This document shows, piece by piece, positions 1-64,000 of a stretch of 64,000 nucleotides of DNA; within the stretch, counting starts at the first letter, position 1; each line of letters begins with the position of its first letter. Source of the DNA: Candidatus Latescibacterota bacterium. GTDB taxonomy: Bacteria; Latescibacterota; UBA2968. The stretch spans positions 4,448,001-4,512,000 of the forward strand of contig OZ242010.1 of assembly GCA_965204745.1 (NCBI GenBank), in the 5' to 3' direction. The notes under the pieces were generated by a model that was not told the origin of the DNA, searched no databases, and worked only from the letters and a program-made list of their open reading frames with translations. Both the position numbers and the translations under genes were made by a program.

Positions 1-2
1 TC

Positions 3-1265
3 ACGCTATCGGGCGCGAACACGCTGACCGTCGCGGCGGGCGCGACGACGAGCACGGGCACCGTGACGATCACGACGGTGGACAACAGCATGTCTTCGGG
101 GAACAAGACGGTGACCGTGTCGGCGAGCACGGTGGGCAACAGCATAGGCACGGGATCGGTCACTGCTACGACGCTGACGATTATCGATGACGAAGTGGCA
201 CAGGTGACGTTGGTTTTGTCTCCGGCGTCGATTTCTGAGGCAGGCGCGGTTTCAACAGTAACGGCAACGCTAGATCGCACCGTGACCGCGGCGACGACGA
301 TCACGGTTTCAGCGATGGCTGTGTCGCCTGCGGTTGCGGGCGATTTCACGCTATCGCCCACGAACACGCTGACCGTCGCGGCGAGTGTGACGACGAGCAC
401 GGGCACCGTGACGATCACAGCGGTGAATAATACGACCGATGCACCGGACAAGCGCGTGACCGTGGCTGCAACGGTGGCGGGTGGCAATGGGGCGTCGCTA
501 TCGTCTGCCGTGACCCTGACGATCACAGACGATGACGAAGCGCCGACCGTGACGTTGGTGCTCACCCCCTCGTCCATCTCGGAAAACGGCGAGGTTTCCA
601 CGGTGAGCGCGACCCTATCGCATCCATCGAGCGCGGTCACGACGATCACGGTCTCTGCTACGCCTGTGTCCCCTGCGACTGCGAGCGACTTCACGCTATC
701 GAGTGCAGACACCCTGATCATCGCGGTGACGACCACAACGAGCACGGGCACCGTGACGATCACCGCAGAGGACAACAACGACCAGGCAGACGAGAAGACG
801 GTCACGGTGTCTGCAACCGCAAACAACGCCCAAGGCATCACCGCACCCTCACCCGTGACCCTGACCTTGACCGATGACGACGCACCGAGTGCCAACTTGG
901 ATGTGGATGGCGATGGCCGGGTGAGATTGTTCTCGGATATAATCCTGGTCATTCGATATGTCCTCTTCTTCCGGAACGAGGCCCTCCTCAGAGGGAACGT
1001 CATCGAGCCAACTGCCACGCGCACGACCGCTCAAGAAATTGAACCCTACCTCGACACGTTGGTCAATCAGAACATTCTCGATGTGGATGGCGATGGCGAT
1101 GTGAGGCTGTTCTCGGATATAATCCTGATCATTCGATATGTCCTCTTCTTCCGGAACGAGGCCCTCCTCAGAGGGAACGTCATCGAGCAACAGGCTACGC
1201 GCACGACCGCTCAAGCCATTGAACCCTACATCCGAAGCCTCTATCCCGACTCCCACTTCCAATGA
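3..1265 (+). CDS. 3' part of a large repetitive surface protein (Calx-beta/Ig-like Thr-rich repeats) ending in a tandem dockerin-like module; 5' end lies outside the window
   Basis: Frame is open from base 3. Repeats of type TLTIxDDD...VTLVLSPxSISE; C-terminal 2x LDVDGDGxVRLFSDIILxIRY module. Confidence 0.8.
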   Translation, partial: TLSGANTLTVAAGATTSTGTVTITTVDNSMSSGNKTVTVSASTVGNSIGTGSVTATTLTIIDDEVAQVTLVLSPASISEAGAVSTVTATLDRTVTAATTITVSAMAVSPAVAGDFTLSPTNTLTVAASVTTSTGTVTITAVNNTTDAPDKRVTVAATVAGGNGASLSSAVTLTITDDDEAPTVTLVLTPSSISENGEVSTVSATLSHPSSAVTTITVSATPVSPATASDFTLSSADTLIIAVTTTTSTGTVTITAEDNNDQADEKTVTVSATANNAQGITAPSPVTLTLTDDDAPSANLDVDGDGRVRLFSDIILVIRYVLFFRNEALLRGNVIEPTATRTTAQEIEPYLDTLVNQNILDVDGDGDVRLFSDIILIIRYVLFFRNEALLRGNVIEQQATRTTAQAIEPYIRSLYPDSHFQ

Positions 1266-1462
1266 AAGCCTGTTCCCTGACCGCCACAGATGAAGATGGC
1301 GATAGCAATGCGAATTTCACCGATTTCTTGACCTTTGCCAGCAAGTTCGGCTCGCGACTCGGTCAGGAGCGATATGACGCCCGGTGCGATCTCAATGGCG
1401 ATGGCGAGATTGGATTCGACGATTGCTTCATCTCCGCCGCCGGCTTTGGCTCATCAGGCTGA
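1262..1462 (+). pseudogene. Stand-alone EF-hand/dockerin-like tail, probably a relic
   Basis: DGDxNxNFxDFLTFASKFG...DLNGDGEIGFDD motif pair; ATGA overlap with the upstream stop; no signal peptide; degenerate compared with the 48758 copy. Confidence 0.55.
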
Positions 1463-1485
1463 ACGACGAAAGATGCAAACAAACA

Positions 1486-1516
1486 AAAGCCCGGGTTCAC
1501 AGTGAACTCGGGCTTT
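1486..1516 (+). terminator. Intrinsic terminator-like palindrome (family also at 5881, 7233, 48969)
   Basis: AAAGCCCGGGTTC-ACAGT-GAACTCGGGCTTT hairpin between convergent genes. Confidence 0.7.
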
Positions 1517-1652
1517 ACTTCTTGGGACAGGCACGGGGGCCTGTCCCTACGGATGATGGCGACAGGGAACGATGAAGCGGCGGCAGAGCGGTGGGGCGGT
1601 CTCGCCTCTTACTTCTCGCCTCTTACTTCTCGCCTCTTACTTGGGGCTGATC

Positions 1653-3236
1653 TCAATACCCCACGGCCATGCCGTCTTTGCGCGGGTCCGAGGCGGCGCA
1701 GTAGGTCGTGTCGTCGAGTTTGTAAATGAGTTGGCCGCCGCCATAGCCGATTTGGGGTGGGATGTGAATGGCGTGACCGCGGGCGTGGAGATCGTCCAAA
1801 GTGTCGGAGGCGACGCCGGGTTCGATGCCCACATTTGTCCCGCCCAGAACCTGCCAGCGGGGTGCGTCGCAAGCTACTTGGGGATTTTGACCGTAAGCGA
1901 AAATCCGAATCATCATCTGCGCGTGGCCTTGGGGTTGCATGTGCCCGCCCATGACGCCGAAGGACATCACGGGTTGGCTTGCGCGGGTCGCAAAGGCCGG
2001 GATGATGGTGTGATAGGGCCGCTTGCCGCCATCTACGAGATTGGGATGATCGGGGTCGAGGACAAAGCCCGCGCCGCGATTTTGCATGCTGATCCCGGTG
2101 TCGGGAATGACGATGCCAGAGCCGAATCCCATGAAATTGGACTGAATAAAGGAGACCATCATGCCCTGTTCGTCTGCGGTGGTGAGGTACACGGTGTCGC
2201 TGTGGGGCGTGCCAAATGTGGGGGATTGGGCGCGTTGCAAGTCGATCAACCGGGCGCGTTGGGCCAAATAGGCGGGGTCGAGCAGGTGCGCGTATTCGAT
2301 GTCCCGCGTATTGGGGTCAGAGACGTAGCGGTGGGCGTCGGCGTACGCCAATTTCATGGCTTCGATTTGAAGGTGCAAGCTGTCTGCCGAGTCGACGGGG
2401 TACTGGGGCAAATCCCAGTTGTCGAGGATGCCCAATGCGATCAGCGCGGCGATGCCCTGACCGTTGGGGGGAATTTCGTGCAAGGTGTGGTGCTGAAAAT
2501 CGATGGCCATGGTATCGACCCAATCGGCGCGGTGTTCGGCGAGGTCTTCTTCGGTCATTGCGCCGCCGGTGTTTTTCGCATGGGCCGCGATTTTTTCCGC
2601 GAGGTCGCCCCGGTAAAAAGCGTCCCCCTCGGTTTCTGCAATGCGCTCTAAGGTGCGCGCTTGGGCCTCGCAGGTGAAGGTGTCGCCGATGTCGGGGGCG
2701 CGACCCTGCGGCGCGAATGTCGCCATCCAATCGGGCATGTCGCGGTACGTGCGCGCAGCACTCGCCCAACCGCGCCCGGTGATGGGCGAGACCGCAAAGC
2801 CATTGCGGCCGTAGTAAATCGCGGGTTCAAACAGGGTTTCAAAGGGCAAGTTGCCAAAACGCCGTGACACTTCGACCCACGCAGAAACACAGCCGGGCAC
2901 GGTGACAGCGTCCCAACCGCGCTGCGGCATGCGGTCATACGCGGCAAATCGTTCGGGGCACCACGCCTTTGGGGAACGCCCGGATGCGTTGAGCCCGTGC
3001 AGTTGTTCTCCGTCCCACAAGATGCAAAAGGCATCGCTGCCAATGCCGTTGCTGGTGGGTTCGACGACGCAAAGCGCGATGGCCGTGGCCAGGGCCGCGT
3101 CTGCGGCATTGCCGCCTTTGTACAACATGCTAAGCCCGGCTTGCGCGGCGAGCGGTTGCGATGTGGCGACCACGTTGCGCGCCATCACGGGCATGCGTTG
3201 GGAGGGATATGGAAAAGACCATGACAGATTGGACAT
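1653..3236 (-). CDS. ggt: Gamma-glutamyltransferase family protein
   Basis: GGNAADAA, EPTSNGIGSDAF, catalytic Thr in SDTVY, GKRPYHTIIP, GVMGGHMQPQGH, terminal SDPRKDG. Confidence 0.95.
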   Translation of the reverse strand: MSNLSWSFPYPSQRMPVMARNVVATSQPLAAQAGLSMLYKGGNAADAALATAIALCVVEPTSNGIGSDAFCILWDGEQLHGLNASGRSPKAWCPERFAAYDRMPQRGWDAVTVPGCVSAWVEVSRRFGNLPFETLFEPAIYYGRNGFAVSPITGRGWASAARTYRDMPDWMATFAPQGRAPDIGDTFTCEAQARTLERIAETEGDAFYRGDLAEKIAAHAKNTGGAMTEEDLAEHRADWVDTMAIDFQHHTLHEIPPNGQGIAALIALGILDNWDLPQYPVDSADSLHLQIEAMKLAYADAHRYVSDPNTRDIEYAHLLDPAYLAQRARLIDLQRAQSPTFGTPHSDTVYLTTADEQGMMVSFIQSNFMGFGSGIVIPDTGISMQNRGAGFVLDPDHPNLVDGGKRPYHTIIPAFATRASQPVMSFGVMGGHMQPQGHAQMMIRIFAYGQNPQVACDAPRWQVLGGTNVGIEPGVASDTLDDLHARGHAIHIPPQIGYGGGQLIYKLDDTTYCAASDPRKDGMAVGY

Positions 3237-3330
3237 GGGATTGCATCTCCTTAAAAATTCTTAAAAGCCCCTCTCCGAGACGGGGAGATGTTCTGCCACC
3301 ATTTCTCGTCGAGAGACGTTGGGGTAAGTA

Positions 3331-3801
3331 TCAGTTCAGGGTGATTTCTTCGAGTTGTTCCGCGACTTGGGTCATCAACTCGTCGTTGTCGATGGGTGCG
3401 CGCAGGGGTTCGGTGAAGTTGAGGCGATACCCATTGGGGTCTATCACGATGACCTCGCGTGCGTTCCACGGGCGGTTGTGCGGGCCGGAGAGCTGGCTGT
3501 TGCCATCGCATCTGACCCGGTCGGCAATCGCGTCAACCGATTCGCGCAGCACGGTAAAATTGAGGGTGACGCCCGCGCCTTTGATCGTCGGCATCACGGC
3601 GTTCGGCCCTTCTTCCATCAAGATCACATCCGCGTGCGGTGCCCAGCGCAAGTGCGACATGATGGGGTCGCCATTGGCGCCGGGCATTTGCGAAATCAAG
3701 GCAAAGCCGAGGGTATCGCAATACCAACGTGTGGCGATGTTGAGGTCATTGACCATCAGCGTTGTATAGGACGGCATCTGGTAGTCGAGATCGCGTGCCA
3801 C
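3331..3801 (-). CDS. VOC (glyoxalase/bleomycin resistance) family protein
   Basis: LMVNDL...WYCDTLGF and PWNAREVIVIDPNGYRLNF motifs. Confidence 0.9.
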   Translation of the reverse strand: MARDLDYQMPSYTTLMVNDLNIATRWYCDTLGFALISQMPGANGDPIMSHLRWAPHADVILMEEGPNAVMPTIKGAGVTLNFTVLRESVDAIADRVRCDGNSQLSGPHNRPWNAREVIVIDPNGYRLNFTEPLRAPIDNDELMTQVAEQLEEITLN

Positions 3802-3880
3802 CTGCGTGTCCTTTCTCCCGTGTGGGATTGAATGTCGTGATGGTGGGCGGGCTGATCGCCGATTGCTAACTGCTGATCTA

Positions 3881-3916
3881 AAAAAACAAAACCCGCCGAA
3901 ATTGCTTCAGCGGGTT
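3881..3916 (-). terminator. Terminator in the leader of the VOC gene (possible attenuator)
   Basis: Minus strand AACCCGCTGAAGCAATTTCGGCGGGTT followed by a T run. Confidence 0.65.
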
Positions 3917-4218
3917 GGTGTGGAAAGACGGTTTTTGCATTCATGTCTTTGTCATAAGAACCCGCCAGCATGTCTTCATGGCGATGCCATGATCCGTGCA
4001 GACCGCGAGATTCAGCCCACTGCTCGGGCACGCATCGACACGGATAAACGACATCTGTGCATGAGAACTGCCATCACAGCGATAGGCCAGTTGTGGGCAA
4101 TGATTCTGGTGGGTTGGTGAAATCATGTCACAGTTCCATTTGTGTCGACGAACGGACGCACAAAATATAGCGGACATTTGCCAAAGTCAAGCGGGTTTTT
4201 TGGAAAAATTTCATCATT

Positions 4219-4312
4219 ATGAGATATTGGTTGACTTTGCGCTCAAATTTGCGAGATTAGATAGAGACTTCTGCTTGAGACCATGACTTGGACAGAAATC
4301 TGTTATTCCCGT
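4219..4312 (+). promoter_or_regulatory. Repeated TA leader element, copy 1 (TTGACT -35-like box, CAAATTTG palindrome)
   Basis: Nearly identical to 5171-5263; first ~40 bp recur at 6314. Confidence 0.7.
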
Positions 4313-4395
4313 GGTTGGTATTACGCTACCCAATGCGCGCACGCGCTTCTGTGCGGATGGGGGGATGAGCAGGATTAATCCGAATGGAGGCATTG

Positions 4396-4605
4396 ATGGA
4401 CTACAAAGTACCACTTGTTCTGACACCGCAACCCGAAGGAGGGTACACTGTGACCTCTCCCTTGTTGCCCGAGTTGGTCACTGAAGGCGATTCGATCTCC
4501 CAAGCGGTAGAGAACGTCCAAGACGCACTGGCTACGGTCATTGAACTGTATGAAGACATCGGCCGCCCATTGCCTCAAAATACCCAGATAGGGATGAGCA
4601 CTTGA
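4396..4605 (+). CDS. HicB-family antitoxin-like protein (no hicA adjacent)
   Basis: PQPEGGYTVTSPLLPELVTEGDSISQAVENVQDA; GGAGG RBS. Confidence 0.8.
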   Translation: MDYKVPLVLTPQPEGGYTVTSPLLPELVTEGDSISQAVENVQDALATVIELYEDIGRPLPQNTQIGMST

Positions 4606-4880
4606 TACTAAATTTTAGGCATCGCGGGTTGCGCCGACTCTATGAAACAGACGACTCGCGCGGTGTAAATCCAGACCATGCAGAAAAACTGAAGAATATT
4701 CTGGCGCGGCTTGAAGTGGCTGAAAGTCCAATGGATATGAATTTACCCGGTTTTCGTTTACACCCGCTCAGAGGAAATCGGGCCGGTTTATGGGCTGTTG
4801 TGGTGCGTGCAAACTGGCGCGTCACCTTCCGCTTTGAAAAGACAGATGTCGCCGATGTCAATTATGAAGATTATCATTAA
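4602..4880 (+). CDS. higB: HigB/RelE-family toxin (plasmid maintenance killer type)
   Basis: MILNFRHRGLRRLYE...PGFRLHPLRG...VRANWRVTFRF...YEDYH. Confidence 0.92.
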   Translation: MILNFRHRGLRRLYETDDSRGVNPDHAEKLKNILARLEVAESPMDMNLPGFRLHPLRGNRAGLWAVVVRANWRVTFRFEKTDVADVNYEDYH

Positions 4881-4892
4881 AAGGAGCATCCT

Positions 4893-5174
4893 ATGCCGAT
4901 GAAGAATCCTCCGCACCCCGGTAAACTCGTCCTTGAAGAGTGTCTTGAGCCGCTTGGCCTGTCCATTACAGAAGCTGCCGTGGGCTTGGGCATCACCCGC
5001 ACGAGTTTGTCCCGGCTGATTCACGGGCACACGGATATTTCTGCGGAAATGGCCGTGCGTCTGTCCAAGGCATTCGGCGGCAGTGCGGAAAGTTGGTTGC
5101 GCCAACAAATGAACTACGACTTGGCACAGATTCAGAATACCTGTGCCGGTGAAACAGGTAGCGACTCAGGATGA
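4893..5174 (+). CDS. higA: HigA antitoxin (XRE HTH); last residues derive from the next repeat
   Basis: MKNPPHPG...[29 protein letters not shown]. Confidence 0.92.
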
Positions 5175-5263
5175 GATATTGGTTGACTTTGCGTCCAAAT
5201 TTGCGAGATTAGATAGAAACTTCTGCTTGAGACCATGACTTGGACAGAAATCTGTTATTCCCG
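5137..5263 (+). promoter_or_regulatory. Repeated TA leader element, copy 2
   Basis: Matches 4219-4312 and 6280-6353. Confidence 0.7.
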
Positions 5264-5281
5264 TTGTGTACTTGGATTTTT

Positions 5282-5650
5282 ATGACCCAAAATCCTACGC
5301 TCTGCGTCGTCTTTTTTCGCACTGACACGGGAAATGAACCTGTGCGAGAATGGCTCAAAGGGCTTGCAAAAGAAGACAAAAAGACAATTGGTGAAGATAT
5401 AAAATTGGTGCAGTTTGGTTGGCCCTTGGGCATGCCACTCGTTCGGAAACTGAGAGGCGTTCAAGACCTATGGGAAGTTCGCAGTAACCTCAGCGATAGG
5501 CGGATTGCGCGGATTTTGTTTAGCGTAGAAGGTAGCGATATGGTACTTCTGCACGGCTTTTTCAAGAAGAGCCGAAGGACGCCGAAATCCGCTTTGAAGT
5601 TGGCACAAGATCGAAAAAATCTATGGCAAAGGGGAGACGACCATGAATAA
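5282..5650 (+). CDS. RelE/ParE superfamily toxin (Gp49/DUF891-like)
   Basis: FFRTDTGNEPVREWLK...GWPLGMPLVRKL...LWEVRS...MVLLHGFFKKSRRTP. Confidence 0.9.
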   Translation: MTQNPTLCVVFFRTDTGNEPVREWLKGLAKEDKKTIGEDIKLVQFGWPLGMPLVRKLRGVQDLWEVRSNLSDRRIARILFSVEGSDMVLLHGFFKKSRRTPKSALKLAQDRKNLWQRGDDHE

Positions 5651-5861
5651 GTATCGCGGTAGCAATTTTGATGACTTTCTCAAAGAGGAAGGCATGCTTG
5701 AAGACGTATCTGAACGCGCACAAAAGCGACTGGAGGCATTACGAGTTGAAGATGCGCCCGCTGGCTCCAGCAACGGGTTTTTGCAATGGCTCAAGCAATT
5801 TGTCAATCGCCGCTTCCCTATTTCTTCTGACGCCCGGCGAGAAACCGCCTCGCCTCGATAA
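5643..5861 (+). pseudogene. XRE-type antitoxin N-terminus, truncated before the HTH
   Basis: MNKYRGSNFDDFLKEEG is typical of partners of Gp49-like toxins; sequence then diverges and ends in the shared right flank. Confidence 0.65.
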
Positions 5862-5946
5862 CGATTCCTTCCAAAAATTGAAGCCCGAGTTCCTTGCGAA
5901 CCCGGGCTTTTTCTGTTCTTCAAAAGAACCGCCGCGTCATTCTCTT

Positions 5947-6162
5947 TCAGGTGAAAAATGTAATTTTGACCAGCAGGCCCAGTGCGATTACCACCCCCGC
6001 TCGAATCCACGCAACCGTGCGTCCCAAAGCATTGAGTTCTCGGCGCACCTCTCGCAATTCAGCCTCAACCGCGGATAGCCGCGTGCGAATTTCCTCAATG
6101 ATACCCTCAAGTTTCGAAATCCGTTCCCGCGCTTCGTGATCGATGGATCTTTCATCGGTCAT
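5947..6162 (-). CDS. Small coiled-coil protein with a C-terminal membrane anchor (paralog of 13890)
   Basis: RISKLEGIIEEIRTRL...GVVIALGLLVKITFF; RBS AAAGGGGG. Confidence 0.75.
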   Translation of the reverse strand: MTDERSIDHEARERISKLEGIIEEIRTRLSAVEAELREVRRELNALGRTVAWIRAGVVIALGLLVKITFFT

Positions 6163-6279
6163 TCATTCACCCCCTTTATCTGACAACGCAACAACCTCCT
6201 CTGATAACATACGCCCAAAATTCAAAAACATTTTTTAATATAGACACATTGCTGGCCGATTCTGTTTAAAAAAATCCGC

Positions 6280-6353
6280 ATACCTGTGCCTGTGAAACAG
6301 ATCGCGGATCAGGATGAGATATTGGTTGACTTTGCGCTCAAATTTGCGAAATT
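6280..6353 (+). promoter_or_regulatory. Repeated TA leader element, copy 3 (partial)
   Basis: ATACCTGTGCC...CAGGATGAGATATTGGTTGACTTTGCGCTCAAATTTGCGA. Confidence 0.65.
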
Positions 6354-6401
6354 AAACACGGGAGGGATTCGAGAATTTCACTTGAGAAACAACTACCCGC
6401 A

Positions 6402-6776
6402 ATGCCGGAAACTAAGGTCATATTCTATTGTGAAGCGAACGGAACCGTTCCCGTGCTGGCGTGGCTCGACGACTTGCTTCCCAAGGTTAGGGCCAAATGT
6501 ATTGTAAAAATTGAGCGACTCAGCACATTAGGATATGAACTTCGGAGACCTGAAGCCGATTATTTGAGAGACGATATTTACGAACTTCGCATCGCATATC
6601 GCAACATTCAATATCGGCTTCTTTACTTTTTTTGTGGACGTAACGCCGCGGTGCTCTCGCACGGCATTGTCAAAACACAGCGCGTGCCGCCTGCGGAAAT
6701 CGCCCGTGCTATTCGCCGAAAAAGAAACTTTGAACGGAATCCTGAACGACATACTTATTCGCTGGAGAATGAATGA
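6402..6776 (+). CDS. RelE/ParE superfamily toxin (Gp49-like)
   Basis: LGYELRRPEADYLRDDIYELR...YRLLYFF...VLSHGIVK. Confidence 0.9.
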   Translation: MPETKVIFYCEANGTVPVLAWLDDLLPKVRAKCIVKIERLSTLGYELRRPEADYLRDDIYELRIAYRNIQYRLLYFFCGRNAAVLSHGIVKTQRVPPAEIARAIRRKRNFERNPERHTYSLENE

Positions 6777-7090
6777 TGCGCGAAAAAAGAACCATAGATG
6801 CCGTGGAAATCCTGCACAAACGCTATGTCGCGGGCGACCCGAAGTTGGAAGCCTTGCTCAAAACGGAACGGATCAACGCAGAGATCGGCACTCAACTCTA
6901 TCACCTTAGAACCGCGTCTGGCCTGTCGCAACGGGAATTGGCCGATCAGGCCAGCATGCCCGTCTCGGTCATTGACAGCCTTGAAAACGCCGACTACGAA
7001 GGACACGCCTTGGCCGTATTCCGTCAGATCGCCGCCATGCTGAACAAACGGGGCCAGATTTCTTCTGACGCCCAGGCGATCAGCGGATGA
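6773..7090 (+). CDS. XRE HTH antitoxin, C-terminus shortened
   Basis: LYHLRTASGLSQRELA...IDSLENADYEGH; ends in the shared ISSDA flank. Confidence 0.85.
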   Translation: MMREKRTIDAVEILHKRYVAGDPKLEALLKTERINAEIGTQLYHLRTASGLSQRELADQASMPVSVIDSLENADYEGHALAVFRQIAAMLNKRGQISSDAQAISG

Positions 7091-7442
7091 ATGCGGATTG
7101 GGGCGCAGGTAGGGCGGAGCGTGCAGGTGGTGTAAAGGATGTAGCAGGTGCGAAGGACGCAGTGGGGGTGGTAGGGGTAGGGTAATCCGCGCAATCCCCT
7201 AATCCGCGCAAATCCGCGATCCAGACAACAAAAAGCCCGAGTTCCTTGCGAACCCGGGCTTGTTTTTTGTGCGTTCTTTCATCTGTGTTCATCCGTGTTC
7301 ATCCGTGGTTGCTTTCCCCCTCTTGTATCTTTGGGCGAGCACGGGGGCATCGCCCCTACACACTGATCGCCTTTGAACGTTGTACCCCTTTTGTGCCTTT
7401 TGTGCTTTTTGTGGCTAATTGTGTCTGTTATGCCTCTTGTGG

Positions 7443-8591
7443 CTAAAATCCCATCTTCCATCTCCCGTACTTCCGCAAAATCTCGATCAACTCGTCATGC
7501 GGTAGCGCGGGCATCACGCGGTCGTCGCGTCCCACCATAGAATCGGCCACGCACATGGCATTGACAATCGCCTCTTCCGTGGCTTCGATAGTGGCTTGAA
7601 ACAGCGGGGTGAGCCGGTGATCGCGCAATGTGGTAATGGTATCGCGGTCCGCCCGCGTGCGCGACAGGCGGTACGCCGTTGAAAACGCGATGGCAAAATC
7701 GCCGCTGCTCGTGCGGGAAACCGTACCCGTGCGCCCAATGCCCACAGGCGCGCGCTTGCACAACCGGCGCAACTGATGCGGCACCAAGGGCGCGTCTGTG
7801 GCAATGACCACGATGATCGACCCGTCGCGCGTGGGCGTTCTCTCAACCGGCAGTTCCCGGCCGACGGGCACCCCATCGATGACGAGCATGGGCCTGCGCC
7901 CGCAGTTGGCATTGACGAGCACCCCGACCGTATGTCCATCCGGCACGACCCGAGACGCCGTGCCAATGCCGGCTTTGAAGCCGTACGCGCGCATCCCCGT
8001 ACCCGCGCCGACCGAGCCTTCGGGCACCGGCCCGGTCCTTGCCTTTTCAATGGCCGCGACGACGTGATCGATCCCAACGTGTCGCCCGGCAATATCATTC
8101 AACCCCCCGTCATAACACTCGGCCACCACGGGCAGGGGAACGCGGCCCGCGCCCTGTTTGAGCATGTACGCGACCACCCCGCTATACCCTTCGCCCACCG
8201 AGAGCGTATTCGTCAGCACGATGGGCACCTCGAGTTGCCCGCGCTCATTGACCCAAGCCATGCCCGTCATCTCGCCATTGCCATTGAGGGCCTCGGCCGC
8301 GGCAAACACCTGATTGCGATAAACATCCTCCCCGTGCGGCACGACAGCCGTGACCCCCGTGCGAACCGGGCCTTTGCCCACGACGAGCTCGCCCTGCCCT
8401 TTGATCAGCGTCACATGCCCGACGCGCACGCCCGCCACATCGGTAATCGCATTGTACTTCCCCGTGGGCAACACGCCAATTTGAATGCCCAATTCCCGAG
8501 CACGCGCCCGCTGGGCATCACAGGGCATTGCGAGCAGCGAGACGAGGAACCAGAGTGTACAGGCACTTTTGAGAAATCGTCTAAATGCCCC
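7443..8591 (-). CDS. P1/DmpA (S58) family aminopeptidase; start uncertain (ATG at 8528 or an alternative codon near 8590)
   Basis: RARELGI..G..NAITDVAGVRVGH, EGSVGAGTGM, GIGTASR, DGSIIVVIATDAPL, SSGDFAIAFST. Confidence 0.9.
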   Translation of the reverse strand, partial: GAFRRFLKSACTLWFLVSLLAMPCDAQRARARELGIQIGVLPTGKYNAITDVAGVRVGHVTLIKGQGELVVGKGPVRTGVTAVVPHGEDVYRNQVFAAAEALNGNGEMTGMAWVNERGQLEVPIVLTNTLSVGEGYSGVVAYMLKQGAGRVPLPVVAECYDGGLNDIAGRHVGIDHVVAAIEKARTGPVPEGSVGAGTGMRAYGFKAGIGTASRVVPDGHTVGVLVNANCGRRPMLVIDGVPVGRELPVERTPTRDGSIIVVIATDAPLVPHQLRRLCKRAPVGIGRTGTVSRTSSGDFAIAFSTAYRLSRTRADRDTITTLRDHRLTPLFQATIEATEEAIVNAMCVADSMVGRDDRVMPALPHDELIEILRKYGRWKMGF

Positions 8592-8815
8592 CTCTCCGAG
8601 ACGGGGATGGCCTCCTTTTTCGTAGGAAGCACCGATTCCCCCTTTGTATCGTTGGGCACTACAAACACTGCTCGCCTTTGAACGGGCTATCGCCAGTTGT
8701 ACCCCTTTTGTGCCTTTGAACGGGCTGTCGCCAGTTGTACCCCTTTTGTGCCTTTTGTGGCTATAATCCCATCTTCCTCGTAGAAAGGGGGTAGGTTTGA
8801 ATCCCATAAAACACC

Positions 8816-9949
8816 TCATTTCTTTTTTGCCCCGTGTCGCCGGCCTTTCCACGTAAATCCCCGCGCTGTCCCCGCCAGGCCAACCAGCACGATGTACGGG
8901 ATTTGCGCGATCTCCCAAATCGGAAACGCGGAAAACAAATCCCTGCGGTTGAACGTCAAAACGCCCTTTCCCACCACGAGCACGTCAGCCAAAATTTTGC
9001 CCCCCCAACAGAGCAGGGGAAGTTTGTAATCGCCATCCATCACCGCGAAAAACAAGGCGATGGGAATGAGCGCGTTCACCGTAAAGACCGCGGCGATGTA
9101 CGCGAAAAACCCCGGATTGAGGCGCAGTTGATACGCGGCATTGGACGCCCACCGCTTGCGTTGTTGCCACAGTGATGATGGGGTCTCGGGCCGATGCGTC
9201 GTCACAAAAGCACCGGGATCATCCGCAAACGCCACGCGCCCGTCCCACGCCTTGTGGAGCAACTGGAGCAACAACACATCGTCTCCAGACGCCCGGTGTG
9301 CAATCTCCCGAAACCCGCCCACTCGTTCAAACAGGCTTTTCCGATAGGCAAAATTTTGCCCCGAAGCCGCGAGGGGCATCCCCACGCCCGCGGCCCCAGC
9401 CGCCGCCGCCATCAGCACAAAAAAATCCAACGCCTGCAAGCGATGGAAAAACGAGCGCGGTTCCCGCAGTTGCGAAAACCCAATCACGACGCCCGCATCT
9501 GCCGTCATATAAGACGCCACGGCCGCAACCCAAGTGGGCGGCACCGTGCAATCCGCGTCCGTGGTCAGGATCCACTCTCCTCGGGCGTGCTGAATGCCGA
9601 CGGACAGCGGTCGCTTTTTCGCCGCCATGTCCAAAAACCGGTCTCCAACGGACAACGAGCGCAGGTTGTCCATGCCCGCAGATGCGACGACATGGGATGT
9701 GCGATCAGTCGAATCGTCGTCGACGACCAAAACTTCAAATCGGTCGGCCGGATAAGTCTGTCGCTCGAGACTGCCGAGACATCTCCCGATGTAATCGGCT
9801 TCGTTGCGCGCGGCGATCACGACAGAGATAAACGGCGTCTCACGAGTGCGCGCCTGGCTCCTCAATCGGCATAATCCAACGAAAAAACACAGCGCGACGA
9901 GGCCGTAAAGCGCGGCGGAGAACGCCGACAAATACAGGATGAAATCCAT
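8816..9949 (-). CDS. GT2 glycosyltransferase with TM segments
   Basis: SVVIAARNE, VDDDSTD, TTDADC, SGDD, QRKRW. Confidence 0.92.
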   Translation of the reverse strand: MDFILYLSAFSAALYGLVALCFFVGLCRLRSQARTRETPFISVVIAARNEADYIGRCLGSLERQTYPADRFEVLVVDDDSTDRTSHVVASAGMDNLRSLSVGDRFLDMAAKKRPLSVGIQHARGEWILTTDADCTVPPTWVAAVASYMTADAGVVIGFSQLREPRSFFHRLQALDFFVLMAAAAGAAGVGMPLAASGQNFAYRKSLFERVGGFREIAHRASGDDVLLLQLLHKAWDGRVAFADDPGAFVTTHRPETPSSLWQQRKRWASNAAYQLRLNPGFFAYIAAVFTVNALIPIALFFAVMDGDYKLPLLCWGGKILADVLVVGKGVLTFNRRDLFSAFPIWEIAQIPYIVLVGLAGTARGFTWKGRRHGAKKK

Positions 9950-9951
9950 TG

Positions 9952-11013
9952 CTATCCGGGGCTCACCTTTTCGATATCGTAAAACATGCCCTTCACGCCT
10001 TCCGAGCAATTGTTGCAGATCGGCACAGCCGTGCGGTCTTTGAGAATGGCATTGCGAAAATCCGCGTATTTTTTGCCCGTCCAAATCCGGTCGAAATCCC
10101 CTTCTGCCAACGCATCTCCCAAGCCGTAATGCACATCTTTGTCAAAACAGCACGGCGAAACCGCGCCATCCCAGTTGATCACCGTGCTGTACCACAAATG
10201 CCGGCAGGTATTGCTGATCTCGCTTTTGGTCGCGAGGTGATCCGCATCGTAATCGTAGCGGCTGAACTTCTCATCCGAAGGCAAAAAGGTCTCGGCATCG
10301 GCTTCGGTATAAACCTGGGCCGTTTTGAGCGACAGGCGATCCACCCCCAAGTTCCGGGCGAGTTGGCGCGCGGCTTCAATTTCGCCCTCGTTGTGTTTCA
10401 TAATGATAAATTGCAGGTGGATCAACGGGTGGCGTTTTCGCAACTCGCGCTTGGCCTGAACCAGCAGCCGGATGCCCTCGAGCACGCGGTCAAAATTGCC
10501 CCCCACGCGGTACTTGACGTAGCTTTCCGGCGTGACCCCGTCCAGCGAAACCACGAGCTCCGACAAGCCGGAATCGACGATATCCCGCGCGGTCTCCCGA
10601 TTCTTGACATAGTGGACATTGGTGCTCGTCAGCGTGGGCACGTTGTGCGCGGTCGCCAAGCGGATCATATCCGTGAGACGCTTGTTGATAAACGGCTCGC
10701 CTTGGTTCCACAACATGAGGAGCAACAAGTGATCGGCCTGTTGTTCGAACACATGCTTGAAATGGTCGTAAGGCATCGTGCCGCGCGCCCGGGTCATCTC
10801 CCCATTGCCCGAGGGGCACAGCGGGCATTTGAGGTTGCAAAAATTGGTGGGTTCGACCATGAGCACAAAGGGCTTGCCCATGCGAATATCCCGCCGAAAC
10901 ACATTGGACAGCCCATAAGACGCCACCACCTTCGCGGCATTCCACACGCGCCTCGGCGTGATTGCGCGATGGTATCTCATCAGGGTTTCGGGCAACAATT
11001 TAATCGAGAGCAT
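9952..11013 (-). CDS. Radical SAM/SPASM domain protein
   Basis: CNLKCPLC motif, QGEPF, C-terminal CRHLW...PCCFD...CNNC. Confidence 0.93.
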   Translation of the reverse strand: MLSIKLLPETLMRYHRAITPRRVWNAAKVVASYGLSNVFRRDIRMGKPFVLMVEPTNFCNLKCPLCPSGNGEMTRARGTMPYDHFKHVFEQQADHLLLLMLWNQGEPFINKRLTDMIRLATAHNVPTLTSTNVHYVKNRETARDIVDSGLSELVVSLDGVTPESYVKYRVGGNFDRVLEGIRLLVQAKRELRKRHPLIHLQFIIMKHNEGEIEAARQLARNLGVDRLSLKTAQVYTEADAETFLPSDEKFSRYDYDADHLATKSEISNTCRHLWYSTVINWDGAVSPCCFDKDVHYGLGDALAEGDFDRIWTGKKYADFRNAILKDRTAVPICNNCSEGVKGMFYDIEKVSPG

Positions 11014-11014
11014 A

Positions 11015-12103
11015 TTATTTCCATTTGAACGATGAACATGTGCCGAGCGCGCACACCACGACGATATACGGCGCGATCAGGATTTCGAGCACGGGAAACC
11101 ACCAGAGCAACTTCAGACTCTTGAAGCGCGTCGCACCGGCGAGCAAAAACACCGCATCCGCGATCACCTTTGCGATGAGACAAACGCCAGTCGCAAAAAA
11201 CAACTCGGCGTCGACCCAGTACAAGACCGGAAGCGTCGACAAGATGGCGTGAAATATATACACCGCAACCGCCGGAATCAAGACTGGAACGCCGTAGTGG
11301 ATGGTCTTGGATTGGTAGCGCACCTGCCGATAGATGAGATTGTCCGCATGAGACGCAGATGGCACAAAAGCATCTGCATTGAACCGAATTTTCCACGCGC
11401 TTTTCTGTGCGACCTGCCGCATGAGCAACACGTCATCCCCTCCGACGATGTGCCCGATCTCCGCAAAGCCATCGACCTCGTCAAAGGCTTTTCTGCGATA
11501 GGCCATGTTGCGCCCCGAACACGTCAGCGGAACCCCGATGCCCGCGCTGCCGGCCGCGAGCGTGGAAACGATGAGGGCTTGCAAAGACAGGAGGCCGGAC
11601 AGTGCCCTCTCGTTTCGCAACAAAGGGGCATGCCCGATGACCATCCCCACCTCCGGCGCGAAGTGCGCGAGCGTGGAAGCGATCCACCGCGGGTCGGGCC
11701 GGCAATCCGCGTCCGTCGTGAACACAATCTCCCCCCGCGATTGTGCGATGCCGTGCCACAGGGCGTTTTTTTTTGGGCACTCGCAATACCGCTCCGCCAC
11801 GGACACACACCGGATATGTGCCGAGCGGCGCGCCCATTCCGCAACGCGATCCGCCGTGCCATCAGCAGATCGGTCGTCGACGACGATAATCTCCACGCGC
11901 TTTGAGGGATACGTCTGCGCGACCAATGCCCGCAAACACGCATCGATATTGCCGGCCTCATTCCGCGCTGGCACGATGACAGAGACCGATAGACCTCGAT
12001 CAGGCCCCATCCGCGGTCTGTATCTGCGAAACAGGCCAAAGAAAAAAAGCGCAATCGACGAGATATACAAAGCGCAAAGGCTCGTGACGAAATAGATCGA
12101 CAT
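11015..12103 (-). CDS. GT2 glycosyltransferase (paralog of 8816)
   Basis: SVIVPARNE, VDDRSAD, TTDADC, GGDD. Confidence 0.92.
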   Translation of the reverse strand: MSIYFVTSLCALYISSIALFFFGLFRRYRPRMGPDRGLSVSVIVPARNEAGNIDACLRALVAQTYPSKRVEIIVVDDRSADGTADRVAEWARRSAHIRCVSVAERYCECPKKNALWHGIAQSRGEIVFTTDADCRPDPRWIASTLAHFAPEVGMVIGHAPLLRNERALSGLLSLQALIVSTLAAGSAGIGVPLTCSGRNMAYRRKAFDEVDGFAEIGHIVGGDDVLLMRQVAQKSAWKIRFNADAFVPSASHADNLIYRQVRYQSKTIHYGVPVLIPAVAVYIFHAILSTLPVLYWVDAELFFATGVCLIAKVIADAVFLLAGATRFKSLKLLWWFPVLEILIAPYIVVVCALGTCSSFKWK

Positions 12104-12363
12104 GGATAGTGGTCAGTGGTCAGTAGTCAGTAGTCAGTCCGCCCATCCATCCGGCCCCATGCCCGCCTCAAACAAAGTATGGACTTTGCAGGCAAGTAAA
12201 AAGCGAAAAGTCAAGCGAATCGCCCTCTAAAAAACGCGCTACAAATCGTTTGACAATGCGAATAAAGCATTGAAGCCATCGCGCCCTTGTCCTTTCGCTA
12301 CTCGGTGGATTCAATCCCGCTCGGTCACGTCTCAAAGGTCAACCAAGAGAGACTCGTTTTATT

Positions 12364-12740
12364 GGGACCTACCCCCTGGCCCCCTTCCTAAGAGGAAGGG
12401 GGAATGGCGAGAGGTTGTGCGAGGGATTGTGTGTAAGGGTTTTTGGATTTGCATGGCGTGATCCATTCGCCCAAAGCCATCATAATAGCCCTGGATACAA
12501 CCCTTCAAGAAAGCCATGCGCTCCCCCTTTCCTTGTAGGCACAGGCGTAGCCTACAATGAGCGAAGCGAATAACGGGGCCAGGGGGATAGGTCGCTTTTT
12601 CATGGCGCGATCCATTCGCCCAAAGCCATCAAAATAGCCCTGGATACAACCCTTCAAGAAAGCCATGCGCTCCCCCTTTCCTCGTAGGAAAGGGGGCCGG
12701 GGGGATAGGTCGCTTTTTCATGGCGCGATCCATTCGCTCC
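12364..12740. mobile_element. MITE/REP-like element (~190-230 bp unit with terminal inverted repeats), partly tandem-duplicated here
   Basis: GGACCTACCCCC...CCCCTTCC at one end, GGAAAGGGGGCCGGGGGATAGGTC at the other; related copies at 36369, 43248, 52847. Confidence 0.7.
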
Positions 12741-12805
12741 AACCCAAACAAAAACGCCATCGGCAAATCGCTGATGGCGTTTCTGCTATCGCGTGACTTC
12801 GGTTG

Positions 12806-13771
12806 CTAAAAATACGGCGCGATATTCTTTTCGATGCGCTCGAGGATGGGGGTGTCGTCCCTGTCCGCGACGAATGTTTCGCCTGTTACGCGCTCGAACA
12901 AATCGATGTAGCGCTCGGAAACTCGCGTGCGGATATCGTCATCCAATTCGGGGATATTGTCGTCAGAAATTCCCTTCTCCACCAGCCAGAGGCGCAAAAA
13001 CTCTTTGTCCAAACTCTCGGGTTCCTCGCCGCGAGCGTGCAGGTCATGATACGAATCGAGAATCCAGTAGCGCGAGGAATCCGGGGTGTGAATCTCATCG
13101 GCCACGGTCAGATTGCCCGCTGCATCCAACCCCATCTCGTATTTGGTATCTACCAAAATCAACCCGCGTTGCGCGGCTAATTCCGTACCGCGGGCGAAAA
13201 GTTTCAGCGCGACCTCTTCCACCTCTGCCCACCGATCTGCATCGACCAACCCGCGGGCGACAATTTGCTCTGGCGAGATCGACTCGTCGTGATCCTCTGC
13301 CTTTGTCGTGGGCGTGATGATCGGCGCGTCAAACGGCTGGTTTTTTACCATGCCTTCGGGCAAATGCACGCCGCAAAAATGCCGCACGCCCTTGGCGTAG
13401 TTCGTCCACACCGAGGTGTCGGTGCTACCGGTGAGGTACCGCCGCACCACGATCTCGACCGGCAACATGTCGAGTTCACGCGCCACTGTCACATTGGGGT
13501 CTGGCACGTCGATCACCTGATTGGGCACGATGTCTCGCGTCTGGTCAAACCAGTACTGCGCGGTGCGGTTCAACACCTGCCCCTTGAGCGGAATCGCCCC
13601 CAAGATGTGGTCAAACGCGCTTTGCCGATCCGTGGTGATCAAAATGCGTTTGTCGTCGAGCAAATAAATATCCCGCACTTTGCCCTTTTTGTACCGAGGC
13701 TGCCAGCGGTCAAACCTGGCCTCCAACAAACAGTTGTCCAGTTGCGAACGAATTTGTGCTTGAGAAATCAT
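12806..13771 (-). CDS. purC: Phosphoribosylaminoimidazolesuccinocarboxamide (SAICAR) synthase
   Basis: KGKVRDIY, TDRQSAFD, GLILVDTKYEMG, DEIHTPDSSRYW, DKEFLR. Confidence 0.97.
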   Translation of the reverse strand: MISQAQIRSQLDNCLLEARFDRWQPRYKKGKVRDIYLLDDKRILITTDRQSAFDHILGAIPLKGQVLNRTAQYWFDQTRDIVPNQVIDVPDPNVTVARELDMLPVEIVVRRYLTGSTDTSVWTNYAKGVRHFCGVHLPEGMVKNQPFDAPIITPTTKAEDHDESISPEQIVARGLVDADRWAEVEEVALKLFARGTELAAQRGLILVDTKYEMGLDAAGNLTVADEIHTPDSSRYWILDSYHDLHARGEEPESLDKEFLRLWLVEKGISDDNIPELDDDIRTRVSERYIDLFERVTGETFVADRDDTPILERIEKNIAPYF

Positions 13772-13889
13772 GGGTCATACCCTCCAAAAAAAGGAACCAC
13801 AGACGAACACGGATAAACGCGGATGGGCCGAGACGAGCTAGGCCAAAGTTCAAAAAAAAGAAAAGCAACCACAGATGAACGACGTGAAC

Positions 13890-14135
13890 TCAATTGAAAA
13901 ATGCGATCTTGACCAGCAGGCCAATGGCGATCATAACCCCAACCCACAGCGAGGAAACCTTTACATCGAGACGATGAAGCCGGTCATTTACTGCACTCAT
14001 CTCTCGCCTCATTTCCCGCCTCATGTCGCGTTGATCAGCCTCAATCTGCGCCAATCGCGCCCGGATTTCTTCAATGATACCCTCGATCCGAGAGATGCGC
14101 CCCTCGTGGTTGAGGGTCTCTTTTGAATCTGTCAT
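13890..14135 (-). CDS. Small coiled-coil protein with a C-terminal membrane anchor
   Basis: AAAGGAGG RBS; paralog of 5947-6162. Confidence 0.75.
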   Translation of the reverse strand: MTDSKETLNHEGRISRIEGIIEEIRARLAQIEADQRDMRREMRREMSAVNDRLHRLDVKVSSLWVGVMIAIGLLVKIAFFN

Positions 14136-14241
14136 GCGTTTCCTCCTTTACGTGAAATCATTAAAAAATGCGATCTGGACCAGCAGGCCCATGATGAATA
14201 CCAACCCCGCCTTACCTCTTATGGCATCGCCTTTACGCCAC

Positions 14242-15711
14242 CTAAACCGCGCGATACAAAATCCCCGCCTCGCGCAAGCGCACGATCAACTCGGCTTGGG
14301 TGCCGCTTCCCTTGCGAGCGTTGCAACTGTTGCAAAGCAGTTGCAGATTCTCTTTGTGATCTCCTCCACCTTTTGCACGCGGAGTGATGTGGTCAACGGT
14401 CATATTTTGAAACGGGAAGTGAACGCCACAGCCCTTGCAATTTCCCGCTTGTTCGCCGTACAACACATGCTTGTGCGTCCTGTAATCGGGCAATGCCTCG
14501 ATGTCCGTGCGGCGCGGAAGGTCCGTTCTGTGGATCACTTTCGGGAGTTTCCCGCCTTTCAGCAGTCCATCTTCATCGGATACCTTTTGCAATCGTTCCA
14601 CGACAATTTTGCCAGCCAACGGCGACAAGTCGATGCCGACCCACTGACGCCCCAACATCTCTGCGGAAACGCAAGTGGTGGCGCAACCGCAAAACGGATC
14701 GAGCACCACATCCCCCTCATTTGTAGAGGCTTGAACAATCCGTTCTAACAATGCGAGGGGTTTTTGGGTCGGATACCCCGTGCGCTCACGCCCTTTCACC
14801 GGCGGAATATCCAACACCAAATCCCCACTCACCACGCCGGGCATCAACGACAAGTATTTCTTCATGTAGGGTTTTCCACGAGACGACCAATAAATCAACC
14901 CCGCATCATCCAACGCCTCACATTTGGACAACTGATCCAACTCGGCATAATCGGCGGGCAATCGCGCATGGGCGGATGATGGAATGCGATCAAGTCCCGG
15001 CGGTGCCCACGCACGGCCAGACGGTGGCAACACCCCTCGAAATGGCAGATATGCCTCCGGCCCCCCGGGTTTTCCACCGGTCAAATCAGCCGTAGCCCAC
15101 CGCCCATATTCATCTTCATTCCGATATTGTGATGCGATAAACGCTTGTGAATACGGCTCGTACTGTTGATTCCAAACAGCCTTGCCCGACAGCGCGTAGT
15201 ACAGAACGCGATCACTATTGACCGCAAATTTCTTAGCAAAAGACTTTGTCGATGTTCGACGCCACACCAATTCATTCCGAAAATTATCGCGCCCAAAGAT
15301 GCTGTCCATCAGCATTTTCAAATAGTGACTGGCCGTGGGATCACAATGCAAATAAATACTCCCCGTCGCCTTGAGAATCCGTTTCAATTCCAAAAGACGC
15401 ACTGCCATCATCACCAAATAAGACTTCATCCCTTTTCCATGCGAAAACCCTGCCGCCTCAATCACCCGATACAACGCAGGCTCTTGGTCTGCAATCAAGC
15501 CCAACCAGGCAACATCCAAATCGCTCAATGTCCACGTATCTTTGAAAGCCGCACCGGCCGCGACCGACCCAATCGGCGCGGAGTAATTGCGATTCGAGTT
15601 GAACGGCGGATCGAGATACGCCAAATCCACACTCGCGGAGTTCATGCCCCGCAGAATGTCGAGATTGTCGCCCTCAAAGATCGTGCGATTCGCCCAATTC
15701 GCCTTCGCCAT
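14242..15711 (-). CDS. N6/N4 DNA methyltransferase fused to a C-terminal HNH endonuclease
   Basis: DPPF catalytic motif, YPTQKP, DPFCGCATT SAM motif; tail CKGC...DHITPRAKGGGDHKENLQLLCNSCNARKG. Confidence 0.9.
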   Translation of the reverse strand: MAKANWANRTIFEGDNLDILRGMNSASVDLAYLDPPFNSNRNYSAPIGSVAAGAAFKDTWTLSDLDVAWLGLIADQEPALYRVIEAAGFSHGKGMKSYLVMMAVRLLELKRILKATGSIYLHCDPTASHYLKMLMDSIFGRDNFRNELVWRRTSTKSFAKKFAVNSDRVLYYALSGKAVWNQQYEPYSQAFIASQYRNEDEYGRWATADLTGGKPGGPEAYLPFRGVLPPSGRAWAPPGLDRIPSSAHARLPADYAELDQLSKCEALDDAGLIYWSSRGKPYMKKYLSLMPGVVSGDLVLDIPPVKGRERTGYPTQKPLALLERIVQASTNEGDVVLDPFCGCATTCVSAEMLGRQWVGIDLSPLAGKIVVERLQKVSDEDGLLKGGKLPKVIHRTDLPRRTDIEALPDYRTHKHVLYGEQAGNCKGCGVHFPFQNMTVDHITPRAKGGGDHKENLQLLCNSCNARKGSGTQAELIVRLREAGILYRAV

Positions 15712-15750
15712 CGTCACGGTCTCCAGTCGCCTTTTTATCAACGCCATAAG

Positions 15751-16161
15751 CTACGCGATATCGAATAGGATTGTAACGAGTCCCTCTTTGTCCTTCGGCT
15801 CAACTGCCATCCATTGTCGGATGAATCGTTCGTCTTCTGCGAGAATTTGATCGATGTCGCCTTGCAGACGGAAATCGATCACGAGATAGGATTCTCCGGA
15901 CTCTGGATCGCTTTCCCGATAGAGTTTGAGATCGCTTGCACTACAAAATGAAGTTTTGATCAAATGGACGGCCTGACGAATGGTATCCTCAAGGCCATAG
16001 TGCTCGCAAAACGCTTGCGCGTCCGGGTGCGTTGGCAACCCACAGATGTGCGATGAGGGCACGGCATCTCGCCGGTCTATCACCGAAGACAGGGACCCAC
16101 TGGCAATTTCCTCGCGCTTGGGCCTTACGGGTATCGCTTCCAAATTTTTCGATTGTGCCAT
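15751..16161 (-). CDS. Hypothetical protein (possibly antitoxin-like)
   Basis: GAGGAGG RBS; co-oriented and abutting the MTase-HNH gene. Confidence 0.65.
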   Translation of the reverse strand: MAQSKNLEAIPVRPKREEIASGSLSSVIDRRDAVPSSHICGLPTHPDAQAFCEHYGLEDTIRQAVHLIKTSFCSASDLKLYRESDPESGESYLVIDFRLQGDIDQILAEDERFIRQWMAVEPKDKEGLVTILFDIA

Positions 16162-16224
16162 TTGTGTCCTCCTCGTGTCCAACCAGAGCTTCGCCTTTTT
16201 ATGCGTTCTGATGGGGTTGCATTT

Positions 16225-18213
16225 TCATGCCGCGCGGAAGTGTACGGCATGGCCTTTTTCTGGGAACCAGATCACGTCCAGCATCAGGGATAGGGCCACG
16301 CCGAGCACATAGCCGACCAGCAGGCCGATGAAAAAGGGACGGGATTTGTGATAGACCGATGGGCCGCCCACTTTGAGCATCACCAGTTTGATAAGCCAAG
16401 CGATGAACAGGGTGAAACTGCTCGCCCGAATCAGGGGCACGCCGGAAAGCGCGAGCCCAACCGGGTGCAGGGGCCACCACACGAAGCGATGGCGCATGAA
16501 AATCAAGCCGACCATCGCCAGACCGCCGATGCCAAAAAAGACGAGATTTTCGGGATTATCCACGTAAAACGGGGGTTGGTCCGATTGCTTGACCGCATTG
16601 GCTGCGTTCTTGAAATAATTGCGCGCGCTGCGGGGAATCTCGGACACATTGAAATTGAACGCGCCCTCGTCATAGCCCAGTTTCAACGTCAAAAAAATAC
16701 TCGTCACAAAACTCACGACAAACGCGATGTAAATCGCGCCCATCAACTTGCGGCGGTCGTCCGCGATGCCCTCGGACAACTTGCCCACCTGCGCCGCGGC
16801 CGGCAAGAACAAGCCCTTGGCATTGCCCGTGATCAAATTGGCAAATCGGAACGCCACATGCGTGGACGGGGAAATCGCGACATTGCCGAAAAACGGCGCC
16901 ACGTAATTCCACGGAATCCCCGGAATCGACGTGTAGGGCATGCCCGTGTCCGCCAAAATTTTCGCCATCCCAATATAGCCGAACACGCATGCCATCAGTA
17001 GCAACGCGCTGATCAGGGCGTCCATGTCCATCTGCATCATCCAGATAAACAAATACCCCAGGCCCGCGACCAAGCCGATCACCGCCGTGCGGTAGGACAA
17101 CATCTCGTCGCGGTCATCCACGCTGTCGTCTTTGCCCAGGGCCTTCATCAGCACGTCCCGCAAATGTCGCCGCGCCACCCAGAACATCGAAATCACCAGC
17201 ACCACAAACGCGCCGCGCGTCTGCCATTGGTACACGCCGCGATAGGCCGTGGGCACCATGGACTTGTACCCCAACTTGTTGAGCCAGCCCCCTTCCAAAA
17301 TGAACACGAGATCGAACACCCAAAGGCTGAACAACACGTCCAAGCTGGCGAAGTAGGAAAAGAAAATGGAAAACAAGCCCACGGACGTCCGCACGCGCGG
17401 AAACTGCGGGTCTATCGTATGCCACCTGGCCCCGTGAATGGGAAAGCGCGGGAAGTTCGGCAAAAAGTAATTGATGCAATTCCACGCGATCATGCCAAAT
17501 GCCAGCGCGAACCCGATCCAGAACAGGCGGTTGTACATAAACCCCGGCAAGGTGCGTTTCCCGCCTCCCGGCGCGGACATCATGTTGATGAGGGGCGCCA
17601 TTGCCGGAAAGGCCAAGCGTTCGTTTTGCACCCACTGCTTTCTAAAAATCACGGCCACGCACGCCAGCACCACAAAGGCAGCGGTGAACGCCATGAACCA
17701 CCAGAACAGGGGCAACACCCACACGCCCCAAGGGATGGGCGCGCCTTTGGGCCGGCCTTCAAAAAACCAAGCGATGCCGTGGCCCGCGTTGCTCGGAATC
17801 AAAAAATCGGGCAGATGCGGATGCAGCAACTCCGCCCAATTATTGTCTGCTGTGGCGTAAAAGTACGGCGCGGAAATGTACCCGATCAAGTACCCGGTGC
17901 TGCTCCACGCGGGCAGGGTTGCGCCCACGAGGCCCATCGCCAAAATGGTGTGCCATTCCCCCGGCAGGAGCGAGAACCGCGCCAGCCTGCCCACGACAGC
18001 CAAGACGATGAGCATGGTGATAAACGCGATGAGCATCGCCATTGGAACGTGCGAGAGCACCATCCGCGATCCGTGGTAGTAAAACCGAACATAAACGGCA
18101 AGCGCGTCGAGCACCACCACCAAGAACACCCCCAACCCGATTGCCCGCGGCGTGATCCCACCCCGAAAGGCAGGCGCGACCTCGCGCTGGCGCGCTGATA
18201 CGTGTGTCGCCAT
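16225..18213 (-). CDS. Polytopic membrane protein, DUF6785/DUF6784-like putative transporter
   Basis: Many TM helices; RKQWVQNERLAFP and WWPLHPVG motifs. Confidence 0.8.
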   Translation of the reverse strand: MATHVSARQREVAPAFRGGITPRAIGLGVFLVVVLDALAVYVRFYYHGSRMVLSHVPMAMLIAFITMLIVLAVVGRLARFSLLPGEWHTILAMGLVGATLPAWSSTGYLIGYISAPYFYATADNNWAELLHPHLPDFLIPSNAGHGIAWFFEGRPKGAPIPWGVWVLPLFWWFMAFTAAFVVLACVAVIFRKQWVQNERLAFPAMAPLINMMSAPGGGKRTLPGFMYNRLFWIGFALAFGMIAWNCINYFLPNFPRFPIHGARWHTIDPQFPRVRTSVGLFSIFFSYFASLDVLFSLWVFDLVFILEGGWLNKLGYKSMVPTAYRGVYQWQTRGAFVVLVISMFWVARRHLRDVLMKALGKDDSVDDRDEMLSYRTAVIGLVAGLGYLFIWMMQMDMDALISALLLMACVFGYIGMAKILADTGMPYTSIPGIPWNYVAPFFGNVAISPSTHVAFRFANLITGNAKGLFLPAAAQVGKLSEGIADDRRKLMGAIYIAFVVSFVTSIFLTLKLGYDEGAFNFNVSEIPRSARNYFKNAANAVKQSDQPPFYVDNPENLVFFGIGGLAMVGLIFMRHRFVWWPLHPVGLALSGVPLIRASSFTLFIAWLIKLVMLKVGGPSVYHKSRPFFIGLLVGYVLGVALSLMLDVIWFPEKGHAVHFRAA

Positions 18214-18252
18214 TTTCGGTAGTCCTTTCTGCGAATCACTTTTATTTTTTCC

Positions 18253-19206
18253 CTATTCAGCAACGCGGGGCAACACCACAAAACCCAGCGAATCCACGGA
18301 CGCGGATCCAAAAAGCCCGATGCCGCCTTCGATGTGAAACAGGGGCCGCTCAAAATTGTCGCCTGCCAGGCCGCCGGGCTGAAAGAAGTTGTCATCATCG
18401 TCTTGAAAAAACTCGGGCACAGAGCGGAGCAGGTCAAACCAATTTTTGTCAACCGCATAAACGCGGAGCATGTGCCGCCCGGCAAATCCCACGATAAACC
18501 AGGGCATCCGCAAATTGCCATCTGCGGCTTCCAATGCGGGCGAACCGCCGTAGCGGTCGATATCCCCTTCTTCAAACAAATCGGAATCGACCAAATAATC
18601 CGATCCTCGGTCCAGGCTTGCTATCGAGATCTGGTAGCCGCCTGCGAGAATAGGATCGAAGCGCAACTCCAAAAGCCCGAATTGGTAGGGCACTTGGTTT
18701 TCGGGCGCGCTGAACACGCCGCCGTCTTCAAATTTTTTTAATTCGCGGAGCACCTCGAAGGTCGCATCGTCCAACAACACGGCCTCTCGAATGTCCAAGC
18801 GGTCGGGCGTGTGGGTCTGCGCGCTAGCCTCTCGGCCTTGGGATTGCACGCGCAACTCATACACCGCATTCGGCAAAACGCGCGGCGCGGCGGGCGGCGG
18901 CATGTACCACCCCGGCCACTCTGGGTCGGTGCTGTACAAAAACCGCTGGTCGCCCTGCGCGATTGTGACCTCGGCATCGGTCACGGCGGATTCGTTGTAG
19001 CGCGCCGCTATATCCCACCAATTCTCCGATGGCGCGAGGGTCGTGGTCTGCGTGATGAGCAACTCGGGCAGGGGGCGATCGACGATCAGCACCGCATCCA
19101 CGACCAGCATGCCCGAAGCATCCGGGCCGTACAGACTCGATGGACTGCGCTCGGCCTTGCACCCGGCCAGCGCGATCAGGCATCCAAAAATAAAGAGCGT
19201 TTTCAT
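18253..19206 (-). CDS. DUF4249-like lipoprotein associated with a TonB receptor
   Basis: Lipobox LAGC; C-terminal IEGGIGLFGSAS; follows the TBDR. Confidence 0.8.
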   Translation of the reverse strand: MKTLFIFGCLIALAGCKAERSPSSLYGPDASGMLVVDAVLIVDRPLPELLITQTTTLAPSENWWDIAARYNESAVTDAEVTIAQGDQRFLYSTDPEWPGWYMPPPAAPRVLPNAVYELRVQSQGREASAQTHTPDRLDIREAVLLDDATFEVLRELKKFEDGGVFSAPENQVPYQFGLLELRFDPILAGGYQISIASLDRGSDYLVDSDLFEEGDIDRYGGSPALEAADGNLRMPWFIVGFAGRHMLRVYAVDKNWFDLLRSVPEFFQDDDDNFFQPGGLAGDNFERPLFHIEGGIGLFGSASVDSLGFVVLPRVAE

Positions 19207-19352
19207 GGTATTTTCCCACAATGACAGGTTACGCGAACCCCTTGTATCTTCGGGCGAGCACAGGGGCATCGCCCCTACGATCTCCCGTCTTACCTCTCCC
19301 GTCTTACCTCTCCCGCCTCTGATTTTCCCGCAATGACAAGTTACGCGAACCG

Positions 19353-21578
19353 CTAAAAATTAAAATTGATCCCCAGCGTGGGAACGATGGGCAACATCCT
19401 GACCACGTCTGGCTCGTTATCATCAAAAACCACAAACCACTCATTGCGCCGGTTGAACGCATTGAACACCTGAACGTAAATTTCGGCGTTCGCGCCAAAT
19501 GCGCGGAACCTTCGCTTCACGCTCAAATCCAACCGCTGGTAGGGCAACAAGCGACCGCTGTTGCGATCCGCGGGCAGGGTCAGGTCTTCGACTTGCCAAG
19601 AAAACACGGGCGAGCGCAAGAGGTAGCGCGCAGACGCGGGGGTAAACGCCTGCCCCGTACCGTAGAGATAATTTGCCCCAAATGACCACTTGCCCACGCG
19701 ATACTGCATCACAAAAGACACATCGTGGCGGCGGTCGTATTTGGGCGGAAACGCCTTGCCCAGATTGAGTTCGGCAAAGGTGCGCCGCGTCCAACCCAGA
19801 GTATAGCCGATCCACCCGGTCAGCCGGCCCGTGCGCCGCTGGAGAAAAACCTCGATGCCGGTCGCGTACCCAGTCCCGCCGGTCACAAAGGTTTCCTCGG
19901 ACGTCGTGGCATCGCTGTCGGCGGCGACGCGATTGTCCAGCACCACCAAATTCGCCAGATCCGTATAATACGCTTCCACCGTGCCCTGATAGCGTTCGGA
20001 TGGTTCCCACTCGATCCCCAAGACGCCTTGCCATGACCGGCCAGGATCCACGGTTTCGTCCAGCGGCACCCAGAAATCCCAGCCGCTAAATGCCTCGGTG
20101 GTCACCCATTGCAAATACTGGTGAAACGCCCCACCCGCGGCTTTCCACCGGTAATTGCCCGTGCGATAGCTCATCGACAAGCGCGGCTCGAGCTGAATGC
20201 GGGCTCCCTCGCTGAAGTAATTGCCGCGCACCCCCAACCGAATATCGGTCGCAGTGCCCGGCTGATAGTGGTCTTGCATGTAGAGCGACAGCAAATTGGG
20301 TTTTTCGCGCAGGTCGAGTTGATTTTCCAGATTGAATTGCTGATTAAATTCAAAATCGTAGCGCGTCGCCAACAGGCCCCCGCTGAGGGCGTGATCGCGC
20401 GATGCAAACCAATCGAGGTCTGCCTTGAGCGTGTAATCGCGGATGCTATTGAAAAACAAAATGCGCGTATCGAGGATATCCAGATCGGTTTTGCTGAAGT
20501 AATAGCTGCTCGCCGCGACAAAACTGCCGAACAGCGCGGGCGAAAATACGTGCGTGTACTTGCCCAAAAACGCCGTATTGCCCCAGCGAATGCCGAAAAA
20601 AGCCTCGGGGTCAACATCGAACGTCAAATCGTCTCGGCCAAAATAGCCGCTGACTTGCACCTTGTCATCGTCCGAAAAATCCCGATTGAGCTTGGCGTTC
20701 AAATCGTAAAAATAGTACGCGGGCACCTCCGTCTCTTCGTTGCGGATCAACGACAAAATCGGGTCGATATACGTGCGCCTGCCCGACACCATCCACGATC
20801 CCTTGTCGATCGGGCCTTCGAGCGTCAATCGCGCTGAAATAATGCTCACCCCGCCGCTGGCCTCAAAGCCCTTGCGATTGCCGTCCTTGTTGTGGACGTC
20901 GAGCACGGAGCCCAAGCGACCGCCGTATTGCGCGGGGTACGCGCCTTTGTGCAAACTCATGTCCCGAATGGCATCCGGGTTAAACGTGGAAAAAAATCCA
21001 AATGCGTGGGACGGGTTGTAAAGCGGCATTTGATCCAAGAGGATCAGGGTTTGATCCGGGCCGCCGCCGCGGATGTACAGCCCGGAACTGATATCCGACG
21101 CGGCTTGAATGCCGGGCAAGAGGTGGAGGGACCGCAAAATATCCGTCTCGCCAATGGCGGGCATCTCGCGGATTTGCGCGGTCTCGATTTCGACGAATCC
21201 CGGCTGAATGCGCTGTTCTTCCTCCTCGCGCTTGGCCTCCACCACGATCTCTTGCACCGCGATGGGTTCGGGTTGGAGTTGCACGTCGAGCCGCCGCGTT
21301 TCCCCTACGCGCAGGGCGAGCGTGTCCTGAAAACCGATGTACCCGATGTAAGAGATGGTCAACACATACTCGGTCTCTGCGGGGATGCCCCGAATGGCGT
21401 AGTACCCATCGACATTGCTCAGCGTGCCGATGGGGTCGCCTGGTCCTTTTAAGATCACACTCGCATAAGGCAGGGACTCGCCATTGCTTTGATCCGCGAC
21501 GAACCCGCTCAAGGTCGCGGCCCGAACAGACTGCGGCAAGATCGCCAGCAGCACCAAAATTTTCAAATAACTCCTCAC
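19353..21578 (-). CDS. TonB-dependent receptor
   Basis: Signal peptide, carboxypeptidase-regulatory-like N-domain, plug YIRGGGPDQTLILLD, terminal F. Confidence 0.93.
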   Translation of the reverse strand: MRSYLKILVLLAILPQSVRAATLSGFVADQSNGESLPYASVILKGPGDPIGTLSNVDGYYAIRGIPAETEYVLTISYIGYIGFQDTLALRVGETRRLDVQLQPEPIAVQEIVVEAKREEEEQRIQPGFVEIETAQIREMPAIGETDILRSLHLLPGIQAASDISSGLYIRGGGPDQTLILLDQMPLYNPSHAFGFFSTFNPDAIRDMSLHKGAYPAQYGGRLGSVLDVHNKDGNRKGFEASGGVSIISARLTLEGPIDKGSWMVSGRRTYIDPILSLIRNEETEVPAYYFYDLNAKLNRDFSDDDKVQVSGYFGRDDLTFDVDPEAFFGIRWGNTAFLGKYTHVFSPALFGSFVAASSYYFSKTDLDILDTRILFFNSIRDYTLKADLDWFASRDHALSGGLLATRYDFEFNQQFNLENQLDLREKPNLLSLYMQDHYQPGTATDIRLGVRGNYFSEGARIQLEPRLSMSYRTGNYRWKAAGGAFHQYLQWVTTEAFSGWDFWVPLDETVDPGRSWQGVLGIEWEPSERYQGTVEAYYTDLANLVVLDNRVAADSDATTSEETFVTGGTGYATGIEVFLQRRTGRLTGWIGYTLGWTRRTFAELNLGKAFPPKYDRRHDVSFVMQYRVGKWSFGANYLYGTGQAFTPASARYLLRSPVFSWQVEDLTLPADRNSGRLLPYQRLDLSVKRRFRAFGANAEIYVQVFNAFNRRNEWFVVFDDNEPDVVRMLPIVPTLGINFNF

Positions 21579-21589
21579 CCCATGCTCCT

Positions 21590-22027
21590 TTACGTCGTTC
21601 CGCGCCCCGCAACGGCCCGGGCGCGATCTTGAATGCGCCTGAGGATCGACTGCATCCGGTTCCTGTCGTCATTTGAAAGCCCGTCATTGCGCCATGGATC
21701 CTCGCTGTCTTTTTTCTGTTTGGTCATCTGCACATTGACCTGATAAGATTGAAAATCGATCACCACCGATATGCGCGTGCGCCGCGAGATATTCAAAAAC
21801 GCCTGACTGGCAAAACTCGATTCATCGCGCCATTCCGTCGTGACCAATCCCGCGACGTGATCGGCCGTCGCGATGGTATAACCCTCTTCGGTCAAAATGG
21901 CCACGGTGGCATTGACAAACGCTTCGGGCGCGATTTTTTCAACGCCCCCCGTAAGCGTGGTCGGATCGACCACATCGCACCCCAGTGCCAAACCCATCAC
22001 CATCACCATCAAAACGCGCTTCATCAT
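21590..22027 (-). CDS. Hypothetical lipoprotein
   Basis: AGGAGG RBS; lipobox ALGC. Confidence 0.75.
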   Translation of the reverse strand: MMKRVLMVMVMGLALGCDVVDPTTLTGGVEKIAPEAFVNATVAILTEEGYTIATADHVAGLVTTEWRDESSFASQAFLNISRRTRISVVIDFQSYQVNVQMTKQKKDSEDPWRNDGLSNDDRNRMQSILRRIQDRARAVAGRGTT

Positions 22028-22539
22028 GACCCTCCTGCTAAAAGTTTTAGACGCCCCCGAAAACACCATCCTCTCCGCAGCTACAAATTGCAATTTCCGT
22101 GCCAAGCGAACCCATCTCAAACAAAAAATCACAATGTCATTATTTTTCACAACTTACAAAAATACGCCCAGTCGTGATTTGAAAAACCAATGTAGCAAAA
22201 ATTCACACTGTGCGTCAAGAACACAAAGGAGGGGGGAAGAAGGGAGGCAGGTGCTGAAGTGATGTTATTCAGTCAGGGAGATGGGATTTTAGCCACGAGC
22301 GGGGTACAACTGGCGACAGCCTTTCAGTGTGAGCATGAGATATGTCCTTTCCCATCAACGAAGTACGTCGGGTTTTGGGGCCGTTGGGCGGGGACTGACT
22401 ACTGACCACTGACCCCTGACTACTGACTACTTGGTGGCGTGCGTCCTTTCCACAAAATTCTGTTGGTCACGCGCCGGGTTTTGTGCATGATAGGACGCGA
22501 GTTTTTGTCGTCAAGTACATTCAACAAGAGGAGTGCAGG

Positions 22540-23583
22540 ATGCCAAATCAAAAAGTTCGCGCGTGCGTCGTGGGAATGGGCATTGGCAAGCCCAATGGCC
22601 GCGCCCTTGCCGCGAATGCGCGGTGCGAGGTCGTGGCGTTGTGCGATTTGTTGCCGGAGCGGATGGAGGAATTCGCCCGCGAGTTGCCCGGGGAGCAGAG
22701 GTTTTACACCGATTACAAAGCCATGTGCAAGGCTCCGGATATCGACGCGGTTTTTGTGGGCACGCCCAATCAGTGGCATGTGCCCATCGCGCTCGAGGTG
22801 GTTCGCAATGACAAGCATGTGATGGTGACCAAGCCCTTGGCGGATTCCGAGGAGGCGGCAAAGCAACTCGTGGCGGTCGCCGAGGCCGCGGGCGTGGTCA
22901 ATATGATGTCGCTTTCGACCCGGTTTTCCGAGCCGTGCCAGTACTTGGGCGATCTCGCACGCAAGGGTTATTTTGGCGATCTGTACTACGGCCGTGCGCG
23001 CAGTGTGCGCCGAAGCGGCATTCCCGCGTGGAATCTCGGGTTTATCCAAAAGGGCGGGGGCGCGTTCCGGGATATGGGCGTGCATGTGCTCGACGCGGTG
23101 TGGTACTTGCTCGGCATGCCCAAGCCCGTTGCGGTGACAGGGGTGTGCGGCGCGAAGTTCGGCCCGCGTGGCCGGGGCTATTGGGGTTTTCGGGAGGTGC
23201 CACAGAGCACGTACGAGCAATACGCTGCGGACGATTACGCCGGCGGCTTTATCCGCTTTGAAAATGGCGCGGGCCTTCAGGTCGAGAGTTTCTGGGCGTC
23301 TCACCAGCCCAATGAGTTGCAGATCGAATTGTTCGGGGACGAGGCCGGCGCGCAGTTCCGCCCGCTCAAGTTGTTCAAGACCCAAGACGGGGTGCCGCAC
23401 GATATCGATGTGGATATTCCGCGCCCAACCAAAGCGTGGGATCGCATTGCCGGGCACTTTATCGACTGCATCTTGGACAACGCGCCTTGCGAAGCCCCCC
23501 TGCGCCACGGGTACCAAGTGCAACAAATGATGGAAGCCCTGCTCAAAAGCGGCGAAACCGGGCAGGAAATTCGCATTGCGTAA
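22540..23583 (+). CDS. Gfo/Idh/MocA oxidoreductase
   Basis: VVGMGIG, GTPNQWH, KPLA, GGGAFRDMGVHVLD. Confidence 0.93.
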   Translation: MPNQKVRACVVGMGIGKPNGRALAANARCEVVALCDLLPERMEEFARELPGEQRFYTDYKAMCKAPDIDAVFVGTPNQWHVPIALEVVRNDKHVMVTKPLADSEEAAKQLVAVAEAAGVVNMMSLSTRFSEPCQYLGDLARKGYFGDLYYGRARSVRRSGIPAWNLGFIQKGGGAFRDMGVHVLDAVWYLLGMPKPVAVTGVCGAKFGPRGRGYWGFREVPQSTYEQYAADDYAGGFIRFENGAGLQVESFWASHQPNELQIELFGDEAGAQFRPLKLFKTQDGVPHDIDVDIPRPTKAWDRIAGHFIDCILDNAPCEAPLRHGYQVQQMMEALLKSGETGQEIRIA

Positions 23584-23792
23584 CATCCGTTATTTGACCG
23601 CCCGTAAGTCCCCCCTGTTCAACGGGGGATATGGGCTTCTGATAGGCTTTAAGCCTTGCCAACTTTTTTTTGGAAACTTTTGTCTTTCCCTGTCGTCAAA
23701 GCAGTGTCAACAAAAGGACAATGCTATTTTTGTTTCTTTGTTATGACCCGTCTGCGGGAAGCGGATGCACTTTCGAAAAAGGAGGAATCACC

Positions 23793-24923
23793 ATGAACAA
23801 GGCGGAGTTGGAGAAAGTAGCAGGCATTACTCCTGCCGAACAGACTGACGATGCCATCGAGGGTCTTGGCGACAAGGATGACGCCTCGTGGGAAGACTAT
23901 CCAATAGATACGCTGTTGATCCGGAATGAGAATCGCACGGTTTTCGACGTTCTGCGAAGGATCAAGCAGGACAATTACATCATGGATCCGGAATTTCAAA
24001 GAGATTTTATCTGGCCCAAAGACAAGCAGAGCAAACTCATCGAGTCTGTGCTGATGCGGATTCCCCTGCCGGTTTTCTATTTGGCGGAGGACTCCCAAGG
24101 GCGAATGGTGGTCGTAGATGGATTGCAGCGGCTTTCGACGTTCAAGCGTTTTGTTGCTGGCGAGTTGCGCTTGTCGCTTCCAGGCCAAGATGAACTGCAC
24201 AAAAAGCGATTCGACGATCTATCGCCCAAGCTAAAAAACCGTATTGAAGATTGCAATTTGATCTTCTACATTATGGATGCCAAGGTGCCAGATCGGGCCC
24301 GTTTGGACATATTCGAGCGCGTAAATGGCGGCGTCCCCCTCACCCGTCAGCAGATGCGTAATAGCTTGTACATGGGCGAGGCGACCCGTTTTCTCAAGAC
24401 CGAGTCGTGGACAGAAATTTTTTCTCGTGCAACAGGGGGTAGCCTGAATAAGGATACGATGCGAGACCGCGAATTTGTCAACCGGTTTTGTGCGTTCCAC
24501 CTTCTCGACCTCGATGAATACAAGGGAAATATGGACGATTTCCTCGCACAAGTGCTGACGAAAATGAACACTCTGGAACCAAAAGCCCTGGAGCAACTGT
24601 CAAAAAAATTTCGGCGATGTCTTGCAAACAACTACAAAGTCTTCGACAGACATGCTTTCAGAAAGCACAGCAAAGGACAGGAAAAACGAGGTGTGCTCAA
24701 TGCTTCGCTTTGGGATGTGATGTCAACCGGATTGTCGCATTATCCAGAAAAGGTGGTTGAAGCCCATGCGAATGCCCTCAGAAACGCTTTCTACCCGTTG
24801 ATGGACGACGCGGAGTTCGTGTCATCCATCACTTATGGCCCTAGTGGTACGCGGAAAGTTCGGCACCGGTTTCACATTGCCGGTGAGATGTTCAAGGAGG
24901 TGTTCGGTGCTTACTCAGATTGA
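23793..24923 (+). CDS. nsnA: DUF262 (ParB-like) protein, Menshen NsnA-like
   Basis: PEFQRDFIW, VVDGLQRL, FERVNGG; followed by a DUF3696-type ATPase. Confidence 0.8.
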   Translation: MNKAELEKVAGITPAEQTDDAIEGLGDKDDASWEDYPIDTLLIRNENRTVFDVLRRIKQDNYIMDPEFQRDFIWPKDKQSKLIESVLMRIPLPVFYLAEDSQGRMVVVDGLQRLSTFKRFVAGELRLSLPGQDELHKKRFDDLSPKLKNRIEDCNLIFYIMDAKVPDRARLDIFERVNGGVPLTRQQMRNSLYMGEATRFLKTESWTEIFSRATGGSLNKDTMRDREFVNRFCAFHLLDLDEYKGNMDDFLAQVLTKMNTLEPKALEQLSKKFRRCLANNYKVFDRHAFRKHSKGQEKRGVLNASLWDVMSTGLSHYPEKVVEAHANALRNAFYPLMDDAEFVSSITYGPSGTRKVRHRFHIAGEMFKEVFGAYSD

Positions 24924-26034
24924 CTTGCGGTACTTTAAGTGCTTTGAATTGTTGCATCTTCCCTTGCGTCCGCTGACGTTATTATCCGGCCCTAATGCTT
25001 CGGGCAAATCCTCCGTGCTTCAGTCGCTGGCGTTGTTGCACCAGACGATGCGCGAACACGAATGGTCAACGCGCCTTATGCTTAACGGAATGGCTGTTCG
25101 GCTTGGGACGGTGTTGGATATCGTGGATAAAGTGCACAGTCAGCATACGTGTGAGATTGGGCTGATCGATGAAGACACAGCGTATCATTGGACATTCACG
25201 GGCGAGCGAGGGGAGATGTCCATGGCAGTTGAGCGCGTGGCTAAAGGTGATGATGTATTGGACAATCCGGAGCAACTTCGCTACTTGCTTCCACCCGACA
25301 TTCCCCTTCCGCTGGCCGAGCGCGTGCGGGATCTCACCTATCTCACGGCGGAGAGAATAGGCCCCCGAGAGATTTACGACATTGAAGACCCGCAGATTGC
25401 ACCGGTCGTGGGCCCGGCTGGTGAACACGCGGTGAGCATGTTGGATTCCGGACGCGACGAATACGTCCGTGATGAACTCGTATTGCCCGATGTGCCTGCC
25501 ACACGTCTGCGACAAGTAGAGGCGAGGATGCGTACCTTTTTCCCAGGCTGTGGTTTGACTGTGCAACAAGTGCCTCAAGTGAATGCCGTGACATTGGGGC
25601 TTCGCACATCCGACGATGTGGATTTCCATCGTCCCATTCATGTAGGATTTGGAATCACGCAGATTTTGCCCATTGTTATTGCATCGCTGTCGGCGCGTCG
25701 AGATGATCTTTTGCTGATCGAAAACCCCGAAGTTCACCTCCATCCGGCCGGGCAAGCATTGATGGGACAGTTTCTAGCAGAGGTCGCACGAGCAGGTGTT
25801 CAGGTCATTTTGGAAACGCACAGCGATCACGTCTTGAATGGCATCCGGCGTGCTGTCAAGGCGGAACAACTACCGGCAGAGCAAGTGTCGCTTCACTTTT
25901 TTAGGCCGCGGTCCGTTGATGGCGTGCAGGTGCTAAGTCCCATTTTAGATAATACGGGTAATATCGACGCGTGGCCGGACGGTTTCTTCGACCAGTTTGA
26001 TAAAGACATGAACCATTTCGCGGGATGGGACTAA
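24907..26034 (+). CDS. nsnB: ABC/AAA-type ATPase with DUF3696-like C-terminus, Menshen NsnB-like
   Basis: GPNASGKS Walker A, IENPEVHLHP, ETHSDH, WPDGFFDQ. Confidence 0.85.
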   Translation: MLTQIDLRYFKCFELLHLPLRPLTLLSGPNASGKSSVLQSLALLHQTMREHEWSTRLMLNGMAVRLGTVLDIVDKVHSQHTCEIGLIDEDTAYHWTFTGERGEMSMAVERVAKGDDVLDNPEQLRYLLPPDIPLPLAERVRDLTYLTAERIGPREIYDIEDPQIAPVVGPAGEHAVSMLDSGRDEYVRDELVLPDVPATRLRQVEARMRTFFPGCGLTVQQVPQVNAVTLGLRTSDDVDFHRPIHVGFGITQILPIVIASLSARRDDLLLIENPEVHLHPAGQALMGQFLAEVARAGVQVILETHSDHVLNGIRRAVKAEQLPAEQVSLHFFRPRSVDGVQVLSPILDNTGNIDAWPDGFFDQFDKDMNHFAGWD

Positions 26035-26993
26035 CAGTGGCACTCCTTACAAACGATCTTTCAATCCACGGGCAATTTTCCGATCTGCACATGTTCCGAG
26101 ACGCGCTTAGGCGGCTCATGGCGATCCGAAATGTCGCCAAGAAGTACGGGCGCGAGGTTCATTGTCACAGAAATATGGATGGCGTTGAGGTTATGCCTAA
26201 AGTCTATATGCGACAAGCGATCCAAAGCCTAACCCAAGATGAACGACGGGTCGTGATGCAGTGGATAACGCAACTTGGTCCGTTTTGGGATGATGAGCGC
26301 GTTCATAGCCCTGATGATTGGCTCGAATGCAATGGAGAAATCGTTACGGAGACTGCTGTCGGAGAAGCGGCATATCGCTGTTGGAATGGGATTGAAACCC
26401 ATCTCGTGAGTCTGACTCCATCGTCGTGGGATTTTTCTCCCGTTGTCGTGAAGTGGTTGAGAAATGAGACTGTGTTCAGGCAGAATGAAGTTGTCAATTA
26501 CCGAACTGCTAATGAACTGAAAATCGCTCTCGAGATTGCTCCTGTCGAGTTCGCATCGTGGAAAGCCTTGGCAGACGAGGCGAGGGTTCGTTGCGAGCAC
26601 TTGACATTTTCCACACACTGCTTTGACCCACTCAATAGATATCCTTTCGCGCTTACTGTCGCACAAAATATACTCCGTCGTCTTGAGATATTGGAGCGGT
26701 TAAAGTGCTGCTTTGATGCAGAGGGAAAACGTACCCCTGAGGGACGCGAACTCTATCGGGATCACTTCGCCGGAGAACGAGCGTGGTTTTCCGACTCGTC
26801 GAGCACAGAGAAGAGCGATTTCCAAAAGAAACTGACCTTTCCGAATCCAACTGGCGGCGGTAAGCCGTTGTTTTGTCCATGGCACGGAAAGGTGAACAAT
26901 ACTCCCCCAATCCGCATTCATTTTTCATGGCCCATAACAGCAGATGAGCCACTTTATGTTGTGTATGTAGGGCCGAAAATTACGCGGCGTTAG
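26025..26993 (+). CDS. Putative effector, NsnC position
   Basis: Overlaps the ATPase gene; lower GC; C-terminal WHGK...RIHF...VVYVGPK suggests a RelE-like fold (inference). Confidence 0.65.
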   Translation: MGLTVALLTNDLSIHGQFSDLHMFRDALRRLMAIRNVAKKYGREVHCHRNMDGVEVMPKVYMRQAIQSLTQDERRVVMQWITQLGPFWDDERVHSPDDWLECNGEIVTETAVGEAAYRCWNGIETHLVSLTPSSWDFSPVVVKWLRNETVFRQNEVVNYRTANELKIALEIAPVEFASWKALADEARVRCEHLTFSTHCFDPLNRYPFALTVAQNILRRLEILERLKCCFDAEGKRTPEGRELYRDHFAGERAWFSDSSSTEKSDFQKKLTFPNPTGGGKPLFCPWHGKVNNTPPIRIHFSWPITADEPLYVVYVGPKITRR

Positions 26994-27197
26994 CAGCGCG
27001 TTTTTTATTTTTAAAGAGGTTGTGTATGTAGGGCCGAAAATTACGCGGCGTTAGCAGCGCGTTTTTCATTTTTAAAGAGGTTGTGTATGTAGGGCCGAAA
27101 ATTACGCGGCGTTAGCAGCGCGTTTTTTATTTTTAAAGAGGTTGTGTATGTAGGGCCGAAAATTACGCGGCGTTAGCAGCGCGTTTTTCATTTTTTA
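26958..27197 (+). repeat. 61-bp tandem repeat x4
   Basis: Units start at 26958, 27019, 27080, 27141: GTTGTGTATGTAGGGCCGAAAATTACGCGGCGTTAGCAGCGCGTTTTT(T/C)ATTTTTAAAGAG. Confidence 0.95.
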
Positions 27198-27208
27198 GGA
27201 GATTGTCC

Positions 27209-28258
27209 ATGGAGTTGTTGAAGGAATTGTGCGAATGTTCGGGGGTGCCCGGGCGCGAGGGGCGGTTGCGGGAGATCGTGCGGCGGGAACTCGAGCCGAT
27301 CACAGGCGAATTGCGCGTGGATGGGATGGGCAATTTGATTGCGAAGCAGGAGGCGAGCGCGGGTGAGAATCCCAAAAAGCTGATGCTGGCCGCGCACCTG
27401 GATGAGATCGGTTTTGTGGTGTCGCACATCGACAAGCGGGGATTTTTGCGCCTGGTGCCGTTGGGCGGGCACGATCCGCGCAATATGGTGGCGCAACGGG
27501 TGACGGTTGCCGGCGCGCAACGGGATTACACCGGGTTGCTCTATCCGGGGGTGAAGCCGCCGCATATCCAGACGGATGCGGATCGCAATAAGAAGTTGCG
27601 CGTGGAAGATTTTGTAGTGGATTTGTACATGCCTGCCGATGAGGTCAAAAAGGAGATCGAACTCGGCGCGATGGTGACGTTGCAACGCGCATTTGCCGAG
27701 ATCGGCAATGGGGTGAATTGCAAGGCGATAGACAATCGCTTGGCGGTGTACGTGATGATCGAGGCGATGAAGCGGGCAGAGTCGTTTGCGTTTGAGACGT
27801 ATCCGGTGGCGACCGTGCAGGAAGAGGTCGGATTGCGCGGCGCGGTGGCGAGTGCTTTTGGGGTGGATCCAGATGTGGGCGTGGCGTTGGATATTACGCT
27901 GGCCGCGGATATGCCGGGGGTGCCCGCGCACGAACAGGTGACGCGCTTGGGAGACGGGACCGCGATTAAAATTCAGGATTCGAGTTCGATTTCCCACCCG
28001 GGATTGGTGGCGCACATGAAGGCCCTGGCAGAAGCACGCGAGATCAAGTACCAGATGGAGATTTTGCCTCGGGGCGGCACAGACGCAGGGGGCATCCAGC
28101 GCGTTCGGGCCGGGGTGCCCGCGATTACGCTGTCCATTCCCACGCGGTATGTGCATACGTCGATTGAATTGGCGGACAAGGACGATATCGAGGCGTCGAT
28201 CCAATTGCTGACCGCTTTTCTGGAAGAGGGAGATCGCGCGGATTTGGATTTTGTGTAG
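27209..28258 (+). CDS. M42 family metallo-aminopeptidase
   Basis: AAHLDEIG, KAIDNR, VQEEVGLRGA, GGTDAG, PTRYVH. Confidence 0.95.
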   Translation: MELLKELCECSGVPGREGRLREIVRRELEPITGELRVDGMGNLIAKQEASAGENPKKLMLAAHLDEIGFVVSHIDKRGFLRLVPLGGHDPRNMVAQRVTVAGAQRDYTGLLYPGVKPPHIQTDADRNKKLRVEDFVVDLYMPADEVKKEIELGAMVTLQRAFAEIGNGVNCKAIDNRLAVYVMIEAMKRAESFAFETYPVATVQEEVGLRGAVASAFGVDPDVGVALDITLAADMPGVPAHEQVTRLGDGTAIKIQDSSSISHPGLVAHMKALAEAREIKYQMEILPRGGTDAGGIQRVRAGVPAITLSIPTRYVHTSIELADKDDIEASIQLLTAFLEEGDRADLDFV

Positions 28259-28378
28259 ATGGGAGTTTCACCACGCACGGACGGGCAGATGAGGTGAGGA
28301 ACGCACACGGGGCGGCGGTGGAGAGATGGGGCACGCACGGGGGACGGGCGGATGGGTGGATAACAGGAGACTTAAACC

Positions 28379-29953
28379 ATGCGCTTCTTCAACACAAGTG
28401 GACCTGTCGTGGCCGCGGATCACTACTGTATCCCACCCTTGGAACGGGTTGACCTCGCCGAGATTCGCAGACTCATCCGCGACAAACGCTACTTCGTCCT
28501 GCACGCGCCCCGGCAGACGGGCAAGACCTCGGCTCTGCTGGCTCTGCGCGACTTGCTCAACGCCGAGGGCATCTACCGTTGCGTGTACGTCAATGTCGAA
28601 GGTGGGCAAGCCGCACGCGAAGATGTGGAACAGGTTATGCGTACCATTCTGGGCGAGTTGGCTCTCCGGGCACTCTCGGCGCTGGACGACGGGTTTCTCG
28701 ACGCGAGTTGGCCCGACATCTTAACCAAGTACGGTCCTCACGGTGCCTTGCGTGCAGCATTGACGCGCTGGACAGCGTCGGATGCGAAACCTTTGGTGCT
28801 ACTCATCGACGAAATCGACGCGCTGATCGGGGACTCGCTCCTGTCCGTGTTGCGGCAGTTGCGGGCCGGCTACGATTTGCGTCCCGAGGAGTTTCCGCAA
28901 AGCGTGGTACTGTGCGGGATGCGCGATGTGCGCGATTATCGCATCCATTCCAGTTCTGCAAATGCCACCATCGCCGGGGGCAGTCCGTTTAACATCAAGG
29001 CGCGATCATTGCGCTTGGGCGATTTTTCACAGGACGAGGTACAAGCCTTGCTCGCACAACACACCGAGGAGACGGGTCAGGTGTTCACGCCAGACGCGCA
29101 GGAGATGATCTGGACGCAGACCCAAGGGCAACCGTGGCTGGTCAACGCCTTGGCGGATCAAGCCTGCTTCCGCGATGGCGCCGTGGATCGGCGCGATCCG
29201 GTCACTGCCGCCGCCATCATCGAAGCGAAAGAGCACCTCATCCTGCGCCGCGAAACGCATTTGGAACAGTTGACCGACAAGCTCAAAGAGGAGCGCGTGC
29301 AGCGCGTCGTGGAACCGCTATTGAGTGGGGCCGAGACACGCCACTTCACGGATCGGGATTTGGAGTATGTGCGCGATCTCGGTCTCGTGGCTCAAGATCG
29401 CCCCTTGCGTATCGCCAATCCGATCTACGCCGAGGTCGTCCCGCGCGAATTGACATGGGTGATCCAAGAGGAGTTCGATCAGGACACCGCTTGGTACGTC
29501 CATGCCGATGGCAGTTTGGATGTGGTCAAATTGCTGGCCGCGTTCCAGACCTTCTTCCACGAACACTCCGAGCATTGGGTCGAGCGATTCGCGTATCGCG
29601 AGGCCGGCCCGCAACTGTTGCTTCAAGCGTTTTTGCAACGGATCATGAACAGCGGCGGGCGCATCGAGCGCGAGTATGGCTTGGGTCGCATGCGAACCGA
29701 TCTGCTCATCATCTGGCCGCAGGGCGAGCGGACGCGCAAGTTCGTGATCGAGTGCAAAATTCTCCACAAGGGCTTAGATCAGACCATTGCCGCGGGGTTG
29801 TCACAGACCGCCGAGTATATGGATCGTTGCGATGCAGAAGCGGGTCATCTGGTAGTTTTCGACCGGCGCGAGGGCCGGCGTTGGGAGGACAAGGTATTTC
29901 GAGATCGCCGAATGTCACACAGCGGGGTAGAGATCGATATCTGGGGCATGTGA
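28379..29953 (+). CDS. AAA-type ATPase with a C-terminal PD-(D/E)XK-like nuclease domain
   Basis: HAPRQTGKT, LLIDEID, C-terminal REYGLGRMRTDL...VIECK...QTAEY. Confidence 0.85.
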   Translation: MRFFNTSGPVVAADHYCIPPLERVDLAEIRRLIRDKRYFVLHAPRQTGKTSALLALRDLLNAEGIYRCVYVNVEGGQAAREDVEQVMRTILGELALRALSALDDGFLDASWPDILTKYGPHGALRAALTRWTASDAKPLVLLIDEIDALIGDSLLSVLRQLRAGYDLRPEEFPQSVVLCGMRDVRDYRIHSSSANATIAGGSPFNIKARSLRLGDFSQDEVQALLAQHTEETGQVFTPDAQEMIWTQTQGQPWLVNALADQACFRDGAVDRRDPVTAAAIIEAKEHLILRRETHLEQLTDKLKEERVQRVVEPLLSGAETRHFTDRDLEYVRDLGLVAQDRPLRIANPIYAEVVPRELTWVIQEEFDQDTAWYVHADGSLDVVKLLAAFQTFFHEHSEHWVERFAYREAGPQLLLQAFLQRIMNSGGRIEREYGLGRMRTDLLIIWPQGERTRKFVIECKILHKGLDQTIAAGLSQTAEYMDRCDAEAGHLVVFDRREGRRWEDKVFRDRRMSHSGVEIDIWGM

Positions 29954-30035
29954 GGCAAGCGGCGGTGGCGAGGCAGGGCACGCACGGGCGGACGGGCGGA
30001 TGAGCAGGGCACGCACACGGATCGGAGCTAAACAA

Positions 30036-31345
30036 ATGACAGCCGACCTCAAACCCTATCCCCACTACAAGCCCTCCGGCGTCGACTGGCTCGGCGACAT
30101 ACCCGCGCATTGGGAGGTGCGGCGGTTAAAGTTTTCCGTAGAGAATGTTGCTGACCAAACACGCAAACGCAGGAAGCGCGAAATCTACCTTGCGATGGAA
30201 CACGTTGAAAGTTGGACAGGGAAGTATAGCGAAGCCGGGCCGGATGTGGTCTTCGACAGTCAGGTTAAGCGGTTCAAGGCTGGCGATGTGCTGTTCGGCA
30301 AGTTGCGGCCTTATTTGGCGAAGGTTACACGCCCTAATCGGACGGGCGTCTGCGTAGGCGAATTTTTGGTATTGCGACCTCGTGCTTGTGCTCTGTCATC
30401 CGGTTATCTGGAGTATCTGATGCGATCAAAGCCAGTTATAGATGCCATCAACGCTTCGACATTTGGAGCGAAGATGCCGCGTGCAGACTGGCAATTTATC
30501 GGTGGTATGGTGCAACCTCTCCCACCCCTCGCCGAGCAAGCCGCTATCGTCCGCTACCTCGATCACACCGATGGGCGCATCCGCCGCTATCTCCGTAGCA
30601 GGGAACGGCTCATCGAGTTGCTCAAGGAGTATCGACAGGCTACCATCCACGAGACGGTCACGCAAGGGCTTGACCCGGATGTGCCCCTCAAGCCCTCTGG
30701 CGCAGAGTGGCTCGGCGACATACCCGCGCATTGGGAGGTGCGGCGAGTCAAGCACGCATTTAGACGGATCGTGGGCGGCTCGACGCCATCAAGTAGCGAG
30801 GCGGCCTACTGGGACGGTACTATTGTTTGGGTTACACCAACCGACATCAGCAAAGTGACTCGATTGCGGGACTCTCAGCGTCGGATTACGAAAAAGGGAT
30901 TCGACTCTTGTTCCACTACATTAGTTCCTGTTGGAAGTTTAGTGGTCACGTCGAGAGCACCCGTAGGAAACGTAGCTCTTGCGGAAGTCCCGCTCTGTAC
31001 CAATCAAGGTTGCAAAACCTTGGTTCCAGATAGTCAAGTCATTGATTCTACTTATGGCTATCAAGTGTTTGGGAGACTCAAAGATGAACTTCAGAGCTTG
31101 GCCAATGGTACTACATTTACCGAGATTTCAACCAACGCCCTCGGAAATGTCTTATTGCCCATCCCACCCCTCGCGAGCAAGCCGCTATCGCCGCATATTT
31201 GGACAAACAGACCGCTACCATTGACGCCGCCATGGCCCGCGCCCAGCGGGAGATCGACTTGTTGAGCGAATACCGCACGCGCCTGATCGCCGACGTGGTC
31301 ACCGGGCAAGTGGATGTGCGCGGAGCGACTGATACTAACTGTTGA
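30036..31345 (+). pseudogene. hsdS: Type I RM specificity subunit; 1-bp frameshift near 31174; no hsdM/hsdR in the window
   Basis: Two KPSGxxWLGDIPAHWEVRR repeats and two TRDs. The second PPLAEQAAI repeat lacks one C; the alternative frame continues EQAAIAAYLD...LIADVVTGQVDVR. Confidence 0.85.
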
Positions 31346-31457
31346 CCTCATGGGATAGGTCAATATCAAATCAATTTAAGATGGGCACTATTTCACTTTC
31401 AGGCGCGAACTTGGAATAGCAAAATCCGCTATTCCAAAAACTTAAATAGGATTCGAT

Positions 31458-31727
31458 ATGCAGCGCAGAGAAATCGGCAGATACGAGATCTCGACCACGA
31501 GTGGCGAGCGGATTCGCGCCTTTGTGCCGGCACCACTACCGCCTGATCCGCCCCTCGTTCTGGACGGCGCGCTTCAGCAGGCGTTTGAATCGGCAACACT
31601 CGCGCTCGGGCGGCTCGACGGCATCTCGGCGCTTCTGCCAGACCAAACGCTTTTTCTTTGGACATACATACGCAAGGAGGCCGTGCTTTCCTCTCAGATC
31701 GAAGGCACGCAATCGTCGTTATCCGAC
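31458..31727 (+). pseudogene. Fic family protein, N-terminal fragment
   Basis: RAFVPAPLPP, ALGRLDG, RKEAVLSSQIEGTQSSLSD; interrupted by the IS. Confidence 0.88.
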
Positions 31728-33176
31728 CAGGCCGTAAAGCCCCCATGCTTTAGCAGGGGGATATAGTGTGGCTCTAGGCGTGCTTTAGCATGAAAACTTT
31801 TCTTGCACTGTTGCATTTTGTGGAACTTTTTCTTGCTTGCATGCGGCTAAGTAGTGTTCCCAAAAGCAACGCTCTTTTTGTATTTGTCTCATTCCGCCGA
31901 TGGCAAAGCGTTGCTTTGGGAACAACCGTCGGCGGTTTTTCTTTGGGAGTAAAAACATGGGCTACCGAACCTACAAATTTAAGTTGTACGACAACGCCCG
32001 TCGCAATGACTTTTTGCATGAGCGCATCCAAGCGTTTGCAAGCCCGTATAACCATTTTGTTGCGTTGCGTAGGCGGTACTATCGCATGTTCAAAAAGTCT
32101 CCGAGCAAAAACGATTTGATTAAGCATGTTGCCAAATTAAAAAAAACCGAACGGTTTGCTTGGTGGCATACCTTGCCAAGCCAAGCATTGCAAAACGTCG
32201 TTGAGCGCATTTGCTTTGGCTATGACAAGTTTTTCGCAAGAGACAACAAACGACCGCCGAAATTCCGTGCAGGATTTAAGTACAAGTCGTACACGCTCAA
32301 ACAAACGGGCTACGAATTTCTCGACGGCAACCGCATAGAACTTGCGTTTGGCGTGCGTGGGCGTGTCAAGCGTGTGTTCAAGTATTTTAAGCATAGAGCG
32401 TTTGACGTTGAAAGCGTTAAGACGGTCACAGTCAAACGTGACCGCGTAGGCGATATTTGGCTGTGCATAACGGCATTGTTTGAGAATGAGCCTGTCGTCA
32501 CATTCAAGACGGGTAAGACCGCAGGGTTTGACTTTGGACTCAAGCAATATCTCACCGTGTCCGACGGCACTGTCCACAAATCGCCTTTGTTTTTCAAGCG
32601 CGGTATTCGCAAGGTCAAAAACGCCCACCGTGACTTGTCTCGCAAGCAAAAGCACAGCAACAACCGTGTGCGTGCGAGACAGCACTTGGCGAGAACCCAT
32701 CGCAAAGTTGCAACCGCAAGAGAGACCTACCACTGGCAACTTGCAAATGAACTGTGCAAAAAGTATGACGTGCTTTGCTTTGAGATGTTGAACCTTCAAG
32801 GGATGAAAAAACTTTGGGGGCGAAAAGTGAGCGACTTGGGCTTTGCAGACTTTTTGACCAAGTTGCAATGGGTTGCACACAAGCACGGCAAAGTTGTCGA
32901 GTTCATCGACAAGTTCTACCCCAGTAGCAAGACGTGTAACGCTTGCGGTACGGTCAATGAGAACTTGCAACTGCGTGACCGTGTGTTCAACTGCCCATGC
33001 GGTTGGACGTGCGACAGAGACGACAACGCCGCGCTCAATATACACAAGGTTGGGTTGACAACCTTTGCAGGAGAGACCGTAAGACGCCTGTCCGCATGAA
33101 GGCGCAGTCTTGTCGATAGCACAACCTACGCTGAAGTGGGGCTGAAGCCCCGATGTTTTAGCGCGGGGTTCTTCAC
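31728..33176 (+). mobile_element. IS200/IS605-family element, tnpB-only (IS1341-like)
   Basis: Left hairpin AAAG-CCCCCATGCTTTAGCAGGGGG; right hairpin GAAG-CCCCGATGTTTTAGCGCGGGG; ends in TTCAC; no tnpA. Confidence 0.88.
31957..33099 (+). CDS. tnpB: RNA-guided endonuclease TnpB
   Basis: RuvC motifs GFDFGL, FEMLN, DRDDNAALNI; zinc ribbon CNAC...CPC. Confidence 0.95.
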   Translation: MGYRTYKFKLYDNARRNDFLHERIQAFASPYNHFVALRRRYYRMFKKSPSKNDLIKHVAKLKKTERFAWWHTLPSQALQNVVERICFGYDKFFARDNKRPPKFRAGFKYKSYTLKQTGYEFLDGNRIELAFGVRGRVKRVFKYFKHRAFDVESVKTVTVKRDRVGDIWLCITALFENEPVVTFKTGKTAGFDFGLKQYLTVSDGTVHKSPLFFKRGIRKVKNAHRDLSRKQKHSNNRVRARQHLARTHRKVATARETYHWQLANELCKKYDVLCFEMLNLQGMKKLWGRKVSDLGFADFLTKLQWVAHKHGKVVEFIDKFYPSSKTCNACGTVNENLQLRDRVFNCPCGWTCDRDDNAALNIHKVGLTTFAGETVRRLSA

Positions 33177-33196
33177 TACGAGTTGCTGACGCATGT
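33020..33196 (+). ncRNA. Predicted TnpB omega/reRNA (right end plus guide from the flank); 5' boundary approximate
   Basis: Established TnpB biology: the scaffold overlaps the tnpB 3' end and right end, and the guide is the sequence after TCAC (TACGAGTTGCTGACGCATGT). Confidence 0.55.
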
Positions 33197-33569
33197 GCGC
33201 CGCACCGGCGATTGGGAGGCATGGCTCGCTTTCTTTTTTGAAGGTGTACGGGTGACAGCAGAGGGGGCCGTCGCCACATCCCGTCGCTTGTCGGATCTGT
33301 TCGCATCTGACCGGGCAGTCATCGAGCGACAAAAAGGCCGTCGCGTAGGCTCGATCTTGCGCGTCCATGAATCCCTGAAGGCGCGGCCGATTCTGTCCCT
33401 ACCTGAGATACGCAATCGCACGGCACTCTCCTTTTCCACCGCATCCTCGGCGATGGAATGGCTCGTCGAACACGGCATTGCGCGTGAGATCACGGGCAAA
33501 CGCCGAGATCGCTTGTTCGTCTATGACCAGTATCTCGCCATCCTGAATGAAGGCACCGAGGCACTCTGA
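33177..33569 (+). pseudogene. Fic family protein, C-terminal fragment (HTH)
   Basis: YELLTHVRRTGDWEAWLAFF...EITGKRRDRLFVY. Confidence 0.85.
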
Positions 33570-33640
33570 TGCCGGGCTTGACTTTCTTTTTTTTTCTTTT
33601 AGAATACACGACGAATAGACGAGCCACACCTGACCACTAA

Positions 33641-33684
33641 GTTGTCAGTTGTCAGTTGTCAGTTGTCAGTTGTCAGTTGTCAGT
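33641..33684. repeat. Heptamer tandem array (GTTGTCA)x6
   Basis: Read directly. Confidence 0.95.
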
Positions 33685-33853
33685 CCCTGCCCCAACACCT
33701 CCAAAACCCGACGCACTTCGCAGATTGGGGTACAATGGGCTACTTTTCGAGCCTGTTCACCGCCCCGTTGTACGCCGCTCCGCAGATTCTTACCGCCGGG
33801 ATACCCGATGTAAAGGCGAAAAATTTTTGCCATAAAATGAAAGGATTTACGCC

Positions 33854-35617
33854 ATGCCATCTGAATCCAATCGCCGCGAGCAACCCATCCTCTACGAACC
33901 CGACGAACGACCGCCGCATACCATCACTTTTGCACTCGGGTTTCAGGCCGCAATGCTCACTATCGCGGGCATCGTGTTCACGCCCGTCATCGTGGTGCGG
34001 GCCGCGGGTGCGAACGAGGTGTATCTGGCTTGGGCGGTCTTTGGGGCGCTGGTCGTCAGCGGCCTGACCACAGTGCTGCAAGCCGTGCGCGTGTGGCGCA
34101 TTGGCGCGGGCTACATCCTCCTGATGGGCACGTCGGGGGCGTTCATCGCGGTCTGCGTCACCGCGCTTGCCGATGGGGGACCGGCGATGCTGGCAACCCT
34201 CGTCATCATCTCGTCCCTGTTCCAATTCGCGCTTTCGGCGCGCCTCTCCCTGCTGCGGCGGATCATCACGCCCACCGTGGCCGGCACCGTGATCATGCTG
34301 ATCTCCGTGACCGTTATGCCCATCGTTTTTGAGATGTTGACAGACGTGCCCGAAGGAACGCCGCCCGCTGCCGCGCCCGTTAGCGCGCTTGCGACCTTGT
34401 TCGTCATCGTGGTGCTCGTGCTCAGGGTTTCGGGCGTGTGGCGTCTGTGGGTGCCCCTCATCGGGATTGTCGCGGGGTGCATCGCGGCTTCGTTCTTCGG
34501 CTTGTACGACATCCAGCGCGTTGTCGACGCCTCGTGGATTGGCATTCCCAAAGGCGGTGGTTGGCCGGGCTTTGACCTCGGCTTTGGCCCTGTTTTCTGG
34601 TCGCTCCTGCCCGCTTTCATTTTTGTGACCATGGTCGGAGCTATCGAAACAATTGGCGATTCCATCGCGATCCAAAGGGTCTCTTGGCGCGCAGACCGGG
34701 CGCCGGACTTTCGCGCTGTGCAAGGCGCGGTCACCGCAGATGGCATGGGCAACCTGCTGTCTGGCCTCGTGGGCACCGTGCCCAACACGACCTACTCGTC
34801 CAGCGTTGCCATTACAGAACTCACCGGCGTTGCGGCGCGCGGCGTGGGCGTGTGCATTGGCGCGGTCTTTGTGGCGGCGGCCTTTTTGCCCAAAGTGTCC
34901 GCCCTGCTCTTGGCGATTCCCAATCCCGTGGTCGCGGCTTATGTGACCGTGTTGCTGGCTTTGCTCTTTGTGCTGGGCATGCGAATCGTGGTTCAAGACG
35001 GCGTGGATTACCGCAAGGCGACCGTGGCCGGGGTCGCGTTCTGGGTTGGCGTGGGCTTCCAAAATCAGGTCATTTTCGCGGACTACCTGGGCGACTGGTG
35101 GGGGTCCCTGCTCGGCAATGGCATGACGGCCGGGGGGCTTACGGCGATTCTGCTGACCCTGTTCATGGAACTGATGGGCTCGTGGCCGAAACGCATCGAG
35201 ACCGAACTGCGCGTGGATGCGTTGCCCCGGATCAGGGTCTTTTTGGAAAAATTCGTCACCCGCAGGGGTTGGAATGAGGAAATGGTGGATCGGCTGTATC
35301 TCGCTACCGAGGAAACCCTCTTGTTGCTCATCCAACAAGACGAGGACGAACAAGTGGCGAAACGCCTGTTGCTGATCGCACGCGGCGATGAGCGCACCGC
35401 GTCTTTGGAGTTCATCGCGGCAGTTGGCGACGGGAATATCGAGGATCGCTTGACCTTCCTCACAGAACAGACTGCCGATGCGTCGCTCGAGCATGAAATC
35501 TCGTTGCGATTGTTGCGGCACTTCGCCTCGTCCGTGCGCCATCAGCAATATCACGACGCGGATATCGTCGCGTTGCAAATCGAGGCCCCGATGCGCGAGC
35601 GAAAAGCAAACACATGA
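33854..35617 (+). CDS. NCS2 (xanthine/uracil) permease with a soluble C-terminal extension
   Basis: YEPDERPP, ALGFQ, ITPTVAGTVIMLI, ETIGD, PNTTYS signature region. Confidence 0.88.
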   Translation: MPSESNRREQPILYEPDERPPHTITFALGFQAAMLTIAGIVFTPVIVVRAAGANEVYLAWAVFGALVVSGLTTVLQAVRVWRIGAGYILLMGTSGAFIAVCVTALADGGPAMLATLVIISSLFQFALSARLSLLRRIITPTVAGTVIMLISVTVMPIVFEMLTDVPEGTPPAAAPVSALATLFVIVVLVLRVSGVWRLWVPLIGIVAGCIAASFFGLYDIQRVVDASWIGIPKGGGWPGFDLGFGPVFWSLLPAFIFVTMVGAIETIGDSIAIQRVSWRADRAPDFRAVQGAVTADGMGNLLSGLVGTVPNTTYSSSVAITELTGVAARGVGVCIGAVFVAAAFLPKVSALLLAIPNPVVAAYVTVLLALLFVLGMRIVVQDGVDYRKATVAGVAFWVGVGFQNQVIFADYLGDWWGSLLGNGMTAGGLTAILLTLFMELMGSWPKRIETELRVDALPRIRVFLEKFVTRRGWNEEMVDRLYLATEETLLLLIQQDEDEQVAKRLLLIARGDERTASLEFIAAVGDGNIEDRLTFLTEQTADASLEHEISLRLLRHFASSVRHQQYHDADIVALQIEAPMRERKANT

Positions 35618-35646
35618 GGCAATCACCCAAAACACAGAGGTGCGAT

Positions 35647-36135
35647 ATGGCGGATTTTAAGACGATGGCGACAGAGGTGGGGGCATTGCTCAAAGAACGA
35701 GGGCAAAGCGTGGCGGTGGCAGAGTCCTCGTCGGGCGGCCTGCTTTGCGCGGCACTTTTGGCCGTGCCGGGGGCTTCGGCGTATTTCAAGGGCGGCGGCG
35801 CGTGTTATACGGGCGATGCCAAGCAAATTCTGATGGGCGTTTCAGACGCGGCCATGCGAGATGCGCGGTCCGCCACCGAACCCCATGCCCTGCATCTCGC
35901 ACGCGCGGCGCGCAAACGCTTGGCCGCGGATTGGGGCATCGGCGAAACCGGCGCCGCAGGCCCAACCGGCAATCGGTACGGCGATCCGCCCGGCCATACG
36001 TGCATCGGCATTGCAGGCCCAAACACAGAGCGGGCCATAACTATCGCAACCGGTAGCGAGAACCGGGGCGACAACATGGAAGCCTTCGCCCGTGCAGCAC
36101 TCGATCTGCTGTCCAAATGTTTGCAACAGACGTGA
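35647..36135 (+). CDS. CinA C-terminal / NMN deamidase (PncC) family
   Basis: VAVAESSSGG, PGASAYFKGG, ETGAAGP. Confidence 0.9.
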   Translation: MADFKTMATEVGALLKERGQSVAVAESSSGGLLCAALLAVPGASAYFKGGGACYTGDAKQILMGVSDAAMRDARSATEPHALHLARAARKRLAADWGIGETGAAGPTGNRYGDPPGHTCIGIAGPNTERAITIATGSENRGDNMEAFARAALDLLSKCLQQT

Positions 36136-36143
36136 GGGAAAAA

Positions 36144-36255
36144 TCAGTAGTCAGTAGTCAGTAGTCAGTAGTCAGTAGTCAGTAGTCAGTAGTCAGTAGT
36201 CAGTAGTCAGTAGTCAGTAGTCAGTAGTCAGTAGTCAGTGGTCAGTAGTCAGTAG
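36144..36255. repeat. Heptamer tandem array (TCAGTAG)x16, one TCAGTGG variant
   Basis: Read directly. Confidence 0.95.
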
Positions 36256-36368
36256 GTTCTGTTGACATTTATGAGCAAAGCAACTGGCTTGAGCGGTTTA
36301 TCGAGAAAATCAAGCCCTATCGCAGAATATGCTCTCGGTTTGAGAAACTGGAATAGTCGCTCCTTATC

Positions 36369-36556
36369 GGGACCTACCCCCTAACCCCCTTCCTGCGAGG
36401 AAGGGGGAACTGTGAGCGGTTTTGCGAGGGGATTGATGAGGGATATTTAATCGCTTTATGCCCTCGTGCCACGCCATCAGAGTAACCAGAGCGAGAAGCT
36501 ATCAAAGGTGCTTTACTCCCCTTTCCTCGTAGGAAAGGGGCCGGGGGATAGGTCCC
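36369..36556. mobile_element. MITE/REP-like element copy
   Basis: Same terminal inverted repeats as 12364. Confidence 0.7.
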
Positions 36557-36734
36557 CTCGCGCCACGCCATCAGAGCCACCCTAGAGATAAGCCATCAAA
36601 GGATCAAACGCATTAAATGAGCAAGCAACACATTTGCTAATCTGTGCGTAACGTAAAAAAATAAAATGTCAACACAACCTAGTCAGTAGTCAGTGGTCAG
36701 TCCCCCATTGCGGGGAGAGGTCAAGGAGGATGAA

Positions 36735-37967
36735 ATGGCGACATTGGCACTTTTGGGTGGCGAAGCCGAGGTAAAGGAAAAGGTGACTATCCCCTGGCCC
36801 ATGTACGATGCCACCGAGAAAGAGGCACTCGTCGAGGTGCTGGAAAGTCGGTCGTGGAACAATGCCGCGAAGTGTCGGGAATTTGAAGAGACGTTCGCCG
36901 CATTTCAAGACGCGAAATACGGGATCGCGTGTACGGGCGGCACTGTGGCGCTGGAAATGATCTGCCGCGCTGCGGGCATTGGCATCGGCGATGAGGTCAT
37001 CACGAGTGCGTACACGTTTATCGGGACGTGTACCGGGATTCTCAAAGCGGGGGCCACGGTTGTTTTTTGCGATATCGATCCCGACACCAACAATCTCGAC
37101 GTGGCGGAAGTCGAGAGCCTGATAACGGATCGCACCAAGGCGATTATGCCCGTGCATTTTGGCGGGTTGGCGTGCGATCTCCAGCGGTTGTTGGACATTG
37201 CGGCCCGGCATGACCTCGCGATTTTGGAAGACGCGGCGCACGGGTGGGGATCGACCTATCGGGAGCGCGGCCTGGGCAGTTGGGGCTTGGCGTCGGGGTT
37301 TTCGTTTCAGCAGAGCAAAAACATGACCGGAGGCGATGGCGGCATTGCCCTGACCGATGACGAGGCCATAGCCGACGCGATCTCCTGCGCGGTCAATGTC
37401 GGGCGGTCGCGGTATGGGCATACGGATGCGTCTCGGCAATGGGGCGGCAATCACCGAATGACGGAGTTTGTCGCCGCGGTCTTGTCGTGTCAGTTGAAAC
37501 GCATTCCCGAACACGCGGAAATCAGAGAACAAAACGGGGCGATGCTGACGCGCACCTTGTCGGACATCGAGGGCCTCGAGCCGATTCACCGATCCGAAGA
37601 CGCGACCCGCGTGAACTGGCATGTGTACGGCGCGCGCTATCTCGCCGAAGCCTTTGCAGGCGTTCCCCGCGAGGTATTTGTCAAAGCGATGCGCGCCGAG
37701 GGCGTGCCGATCAGCACGGGATACGACGCGCCCGTGTACAAACATCCGGTTTTTCAAGCGGATTGGAACGCCGGGGAGTACACGCCCTTTGCGTGGACGA
37801 GCACACAGGATTATCGCACCTTGCACCTGCCAAAAGTCGAGCAATACTGCAAAGAACGGCTGTCGATCAGCCAGACGACCTTGCTGGCATCCGAGACCCA
37901 AATGCGAGATGTGGCACGCGCATTTGTCAAGGTTCGTGAAAATGCGGATCAACTCCGCGGCGAGTAA
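36735..37967 (+). CDS. DegT/DnrJ/EryC1/StrS PLP aminotransferase
   Basis: AIMPVHFGG, EDAAHGWG, FSFQQSKNMTGGDGG. Confidence 0.93.
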   Translation: MATLALLGGEAEVKEKVTIPWPMYDATEKEALVEVLESRSWNNAAKCREFEETFAAFQDAKYGIACTGGTVALEMICRAAGIGIGDEVITSAYTFIGTCTGILKAGATVVFCDIDPDTNNLDVAEVESLITDRTKAIMPVHFGGLACDLQRLLDIAARHDLAILEDAAHGWGSTYRERGLGSWGLASGFSFQQSKNMTGGDGGIALTDDEAIADAISCAVNVGRSRYGHTDASRQWGGNHRMTEFVAAVLSCQLKRIPEHAEIREQNGAMLTRTLSDIEGLEPIHRSEDATRVNWHVYGARYLAEAFAGVPREVFVKAMRAEGVPISTGYDAPVYKHPVFQADWNAGEYTPFAWTSTQDYRTLHLPKVEQYCKERLSISQTTLLASETQMRDVARAFVKVRENADQLRGE

Positions 37968-37970
37968 AAG

Positions 37971-38066
37971 TCAGTAGTCAGTAGTCAGTAGTCAGTAGTC
38001 AGTAGTCAGTAGTCAGTAGTCAGTAGTCAGTAGTCAGTAGTCAGTAGTCAGTAGTCAGTAGTCAGT
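37971..38066. repeat. Heptamer tandem array (TCAGTAG)x13 plus a partial unit
   Basis: Read directly. Confidence 0.95.
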
Positions 38067-38165
38067 CCCCGCCCTGCCACCCCAAAGGCAGAAAAAAAAA
38101 GTAATCGTAGGGGCGGTGCCCCCGTGCCCGCCCTTATCCTGTCCATCTTTTTTGAGGAGAATTTC

Positions 38166-38885
38166 ATGTTTGAACGAGCGATTGGCTTGAAGCAGAAATA
38201 CCGCAATGGGGAACGCATCCTCGGCGTGTCCATGGCACCGAACACCCCTGCGGATCGGTTTGACGAGATTATGGATCGCGATGATTACGACTTCGTGTCT
38301 ATCGACAGCCAGCACACGCCCTTGAGCGAAGAGCGCGTCGCCGCGTTTTGCGACATGGCCGCAGAGCGCGATGTGTTCGTGCAGTTTCGGATCAAGCACA
38401 CGCGCAATGCCTATTTGATCGGCAATTATCTCGACTTGGGGCCGTGCGGGATCGAGATTCCGCAGACCGAGACCGAGGATACGGTCGATGACGCCTTGCA
38501 CTATTTTTATTATCCACCGGCGGGTGGGCGCAGTTTTGGCGGAGCGCATCGGCGCAGCGCATCAGACAAGAGCACGGAGGAATACGCGGCTTGGTGGAAC
38601 AGCTTTGGGGTGTTGTGGTTGCAGATCGAATCGGTCGAGGCGGCCACGCGCGGGCACCTGCTCGCAAAACCGGGCGTGGATTGTCTGTCGATAGGTCCGA
38701 CAGACCTGTCCGTGAACATCGAGGCGCATCCGCAACACTGGTTGAAATCCGTGGATGATACCATCGCGTATTTGTGCAAATCCCTGCAAGGCACTGGCGT
38801 GGCCGTATGCCACCGCAACCGCACGCCCGACACACGCGAAAAATACGCCGACCTGGGCGTCACGGTTTTTTTGGAGAATGCCTGA
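38166..38885 (+). CDS. HpcH/HpaI aldolase family
   Basis: IDSQH, YPPAGGRSFG, QIES, IGPTDL. Confidence 0.88.
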   Translation: MFERAIGLKQKYRNGERILGVSMAPNTPADRFDEIMDRDDYDFVSIDSQHTPLSEERVAAFCDMAAERDVFVQFRIKHTRNAYLIGNYLDLGPCGIEIPQTETEDTVDDALHYFYYPPAGGRSFGGAHRRSASDKSTEEYAAWWNSFGVLWLQIESVEAATRGHLLAKPGVDCLSIGPTDLSVNIEAHPQHWLKSVDDTIAYLCKSLQGTGVAVCHRNRTPDTREKYADLGVTVFLENA

Positions 38886-38933
38886 AAGGCAGTTGAATCG
38901 GCGATTCGTAAGCCGATCTGTGGAGGAGCGAAC

Positions 38934-40127
38934 ATGCCTACGAATGAGGTGAATGTAGCGGATTTTTTCAACGCGGAATCCCCGACCTGTGGGTTGGAGG
39001 ATGCGATTGCATCTTTGCCGGAAACAGGAGGCGGGGTTCGCATTCCGGCGGGCACTTATCCGTTGCGTAAGACCTTGTACGTGCCTAGCCGCGTGAGCTT
39101 GATCGGCGATGGGCCGGCGACCGCGTTGACGATTTTGCCCTTGCAAGTCGCCCCTTTGGCCCGTGATATTCACAAAGGGGAGCGGGTCTTGACCTGCACG
39201 AGCAAACCGCCTTTTCGCGTGGGCGAAGGCATCGGCGTGTGCGATGACGATCACAGGGGATGGTGGGGCACGCACGGCGAGGTCGAACGCGTTGAAGGCG
39301 TGCGCGTGTGGATGAACGTGCCGTTTGAGCGGGACTTGTCCGCGAGCCGCAATGCGCGGGCCGTGAATCTGTTCCCCGGGATCTGGGCAGAGGGGGAAAC
39401 GGATATCGCAATCCGCGATTTGACCCTCAAAGGCCCGGAAAACTACGAAGGCGCGTGGTGGGATTTTACGTACTCGGCGATGCACATTGTCGCGTGTGAG
39501 CGCGTGCGGATTCTGAATTGTTCGGTCTTTGGCTGGCCGAGCGATGGGTTTGGGATTCAGCGCGGTTGCGATGTACAAGTGGCGCACTGTCAGGCACACG
39601 GATGTCGCGGGCACGGGTTTCATCCCGGCACCGGCTTGGCGCGCAGCATTTGGTCGCACAACATCGGGAAGGGCAATGGGGGCGACGGGTATTACTTCTG
39701 TGCGCGGGTGCATCATTCGGTGTGTAGCGACAGCGTGTTTTCCGAAAACGGGCAACACGGTATCGGCGGGGTCGCCAATGGCGGGGATCACCACAACATC
39801 GCGTCCAACAATGTGTGTTCGCACAACGGCATGTGTGGGATCGACGCAAACAGAGGGGAAGAACAAGTGATGACCGGCAATCTGTTGCTGGGCAATTCGC
39901 GGGCAGAGCCGGGAAAATACCCCGGCATCCGCGTACACGACTTGACCCACTCGATCATCCAAGGCAACCGGTGTGCAGATGATCGGGAACCACAGACGCA
40001 ACAGAAGGGCATTGAAGAAAGCGGCGCGAGCGATTACAACTTGATCAGCGGCAATCTGTGCGCGGGCATGGCGCAGGCCATCGCCATTGTGGGCAGGCAC
40101 AGCCGCGCAGAGGGAAATTTGGTATGA
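38934..40127 (+). CDS. Right-handed parallel beta-helix protein (pectate-lyase-like)
   Basis: NVADF...GGVRIPAGTY N-terminus and multiple Asn-rich PbH1-like repeats. Confidence 0.85.
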   Translation: MPTNEVNVADFFNAESPTCGLEDAIASLPETGGGVRIPAGTYPLRKTLYVPSRVSLIGDGPATALTILPLQVAPLARDIHKGERVLTCTSKPPFRVGEGIGVCDDDHRGWWGTHGEVERVEGVRVWMNVPFERDLSASRNARAVNLFPGIWAEGETDIAIRDLTLKGPENYEGAWWDFTYSAMHIVACERVRILNCSVFGWPSDGFGIQRGCDVQVAHCQAHGCRGHGFHPGTGLARSIWSHNIGKGNGGDGYYFCARVHHSVCSDSVFSENGQHGIGGVANGGDHHNIASNNVCSHNGMCGIDANRGEEQVMTGNLLLGNSRAEPGKYPGIRVHDLTHSIIQGNRCADDREPQTQQKGIEESGASDYNLISGNLCAGMAQAIAIVGRHSRAEGNLV

Positions 40128-41077
40128 TGGATGCCCGTCATATTTCAGATAGAGACATCGCTTCGGTCATGACCGCGCGGGATTTTGTGAACAGTTGCGA
40201 CGAGGCGTTTCGATTCTACGGATCGGGGCAAATGACAAATCCCCCGCGCAAAGAAGAGGTCATGCGCGAGGGAAATTTGGACGTGTTTCGCTTGGTGATG
40301 CCGGGCCGGTGGAAAGGGAAATTTCAGGGGCAAAAGGTCCTCGAAGAGCGTTCCGATGTCAAAACCGGGCGGTTGGGCGAGAGAACAGCGGTGATCGAAT
40401 TGGAAGACGTACGCGGGCAGACGCATGTGGTTGTGGATGCCGAACACATCACCGACATGCGAACGGGCGCGGCAGGCGCGTTGGGCGCGAAATACCTGGC
40501 AAAAACTCCGGTACGCACCGCGGCGATTCTGGGCACGGGCCGCATTGCACGGGCATTGGCGCGGTGTATCGACATAGCACTCGGGCCAAAACTCATGCGG
40601 GTGACGAGCAGAACGCCGGAAAAACGTGCGGCTTATGCAGCAGCGGTCGCGCCGGCTATTCAGTGCGACTTGGACGTGGTTGAAGACATCGAAACCTGTA
40701 TTGATGGCGCAGACGCCATTTTTACCTGCGTGCCAACGCCCGAGCCGATCTTGCGCGATGCCGCAGATCACGTACACATTTCCGTGCTAGGCGGCGATGG
40801 GCGCACCACGCAGTTGCAACCGGGATTGTTAAAGCGGCGAATCGTGGTGGCAGATCACGCAGAGCAAGTGCTTTTGTCCGGCGAATTTCTCGCGTTGCGC
40901 GATCTGGATGAGACGCCCCGATGGGCGAAAAATTCAGCGGGTCAGATCTCGACTATCGGGCATGCGGCATTGGGGCAGTTGGAACATTTGCGCGGGCAGG
41001 GGAGTATCGCGTACTTCAGCGGGCTGGCAATCCAAGATATTCACGCAGCAGCAACCGCGTGGCGAAAACTGCGGTGA
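40124..41077 (+). CDS. Ornithine cyclodeaminase/mu-crystallin family
   Basis: ITDMRTGAAGALGAKYLA, ILGTGRIA, SGLAIQD. Confidence 0.88.
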   Translation: MMDARHISDRDIASVMTARDFVNSCDEAFRFYGSGQMTNPPRKEEVMREGNLDVFRLVMPGRWKGKFQGQKVLEERSDVKTGRLGERTAVIELEDVRGQTHVVVDAEHITDMRTGAAGALGAKYLAKTPVRTAAILGTGRIARALARCIDIALGPKLMRVTSRTPEKRAAYAAAVAPAIQCDLDVVEDIETCIDGADAIFTCVPTPEPILRDAADHVHISVLGGDGRTTQLQPGLLKRRIVVADHAEQVLLSGEFLALRDLDETPRWAKNSAGQISTIGHAALGQLEHLRGQGSIAYFSGLAIQDIHAAATAWRKLR

Positions 41078-41217
41078 TCTGTTGAATGTCCAGTTGCAAA
41101 ACCAAAAGGCAGGCCCTCGCGCCCGCCTTTTTTATTGCCAAAAAGCGCGGCGCGGATTATTATTTTCAGGACGATTTGTATAAGACATACCGGAATTTTG
41201 TGGCAGGAGCGTCATCC

Positions 41218-41730
41218 ATGGCCTGGCTTTATCAGCGGGGAAAAAAGTGGTGGATCGGGTATTACGATCAAGATGGCAAGCGCGTTCGCAAATCCATCAG
41301 CGATTCCAAAGAGGCCGCGGAATTGGCTATGAAGCGGATCGAATCGGAATTGGAGCGCGACAATGCCAGAGCACTTGCGATTCCCCAAAGCACGCTCGAC
41401 GCCATTGGCAAACAACTGGGCAATGGCAGTCCGGAGCCGCTTTTGACCTACCCGGCTGTGCGAAATGTCACCAATGTCCGGGAGTTGTTCATTCGGATTT
41501 ACGAAAAGCTGGGGTTTGAGGTGCTCAAGTCTCAAGAGGCATTTCCCCACTACGTCCTCTCGCGCGACGAACTGCCCATCCGAGCGCACGCCGTGTTGCG
41601 AAGCAGTGATTTCCAGCGCGAAAAATTGGATTGCACGACCTGCGACAGCATCATCTGCTGGGTTGACGATTGGGAAGCCTCGCCCATCCCGGTTTTGGAA
41701 TTGTCTGCCCACTACGATCTCTGCGGGTAA
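41218..41730 (+). CDS. Hypothetical: integrase arm-binding-like N-domain plus a degenerate nuclease-like domain
   Basis: MAWLYQRGKKWWIGYYDQDGKRVRKS; C-terminal LGFEVL..FPH...CDSIICWVDDW..PIPVLELS; AGGAG RBS. Confidence 0.65.
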   Translation: MAWLYQRGKKWWIGYYDQDGKRVRKSISDSKEAAELAMKRIESELERDNARALAIPQSTLDAIGKQLGNGSPEPLLTYPAVRNVTNVRELFIRIYEKLGFEVLKSQEAFPHYVLSRDELPIRAHAVLRSSDFQREKLDCTTCDSIICWVDDWEASPIPVLELSAHYDLCG

Positions 41731-42497
41731 TCCGCACGTTTTGCCGCCTCCCACAGCGCGTCCATTTCCTCGAGGGTGGCTTCCTCCGGCGTTTTGCCCC
41801 GTTTGCCCAATTCGGTTTCGATGTATCGAAAGCGCGTTTGAAATTTTCTGTTCGTCTGCGCGAGGGCATCTTCCGGGCAGATTTGGAGAAATCGCGCGAG
41901 ATTCACCAACGCGAACAGCAAGTCCCCAAATTCCTCCCGAACCCGATCCTCCGCGCCTGCTGCTCGCGCGTGCATCAACTCCTCTGTTTCCTCCCGCACT
42001 TTTTGAATCACCTCCGCAATGTGATCCCACTCAAATCCCACCCGTGCGGCTTTTCTCTGAAGATGGTACGCCCGCAACAGAGCGGGCAGATGGCGCGGCA
42101 GCCCGTCGAGCAGAGACGGTCGTTTGTCCGGGTTTTCCTCGGCTTTGATGCGTTCCCAGTTTTGGAGGACTTGGTCCGGCGTATCCGCTTCTGCGTCCCC
42201 AAACACATGGGGGTGTCGGCGAACGAGTTTGTCGGCTATGGCGCAGGCCACGTCGTCTATGGTAAAGCGGTTTTCTTCCCGGGCAATTTGCGCGTGAAAG
42301 ACGATTTGCAACAACAAATCGCCCAATTCCTCTACGATTTCGGCGTCGTCATTGCGGTCGATGGCGTCGAGAACCTCATAGACTTCTTCGATCAAATAGG
42401 GCTTCAGGCTCTGCGGGGTTTGCGCTTTGTCCCACGGGCAACCCGAAGGCGATCTCAAACGCGCCATGAGATCGACGAGGCGGTCAAAATTGGACAT
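41712..42497 (-). CDS. mazG: Nucleoside triphosphate pyrophosphohydrolase MazG
   Basis: LRSPSGCPWD, EELGDLLLQIVFH, KLVRRHPHVF, EEFGDLLF. Confidence 0.97.
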   Translation of the reverse strand: MSNFDRLVDLMARLRSPSGCPWDKAQTPQSLKPYLIEEVYEVLDAIDRNDDAEIVEELGDLLLQIVFHAQIAREENRFTIDDVACAIADKLVRRHPHVFGDAEADTPDQVLQNWERIKAEENPDKRPSLLDGLPRHLPALLRAYHLQRKAARVGFEWDHIAEVIQKVREETEELMHARAAGAEDRVREEFGDLLFALVNLARFLQICPEDALAQTNRKFQTRFRYIETELGKRGKTPEEATLEEMDALWEAAKRADYPQRS

Positions 42498-42644
42498 GGT
42501 TTTCCTTTCGCAAGAGATGAGGTCATTAAACTAACCGGGAAAACTGCCCGCGTCAACGCTATCGAGCGGGAATTACCTTTTGACAAACAGCATCGGGCGC
42601 GTTATTTTTTTGCCTCAAATCTTTCACTTTGGAGGAGTTTGAAA

Positions 42645-43079
42645 ATGAGTGATTCACTGCGCGATATTATGCGGAAAGTGGGCCGCGATGACGTGCGCGA
42701 GCACGAGCGGGAAAAGTGGACGGAGCGGACAGAAGACCTGTTCAGCACCCAAGAGCGGAACGAACCCAAAGACGAGGTCGAAAAGCGGCACGACAAGTAC
42801 CGCAGACAACAGGAATACGCCAGTCGCTTGGGCCCTGCGGCAGAGCGATTGCCCATTTTGAGCAAGGAAGAAACCGAGCGCAGGGCGCGCGAACGGCCCA
42901 AACGCCGAACCTATCAGTTTGAAGGCCCAATCGAAAAATTGCTGGAAAAATACGGCGATCCCAAAGAGGCGTTCAAGCACATGTCCCTGGGGCAGTTGAT
43001 GAAATACGAGTTGGACGAAAAAACAGGGGCGATTTACGAAAAGGGCGAGTTGATTTACGACGGCGAAAAATGGGTTTGA
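42645..43079 (+). CDS. Hypothetical charged protein
   Basis: GGAGG RBS; divergent from mazG. Confidence 0.7.
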   Translation: MSDSLRDIMRKVGRDDVREHEREKWTERTEDLFSTQERNEPKDEVEKRHDKYRRQQEYASRLGPAAERLPILSKEETERRARERPKRRTYQFEGPIEKLLEKYGDPKEAFKHMSLGQLMKYELDEKTGAIYEKGELIYDGEKWV

Positions 43080-43247
43080 GTATCTCCGCGCCACCCTGCC
43101 GCCCAAGTGCGTGCCCGTCCGCGCCGCCCAACCGTGTCTGAATCGCGGATTAAACGGATTACGCGGATTGCGCGGATTACCCCACACCACCCTACCGCCG
43201 CTTCATCGTTCCCATCCGCTATGTCCTTTGCACGCCCTGTCGCCATA

Positions 43248-43649
43248 GACCTATCCCCCCGGCCCCCGTTATTCGCTTCGCTCATTGTAGGCTACGCCTG
43301 TGCCTACGAGGAAAGGGGGAGCGCGTGGCTTTCTTAAAGGGTTGCATCCAGGGCTGTTTTGATGGCTTTGGGCGAATGGATCACGCCATGAAAATCCAAA
43401 AACCCTTACACACAATCCCTCGCACAACCTCTCGCCATTCCCCCTTCCTCGCGGGACCTATCCCCCCGGCCCCCTTTCCTACGAGGAAAGGGGGAGCGCA
43501 TGGCTTTTTGAAGGTTTGTATCCAGGGCTGTTTTGATGGCTTTGGGCGAATGGATCACGCCATGAAACCCAAATCCCCCTCGCACAATCCCTCGGAAAAC
43601 CACTCACAGTTCCCCCTTCCTCGCAGGAAGGGGGTTAGGGGGTAGGTCC
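43248..43649. mobile_element. Two tandem MITE/REP-like copies
   Basis: Reverse-orientation match to 12364-12740. Confidence 0.7.
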
Positions 43650-43926
43650 AGGGTTTAGGTCACAATTTCCTTGTCAAGAATGACGTAGTACCTTAATTTG
43701 TCTCCACCATCGTTATTTGGCACCCGCAGGCAAAAGCCATGCCTGCACAACTCGTTATATTTTTTAGGAGGTTTTGTATGTTGACTGCCATTTTTCGACG
43801 TTGTTCAAACCTGTTTGGAGGCCACCGTTCCCCTGCGAAAACAGGCGTTCATGTCGCCCATCCCCGTCTTGGAGTGCCGTTCTATTTCATTGCAAAACAA
43901 TCCGTTAAGATGATCAGTACAGTGTA

Positions 43927-43943
43927 CCCCCCCCCCCCCCCCC
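43927..43943 (+). repeat. C17 homopolymer in the 5' region of the surface-protein gene
   Basis: Direct count. Confidence 0.9.
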
Positions 43944-43957
43944 GAGAGGAGTCTGAT

Positions 43958-46900
43958 ATGATGTCCCGCTACGCTCATTTGTTGGCCCTGGTCGCGCTGG
44001 TTTTGCTGGTGGCATCGGGGCCGGCTTTTGCCCAAACCGACTACGATACGGACAACGACAACCTGATTGACATCACCTCCTTGGCGCAACTGAATGCCAT
44101 TCGCTATGACCTCAACGGCGATGGGGCCGTAGCCAATACGGATACCATGAACTACAACGCCGCCTTTCCCAACGCCATGTCGAGCATGGGTTGCGCCGCT
44201 ACCTGCACCGGCTACGAACTGATGAGCAACTTAGACTTCGACACGAACGGTGACGATACCATCACTGTCGCCGACGACTACCCCAACTGGGATCCCAATC
44301 GTCAACCCCGGCAACGACAACAGCGGCTACACCGCCATCTTTGAAGGCAACGGTCACACCATCTCCCACCTGACCATTACCGACCGGAACAGCCGGGACG
44401 TAGGGCTGTTCGATGAGCTGGAGCCCACCGGCATTATCCGCAATGTAGGGATCATCGACGCCAATATCCGAAGCGGCGGCGCGTCCGACGGATACGCCCC
44501 CCTGGTAGGCTACAACGCACGCGGCACCATAATCGCCAGCTACGCCCGGGGCGGCTCGGTCACCGCCACCATGCAAAACTCCAGCATCGGCGGACTGACC
44601 GGCCGCAATTCAGGCGTCATCCTGGCCAGCTACTCCACCGTCACGGTCATCGGCGGCGGCCATACCAGGGTCAACGCCGGCGGGCTGACCGGCACCCTGG
44701 AATCCTTCCCCAACACCGGCCGGATCACCGCCAGCTATGCCACCGGCGCGGTGTCCGCCACCGGCTATAACGCCGTCCGCGGCGGTTTGGTGGGAAGTTC
44801 CTCCAGCAACGCCAGCGTAATTGCCAGCAGCTATTGCACCTCCGGGGGCTGTATCGGCTCCAACGTCGGCGGCAGCCTTGACGCCACCACCCAAACCGCC
44901 ACCGCTTTGCAAACCCCCACCGCCTACACCGGCATCTACGCCAACTATAACATCGACCTGAACGGTGATCGCGTCCCCGACAATCCGTGGAACTTCGGCA
45001 CATCCAGCCAGTACCCGACCCTGAAAACCCCCACCCAGCGCGCCGTTGTCATTGACTACGACAACGACAACGACGGTCTGATTGACGTGACTTCCCTGTC
45101 GCAGTTGAACGCCATCCGCTACGACTTGAACGGCGATGGCCTGCCCATCGGCACCAACGCCGACACCATCGCCTATGCCGGTGCCTTTCCCGGCGGCGAC
45201 ATAACCGCCAGTAGTGGCCGGATGGGTTGTCCGTCCACCGGTTGCACCGGCTACGAACTCCTCGCAAGCCTTGATTTCGACAGCGACGGCGACGGCGATG
45301 TGGACGCCAATGACCACGGCGGCGCTTACTGGAACAGCGGCGCTGGCTGGCAACCCATTGGCCCTAGATCCCTCACCCCATACGCAGGCAATTTCAAAGG
45401 CAACGGATACACCATCAACAACCTGTTCATCGACCGCAACGCCAACGATAACCAAAGTCTGTTTGGCGTTGTTGCCTCCAATCGCATAGAAACCCTGGGC
45501 GTAACCAACGCCAATGTTAGCGGAAATGCCTATACCGGCATTCTGGCAGGTATCAATAACACGACAATTGTCGCTTGCTACACCACCGGCAAGGCACAAG
45601 GTAGCGGTAATAACACTGGCGGATTAGTTGGCTATTCCACCGGGACTATCTCCGCTAGCTACTCCACTACATACGTCAGCGGAAACAACAACGTCGGCGG
45701 CCTGGTGGGTTACATGCAGAGCGGTACGATAACAAGCTCCTACTCAACCGGCAGAGTCACCCGGGCTAGCGGATCGGCAACAACCATTGGCGGGTTAATA
45801 GGAAATCTGAACACCGGCACCGTGTCCATCAACTACTGGGACACCTCAACCAGCGGACAGGCCACAAGCGCAGGCGGTAGCGGCGTTGTTGGCAAGACCA
45901 CCAGCGAGCTCCAGAGCCAGACCACCTACGGTGCCACCACCAACGACCCCTACTACAACTGGAACGCCAACCTCGACGGACAAGCCGGCAACGACGATCC
46001 GTGGACCTTTGGCAAGACGGATCAGTATCCGGTCTTGAAGTATGCCGGCATGGATACCACCGTGCAGTATAACTCGCAACCGCCGGGCAAGCCGGATGTG
46101 GCAGTGACGTCCAATGGGGACACTTTGTACGTGCGCTGGACAGCGTCGAGTTATGCGACGGGGTACAAAGTGCAGTGGAAATCCGGCATGCAAAGCTACG
46201 ACGCCTCACGTCAGGCCACCACCACGGCTACGTTCCTCAAGATTCCCTTGACCACGGGGACGACCTACACAGTGCGTGTCCTTGCCACCAAGACCGGTGC
46301 GAGCGATGCACCCTCGGACGAGGTCATGCGCGCTCCAGGCCTCACCAATTACGATACCGATGGCGATGGCCTCATCGCTATCACCACGCTAGCTCAGCTC
46401 AACGCCATTCGCCACGACCTAAACGGCAATGGCGACGCTACCCACGCCGATTATGACGCTGCCTTTCCCGGCCGCGACACCAGCAGCAGTGCCCGCATGG
46501 GCTGCCTCTCGGGATGCACCGGCTACGAACTGCTCAACGACCTGGACTTTGACGAGAACAACGACGGCGCAATCACCTCAGCAGACGCCACCTACTGGAA
46601 CAGCGGCACGGGCTGGGAGCCCATCGGAACCGACGCCGACACAGACGCTCCATACACAAGCCAATACCACGCAGGTTTCAAAGGCAACGGCTACACCATC
46701 AACAACCTATACATCAGCCGCCCCAGCACTAACGACGTCGGGCTGTTCGGCGCAATTTCCTCCCCCGGCCGCATCGAGACCTTGGGCGTAATCAACGCCG
46801 ACGTTACGGCGCAGTATTGGGTCGGCATTCTGGCAGGCACCATTCGCGGCGACGGCGATATTGTCGCCAGTTACACCACCGGCGAGGTTGCCGGCAACCA

Positions 46901-48761
46901 AAATGTTGGTGGATTAGTCGGCTACATGTTAGAAACAGGACCAGGAATCCACTCCAGCTACTCTACCGCATCCGTCAGCGGCAATCTGAACGTCGGCGGT
47001 CTATTGGGCCGCCAGGACAGCGGCGGCTCTATAACAAACTCATACTCCACCGGCAGGATTAGCGGCACCGGAAGCTCTCCCGTCCAAATCGGCGGACTAT
47101 TAGGCCTCGGTAACCTGGGAAGCGTCGTGTCCAACAGCTACTGGGACACCTCCACCAGCGGGACTACCTCTAGCGAAGGCGGCACGGGCAAGACGACCCG
47201 CGAGCTCCTAAGCCCCACCACCTACGGTGCCACCAGTAGCGATCCCTACTATAACTGGAACGCCAACCTCGACGGACAAGCCGGCAACGACGATCCGTGG
47301 ACCTTTGGCGCGATGGATCAGTATCCGGTCTTGAAGTATGCCGGCATGGACACCACCGTGCAATTTCAGCTTCAACCCGCGATAGTGACGTTGGCACTGA
47401 CGCCCTCGTCGATCTCGGAAAGCGGCGGGATGAGTACCGTGACCGCGACGCTGACACGGTCGTGGAGCTCGGCGACGACGATCACGGTGCGTCCTGTGGC
47501 GGGTGCTTACACGGTGGCGGCGGATTCGACGATCACCATCGCGGCCGGGAGCACGGCGAACGCGTCGGACACGGTGGTCATCACAGCGGTGGACAATACC
47601 CAAGACGCGCCTAATCGCGACGTGACCGTGTCCGTTGTATCAGCCAACGCCCAGGGCAGTGTGGTCCTCCCGACTGCAATAACGATCACCGATGATGACG
47701 CGCCGCCGAGGCTCTCGATCAGTTCGCCGAGTGCGGTTGAGGGCACTGCCCTGACGTTCACCGTTAGATTGCATGCGGCGAGCGGCAAGGCGGTGACGGT
47801 GGCGTATGCAGACGCGGGCACGGGCACCGCGACTTCGGGGACGGACTACACCGCGCTTACCGCAGGGACCCTGACCTTCGCGGCGGGCACGACCACGACC
47901 AGCCAGACCATCGCTGTTTCTGTGAGCGACGACGGGGATGATGAGCCGAACGAGACCGTGATCGTGACGCTGAGCAGTGCGACCAATGCGACCATAAGCA
48001 CGGCGCAAGGCACCGGTACGATTATCGATGACGATGGCATGCCTGCGCTGAGTATCAGTTCGCCAAGCGTGATTGAAGGCGCGACCAGCGCGACCCTGAC
48101 CTTTCAGGTGTACCTACGCCCAGCGCACGACATGTTACAAGTGACGGTGGCGTATGCAGACGCGGGCACGGGCACCGCGACTTCGGGGACAGACTACACC
48201 GCGCTTACCGCAGGGACCCTGACCTTCGCGGCGAGCGATACCATCCAGACCATCCCTGTTTCTGTGACCGACGACTCGGATGATGAGCAGAACGAGACCG
48301 TGATCGTGACGCTGAGCAATGCGACCAATGCGACCATAAGCACGGCGCAAGGCACAGGAACGATTATCGATGACGAAACCCCGAGTGCCAACTTGGATGT
48401 GGATGGCGATGGCCGGGTGAGATTGTTCTCGGATATAATCCTGGTCATCCGATATGTCCTCTTCTTCCGGGAAGAGGCCCTCCTCAGAGGGAACGTCATC
48501 GAGCCAACTGCCACGCGCACGACCGCTCAAGAAATTGAACCCTACCTCGACACGTTGGTCAATCAGAACATTCTCGATGTGGATGGCGATGGCGATGTGA
48601 GGCTGTTCTCGGATATAATCCTGATCATTCGATATGTCCTCTTCTTCCGGAACGAGGCCCTCCTCAGAGGGAACGTCATCGAGCAACAGGCTACGCGCAC
48701 GACCGCTCAAGAAATTGAACCCTTCATCCGAAGCCTCTATCCCGCCTCCCACTTCCAATGA
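43958..48761 (+). CDS. Giant secreted surface protein (GLUG-type beta-helix modules, Fn3, Calx-beta, tandem dockerin-like tail); +1 frameshift at ~44295
   Basis: The signal peptide and first DYDTDNDNLID module are in the 43739 frame; the rest is in the 44250 frame. Sibling modules read GWxPI, so one extra base is implied. Confidence 0.85.
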
Positions 48762-48952
48762 AAGCCTGTTCCCTGACCGCCACAGATGGCGATGGCAATG
48801 TGAATTTCGCCGACTTCTTGACCTTTGCCAGCAAGTTCGGATCGCGCCTCGGTCAGGAGCGATATGACCCCCGGTGCGATCTCAACGGCGCTGACGAAAT
48901 TGGATTCGACGATTTCCTCATCTTCGCCGCCGACTTTGGCTCGACAGGCTGA
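48758..48952 (+). pseudogene. Stand-alone EF-hand/dockerin-like tail, probably a relic
   Basis: Paralog of 1262-1462 and of the C-terminus of 58763-60370. Confidence 0.55.
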
Positions 48953-49142
48953 ACGACGAAAAACAAAAAAGTAAAGCCCGGGTTCACAGCGAACTCGGGC
49001 TTTACTTCTTGGAATTGGAACCTACCCACTAGCCCCGTTACTCGCTACGCTTCGTTGTAGGCTACGCCTGTGCCTACGAGGAAGATACAAGGGGGAATAA
49101 CATCTCTCCGTTGCGGGGAAGATCCGGAGGAGGGGCATCCAT

Positions 49143-49256
49143 CGTTCGTTTTAAGACAAGTTCAAGGGCGATTCTAGAATGGATGACTCGTTACATGTCT
49201 TTGGATGATGGGTCGCGGCTTGCTTCTTACTCGCTTTCTACTCTTAATTCGCATTG
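49143..49256 (+). repeat. ~115-bp repeat, inverted relative to 52707-52822
   Basis: Shared core CTACTCTTAATTCGCATTG and ATGGATGACTCG..CATGTCTTTGG. Confidence 0.85.
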
Positions 49257-49284
49257 ACAACTGATCACCTTTCCAACTTTCCAC

Positions 49285-49341
49285 TTGACACGAGACCAGC
49301 ATTCGGTTTATGTTGCTATCAGTTGTTTTATGAACAAAACA
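49285..49341 (+). promoter_or_regulatory. Sigma70-like promoter plus palindromic operator
   Basis: TTGACA-N18-TATGTT; TGTTTT-ATGAAC-AAAACA palindrome at 49324-49341. Confidence 0.6.
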
Positions 49342-49362
49342 TCGGTTTGAAGGGATGGCGTT

Positions 49363-49887
49363 ATGATGGCATCGGACGTTTGGAAGGAGTACGAGAGCAA
49401 TGAGATTTCCCACAGCGTTGCCCATCACTTGGTCGCCATTCACGAACTGATGGGCGATCTGGGCTATGCGCGGGTGTCGGATGTGGCCCGCGTGCTGGAG
49501 ATAACGCGGGGCAGCGCGTCTTTGACGCTCAAAGCTCTCAAGGCGCGCGGTCTGGTTTTGGAAGATCGCAACAAGTTTTTGAAATTGTCCGAAGAAGGGC
49601 ACGGGGTTGTCGATTCCGTTTTGGCAAAACGCACCATTGTCCGCAAATTTCTCAATGAAGTGCTCAAGTTAGACGCGCATCAGGCCGAAGTGGATGCGTG
49701 CAAGGTCGAGCATCTCTTGAGTGCGAAAACCGGCGAGCAGTTGCTGCATTTTGTGCGTTTCTTGCTTTCGGACGATCCCACTGCGCGGCAATTTCTCACG
49801 GAGTTTTGGCGCAAATTGGCGCGAACTGAGGACGGGCAGTGGCCCGTTCAAGATGTCGATCAACTGTTTGAATTGGAGTGTCGGTAA
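49363..49887 (+). CDS. DtxR/MntR family metal-dependent regulator
   Basis: GYARVSDVARVLEITRGSAS HTH; DACKVEHLLS. Confidence 0.9.
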   Translation: MMASDVWKEYESNEISHSVAHHLVAIHELMGDLGYARVSDVARVLEITRGSASLTLKALKARGLVLEDRNKFLKLSEEGHGVVDSVLAKRTIVRKFLNEVLKLDAHQAEVDACKVEHLLSAKTGEQLLHFVRFLLSDDPTARQFLTEFWRKLARTEDGQWPVQDVDQLFELECR

Positions 49888-50117
49888 TGGAAATCGCAAC
49901 GTCACTTTTGAGATGGCAGCAAGGGGATGAAGGCATTATTGAAGGCATTTCAGAGACGAATCGCCTCGCGGCGCGCTTGCGCGAGTTCGGCGCGATGCCC
50001 GGGATGCCCGTGCGCGTGTTGCGCGTGTGTTGCCCCGTGGTCATTCAGGTGGGGGCCAGCAGATTTTGCTTGCGAAAAGCCGATGCCGCGTGCATCAAGG
50101 CAAAAAAAGCGGCCTGA
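49887..50117 (+). CDS. feoA: Ferrous iron transport protein A
   Basis: RLREFGAMPG; directly upstream of feoB. Confidence 0.88.
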   Translation: MEIATSLLRWQQGDEGIIEGISETNRLAARLREFGAMPGMPVRVLRVCCPVVIQVGASRFCLRKADAACIKAKKAA

Positions 50118-50123
50118 TTGCTT

Positions 50124-52301
50124 ATGGCAACGGATATAGCAGATCAAAAACGAGTGTCTGCCGAGCGCGTCACAGTCGCTGTGGTCGGCAATCCCAACAC
50201 GGGCAAGACAACGCTTTTTAATGCGCTGACCGGGCTTTCGCAGCGCGTGGGAAATTTCCCCGGCGTGACGGTCGAGCGCAAAATTGGGCACCTGACATTG
50301 CCCCAAGTGGGCGCGGTTGACCTGCTGGATTTGCCCGGTACCTATAGCCTTTCGGCGCGATCCCCAGATGAAGTCATCGCGGTTGAAGCCCTGATGGGCA
50401 TTCTGGAAGGCGAGCGCGATATTCAAGCCGTGCTCGTGGTGCTCGACGCCAGCAACTTGCGGCGCAATTTATACGTCGTCTCGCAACTTCTCGAACTGAA
50501 TTTGCCCCTGGTCGTGGCCCTCAATATGTCGGATGTGGCCAAGGCCAGGGGCATTTTTATCGACGCGGATATTCTGACCGAGCGGCTGGGGGTGCCGGTC
50601 ATTTCCGTGCAGGCCAACAAACGCGCGGGGCTCGGCGAATTAAAGGCCGCGCTTTCCCGCGTGCTCGGCAAGGGCACGGCGCCGGCGCGCAGCGGGGCAT
50701 TGCCGCACGCTTTGTGGGCAGAGGTCGAGCGGTTGGCGCGAAAATACGAGGGCGCGTCTGCGGGCTTGGTGTTGCGCGGGTTGATCGACGGGCAAGGCGC
50801 GTTTGCAACCGCTGTTTTGAACCGCTTTGGCGATGGCTTTGCATCCGATATCCGCGCATTGCACGCACGGATCGAAGGAGAGGCACTGGCGAGCCGCGAG
50901 ATCGAATCGCGCTATCGCTGGATCGACGAGGTGCTCGATGGCGCGTTGCGCGATCCAGAGCCGCTCCGCAAGACCCGGTCCGATCGGTTGGATCGCGTGC
51001 TGACGCATCCGCTCGGCGGTCTCTTGAGTTTTGCCGCGGTGATGGCCCTGGTTTTTCAGGCGATTTTTTCATGGGCCGCGCCGCTGATGGATGCGATAGA
51101 CGCGCTGTTTGGCACGCTCGGCAACTGGGTGTCCGGGTATTTTCCCGACGGCGCGTTGCAAAGCATGGTGGTCGATGGGGTCATTGCGGGCGTGGGTGGC
51201 GTGGTCATTTTTTTGCCGCAGATCTGCATCCTATTTCTCTTTATCGGCCTGCTCGAAGATTGCGGGTATATGGCCCGCGCCGCGCTGTTGATGGATCGGT
51301 TGCTCACGCCTTGTGGGTTGTCGGGCAAGTCGTTTATCCCCCTGTTGTCGAGTTTTGCCTGCGCGATTCCCGGGGTGATGGCAACGCGCACCATCGACGA
51401 TCCCAAGGACCGCATTGCCACGATGCTGGTCGCGCCCCTGATGAGTTGCTCGGCGCGGTTGCCGGTGTACGCGATTTTTATTGGGGCGTTTATTCCGGAT
51501 CGAACGCTTTGGGGCGGATTTGGCTTGCAAGGGCTCGTGCTGTTGGCGCTGTATTGCGTGGGAATTGTCGTGGCGATTCCGGTTGCGTGGATCGTAAAAA
51601 AGACGCTGTTGAAGGGACAGCCCGCGCCGTTTGTGCTCGAGTTGCCGTCCTACAAGATGCCCGATGCGGGCACGGTGGGCATGCGCGTGTATCAAAGCGC
51701 GCGGCATTTTTTGGAACGCGCCGGCACGTTGATCCTCGCCGCGACCATTGTGATGTGGGCACTGGCGTATTTCCCGCGGTCCGAAACCATTGCCGCGCAT
51801 TACGAAGCCGAACGCACGCGATTGGCAGACGCGCCACAGGAGGTGCTGTCCGACTTGAACGCCCGCGAAGCCGGCGCCATGCTCGAACAGAGTTTCCTCG
51901 GGCGGATGGGGCACGCGATAGAACCGGTCGTCGAGCCACTGGGATGGGATTGGCGAATCGGCATGGCCGCGCTGGCGTCTTTTCCGGCGCGGGAGGTGAT
52001 CGTCGCGGTTTTGGGCACGATTTACAGCTTGGGCGAGGTGGATGAGGAATCCGCATCGTTGCGAGACGCGCTTCGATCCGCGACATGGGCAGATGGGCGC
52101 GAGGTGTTCAACATCCCGGTCGCGCTTTCGATTATGGTGTTTTTCGCCCTGTGCGCGCAGTGCGTTTCCACGCTCGCGGTCATCCAGCGCGAGACGGGCC
52201 GCTGGCGGTGGCCCGTGCTGACGTTCGCCTACATGACGCTGCTCGCGTACATCGGCGCGTTTGTGACGTATCAATTCGGCATGGCATGGGGATGGGGGTG
52301 A
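50124..52301 (+). CDS. feoB: Ferrous iron transport protein B
   Basis: GNPNTGKT, NFPGVTVE, DLPGTYSL, NMSD, LEDCGYMARAA, MSCSARLPVY. Confidence 0.97.
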   Translation: MATDIADQKRVSAERVTVAVVGNPNTGKTTLFNALTGLSQRVGNFPGVTVERKIGHLTLPQVGAVDLLDLPGTYSLSARSPDEVIAVEALMGILEGERDIQAVLVVLDASNLRRNLYVVSQLLELNLPLVVALNMSDVAKARGIFIDADILTERLGVPVISVQANKRAGLGELKAALSRVLGKGTAPARSGALPHALWAEVERLARKYEGASAGLVLRGLIDGQGAFATAVLNRFGDGFASDIRALHARIEGEALASREIESRYRWIDEVLDGALRDPEPLRKTRSDRLDRVLTHPLGGLLSFAAVMALVFQAIFSWAAPLMDAIDALFGTLGNWVSGYFPDGALQSMVVDGVIAGVGGVVIFLPQICILFLFIGLLEDCGYMARAALLMDRLLTPCGLSGKSFIPLLSSFACAIPGVMATRTIDDPKDRIATMLVAPLMSCSARLPVYAIFIGAFIPDRTLWGGFGLQGLVLLALYCVGIVVAIPVAWIVKKTLLKGQPAPFVLELPSYKMPDAGTVGMRVYQSARHFLERAGTLILAATIVMWALAYFPRSETIAAHYEAERTRLADAPQEVLSDLNAREAGAMLEQSFLGRMGHAIEPVVEPLGWDWRIGMAALASFPAREVIVAVLGTIYSLGEVDEESASLRDALRSATWADGREVFNIPVALSIMVFFALCAQCVSTLAVIQRETGRWRWPVLTFAYMTLLAYIGAFVTYQFGMAWGWG

Positions 52302-52304
52302 CAC

Positions 52305-52478
52305 ATGAGCGACTGGCAAAATTGGATCGCGGTTGCGGTGGCCCTGTGGTGTGCAGGCCGCGTTGTGCGCGAGATAGCGAAGCCGTTTGTCACCCCATCT
52401 TCGGGATGCGGCGGCGCGTGCGAGAACGCGGGGTTCACTCGCACCACTCCCCGCGAGGAGTTGCTCGAGATCGAGTGA
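52305..52478 (+). CDS. FeoB-associated Cys-rich small membrane protein (not in the ORF track)
   Basis: My translation: MSDWQNWIAVAVALWCAGRVVREIAKPFVTPSSGCGGACENAG... Confidence 0.7.
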   Translation: MSDWQNWIAVAVALWCAGRVVREIAKPFVTPSSGCGGACENAGFTRTTPREELLEIE

Positions 52479-52514
52479 CGCCCGGAGTTGATCTCGGGTC
52501 GGATGGAGTAAATC

Positions 52515-52697
52515 ATGGCAACCGTGTTTGTGCCCCATGCGGAAAGCGAATATCGACGGCTCGTGACCGTACTGGACGATTTGATCGACGTGGTCGGGGA
52601 AAATGAAAATCACCCGTTGGCCTCATTGATGGAGGTCATTGGTGTGCTGATCGAGAGATACGAAGCCGAACACGTTCCAGAACTGAGAGATATATAA
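52515..52697 (+). CDS. HigA-like antitoxin fragment (no HTH, no toxin)
   Basis: EYRRLV.VLDDLIDVVGENENHPLASLMEVIGVLIERYE. Confidence 0.65.
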   Translation: MATVFVPHAESEYRRLVTVLDDLIDVVGENENHPLASLMEVIGVLIERYEAEHVPELRDI

Positions 52698-52706
52698 CTC
52701 GTCCAA

Positions 52707-52822
52707 CAATGCGAATTAAGAGTAGAAAGCGAGTAGGAAGCAAGCCGAGACCAATCGCCCAAAGACATGGACGAGTCATCCATTACCGAATCGCCTTTTA
52801 GAACTCGTCCTAAAACAAACGA
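52707..52822 (-). repeat. ~115-bp repeat, inverted copy of 49143-49256
   Basis: Reverse complement aligns with scattered substitutions. Confidence 0.85.
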
Positions 52823-52846
52823 GAGATGTTCTTCCCCTTCCTCGTA

Positions 52847-53033
52847 GGACCTATCCCCCCGGCCCCCTTTCCTACAAGGAAAGGGGGAGCGCATGGCTTT
52901 TTGAAGGTTTGTCTCCCTAGCTGTTCTGATGGCTTTGAGCGAATAGATCACGCCATGGAACCCCAAACCCCTCGCACAACCTCTCGCCATTCCCCCCTTC
53001 CTCACAGGAAGGGGGGCCAGGGGGGTAGGTCCC
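52847..53033. mobile_element. MITE/REP-like element copy
   Basis: Same terminal repeats and internal sequence as 43453-43649. Confidence 0.7.
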
Positions 53034-53183
53034 AATAAATGGATGCAACGCTTTATTCGCATCAACGAATAAAAAATTTGCGTCTCTCTATGCGGGGATT
53101 TGCTCCAACTATACATTCACCATACGACCCTCAATCCATTGGATTGGGGGTTTTTGTTTTGCGTTGGCTTTGGGATTTTATAT

Positions 53184-53201
53184 ATTTAGGCATGGCTAAA
53201 T
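53184..53201 (+). promoter_or_regulatory. DtxR/MntR/TroR-type operator
   Basis: ATTTAG-GCATGG-CTAAAT palindrome overlapping a TATATT -10-like box upstream of the ABC operon. Confidence 0.7.
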
Positions 53202-53221
53202 TTTGTTTTTTGGAGGGTGTC

Positions 53222-54130
53222 ATGTACCGACTGTTCGCTATGGCGGGTGTTTTGTTGTGTTGCGCGTGTGGCGGGGGGGACGCGCCCCCGGTTGCCGAGG
53301 GCAAGAAACGGGTGGTGTGTACGACCGGGATGATCGGGGACTTGGCGCGCCGTGTCGCGGGGGATCGCGCAGAGGTGATTGCCCTGATGGGGCCGGGCAT
53401 CGACCCGCATTATTACAAGGCCACGCAGGGCGATTTGCAACTTCTGTCGCGGGCAGATGTGATCTTTTACAACGGCCTGTTTTTGGAAGGCAAGTTGGAA
53501 GATATTTTTGAAAAAATGGCGCGTACCAAGACCGTGGTTGCGGTATCGCGGGATATTCCCAAAGACCGGTTGCGGAAACCGTCCGAAGGCGGGTACGATC
53601 CGCACATCTGGTTCGACGTGGCCCTGTGGGCGGAAACCCTGAATGTGGTTGTCGAGACCCTGAGCGAACGCGACGCCGAGGGCGCCGAGGTGTTTCGCGC
53701 CAATGCCGAGGCGTATCGCGAGCAGTTGCGCGATTTGCACGCTTGGGCAAAAGCACAGATCGAGCGCATTCCCGCGGATCGGCGCGTGCTGATCACCGCA
53801 CACGATGCGTTTGGGTATTTTGGCCTCGCTTACGGCATTGAGGTGCGCGGGCTTCAGGGCATTTCGACCGTGGCGGAATACGGGGTCAATGACGTGTCGC
53901 GCTTGGTCAATTTTATCGTCGACCGGCGCGTGAAAGCCATTTTTGTGGAAAGCAGCGTGCCCGAGCGGTCGATCAATGCGGTGCGCGAGGGATGCAAAGC
54001 GCGGGGGTGGAATGTCGCAGTGGGCGGCACGCTGTATTCAGACGCGATGGGGCCTGCGGGCAGCGGCGCGGATACGTATATCGGCATGGTGCGGTCCAAT
54101 GTGAATGCGATTGTCGAGGCAATGAGGTGA
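53222..54130 (+). CDS. troA: Mn/Zn/Fe ABC transporter substrate-binding lipoprotein
   Basis: GPGIDPHYY, YDPHIW, TAHDAFGYF, LYSDAMG. Confidence 0.92.
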   Translation: MYRLFAMAGVLLCCACGGGDAPPVAEGKKRVVCTTGMIGDLARRVAGDRAEVIALMGPGIDPHYYKATQGDLQLLSRADVIFYNGLFLEGKLEDIFEKMARTKTVVAVSRDIPKDRLRKPSEGGYDPHIWFDVALWAETLNVVVETLSERDAEGAEVFRANAEAYREQLRDLHAWAKAQIERIPADRRVLITAHDAFGYFGLAYGIEVRGLQGISTVAEYGVNDVSRLVNFIVDRRVKAIFVESSVPERSINAVREGCKARGWNVAVGGTLYSDAMGPAGSGADTYIGMVRSNVNAIVEAMR

Positions 54131-54588
54131 GATGGAAATTTAGCCACAAAAGGCACAAAAGGCACAAAAGGTGAGAGGCGAGAGGTAAGAGGGCCGCCCA
54201 ACCACCCCAAAGGCGAAAAGCAACCATGCCATCGCAAAAGACCCTCCGATCAAGCCATCACGCACAGCGCGCAAGTCCGTTTCGCAACCAACGTTCATTA
54301 TGCAACCCACTTTGCAGGCCGACGCATGTCGTTCTGCTACAAAAGCGCTTTGCGCTGTGCAAGCCCCTCGGCGTTTGAGAGCGGCATTTTTTGCCTACTT
54401 TTTTTTGCTGTTGAAAAAAAGTAGGTCGCCGAAGGCATCAAAGGCAACCAACGATGTTGCAGAACAAACTTTTGAGACAAGCACCGCATGATTTGTACGG
54501 AATGTCTGTTCCTCATTCATCCCTGATAGGACGCAGGATACGGACAACTTAAAATCAAAACTGATGCGCCGTTCCGTCGGAGAAAATT

Positions 54589-55374
54589 ATGGTACACACG
54601 CTCGATGAATCCATAACGCCCATCCACATTCACGATATGACGGTGGCGTATCACAAGAAGCCCGTGCTGTGGGATGTGGATCTCGCCATACCAGAGGGCA
54701 AACTCGTCGGGGTTGTAGGGCCAAATGGCGCGGGCAAGAGCACGATGATCAAAGCCATTATGGACCTCGTTCCCAAAGCGTCTGGGTGGGTTCGCATCTA
54801 CGGAAAGCCATATCCGCGGGCGCGGCGGGCTATCGGCTATGTGCCGCAGCGCGAATCGGTCGATTGGGATTTTCCCATCCATGCCTTAGACGTGGTGCTC
54901 ATGGGGCGCTATGGGCATGTGGGATGGATAAAGCGGCCGGGCAAGCGCGATAGGGAACGGGCAGAAGAAGCCCTCGCAAAGGTCGGCATGAGCGAGTTTG
55001 GGCACCGGCAGATCAACCAGTTATCCGGCGGGCAACAACAGCGCGTTTTCCTGGCGCGGGCACTGGCGCAAGACGCGCAAATTTACTTGATGGACGAACC
55101 CTTTGCCGGGGTTGACGCCGCGACCGAGCATGCGATTATCGACATTTTGATGGACCTGCGGGCGCGAAAAAAAACCATGCTGGTCGTCCACCACGACTTG
55201 CACACGGTCAGGCAGTACTTTGACTGGCTGGTTTTGATCAACATGCGCGTGGTGGCCGCGGGCGAGACGCGAGATGTGTTCACCGAAGAGAATTTGAACA
55301 AGACCTACGGCGGGCGGTTGACCGTGCTGTCCGAAGCCGCGCAAGCCGTTGCGGATCACCGCGGAGGGCTATGA
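54589..55374 (+). CDS. troB: Metal ABC transporter ATPase
   Basis: GPNGAGKS, YVPQR, LSGGQQQR, MDEPF. Confidence 0.93.
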   Translation: MVHTLDESITPIHIHDMTVAYHKKPVLWDVDLAIPEGKLVGVVGPNGAGKSTMIKAIMDLVPKASGWVRIYGKPYPRARRAIGYVPQRESVDWDFPIHALDVVLMGRYGHVGWIKRPGKRDRERAEEALAKVGMSEFGHRQINQLSGGQQQRVFLARALAQDAQIYLMDEPFAGVDAATEHAIIDILMDLRARKKTMLVVHHDLHTVRQYFDWLVLINMRVVAAGETRDVFTEENLNKTYGGRLTVLSEAAQAVADHRGGL

Positions 55375-55375
55375 G

Positions 55376-56656
55376 GTGATTTGGGACGCGACATTTCAAC
55401 TCGTCTTGCTCGGCGCGTTGCTGATCGGCGCGACCTCGGGCACGCTGGGCGCGTTTGCCGTGTTGCGCCGGCGAAGTCTGTTGGGCGACGCCCTGGCCCA
55501 TGCCGCGCTTCCGGGCGTGGCGTTGGCGTTTTTGTGGGCGCAGACCAAGGCATTGCCCGTCCTGCTTTTGGGCGCGACGGTGTCCGGCGTCATCGGCGTG
55601 CTCGCCATCGAGGTCATCGTCAACTACACGCGCATCAAAGCCGACGCTGCGCTGGGCATCGTGTTGTCGGTGTTTTTCGGGATCGGCATTGTGTTGCTCA
55701 CGCATATTCAGCAAAGCGCGGTGGGCAATCAAAGCGGGTTGGACAAATTTCTCTTTGGGCAAGCGGCGTCTGTGGTGCGCGCAGATCTGTACGTGATGTG
55801 CGCGGTGTCCGCGCTGGTGCTCATCGCGGTGTGCGCGTTTTACAAAGAGTTTAAGGGCCTGATTTTCGACTCGGACTTTCTCGGCGCGCTGGGGTTTCCC
55901 CCGCGCCTGGTCGATCTGTTGCTGATGGGGTTGATCGTGCTCACCGTGATGGTCGGGCTTCAAGCCGTGGGGGTTATTCTCATCGCCGCGATGCTGATCA
56001 CCCCGGCCGCTGCGGCCCGGTTTTGGACGGATCGGTTGCATGTGATGGTGGTCGCGTCCGGGATTTTGGGCGCGTCGTGCGGCGCGCTCGGCACGGGCAT
56101 CAGCGCGCTCGCGCCCCGCATTCCCACCGGGCCGGTGATGGTGCTGGTCGCAACGGCGGCTTTTCTCTTCTCCGCGCTGATCGCCCCAAGGCGCGGGGTG
56201 CTCGCCCGATGGGCGCGCAGGCGGGAAAACGCGCTGCGGGAAAACGGACAGCATTTCTTGCGGGCTTATGTCGCGTTGCGAGCAGGACATGGCGACGCGG
56301 TCGCCTTGACGGCCATCGCCGATGAATTGCAGGTGTCGCGCCGCCGCGTCCAAAGGCTCGCCAAACGCCTGTCGCGCGACGGGTGGGTGGCACGCCACAA
56401 TGGCGCGTGTTCGTTGACGGCACAGGGGCAAAAAGAGGCGGCGTTCGTGGTCAAATCGCACCGGCTGTGGGAATACTATTTGGTGTATCGGTCCATTTTG
56501 GAACGCGATCACGTCGACCGGCCCGCGGATGAGGTGGAGCACATTCTCACGCCGGAGATGATCGACCAACTCGAAACCCTGTTGGCAAACGAAAATATCG
56601 ACACGGACATTCACGCAACCGACAGTGGCTATCGGAGGACAGGCGGCGATGGGTGA
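55376..56656 (+). CDS. troC: Metal ABC permease fused to a C-terminal DtxR-like domain
   Basis: GDALAHAALPG; tail KSHRLWEYYL...ADEVEHIL. Confidence 0.88.
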   Translation: MIWDATFQLVLLGALLIGATSGTLGAFAVLRRRSLLGDALAHAALPGVALAFLWAQTKALPVLLLGATVSGVIGVLAIEVIVNYTRIKADAALGIVLSVFFGIGIVLLTHIQQSAVGNQSGLDKFLFGQAASVVRADLYVMCAVSALVLIAVCAFYKEFKGLIFDSDFLGALGFPPRLVDLLLMGLIVLTVMVGLQAVGVILIAAMLITPAAAARFWTDRLHVMVVASGILGASCGALGTGISALAPRIPTGPVMVLVATAAFLFSALIAPRRGVLARWARRRENALRENGQHFLRAYVALRAGHGDAVALTAIADELQVSRRRVQRLAKRLSRDGWVARHNGACSLTAQGQKEAAFVVKSHRLWEYYLVYRSILERDHVDRPADEVEHILTPEMIDQLETLLANENIDTDIHATDSGYRRTGGDG

Positions 56657-57926
56657 ATTTTGGGGGCCATTTTGGATCGTGCTCACCGGCGCGCTGGCCG
56701 GGGGCGCGTGCGGGCTTTTGGGCGCGTACCTCGTGTTGCGGAAGATGTCGCTGTTGGGCGACGCCCTCAGCCACGCGGTTTTGCCCGGCATCGCGATTGC
56801 GTTTTTGCTGTCGGGCAGCCGCGATGTGTTGCCGATGTTTGTCGGCGCGGCCGCGTGTGGGGTGGTTGCCACGCTGTTGATCGAGACCTTTCACCGCAGG
56901 TGGCGCGTGCAAGAAGACGCGGCTATCGGCATTGCGTTCACCGCGCTGTTCGCGCTCGGCGTCGTTTTGATTACGGCATTTGCTGGGCAGGTCGATTTGG
57001 ATCAGGAATGCGTGCTGTACGGGGAAATCGCGTACGCGCCGTGGGACCGCTTGTTCTGGAATGAGCGGGACCTAGGGCCGCGCCCGGTGTGGATCCTCGG
57101 CGTGGTTTTCGCGCTCGATTTGCTGATCGTGGTGGTGTTTTACAAAGAGTTGTTGATCGCGTCTTTCGACCCGGAAATGGCGGTTTCCGTGGGCATCAGT
57201 GCCGCGCTGATGCACTACGTTTTGATGGGGGCCGTCTCCGTGACGACTGTGGCCGCATTCGAGTCCGTGGGCGCGATTCTCGTGGTGGCGATGCTGATCG
57301 TGCCCGGCGCATCGGCCTATTTGTGGAGCGATAGGTTGAAGGTCATTTTGATCCTCTCCGCGCTGATGGGCGTGGGGTCTGCTGTCGCGGGGTATTTTCT
57401 CGCCGGCGCGTGGAACAGTTCCATTGCCGGCGCGATGGTCGTGGCGATGGGGGCCATCTTCGCGGCGTCCCTCCTGGTCGCGCCGCGCTATGGCCTGTTG
57501 GGGCGGTTTGTGCGGCGGGCGCGCCTTTCCATTCGCGTGGCACGCGATCACGTTTTGCTCAAATTGCTCCGGGAGCGCGAATCCCGAGCCGTCTCCGCGC
57601 TCGGCCGGGGCGATTTGGTTGACTTAGCCACACCCCGACTTTCCGGCATCGCGCTTCGGTCCTTGATGTGGCAAGGGCTGATCGTGCGGGAAAACGGGCG
57701 GTTCGCCCTCGCGGAACAAGGGATCGCACGCGCGACCGAGTTGCTCCGCAATCACAGGCTTTGGGAAGCCTATCTCAACCGGCTGGGACTGCCGCCGGAT
57801 CACGTCCACGATCCCGCAGACGCGCTCGAACACATCACGGACGACCACCTCCAACGCGAAATCCGCGCGGCCCTGCCCGATGTCGCTATCGACCCACAGG
57901 GCAAGCGCATTCCCGACGCGCGATGA
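56649..57926 (+). CDS. troD: Metal ABC permease fused to a C-terminal DtxR-like domain
   Basis: GDALSHAVLPG; tail RNHRLWEAYL...ADALEHI...DPQGKRIP. Confidence 0.88.
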   Translation: MGEFWGPFWIVLTGALAGGACGLLGAYLVLRKMSLLGDALSHAVLPGIAIAFLLSGSRDVLPMFVGAAACGVVATLLIETFHRRWRVQEDAAIGIAFTALFALGVVLITAFAGQVDLDQECVLYGEIAYAPWDRLFWNERDLGPRPVWILGVVFALDLLIVVVFYKELLIASFDPEMAVSVGISAALMHYVLMGAVSVTTVAAFESVGAILVVAMLIVPGASAYLWSDRLKVILILSALMGVGSAVAGYFLAGAWNSSIAGAMVVAMGAIFAASLLVAPRYGLLGRFVRRARLSIRVARDHVLLKLLRERESRAVSALGRGDLVDLATPRLSGIALRSLMWQGLIVRENGRFALAEQGIARATELLRNHRLWEAYLNRLGLPPDHVHDPADALEHITDDHLQREIRAALPDVAIDPQGKRIPDAR

Positions 57927-58091
57927 TATGCTTGCCTCTGCGCGGGGTTTGTCTTACTTTCGAGCGAGTTGAACGCCGCCTCTAAGAACGAGGAGCAAAA
58001 ACCGATGACCCAACTTCTCCAACGGGCTTTTGAGAGAGCCACCAAACTCCCGCAAAAAATAGACAGAGACCCTGAAATATGGGAGCGAGAC

Positions 58092-58766
58092 ATGATCAGC
58101 CAATCGTCACAGGATTATTTGAAAACCATTTACAAACTGACGCATGGGCAAAATCCGGTCGCGTCTGTGACGACCTCGCTGATCGCCGAGACCCTGTCGG
58201 TCGCGCCCGCGTCTGTAACCAATATGCTCAAGAAACTCGCGTCCATAAAGCTGGTGAACCACACGCCGTATCAGGGCGTCGCGCTCACGCCCACGGGCGA
58301 GCGCATCGCCCTCGAGGTCATCCGCCACCACCGCTTGCTCGAGCTCTATTTGTCCGAAGTGCTCGGCTTTGATTTAGACAAGGTCGACGCAGAGGCGGAT
58401 CGGTTGGAACACGTCATTTCCGAGGAATTTGAGGATAAAATCGACCGCGCCTTGGGCTATCCCACGGTTGATCCGCACGGCGCGCCCATTCCGAGCAAGG
58501 ACGGGTCCATCGAGTACGGGGATTATCTGAGTTTGTCAGAGATCGCGCCCGGCGAACGGGTGCGCGTGATGCAAGTGAGCGACCAAAGCGCGGAAATGCT
58601 GCGCTATATGGCCGCGATGGGCATTCGGCCCAATGTCGAAATTCAAGTCGTCGAGCGCGCGCCGTTTAATGGGCCGATGGACATTGTGGTCGATGGCGAG
58701 GCCGCGCATTCCCTCGGTCTCGAAGTGGCCGAGCACATCTATGTTTCGCCTGCGGAGGAAGCATGA
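58092..58766 (+). CDS. mntR: DtxR/MntR regulator with a FeoA domain
   Basis: QDYLKTIY, RHHRLLELYL, EADRLEH, DPHGAPIP. Confidence 0.9.
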   Translation: MISQSSQDYLKTIYKLTHGQNPVASVTTSLIAETLSVAPASVTNMLKKLASIKLVNHTPYQGVALTPTGERIALEVIRHHRLLELYLSEVLGFDLDKVDAEADRLEHVISEEFEDKIDRALGYPTVDPHGAPIPSKDGSIEYGDYLSLSEIAPGERVRVMQVSDQSAEMLRYMAAMGIRPNVEIQVVERAPFNGPMDIVVDGEAAHSLGLEVAEHIYVSPAEEA

Positions 58767-60370
58767 GCCGAGTTGTGGTTTTGTCGGCGGCGATTTTATT
58801 TTTTGCCGGATTCGCACAGGCACAAGTTCCACCCGATTTTGTGCCGGGAAGCGCGTTGCACGACGTGTACTGTCGCGCCTGCGCGCATTTCTATCCCGAG
58901 GTCTTGCCCGTCGACAGCGAGTTTCGCTTGGACAGAGCGGTTTGCGGCACATCTGCACTGCTGGGCTTGCGGGCGAATTGGGACCGCTTGCCGGCATCGG
59001 CCAAAGAGGCGTTTGCATTTCTCCTGCAGCGGCCCGTTTTGAGGGAGTCGATCCTGTCGTCGGAAGGTCATTTCAAAATTCACTACAATACCACGGGGAT
59101 CGACGCGGTCGATCCCACGGACGCAGACAGCAATGGGGTGCCGGATTACGTGGATGAGGCCGCCCGCACGTTTGAGGCCGTATGGGATTTGCAAATCGAC
59201 CAGATGGGCTACGATCCGCCGCCGTCCGATGGCGATGGCGTGTACGATATTTACATCAAAAATCTCGCTCGCCAGGGCGCTTATGGCTTTACCTATCCGA
59301 TAGCCTACCCGGAAACGATCACCCCGAGTTATATGGAAATCGACAATGATTTTAGGGATAATATTTACGCTTCGCGCGGCGTGGATGGCTTGCGCGTGAC
59401 CGCGGCGCACGAGTTTTTTCACGCGATTCAATTTGCGTATTACGCCGACTATGGCGCGGCGTGGTGGCAGGAACTCACGGCCACGTGGATGGAGGATGTG
59501 GCCTATCCCGACGTCGATGATTTTTATCAGTATATGCGCTGTCCGAGTGTTTATTCGTGTTTTTACGATACGCCCGAAGCGTCATTGGACTCGGATGCCG
59601 ACCTCCGTGAATTTGGCGCGTCCATTTTCGCGCACCACGTCGAGCAGATCTACGGCGCGGATGCGATAAAAAATGTTTGGGCACACCTCCGAGCGCGCGA
59701 CCCGAGCACCTATCGCTTGTCGCTGATTGACGAGGCCATGCCCTTGGGGGGTTTCGCCCAAGTGATGCCGCGGTTTTCCGCGTGGAATTATTTGACCGGC
59801 ACACACGCGAGGGACGGATATTACACGGAGGCGAGGGAGTTACCGACCATTGAGCACGCCGATGTTTTCCTGGGAACGGGCGGATATCGCGACGGGTCTG
59901 CGGCTGTGGATCACTTGGGGACGACCTACATTTCCGTGCCGACGTCAAGCGTCGCGGGCGGGCTTCGCGGGACGTTCGCGTTGGACGCAGCCGGGGAATG
60001 GACCCTGTTGGTGTTGCTGATTTCACAATCCGGCGTGGAACTGCTGTGGCCGCGTGGAACGACGGTGGTGATTCCGGATGCGAGTCGGTTTGACGAGGTG
60101 GTGTTTGTGGCGATGGAGACTTCGCTTTCCGGGACGCGGCGGCGCGTGGCTTACACCCTAGCCACCGGGGGTAGCACCGCGACCGATCTCGTGGGCGATC
60201 TCGATGGCGATGGGCGCGTTGCGTTTGCCGATTTTGTGCGCTTTGCCGATAGCTATGGGCGGTTGCACACGGACGCGGCGTACGAACTCAGAGCGGATTT
60301 CAACGGGGATGGCCCCATCGATTTTTGGGATTTCCTCATTTTTGCTTCTCATTTTGGCGAATCGCGTTAA
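58763..60370 (+). CDS. Secreted zinc metalloprotease (MXAN_6640-like) with a C-terminal EF-hand/dockerin-like tail
   Basis: Signal peptide, AAHEFFHAIQ, tail DLDGDGRVAFADF...DFNGDGPIDFWDFLIFASHFG. Confidence 0.85.
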   Translation: MSRVVVLSAAILFFAGFAQAQVPPDFVPGSALHDVYCRACAHFYPEVLPVDSEFRLDRAVCGTSALLGLRANWDRLPASAKEAFAFLLQRPVLRESILSSEGHFKIHYNTTGIDAVDPTDADSNGVPDYVDEAARTFEAVWDLQIDQMGYDPPPSDGDGVYDIYIKNLARQGAYGFTYPIAYPETITPSYMEIDNDFRDNIYASRGVDGLRVTAAHEFFHAIQFAYYADYGAAWWQELTATWMEDVAYPDVDDFYQYMRCPSVYSCFYDTPEASLDSDADLREFGASIFAHHVEQIYGADAIKNVWAHLRARDPSTYRLSLIDEAMPLGGFAQVMPRFSAWNYLTGTHARDGYYTEARELPTIEHADVFLGTGGYRDGSAAVDHLGTTYISVPTSSVAGGLRGTFALDAAGEWTLLVLLISQSGVELLWPRGTTVVIPDASRFDEVVFVAMETSLSGTRRRVAYTLATGGSTATDLVGDLDGDGRVAFADFVRFADSYGRLHTDAAYELRADFNGDGPIDFWDFLIFASHFGESR

Positions 60371-61164
60371 TGGAGCACCTTGTGATTGCATTGCGAAAAG
60401 ATCGAGAATTGGAGTTGATGGTCGAAGCCAACCGGGTCGTGGGCATGGTGCATCGCGTGCTCAAACCGCTGATTCAACCGGGGATAACGACGAGGGAATT
60501 GGACGAGGTGGCCGAAAAAGTGATCCGCGCCCACAGCGCAGAACCCGCGTTTAAGGGCTATCGGTTGAACGAGTGTGAGGTCGCGTATCCGGCCGCGACC
60601 TGCATTTCGATCAACGAGCAGGTGGTACACGGGATTCCCGGCAATCGCAGGTTGATGGATGGCGATATCGTCAGCATCGATGTCGGCGCGAAACTGCGCG
60701 GGTACTACGGGGATCAGGCCATTACGCGCGTTGTCGGCGAGATTTCCGACCGGGAAAAGGAATTGCTCGAGGTGACGCGCGAGGCATTGTTCAAGGGCAT
60801 TGAACAAGCGGTCGCCGGGCGGCGCCTGAGCGATATTTGCGGCGCGGTGCAACGCTGGGTCGAGCGATTCGGGTTTTCCGTGGTGCGGCAGTTCGTCGGG
60901 CACGGCATCGGGCGCAGGTTGCACGAAGACCCCGCAGTGCCCAATTACCTGCCGCTGGATCGGGACCCGCGATTGCGAAAGGGGATGGTGCTCGCGATTG
61001 AGCCAATGGTCAATTTGGGCACGCACGATGTGGTGGTCGCCGATGATGGCTGGACCGCATCTACTGCCGATGGGTTGCCCTCGGCGCATTTTGAGCATGT
61101 GGTGGCGATTACACATGCCGAGCCGCGGATTTTGACGATGTTCGAGGAAGAGATCAATGGGTAA
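60370..61164 (+). CDS. map: Methionine aminopeptidase type I
   Basis: CISINEQVVHGIP, GHGIG, AIEPM, SAHFEH. Confidence 0.97.
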   Translation: MEHLVIALRKDRELELMVEANRVVGMVHRVLKPLIQPGITTRELDEVAEKVIRAHSAEPAFKGYRLNECEVAYPAATCISINEQVVHGIPGNRRLMDGDIVSIDVGAKLRGYYGDQAITRVVGEISDREKELLEVTREALFKGIEQAVAGRRLSDICGAVQRWVERFGFSVVRQFVGHGIGRRLHEDPAVPNYLPLDRDPRLRKGMVLAIEPMVNLGTHDVVVADDGWTASTADGLPSAHFEHVVAITHAEPRILTMFEEEING

Positions 61165-61777
61165 TTTTATTCGGACCCGTTACGCGCTACGCTTCGTTGT
61201 AGGCTACGCCTGTGCCTACGAGGAAAAGGGGAAGAACGTCTCCCCTCCCCGTCTCGGGGAGGGGCCGGGGGAGGGGTCACATTTCGTTTCAAGACAATTT
61301 CTTAGAGTCGTTTGCAGTCTGATAGTCGTGCTGATGTCTTGTAGCCAGCACTACGAAGAAGGGGCGCATCCGCCGCCAAAGCCGCCGTCTGGTTCCGAGT
61401 CTCCTGCGCCAAAGCCGCCGACCGAGTCTGCCCTTGTGGTTTCCGGGACGATTCGATTGGCCGAGGGCTTTGACGCACGTATTGGACGCGATGCCGCGCT
61501 GTTTATCATTGCGCGTCCTGCCCCGGTGGGCGGCCCGCCCTTGGCCGTGAAACGGCTCGACATTCCCGCATTCCCGCACGATTACGCGCTGATGCAAAGC
61601 GACGCGATGATAGAGATCAACTGGGATGAGATTGACGCGCTGTACGTTTCCGCCAAAATTGACGCGGACGGCCGCGTCGGTGGCGCGACGACCGGCGACC
61701 TCGAAGGCATCCACGCGCACAACCCGGTCGCGCCCGGCGCTGTGGATGTGGATATTGTGATCGATAAAGTGCATTGA
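61157..61777 (+). CDS. Lipoprotein resembling the CcmI/CycH C-terminal domain; start uncertain (a repeat lies in the 5' part)
   Basis: LMSC lipobox-like; LFIIAR...GPPLAVKRL..FP..Y.L...DAM...GDLEG. Confidence 0.7.
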   Translation: MGNFIRTRYALRFVVGYACAYEEKGKNVSPPRLGEGPGEGSHFVSRQFLRVVCSLIVVLMSCSQHYEEGAHPPPKPPSGSESPAPKPPTESALVVSGTIRLAEGFDARIGRDAALFIIARPAPVGGPPLAVKRLDIPAFPHDYALMQSDAMIEINWDEIDALYVSAKIDADGRVGGATTGDLEGIHAHNPVAPGAVDVDIVIDKVH

Positions 61778-61814
61778 TGCGCGTAGAGATATGAATCCCG
61801 AGGAAGGCAACGCC

Positions 61815-62063
61815 ATGAAGAACGCCAAGTGCAACTTCTGCGGGAGTGAACGTTGCGAAGAGCGACGCATTGACTATCTTTATAGGCACCGAGATCAATA
61901 CCTATTGGTGCCCAACACGCCGGTCGAAATCTGCCTTCACTGCGGCATGATCTACTACGATGCTGCCGTGCTCAAGGAAATCGAACGCCGCTTCTTTTCC
62001 ATTCAAAATAAGCGAGAAGAACCCGACCGGTACATCGAGATGCCGACCGTGGCGTACTCTTGA
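61815..62063 (+). CDS. YgiT-type zinc-finger protein (MqsA-like antitoxin domain)
   Basis: CNFCG...VPNTPVEICLHCGMIYY. Confidence 0.8.
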   Translation: MKNAKCNFCGSERCEERRIDYLYRHRDQYLLVPNTPVEICLHCGMIYYDAAVLKEIERRFFSIQNKREEPDRYIEMPTVAYS

Positions 62064-62072
62064 GAAATCGCT

Positions 62073-63794
62073 ATGGACTACACGATTATTCACGCGACGC
62101 ATGAGGCCATTCAAAAAGCCGGGGGGATCGGCACTGTGCTCGAGGGGTTGATCACCTCGGCGGTGTATCAAAAAGCCGTGACGCGATCCTTTCTCGTAGG
62201 CCCTCTGTTGCACCTCGACGATGAAGACCTCCTCGCGGCGAGCGGCGAAGTGCGGTTCTCGACGATTTCCGGGGTGCAAAATACCCCGCATGCCAACGCG
62301 CTCGACCACATAGCCGAGCGCTACAATGTCAATCTCGTGTACGGGACGCGGCAATTCGCAGATGGGGCAGAGGCCGATGTGTTGCTCGTGGATGCCGCAG
62401 ACATTAACCCGCGGCGGTCGCGCAATTTCAAATACAATCTCTACCGGCACTTTGGCCTGACGTCTGACCGATACGATTCGGTCGCGGATTACGCGCTGTA
62501 TGTCGATATCGCCGAAGTGGCCTACGAAGCGGTTTCCGATTTGATCGGCGCCGCGCCCGGGCCGCATATTGTGCTCGCGCACGAGTATATGGGCATGCCC
62601 GTCGCACTCAAGGCGATCATGGAGGACGACCCGCGCTTTCGAACCGTTTTTTACGCGCACGAGGTGGCGGCCATGCGCGGGATTGTGGAGAGCCACCCCG
62701 GGCACGATGTCATGTTTTACAATGCGCTGGCACGCGCATTATCACAGGGCGAAACCGTCGCGGATTTGTTTGGCGATCAGTCCGATTATTACCGGCACGC
62801 GCTGGTGCAACTGGCATCGCACTGCGATGGGATCTTCGCCGTGGGCGATCCCACGCTCGACGAACTGCGCTTGATGGGATTTGGAGATCGGCACATCGAC
62901 TTGGTGTACAACGGCATTCCCGCCGGGCGAATTTCCCACGCAGAAAAATCGCGCTCGCGCTCGCGCCTGTTGCAATACGCGCAAAACTTGCTCGGGTACG
63001 CGCCGGATGTGGTGATGACGCACGTCACAAGGCCCGTGATCAGCAAGGGACTGTGGCGCGATTTGCTCGTGTTGACGCACCTCGATAACCTGTTGCAGGA
63101 CAAGGGCCAGACCGGGGTGTTTTTCGTGCTGACGACCGCGGCCGGGCCGCGCGAGTTGCGCGATGTGGAAACCATGGAAGCCGAATACGGGTGGCCGGTC
63201 GTCCACCGCAAAGGGCATCCTGACTTGGTCGCGAGCGAGGTGGATATCTGGGCGGATATCGAGGCGTTTAACCGAGAGGCAACAGCCGTGCGGGCCGTTC
63301 TGGTCAATCAATTTGGATGGGATAGGGCGAGTTGCGGGCAGCGCATGCCCCGCGGGATGGCCTTTGCGGATTTGCGCCAGGGCACGGATGTCGAATTTGG
63401 GCAGTCGATTTACGAGCCGTTTGGCATTGCGGTGCTCGAGCCCCTGACCTTTGGCGCGTTGTGCGTGCCGAGCAGCGCGTGCGGGTGTTGCGGATTTTTG
63501 GATCGCATCGCGAGCAAAAATATTGCGGATCACGTCCTCGTGGCGGATTATACGGCAGATGTCGCGCTAGATGGCGATGCCCGCGCTATCGGGGGACATG
63601 AACGCCAGCTTCAAGAGGGCAAAGTGGCGCGAAAAGTCGCACGGGAGATCGCGAGCGCGTTGCCCACGTCCGACGAGGAACGCGAGGCGCGATTGCACGC
63701 AGGCTATGCACTGGCCGCGCACATGAGTTGGGATCGCGTGTGCGAGGCGTTCTTTTTGCCCGGCATCCAACGCGCGATTTCGCGTTGTACATAG
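62073..63794 (+). CDS. Glycogen synthase-like GT-B glycosyltransferase
   Basis: HEAIQKAGGIGTV, VYNGI, SIYEPFGIAVLE. Confidence 0.8.
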   Translation: MDYTIIHATHEAIQKAGGIGTVLEGLITSAVYQKAVTRSFLVGPLLHLDDEDLLAASGEVRFSTISGVQNTPHANALDHIAERYNVNLVYGTRQFADGAEADVLLVDAADINPRRSRNFKYNLYRHFGLTSDRYDSVADYALYVDIAEVAYEAVSDLIGAAPGPHIVLAHEYMGMPVALKAIMEDDPRFRTVFYAHEVAAMRGIVESHPGHDVMFYNALARALSQGETVADLFGDQSDYYRHALVQLASHCDGIFAVGDPTLDELRLMGFGDRHIDLVYNGIPAGRISHAEKSRSRSRLLQYAQNLLGYAPDVVMTHVTRPVISKGLWRDLLVLTHLDNLLQDKGQTGVFFVLTTAAGPRELRDVETMEAEYGWPVVHRKGHPDLVASEVDIWADIEAFNREATAVRAVLVNQFGWDRASCGQRMPRGMAFADLRQGTDVEFGQSIYEPFGIAVLEPLTFGALCVPSSACGCCGFLDRIASKNIADHVLVADYTADVALDGDARAIGGHERQLQEGKVARKVAREIASALPTSDEEREARLHAGYALAAHMSWDRVCEAFFLPGIQRAISRCT

Positions 63795-64000
63795 CGAACC
63801 ATTTGACGCCTTGAGGCGTGTAAGGCGAGTGCAGAGTGGAGGGCATAGCCTCTCTTATATCTTATACCAAATTTGATTTTATATTGTCCGCATCCTGCCT
63901 CACATCAGAGATGAATGAGGAACAGACATTGCTTGCCTCAAGCGTTTGGTCCTAAAGCCTCGTTGGTTGCCTCCGATGCCTTCGGCGACTTACTTTTTTT

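Follow-up and report, generated by a model that had tools for sequence, protein, structure and literature searches.

Chromosomal integrons carry toxin-antitoxin (TA) cassettes, and gene-cassette arrays are tandem units bounded by repeats.

TA toxin and antitoxin families also recombine, which the part of PMC3337138 drawn on here describes as 'mix and match'. In prokaryotes, promoters are reused before unrelated genes, and these are treated as putative mobile promoters in the relevant part of the work by Nijveen, Matus-Garcia and van Passel (PMC3575422).

The locus described here lies at 4219-7261 of a 64,000-nt stretch of DNA, called the window. Coordinates are window positions unless marked as genome positions. 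The first-pass annotation proposed a chassis that exchanges TA cargo at fixed junctions. Part of this stands: different TA genes lie between the same left and right sequences, and toxin 2 with its truncated antitoxin does appear to have been spliced in. The dedicated exchange mechanism at fixed junctions does not hold up.

Like an integron cassette array, the locus lines up small TA units in tandem, with repeated sequence bounding each. Unlike such an array, it lacks an IntI-type integrase, and no attC-like imperfect palindromes mark where its units meet. A promoter-like leader of its own precedes every unit, there is no common Pc, and the borders are not fixed. An integron array was rejected as a candidate given that PF00589 matches lie only far away, that inspection found no attC-like sites, and that a leader precedes each unit.

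The units resemble type II systems with HigB/RelE-like toxins (Gp49, HigB-like_toxin) and XRE/HigA antitoxins, being small overlapping toxin-then-antitoxin pairs from the expected Pfam families. As in the 'mix and match' of that part of PMC3337138, toxin and antitoxin parts of different origin appear to be recombined. The differences are that here this is seen at nucleotide resolution in one genome, with a foreign coding part enclosed by one module's promoter/operator end and final 14 codons, and that the product is an antitoxin without its own DNA-binding part.

The likeness to putative mobile promoters, as far as the cited part of PMC3575422 describes them, is that highly similar upstream DNA stands before non-homologous genes in one genome, with no linked known mobile element. 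Identity is 89-96% over 75-97 nt before a DUF2283 remnant with a hicB-like gene, before toxin 2, and before toxin 3. Unlike those promoters, this leader has an identifiable source, the native DNA upstream of one TA family, and a scan gave no sigma-70-type match.

The locus reveals no new kind of mobile element. Its interest is that breakpoints can still be read in what seems to be a case of both TA 'mix and match' and promoter reuse: another module's promoter and tail would enclose a foreign toxin together with half an antitoxin, and the donor type and its decayed copies lie alongside. New TA combinations, and perhaps TA sets with cross-regulation, may arise in this way, and the locus is a candidate illustration from nature.

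Genome and surroundings

The host is a sponge-associated bacterium with a repeat-rich genome of 5.48 Mb. The search for the leader core covered 29 other genomes of the family. The neighbours of the array are:

3880..4218, no strand: ancestral intergenic flank on the glyoxalase side, kept in G018 (to 4210), G016 (to 4211) and G001 (to 4218)
7443..8918, minus strand: peptidase S58 gene, right-hand neighbour (Pfam Peptidase_S58, 376 bits)

The glyoxalase terminator is inside the left flank, at 3890-3916 on the minus strand. In G018, G016 and G001 this flank leads into a minus-strand VapBC-like module. The last 114-140 nt or so of the peptidase gene are duplicated at genome 989.8 kb.

The leader copies

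4219..4315, plus strand: leader copy 1, 97 nt, carrying TTGACT and the CAAATTTG core
5171..5267, plus strand: leader copy 2, from repeat comparison and 24-mer scan
6314..6401, plus strand: leader copy 3, continuing into the cargo-3 module's own 5' untranslated region, aligned at full length with G019, G003, G010, G013 and G007
5137..5170, minus strand: truncated terminator hairpin preceding leader copy 2, matching 6280-6313; the inner stem alone remains
6268..6310, minus strand: intrinsic terminator adjoining leader copy 3 (z -3.3, then a T-run), also in G001, G018 and G016

That one leader recurs at 4219, 5171 and 6314, as first reported, is real. A 24-mer of it occurs three times in the window (4218/4219, 5170/5171 and 6313/6314) with at most 1 mismatch, and not once in 100 shuffles. 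Copies 1 and 2 do match, but over 97 nt at 95.9% identity (4219-4315 vs 5171-5267) and not over the roughly 93 bp given before. Copies 2 and 3 are 89% identical over 75 nt (5137-5211 vs 6280-6354), and the extra 35 nt or so upstream that had been noted for this pair are inside that match. The first 41 nt are 93-100% identical among copies, whereas the cargos share no DNA. The border between the left flank and copy 1 is crossed by a contig of run X11 with 0 differences.

Beyond the window there is a fourth copy, at 990,846-990,891 of the genome. The G000-type leader is restricted to two genomes, with 4 copies here and 2 in one sister genome. The leader core is more widespread: 7 of the 29 other family genomes have it, in single copy, and in all 7 it is directly upstream of a cargo-3-type pair. 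The regions aligned with copy 3 are likewise upstream of cargo-3-type modules, and the homology begins at about -25 and extends across the 5' untranslated region.

TTGACT is kept in 13 of the 13 leader copies found. At none of the leader copies did a consensus scan call a sigma-70-type promoter, and there is no acceptable -10 at 16-18 nt. Folding of the leader gave no significant structure or inverted ends (z 0.1 to -0.7).

Could the leader be a small mobile promoter element, MITE- or REP-like, that was inserted upstream of three pre-existing TA operons? Near-identical copies of 41-97 nt do stand before non-homologous genes, the genome is full of dispersed short repeats, and G016 has an orphan diverged leader without cargo at 354.7 kb. 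We nevertheless consider this decidedly unlikely. The 4 genome copies and the 2 in the sister genome are all tied to TA DNA or remnants, the leader is homologous to the native cargo-3-type upstream region across the genus, the folding result shows neither structure nor inverted ends, and a shared antitoxin tail would be left unexplained. The leader as a REP/MITE-like dispersed repeat was rejected on its copy number of 4 and its fold z.

The native module

6402..6776, plus strand: toxin 3, Gp49/HigB-like (Pfam Gp49, 60 bits), 79-81% protein identity to five relatives of the genus
6773..7090, plus strand: antitoxin 3, XRE-type HTH (HTH_31 25.7 bits, HTH_3 21.5 bits, both below their cut-offs)

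The two genes overlap by 4 nt (6773-6776), and the pair is kept in 7 other genomes. In relatives, the cargo-3-type module is a compact unit of about 0.8 kb whose copies are 92-98% identical and occupy at least 4 contexts. No mobile-element genes flank it in the 3-kb loci of the relatives examined. Antitoxin 3 is native up to about 7079, where the BLAST match to G016 ends, and then has a new 5-residue tail. Cargo 3 fits the class, having a Gp49 toxin gene and then an overlapping gene for an HTH antitoxin; cargo 2 does not fit, in that its antitoxin lacks a DNA-binding domain.

The repeated flanks of the array are the two native ends of one such compact (about 0.8 kb) Gp49-toxin/XRE-antitoxin module, of cargo-3 type.

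A grafted toxin and a chimeric antitoxin

5282..5650, plus strand: toxin 2, Gp49/HigB-like (Pfam Gp49, 61 bits), foreign to its frame
5643..5861, plus strand: chimeric antitoxin 2', 72 aa; about 58 N-terminal residues of A2 type without HTH, the last 14 of cargo-3 type
5820..5835, plus strand: 16-mer 'junction', copy 1, where retained cargo-3-type sequence starts
7058..7073, plus strand: 16-mer 'junction', copy 2, an exact match to copy 1
5947..6162, minus strand: 71-aa ORF with a coiled coil and a hydrophobic tail, also downstream of the G016 module, with four paralogous genome places

Toxin 2 is 68% identical to a homologue in G043, which belongs to another genus and whose upstream DNA is unrelated to the leader. 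The full-length A2 homologue of G043 has 92 aa and an HTH_37-like C-terminal part, which is missing from the window copy. A Pfam search of the 72-aa chimeric antitoxin gave zero matches, including no XRE or HTH, so the earlier XRE label for it falls. Homology of the window DNA to the A2 copies of G016 stops at about 5816.

Beyond this point the sequence is of another kind. The 16-mer ATTTCTTCTGACGCCC is exact at 5820 and 7058, against an expected count of 0.01. Both ORFs read ISSDA there, as reported, but neither antitoxin finishes with it: RRETASPR or QAISG follows before the stop. Two different breakpoints, at about 5816-5820 and about 7079, overlap in the 16-mer. RRETASPR, the cargo-2 tail, matches native antitoxin-3 tails, which end in QISSDARRETASSR in G016 and in QISFHPLQETASSR in G019 and G010. 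The last 14 residues of the chimera, ISSDARRETASPR, are homologous to the A3 tails of the same three genomes. What follows the 16-mer in cargo 2 is thus the native C-terminus of a cargo-3-type antitoxin.

G016 also gives the order leader, cargo 3 (toxin deleted, antitoxin with a stop), tail, and 3' end of the 71-aa ORF. It follows that the cargo-2 locus is a cargo-3-type frame whose interior was swapped. Cargo 2 is a foreign Gp49 toxin and a truncated antitoxin grafted into that frame.

The cargos had been called unrelated. They are indeed different TA genes within the same ends, but toxins 2 and 3 are both Pfam Gp49, at 26% identity. It is on this shared family that a single tandem duplication with diverged products could be based, and repeats of 40-100 nt can mislead assemblers, so that the array might be an artefact of collapsed or chimeric repeats. 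Either origin is scarcely credible. The 26% between the toxins compares with 89-96% between the leaders, the antitoxins are unrelated outside the tail, and the 68% identical orthologue of toxin 2 has different flanks in another genus; this largely refutes the duplication. As to assembly, contigs from the runs of several studies bridge every junction with 0-16 differences, so that the array cannot be put down to the assembly of a single data set.

A leader copy before cargo 1

4311..4363, plus strand: 3' remnant of a DUF2283-family gene, reading ...VGITLPNARTRFCADG; 4314-4358 match the complete gene of relatives
4384..4605, plus strand: HicB-like small ORF, 73 aa (Pfam HicB_lk_antitox, E 1.1e-5, 26 bits, just below the cut-off of 27)
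4602..4880, plus strand: higB toxin, RelE-like (Pfam HigB-like_toxin, 64 bits); its TTG start overlaps the HicB-like stop
4893..5174, plus strand: higA antitoxin, HTH_3 (46 bits), last 13 codons or so replaced

Cargo 1 had been read as one module, hicB-higB-higA. In relatives, the HicB-like gene and higBA are at separate loci, which speaks against this. In G016 and G018 the HicB-like homologues are solitary, and a hairpin of the same kind comes after them. The HicB-like ORF has no HicA-like ORF beside it; its upstream neighbour is the DUF2283 remnant. That remnant has 45 nt (4314-4358) which share 84-87% identity with the 3' end of an intact gene of 78 aa, compared at five loci (G002, G004, G008, G010, G014). 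The complete gene matches Pfam DUF2283 at 24.7 bits, with a cut-off of 23.

The higBA pair has lost sequence on both sides. Its native promoter TTGACA-17-TAAAAT, present in G009, G020 and G017, is absent before higB in the window. The higA gene ends in QIQTKTNDIRVRKFELV before the stop in four relatives, and the window departs from them at 5134/5135; that the HigA tail was overwritten had been seen correctly.

Two candidates for cargo 1 were rejected. An intact HigBA module has both of its genes here, but the native promoter and the last 13 or so higA codons are replaced; a HicAB module would need the HicA-like ORF, and the HicB_lk match stays below its cut-off.

Hairpins and dispersed repeats

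5881..5909, no strand: two-way terminator hairpin, copy 1 (z -4.2), with 9 exact genome copies and 48 family members
7233..7261, no strand: terminator hairpin, copy 2, an exact copy of 5881..5909
7083..7230, no strand: dispersed short repeats that replace the native antitoxin 3 tail, in 80 genome places
7272..7460, no strand: very abundant dispersed repeats, at least 200 and 137 genome places for the two halves

The same 29-nt hairpin does follow cargos 2 and 3, a recurrence that chance does not account for. As a right flank specific to these slots it is rejected, with variants at window 1487 and 48974 besides the 48 family members. It belongs to a generic kind of terminator repeat that is dispersed through the genome. 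Its position at gene ends was checked for a handful of copies only. The hairpin is a GC-rich stem-loop with T-runs, and the terminators tested have fold z of -3.3 and -4.2. In this, and in the 80 to more than 200 places of the 7083-7460 repeats, the locus is like REP/REPIN-like repeats combined with intrinsic terminators. The leader, with 4 copies, and the 16-mer with its tail, with 2-3 copies in the genome, are unlike these abundant repeats.

Borders and recombinases

The units do not have fixed junctions. Left limits of the leader are at 4219, 5137 and about 6239. On the 3' side, similarity ends at +36 (G016), +41 or +97, and the 16-mer is where two breakpoints overlap. In three independent contexts (window copy 1, G016 at 876 kb, and G003), the left limit is within about 2 nt of -11/-12 before TTGACT.

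The absence of an integrase nearby is confirmed. PF00589 matches in the whole genome are at genome positions 676,610-677,122 and 2,802,802-2,803,317 only; the ORFs of window 1-12,000 hold no tyrosine recombinase, and the genome holds no integron-type recombinase gene. A search of 3800-7500 for attC-like sites, judged by inspection, and for terminal inverted repeats gave terminator hairpins and short chance pairs only. The circular or joined forms that the chassis idea would predict did not appear: contigs of four public runs, which can miss rare forms, contain no joints between leader copies or between 16-mer copies.

These results bear on a dedicated cassette system, in which the leader and the 16-mer with its tail would be cis-acting recombination sites of some unknown mechanism that captures or swaps TA cargo. 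Such a system would account for unlike cargos between the same end sequences in one genome, for the same ends with other content in G016, for a compact module in several contexts without mobile-element genes, and for the recurring left limit. It is still highly improbable. Elsewhere, in 7 of 7 other genomes, the ends always enclose one and the same type of cargo, a single time per genome, which is in essence what the first-pass annotation had named as refuting its idea. Neither left nor right borders are clean, and the fourth copy has its right border inside the peptidase gene. Recombinase, terminal sites and repeat-copy joints are missing within the searches just given.

Origin of the array

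The reading we prefer, and hold to be probable, is that 4219-7261 is a lineage-specific mosaic TA island, in which the ends of one Gp49/XRE module were kept and the interiors or surroundings swapped by illegitimate recombination. The left end would be the putative promoter/operator region of the module, the leader; the right end would be the last 14 or so antitoxin codons and the terminator. Copies of this frame may have arisen through local and segmental duplication, after which recombination without site specificity presumably put pieces from other TA modules in place of interiors or surroundings. The operons apparently share their ends because pieces of other pairs were spliced into module copies by untidy recombination.

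Cargo 3 would be the native content, its tail overwritten by dispersed repeats. Cargo 2 would be the foreign Gp49 toxin with a truncated, HTH-less antitoxin in an in-frame fusion to the native tail. Cargo 1 would be a leader copy placed before the DUF2283 remnant, the HicB-like gene, and a higBA pair that has no promoter of its own and is damaged at the end of higA. All three operons would now be read from copies of one putative promoter region.

The mosaic reading is supported by the loss of the native higA tail and the higBA promoter at sharp breakpoints, and by the ragged unit limits. Several observations count against it. Near-identical leader starts with unlike cargos require recent events or homogenisation. 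An interior swap that keeps a working promoter and an in-frame tail requires two well-placed breaks; selection for expression could explain these. That the left limit recurs near -11/-12 in three contexts may point to a defined end. Finally, the lack of a sigma-70-type call at any leader copy weighs against the promoter part.

Antitoxin 3 is the sole regulator native to the leader region, and promoter reuse may therefore put the three operons under common control. A stronger version is unlikely: that the promoter/operator and tail ends are a portable frame, and that the three toxin operons, or four with the paralogue, form a small regulon under antitoxin 3 as master repressor. In its bolder form, the ends would be cis-acting sequences that move compact TA modules without a linked recombinase. 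Such a regulon, if true, would include toxin 2, whose antitoxin lost its DNA-binding part, and the promoterless higBA.

The fourth copy and the chromosome

The fourth copy duplicates 6303-7294 and part of the peptidase gene as one segment, at 97% identity, and its toxin is frameshifted. It runs 140 nt into the neighbouring peptidase gene, beyond any 'slot' border. The relatives compared, 4 of 4, have glyoxalase and peptidase at unlinked places, and the reciprocal joint is at genome 989.7 kb. A large rearrangement, read as a chromosomal inversion, runs through the cargo-3 copies. Because it runs through the TA site, this site is a rearrangement hot spot in a repeat-rich sponge symbiont.

Read depth peaks at the repeats at 7272..7460 in all four runs.

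The toxin-antitoxin island

The toxin-antitoxin (TA) island lies between a glyoxalase gene and a peptidase S58 gene (7443-8918, minus strand). It holds three cargos, each behind a copy of the same leader. The best explanation, and one we consider probable, is that these are copies of the flanks of one TA family, whose interiors and surroundings came from other modules via duplication and illegitimate recombination.

The ORFs are broadly as described in the first-pass annotation, with three corrections, to the HicB match, to the toxin family and to antitoxin 2':

4384-4605, HicB-like ORF, weak match (26 bits, against a cut-off of 27)
4602-4880, HigB
4893-5174, HigA, an HTH_3 protein
5282-5650 and 6402-6776, toxins 2 and 3, both of the Gp49 family
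5643-5861, antitoxin 2', no family match
6773-7090, antitoxin 3, weak HTH matches

The leader

The leader is indeed present at three sites in the window. A 24-mer, with no more than one mismatch, occurs at 4218/4219, 5170/5171 and 6313/6314; 100 shuffles yielded zero occurrences. Copies 1 and 2 are alike as claimed (4219-4315 versus 5171-5267, 95.9%), the shared length being 97 nt rather than the ~93 bp first reported. The extra ~35 nt upstream that copies 2 and 3 were said to have in common is also there: 5137-5211 and 6280-6354 match over 75 nt at 89%. The whole 5.48-Mb source genome has four leader copies, the fourth at 990,846-990,891 on the minus strand.

The leader core was searched for in 31 family genomes, as TTGACTTTG..CT.AAATTTG.GA with up to two mismatches. 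It is found in seven other genomes (G013, G003, G007, G019, G020, G010 and G023), one copy each. A cargo-3 homologue lies directly downstream in all seven, and these are the same sites as the cargo-3 DNA matches. In an alignment of five relatives, homology to leader 3 begins ~25 nt before TTGACT, spans the 5' untranslated region and reaches the start of the toxin. The core in relatives contains a near-perfect palindrome, GTTCTTAAATTTGAGAAC, and TTGACT is present in 13 of the 13 leader copies found. A promoter scan called no sigma-70-type promoter at the leader, and folding of the leader RNA gave structure no better than shuffles.

On inspection, differences between the copies are not biased to silent changes, so the idea of a coding leader (a small ORF read by eye, or another frame) was dropped. 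A degenerate leader 19-mer matches 30 loci in genome contigs and 53 in metagenome contigs. Two of these 83 resemble the window beyond the 19-mer, both in one uncultured Latescibacteria bacterium record, at the coordinates of the matches in sister genome G016. The pattern was too short, and the remaining 81 matched by chance.

The native module and its ends

As noticed earlier, exact copies of the junction 16-mer ATTTCTTCTGACGCCC lie at 5820 and 7058, where the expected count is 0.01. Genome-wide there is one further copy, which has one mismatch and lies inside the fourth unit. The 16-mer is the overlap of two breakpoints: cargo-3-type sequence starts in cargo 2 at ~5816-5820, and ends in cargo 3 at ~7079.

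Cargo-3-type antitoxins of relatives end in ...QISFHPLQETASSR, and in the closer sister genome G016 in ...QISSDARRETASSR. This native tail reappears in window cargo 2 (ISSDARRETASPR*), and not in window cargo 3. Given that the leader core of the seven other genomes always stands before cargo-3 homologues, and that the relatives' tail is found in cargo 2, the native left end of one TA family is the leader, and its native right end is the 16-mer with the tail. Cargo 3 (6314-7090) is native content, its tail past ~7079 swapped for dispersed repeats.

In relatives the cargo-3-type module is compact, ~0.8 kb long. Within the genus its copies are 92-98% identical and occupy no fewer than four different contexts. 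The ends are ragged there, the left limit varying from -45 to 0 and the right limit from +771 to +799. Identity of the neighbouring glyoxalase gene is 79-89% (fetched loci L126-L134, from the seven genomes with a leader core), against 92-98% for the module, which suggests that the module was recently transferred among these symbionts. The native tail after the 16-mer (GGCGAGAAACCGCCTCG...TAACG), with a G016-type terminator, also occurs at genome position 1,306,220-1,306,273 on the minus strand. By eye it sits behind the apparent start of a Phd/YefM-like antitoxin, which would be a further graft onto the tail.

Cargo 2

Toxins 2 and 3 are 26% identical, and toxin 2 is 68% identical to a homologue in G043, a genome of another genus. 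DNA upstream of that homologue is unrelated to the leader. The G043 antitoxin is 92 aa long, and its C-terminal part is HTH_37-like; window antitoxin 2' retains only ~58 residues of the N-terminal side. DNA homology of antitoxin 2' to the G016 copies ends at ~5816, the left edge of the 16-mer.

The order in G016 is leader, cargo 3, 16-mer, cargo-2-type tail, terminator, and the 3' end of a 71-aa minus-strand ORF. Cargo 3 there is decayed, with the 5' part of the toxin deleted and a stop codon in the antitoxin. Taken with the foreign toxin 2, this order shows the cargo-2 locus to be a cargo-3-type frame with a replaced interior.

The 71-aa ORF (5947-6162, minus strand; coiled-coil and hydrophobic tail) follows both window cargo 2 and the G016 module. 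It has four paralogous places in the genome (~113,974, 114,251, 2,436,746 and the window); sequences at window 13,895 and 14,164 match it weakly. Elsewhere in G016, at 3,628,000-3,639,500 (L021), three partial toxin-2/antitoxin-2 copies lie among repeated transposase-like ORFs: in the sister genome, IS activity has broken up this TA locus.

Cargo 1

Cargo 1 is a patchwork. Its leader stops at 4315, where it meets what is left of the 3' end of a DUF2283 gene (4311-4363); five fetched loci (G002, G004, G008, G010 and G014) have this gene complete. The HicB-like gene stands alone before the generic hairpin in G016 and G018; in cargo 1 higBA follows it. The TTG start of higB is fused to the HicB-like stop, and the native higBA promoter (TTGACA-17-TAAAAT in G009, G020 and G017) is missing from the window. 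The higA tail is overwritten, as the first reading had it: the last ~13 codons (...TKTNDIRVRKFELV* in relatives) are swapped from 5135 for a truncated minus-strand terminator and leader 2.

A conserved 45-nt piece at 4314-4358 was considered as a tRNA fragment. ARAGORN found no tRNA or tmRNA in 1-15,000, so this was rejected, and the piece proved to be the DUF2283 gene end.

Hairpin and dispersed repeats

As reported, an exact 29-nt hairpin stands at both 5881 and 7233. This type of hairpin has a stable fold (z -4.2 and -3.3) and T-runs. It is not part of a TA-specific frame: the genome has nine exact copies of the 29-mer and 48 matches to a strict stem pattern, which carry 20 different loops. 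Variants also occur at window 1487 and 48974. The hairpin is a generic dispersed terminator of the source genome.

The stretch from antitoxin 3 to the peptidase gene, 7083-7460, is made up of dispersed repeats whose copy numbers range from 80 to at least 200 genome places. Per segment, 7083-7230 is at 80 places, 7317-7378 at at least 200 and 7379-7460 at at least 137; such extremely abundant short repeats also occur at window 8600-8760. Contig depth peaks over the 7083-7460 repeats in all four runs aligned.

A minus-strand terminator hairpin with its downstream ...GATGTGTCTATA... stretch (window 6239-6313) recurs in G001, G018 and G016 (L015, L016 and L018), in two of which it precedes an RND-transporter-like gene. 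The unit is a candidate for a further dispersed terminator/promoter element.

The fourth unit and a large rearrangement

The fourth unit is a segmental duplicate of 6303-7294 at 97% identity, and it extends into the peptidase gene to take in its final 114-140 nt. Since it reaches into that gene, it respects no right-hand 'slot' border. Its toxin is frameshifted by a 1-nt deletion in a T-run; its antitoxin is intact. Compared with window 6303-7600, genome 989,000-991,000 holds an inverted 1.1-kb duplicate (leader 3, cargo 3 and peptidase fragment), joined to a VapB-like fragment. That fragment, of the VapB-like gene that follows the glyoxalase-side flank in relatives, and the gene beyond it, at 989.0-989.8 kb, adjoin the peptidase fragment.

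The glyoxalase and peptidase genes are unlinked in four of the four relatives examined. The glyoxalase-side flank is conserved to window 4210-4218, and is then followed by a VapBC-like module, variously decayed, in G018, G001 and G016. At this leader-1 site (L122, L123 and L124) the module, with a PIN toxin, is on the minus strand. The peptidase side in G018 has the upstream transporter and tandem repeats of the 990-kb locus in the source genome, and toxin 3 is reduced to a 38-nt remnant fused to a HicB-like gene.

The unlinked neighbours, the VapB-like and peptidase fragments at 989 kb and the G018 arrangement together indicate a large reciprocal rearrangement through inverted copies of the cargo-3 unit, between ~0.99 Mb and 4.455 Mb. 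Throughout the genus the two sites are hot spots for TA modules. Cumulative GC skew, computed with regard to the symmetry of the two breakpoints about the origin, has its extremes at 0.74 and 5.47 Mb.

Junctions and mechanism

The first-pass annotation proposed a promoter-terminator chassis, a cassette-like array that takes up or swaps TA cargo at fixed junctions. The junctions are not fixed. Left limits of the leader differ (4219, 5137 and ~6239), and the copy with the ~6239 limit carries a complete minus-strand terminator (z -3.3). To the right, similarity stops at +36 (the G016 deletion), +41 (copy 3 versus 1 and 2) and +97 (copy 1 versus 2). There is no evidence for a new cassette system; the supposed flanks belong to a single TA family, whose two ends they form.

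No integrase is nearby, as had been stated; the two PF00589 genes of the genome are at 676 kb and 2.80 Mb. Nor is the island an attC integron, as was also held, with no attC-like sites seen there. Rfam gave zero matches over 3500-7800 at E up to 1, and inspection saw no terminal inverted repeats between the module's left and right ends. A portable frame or TA regulon, or module ends that act in cis, we consider improbable.

Interiors and surroundings of the frames come from other modules, joined at sharp, non-recurrent breakpoints. Under the favoured duplication and recombination, the frame would have been copied first, with illegitimate recombination following, and selection would have retained those joins that supply both a promoter and a stop in frame. 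The leader, where TTGACT is kept in all copies without a sigma-70-type call, is the putative promoter/operator of the family, and antitoxin 3 its presumed natural repressor. If so, the three operons may now be co-regulated.

TA 'mix and match' evolution, as PMC3337138 describes it, is the same process, seen here at nucleotide resolution. Here it is combined with promoter reuse of the kind treated in PMC3575422, the promoter role of the leader being putative.

Metagenome contigs

The window stretch is present in sponge-metagenome runs of seven studies. Each junction is crossed, with few differences, by Logan contigs of four aligned runs. Also present in the contigs is the joint proper to the fourth unit, which links 7294 to 7461 through CACC. 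Joints from leader to leader or from 16-mer to 16-mer were absent from the contigs of these four runs; contigs lose rare variants, so this does not argue against rare excision.

A joint from 4590 to 5628 occurs in contigs of three runs (X11, X1 and X13), its shorter side being only 30 nt and the letters between unknown. Homology to the G018 HicB-like gene likewise ends at 4590. The joint may represent a different arrangement carried by a related strain.
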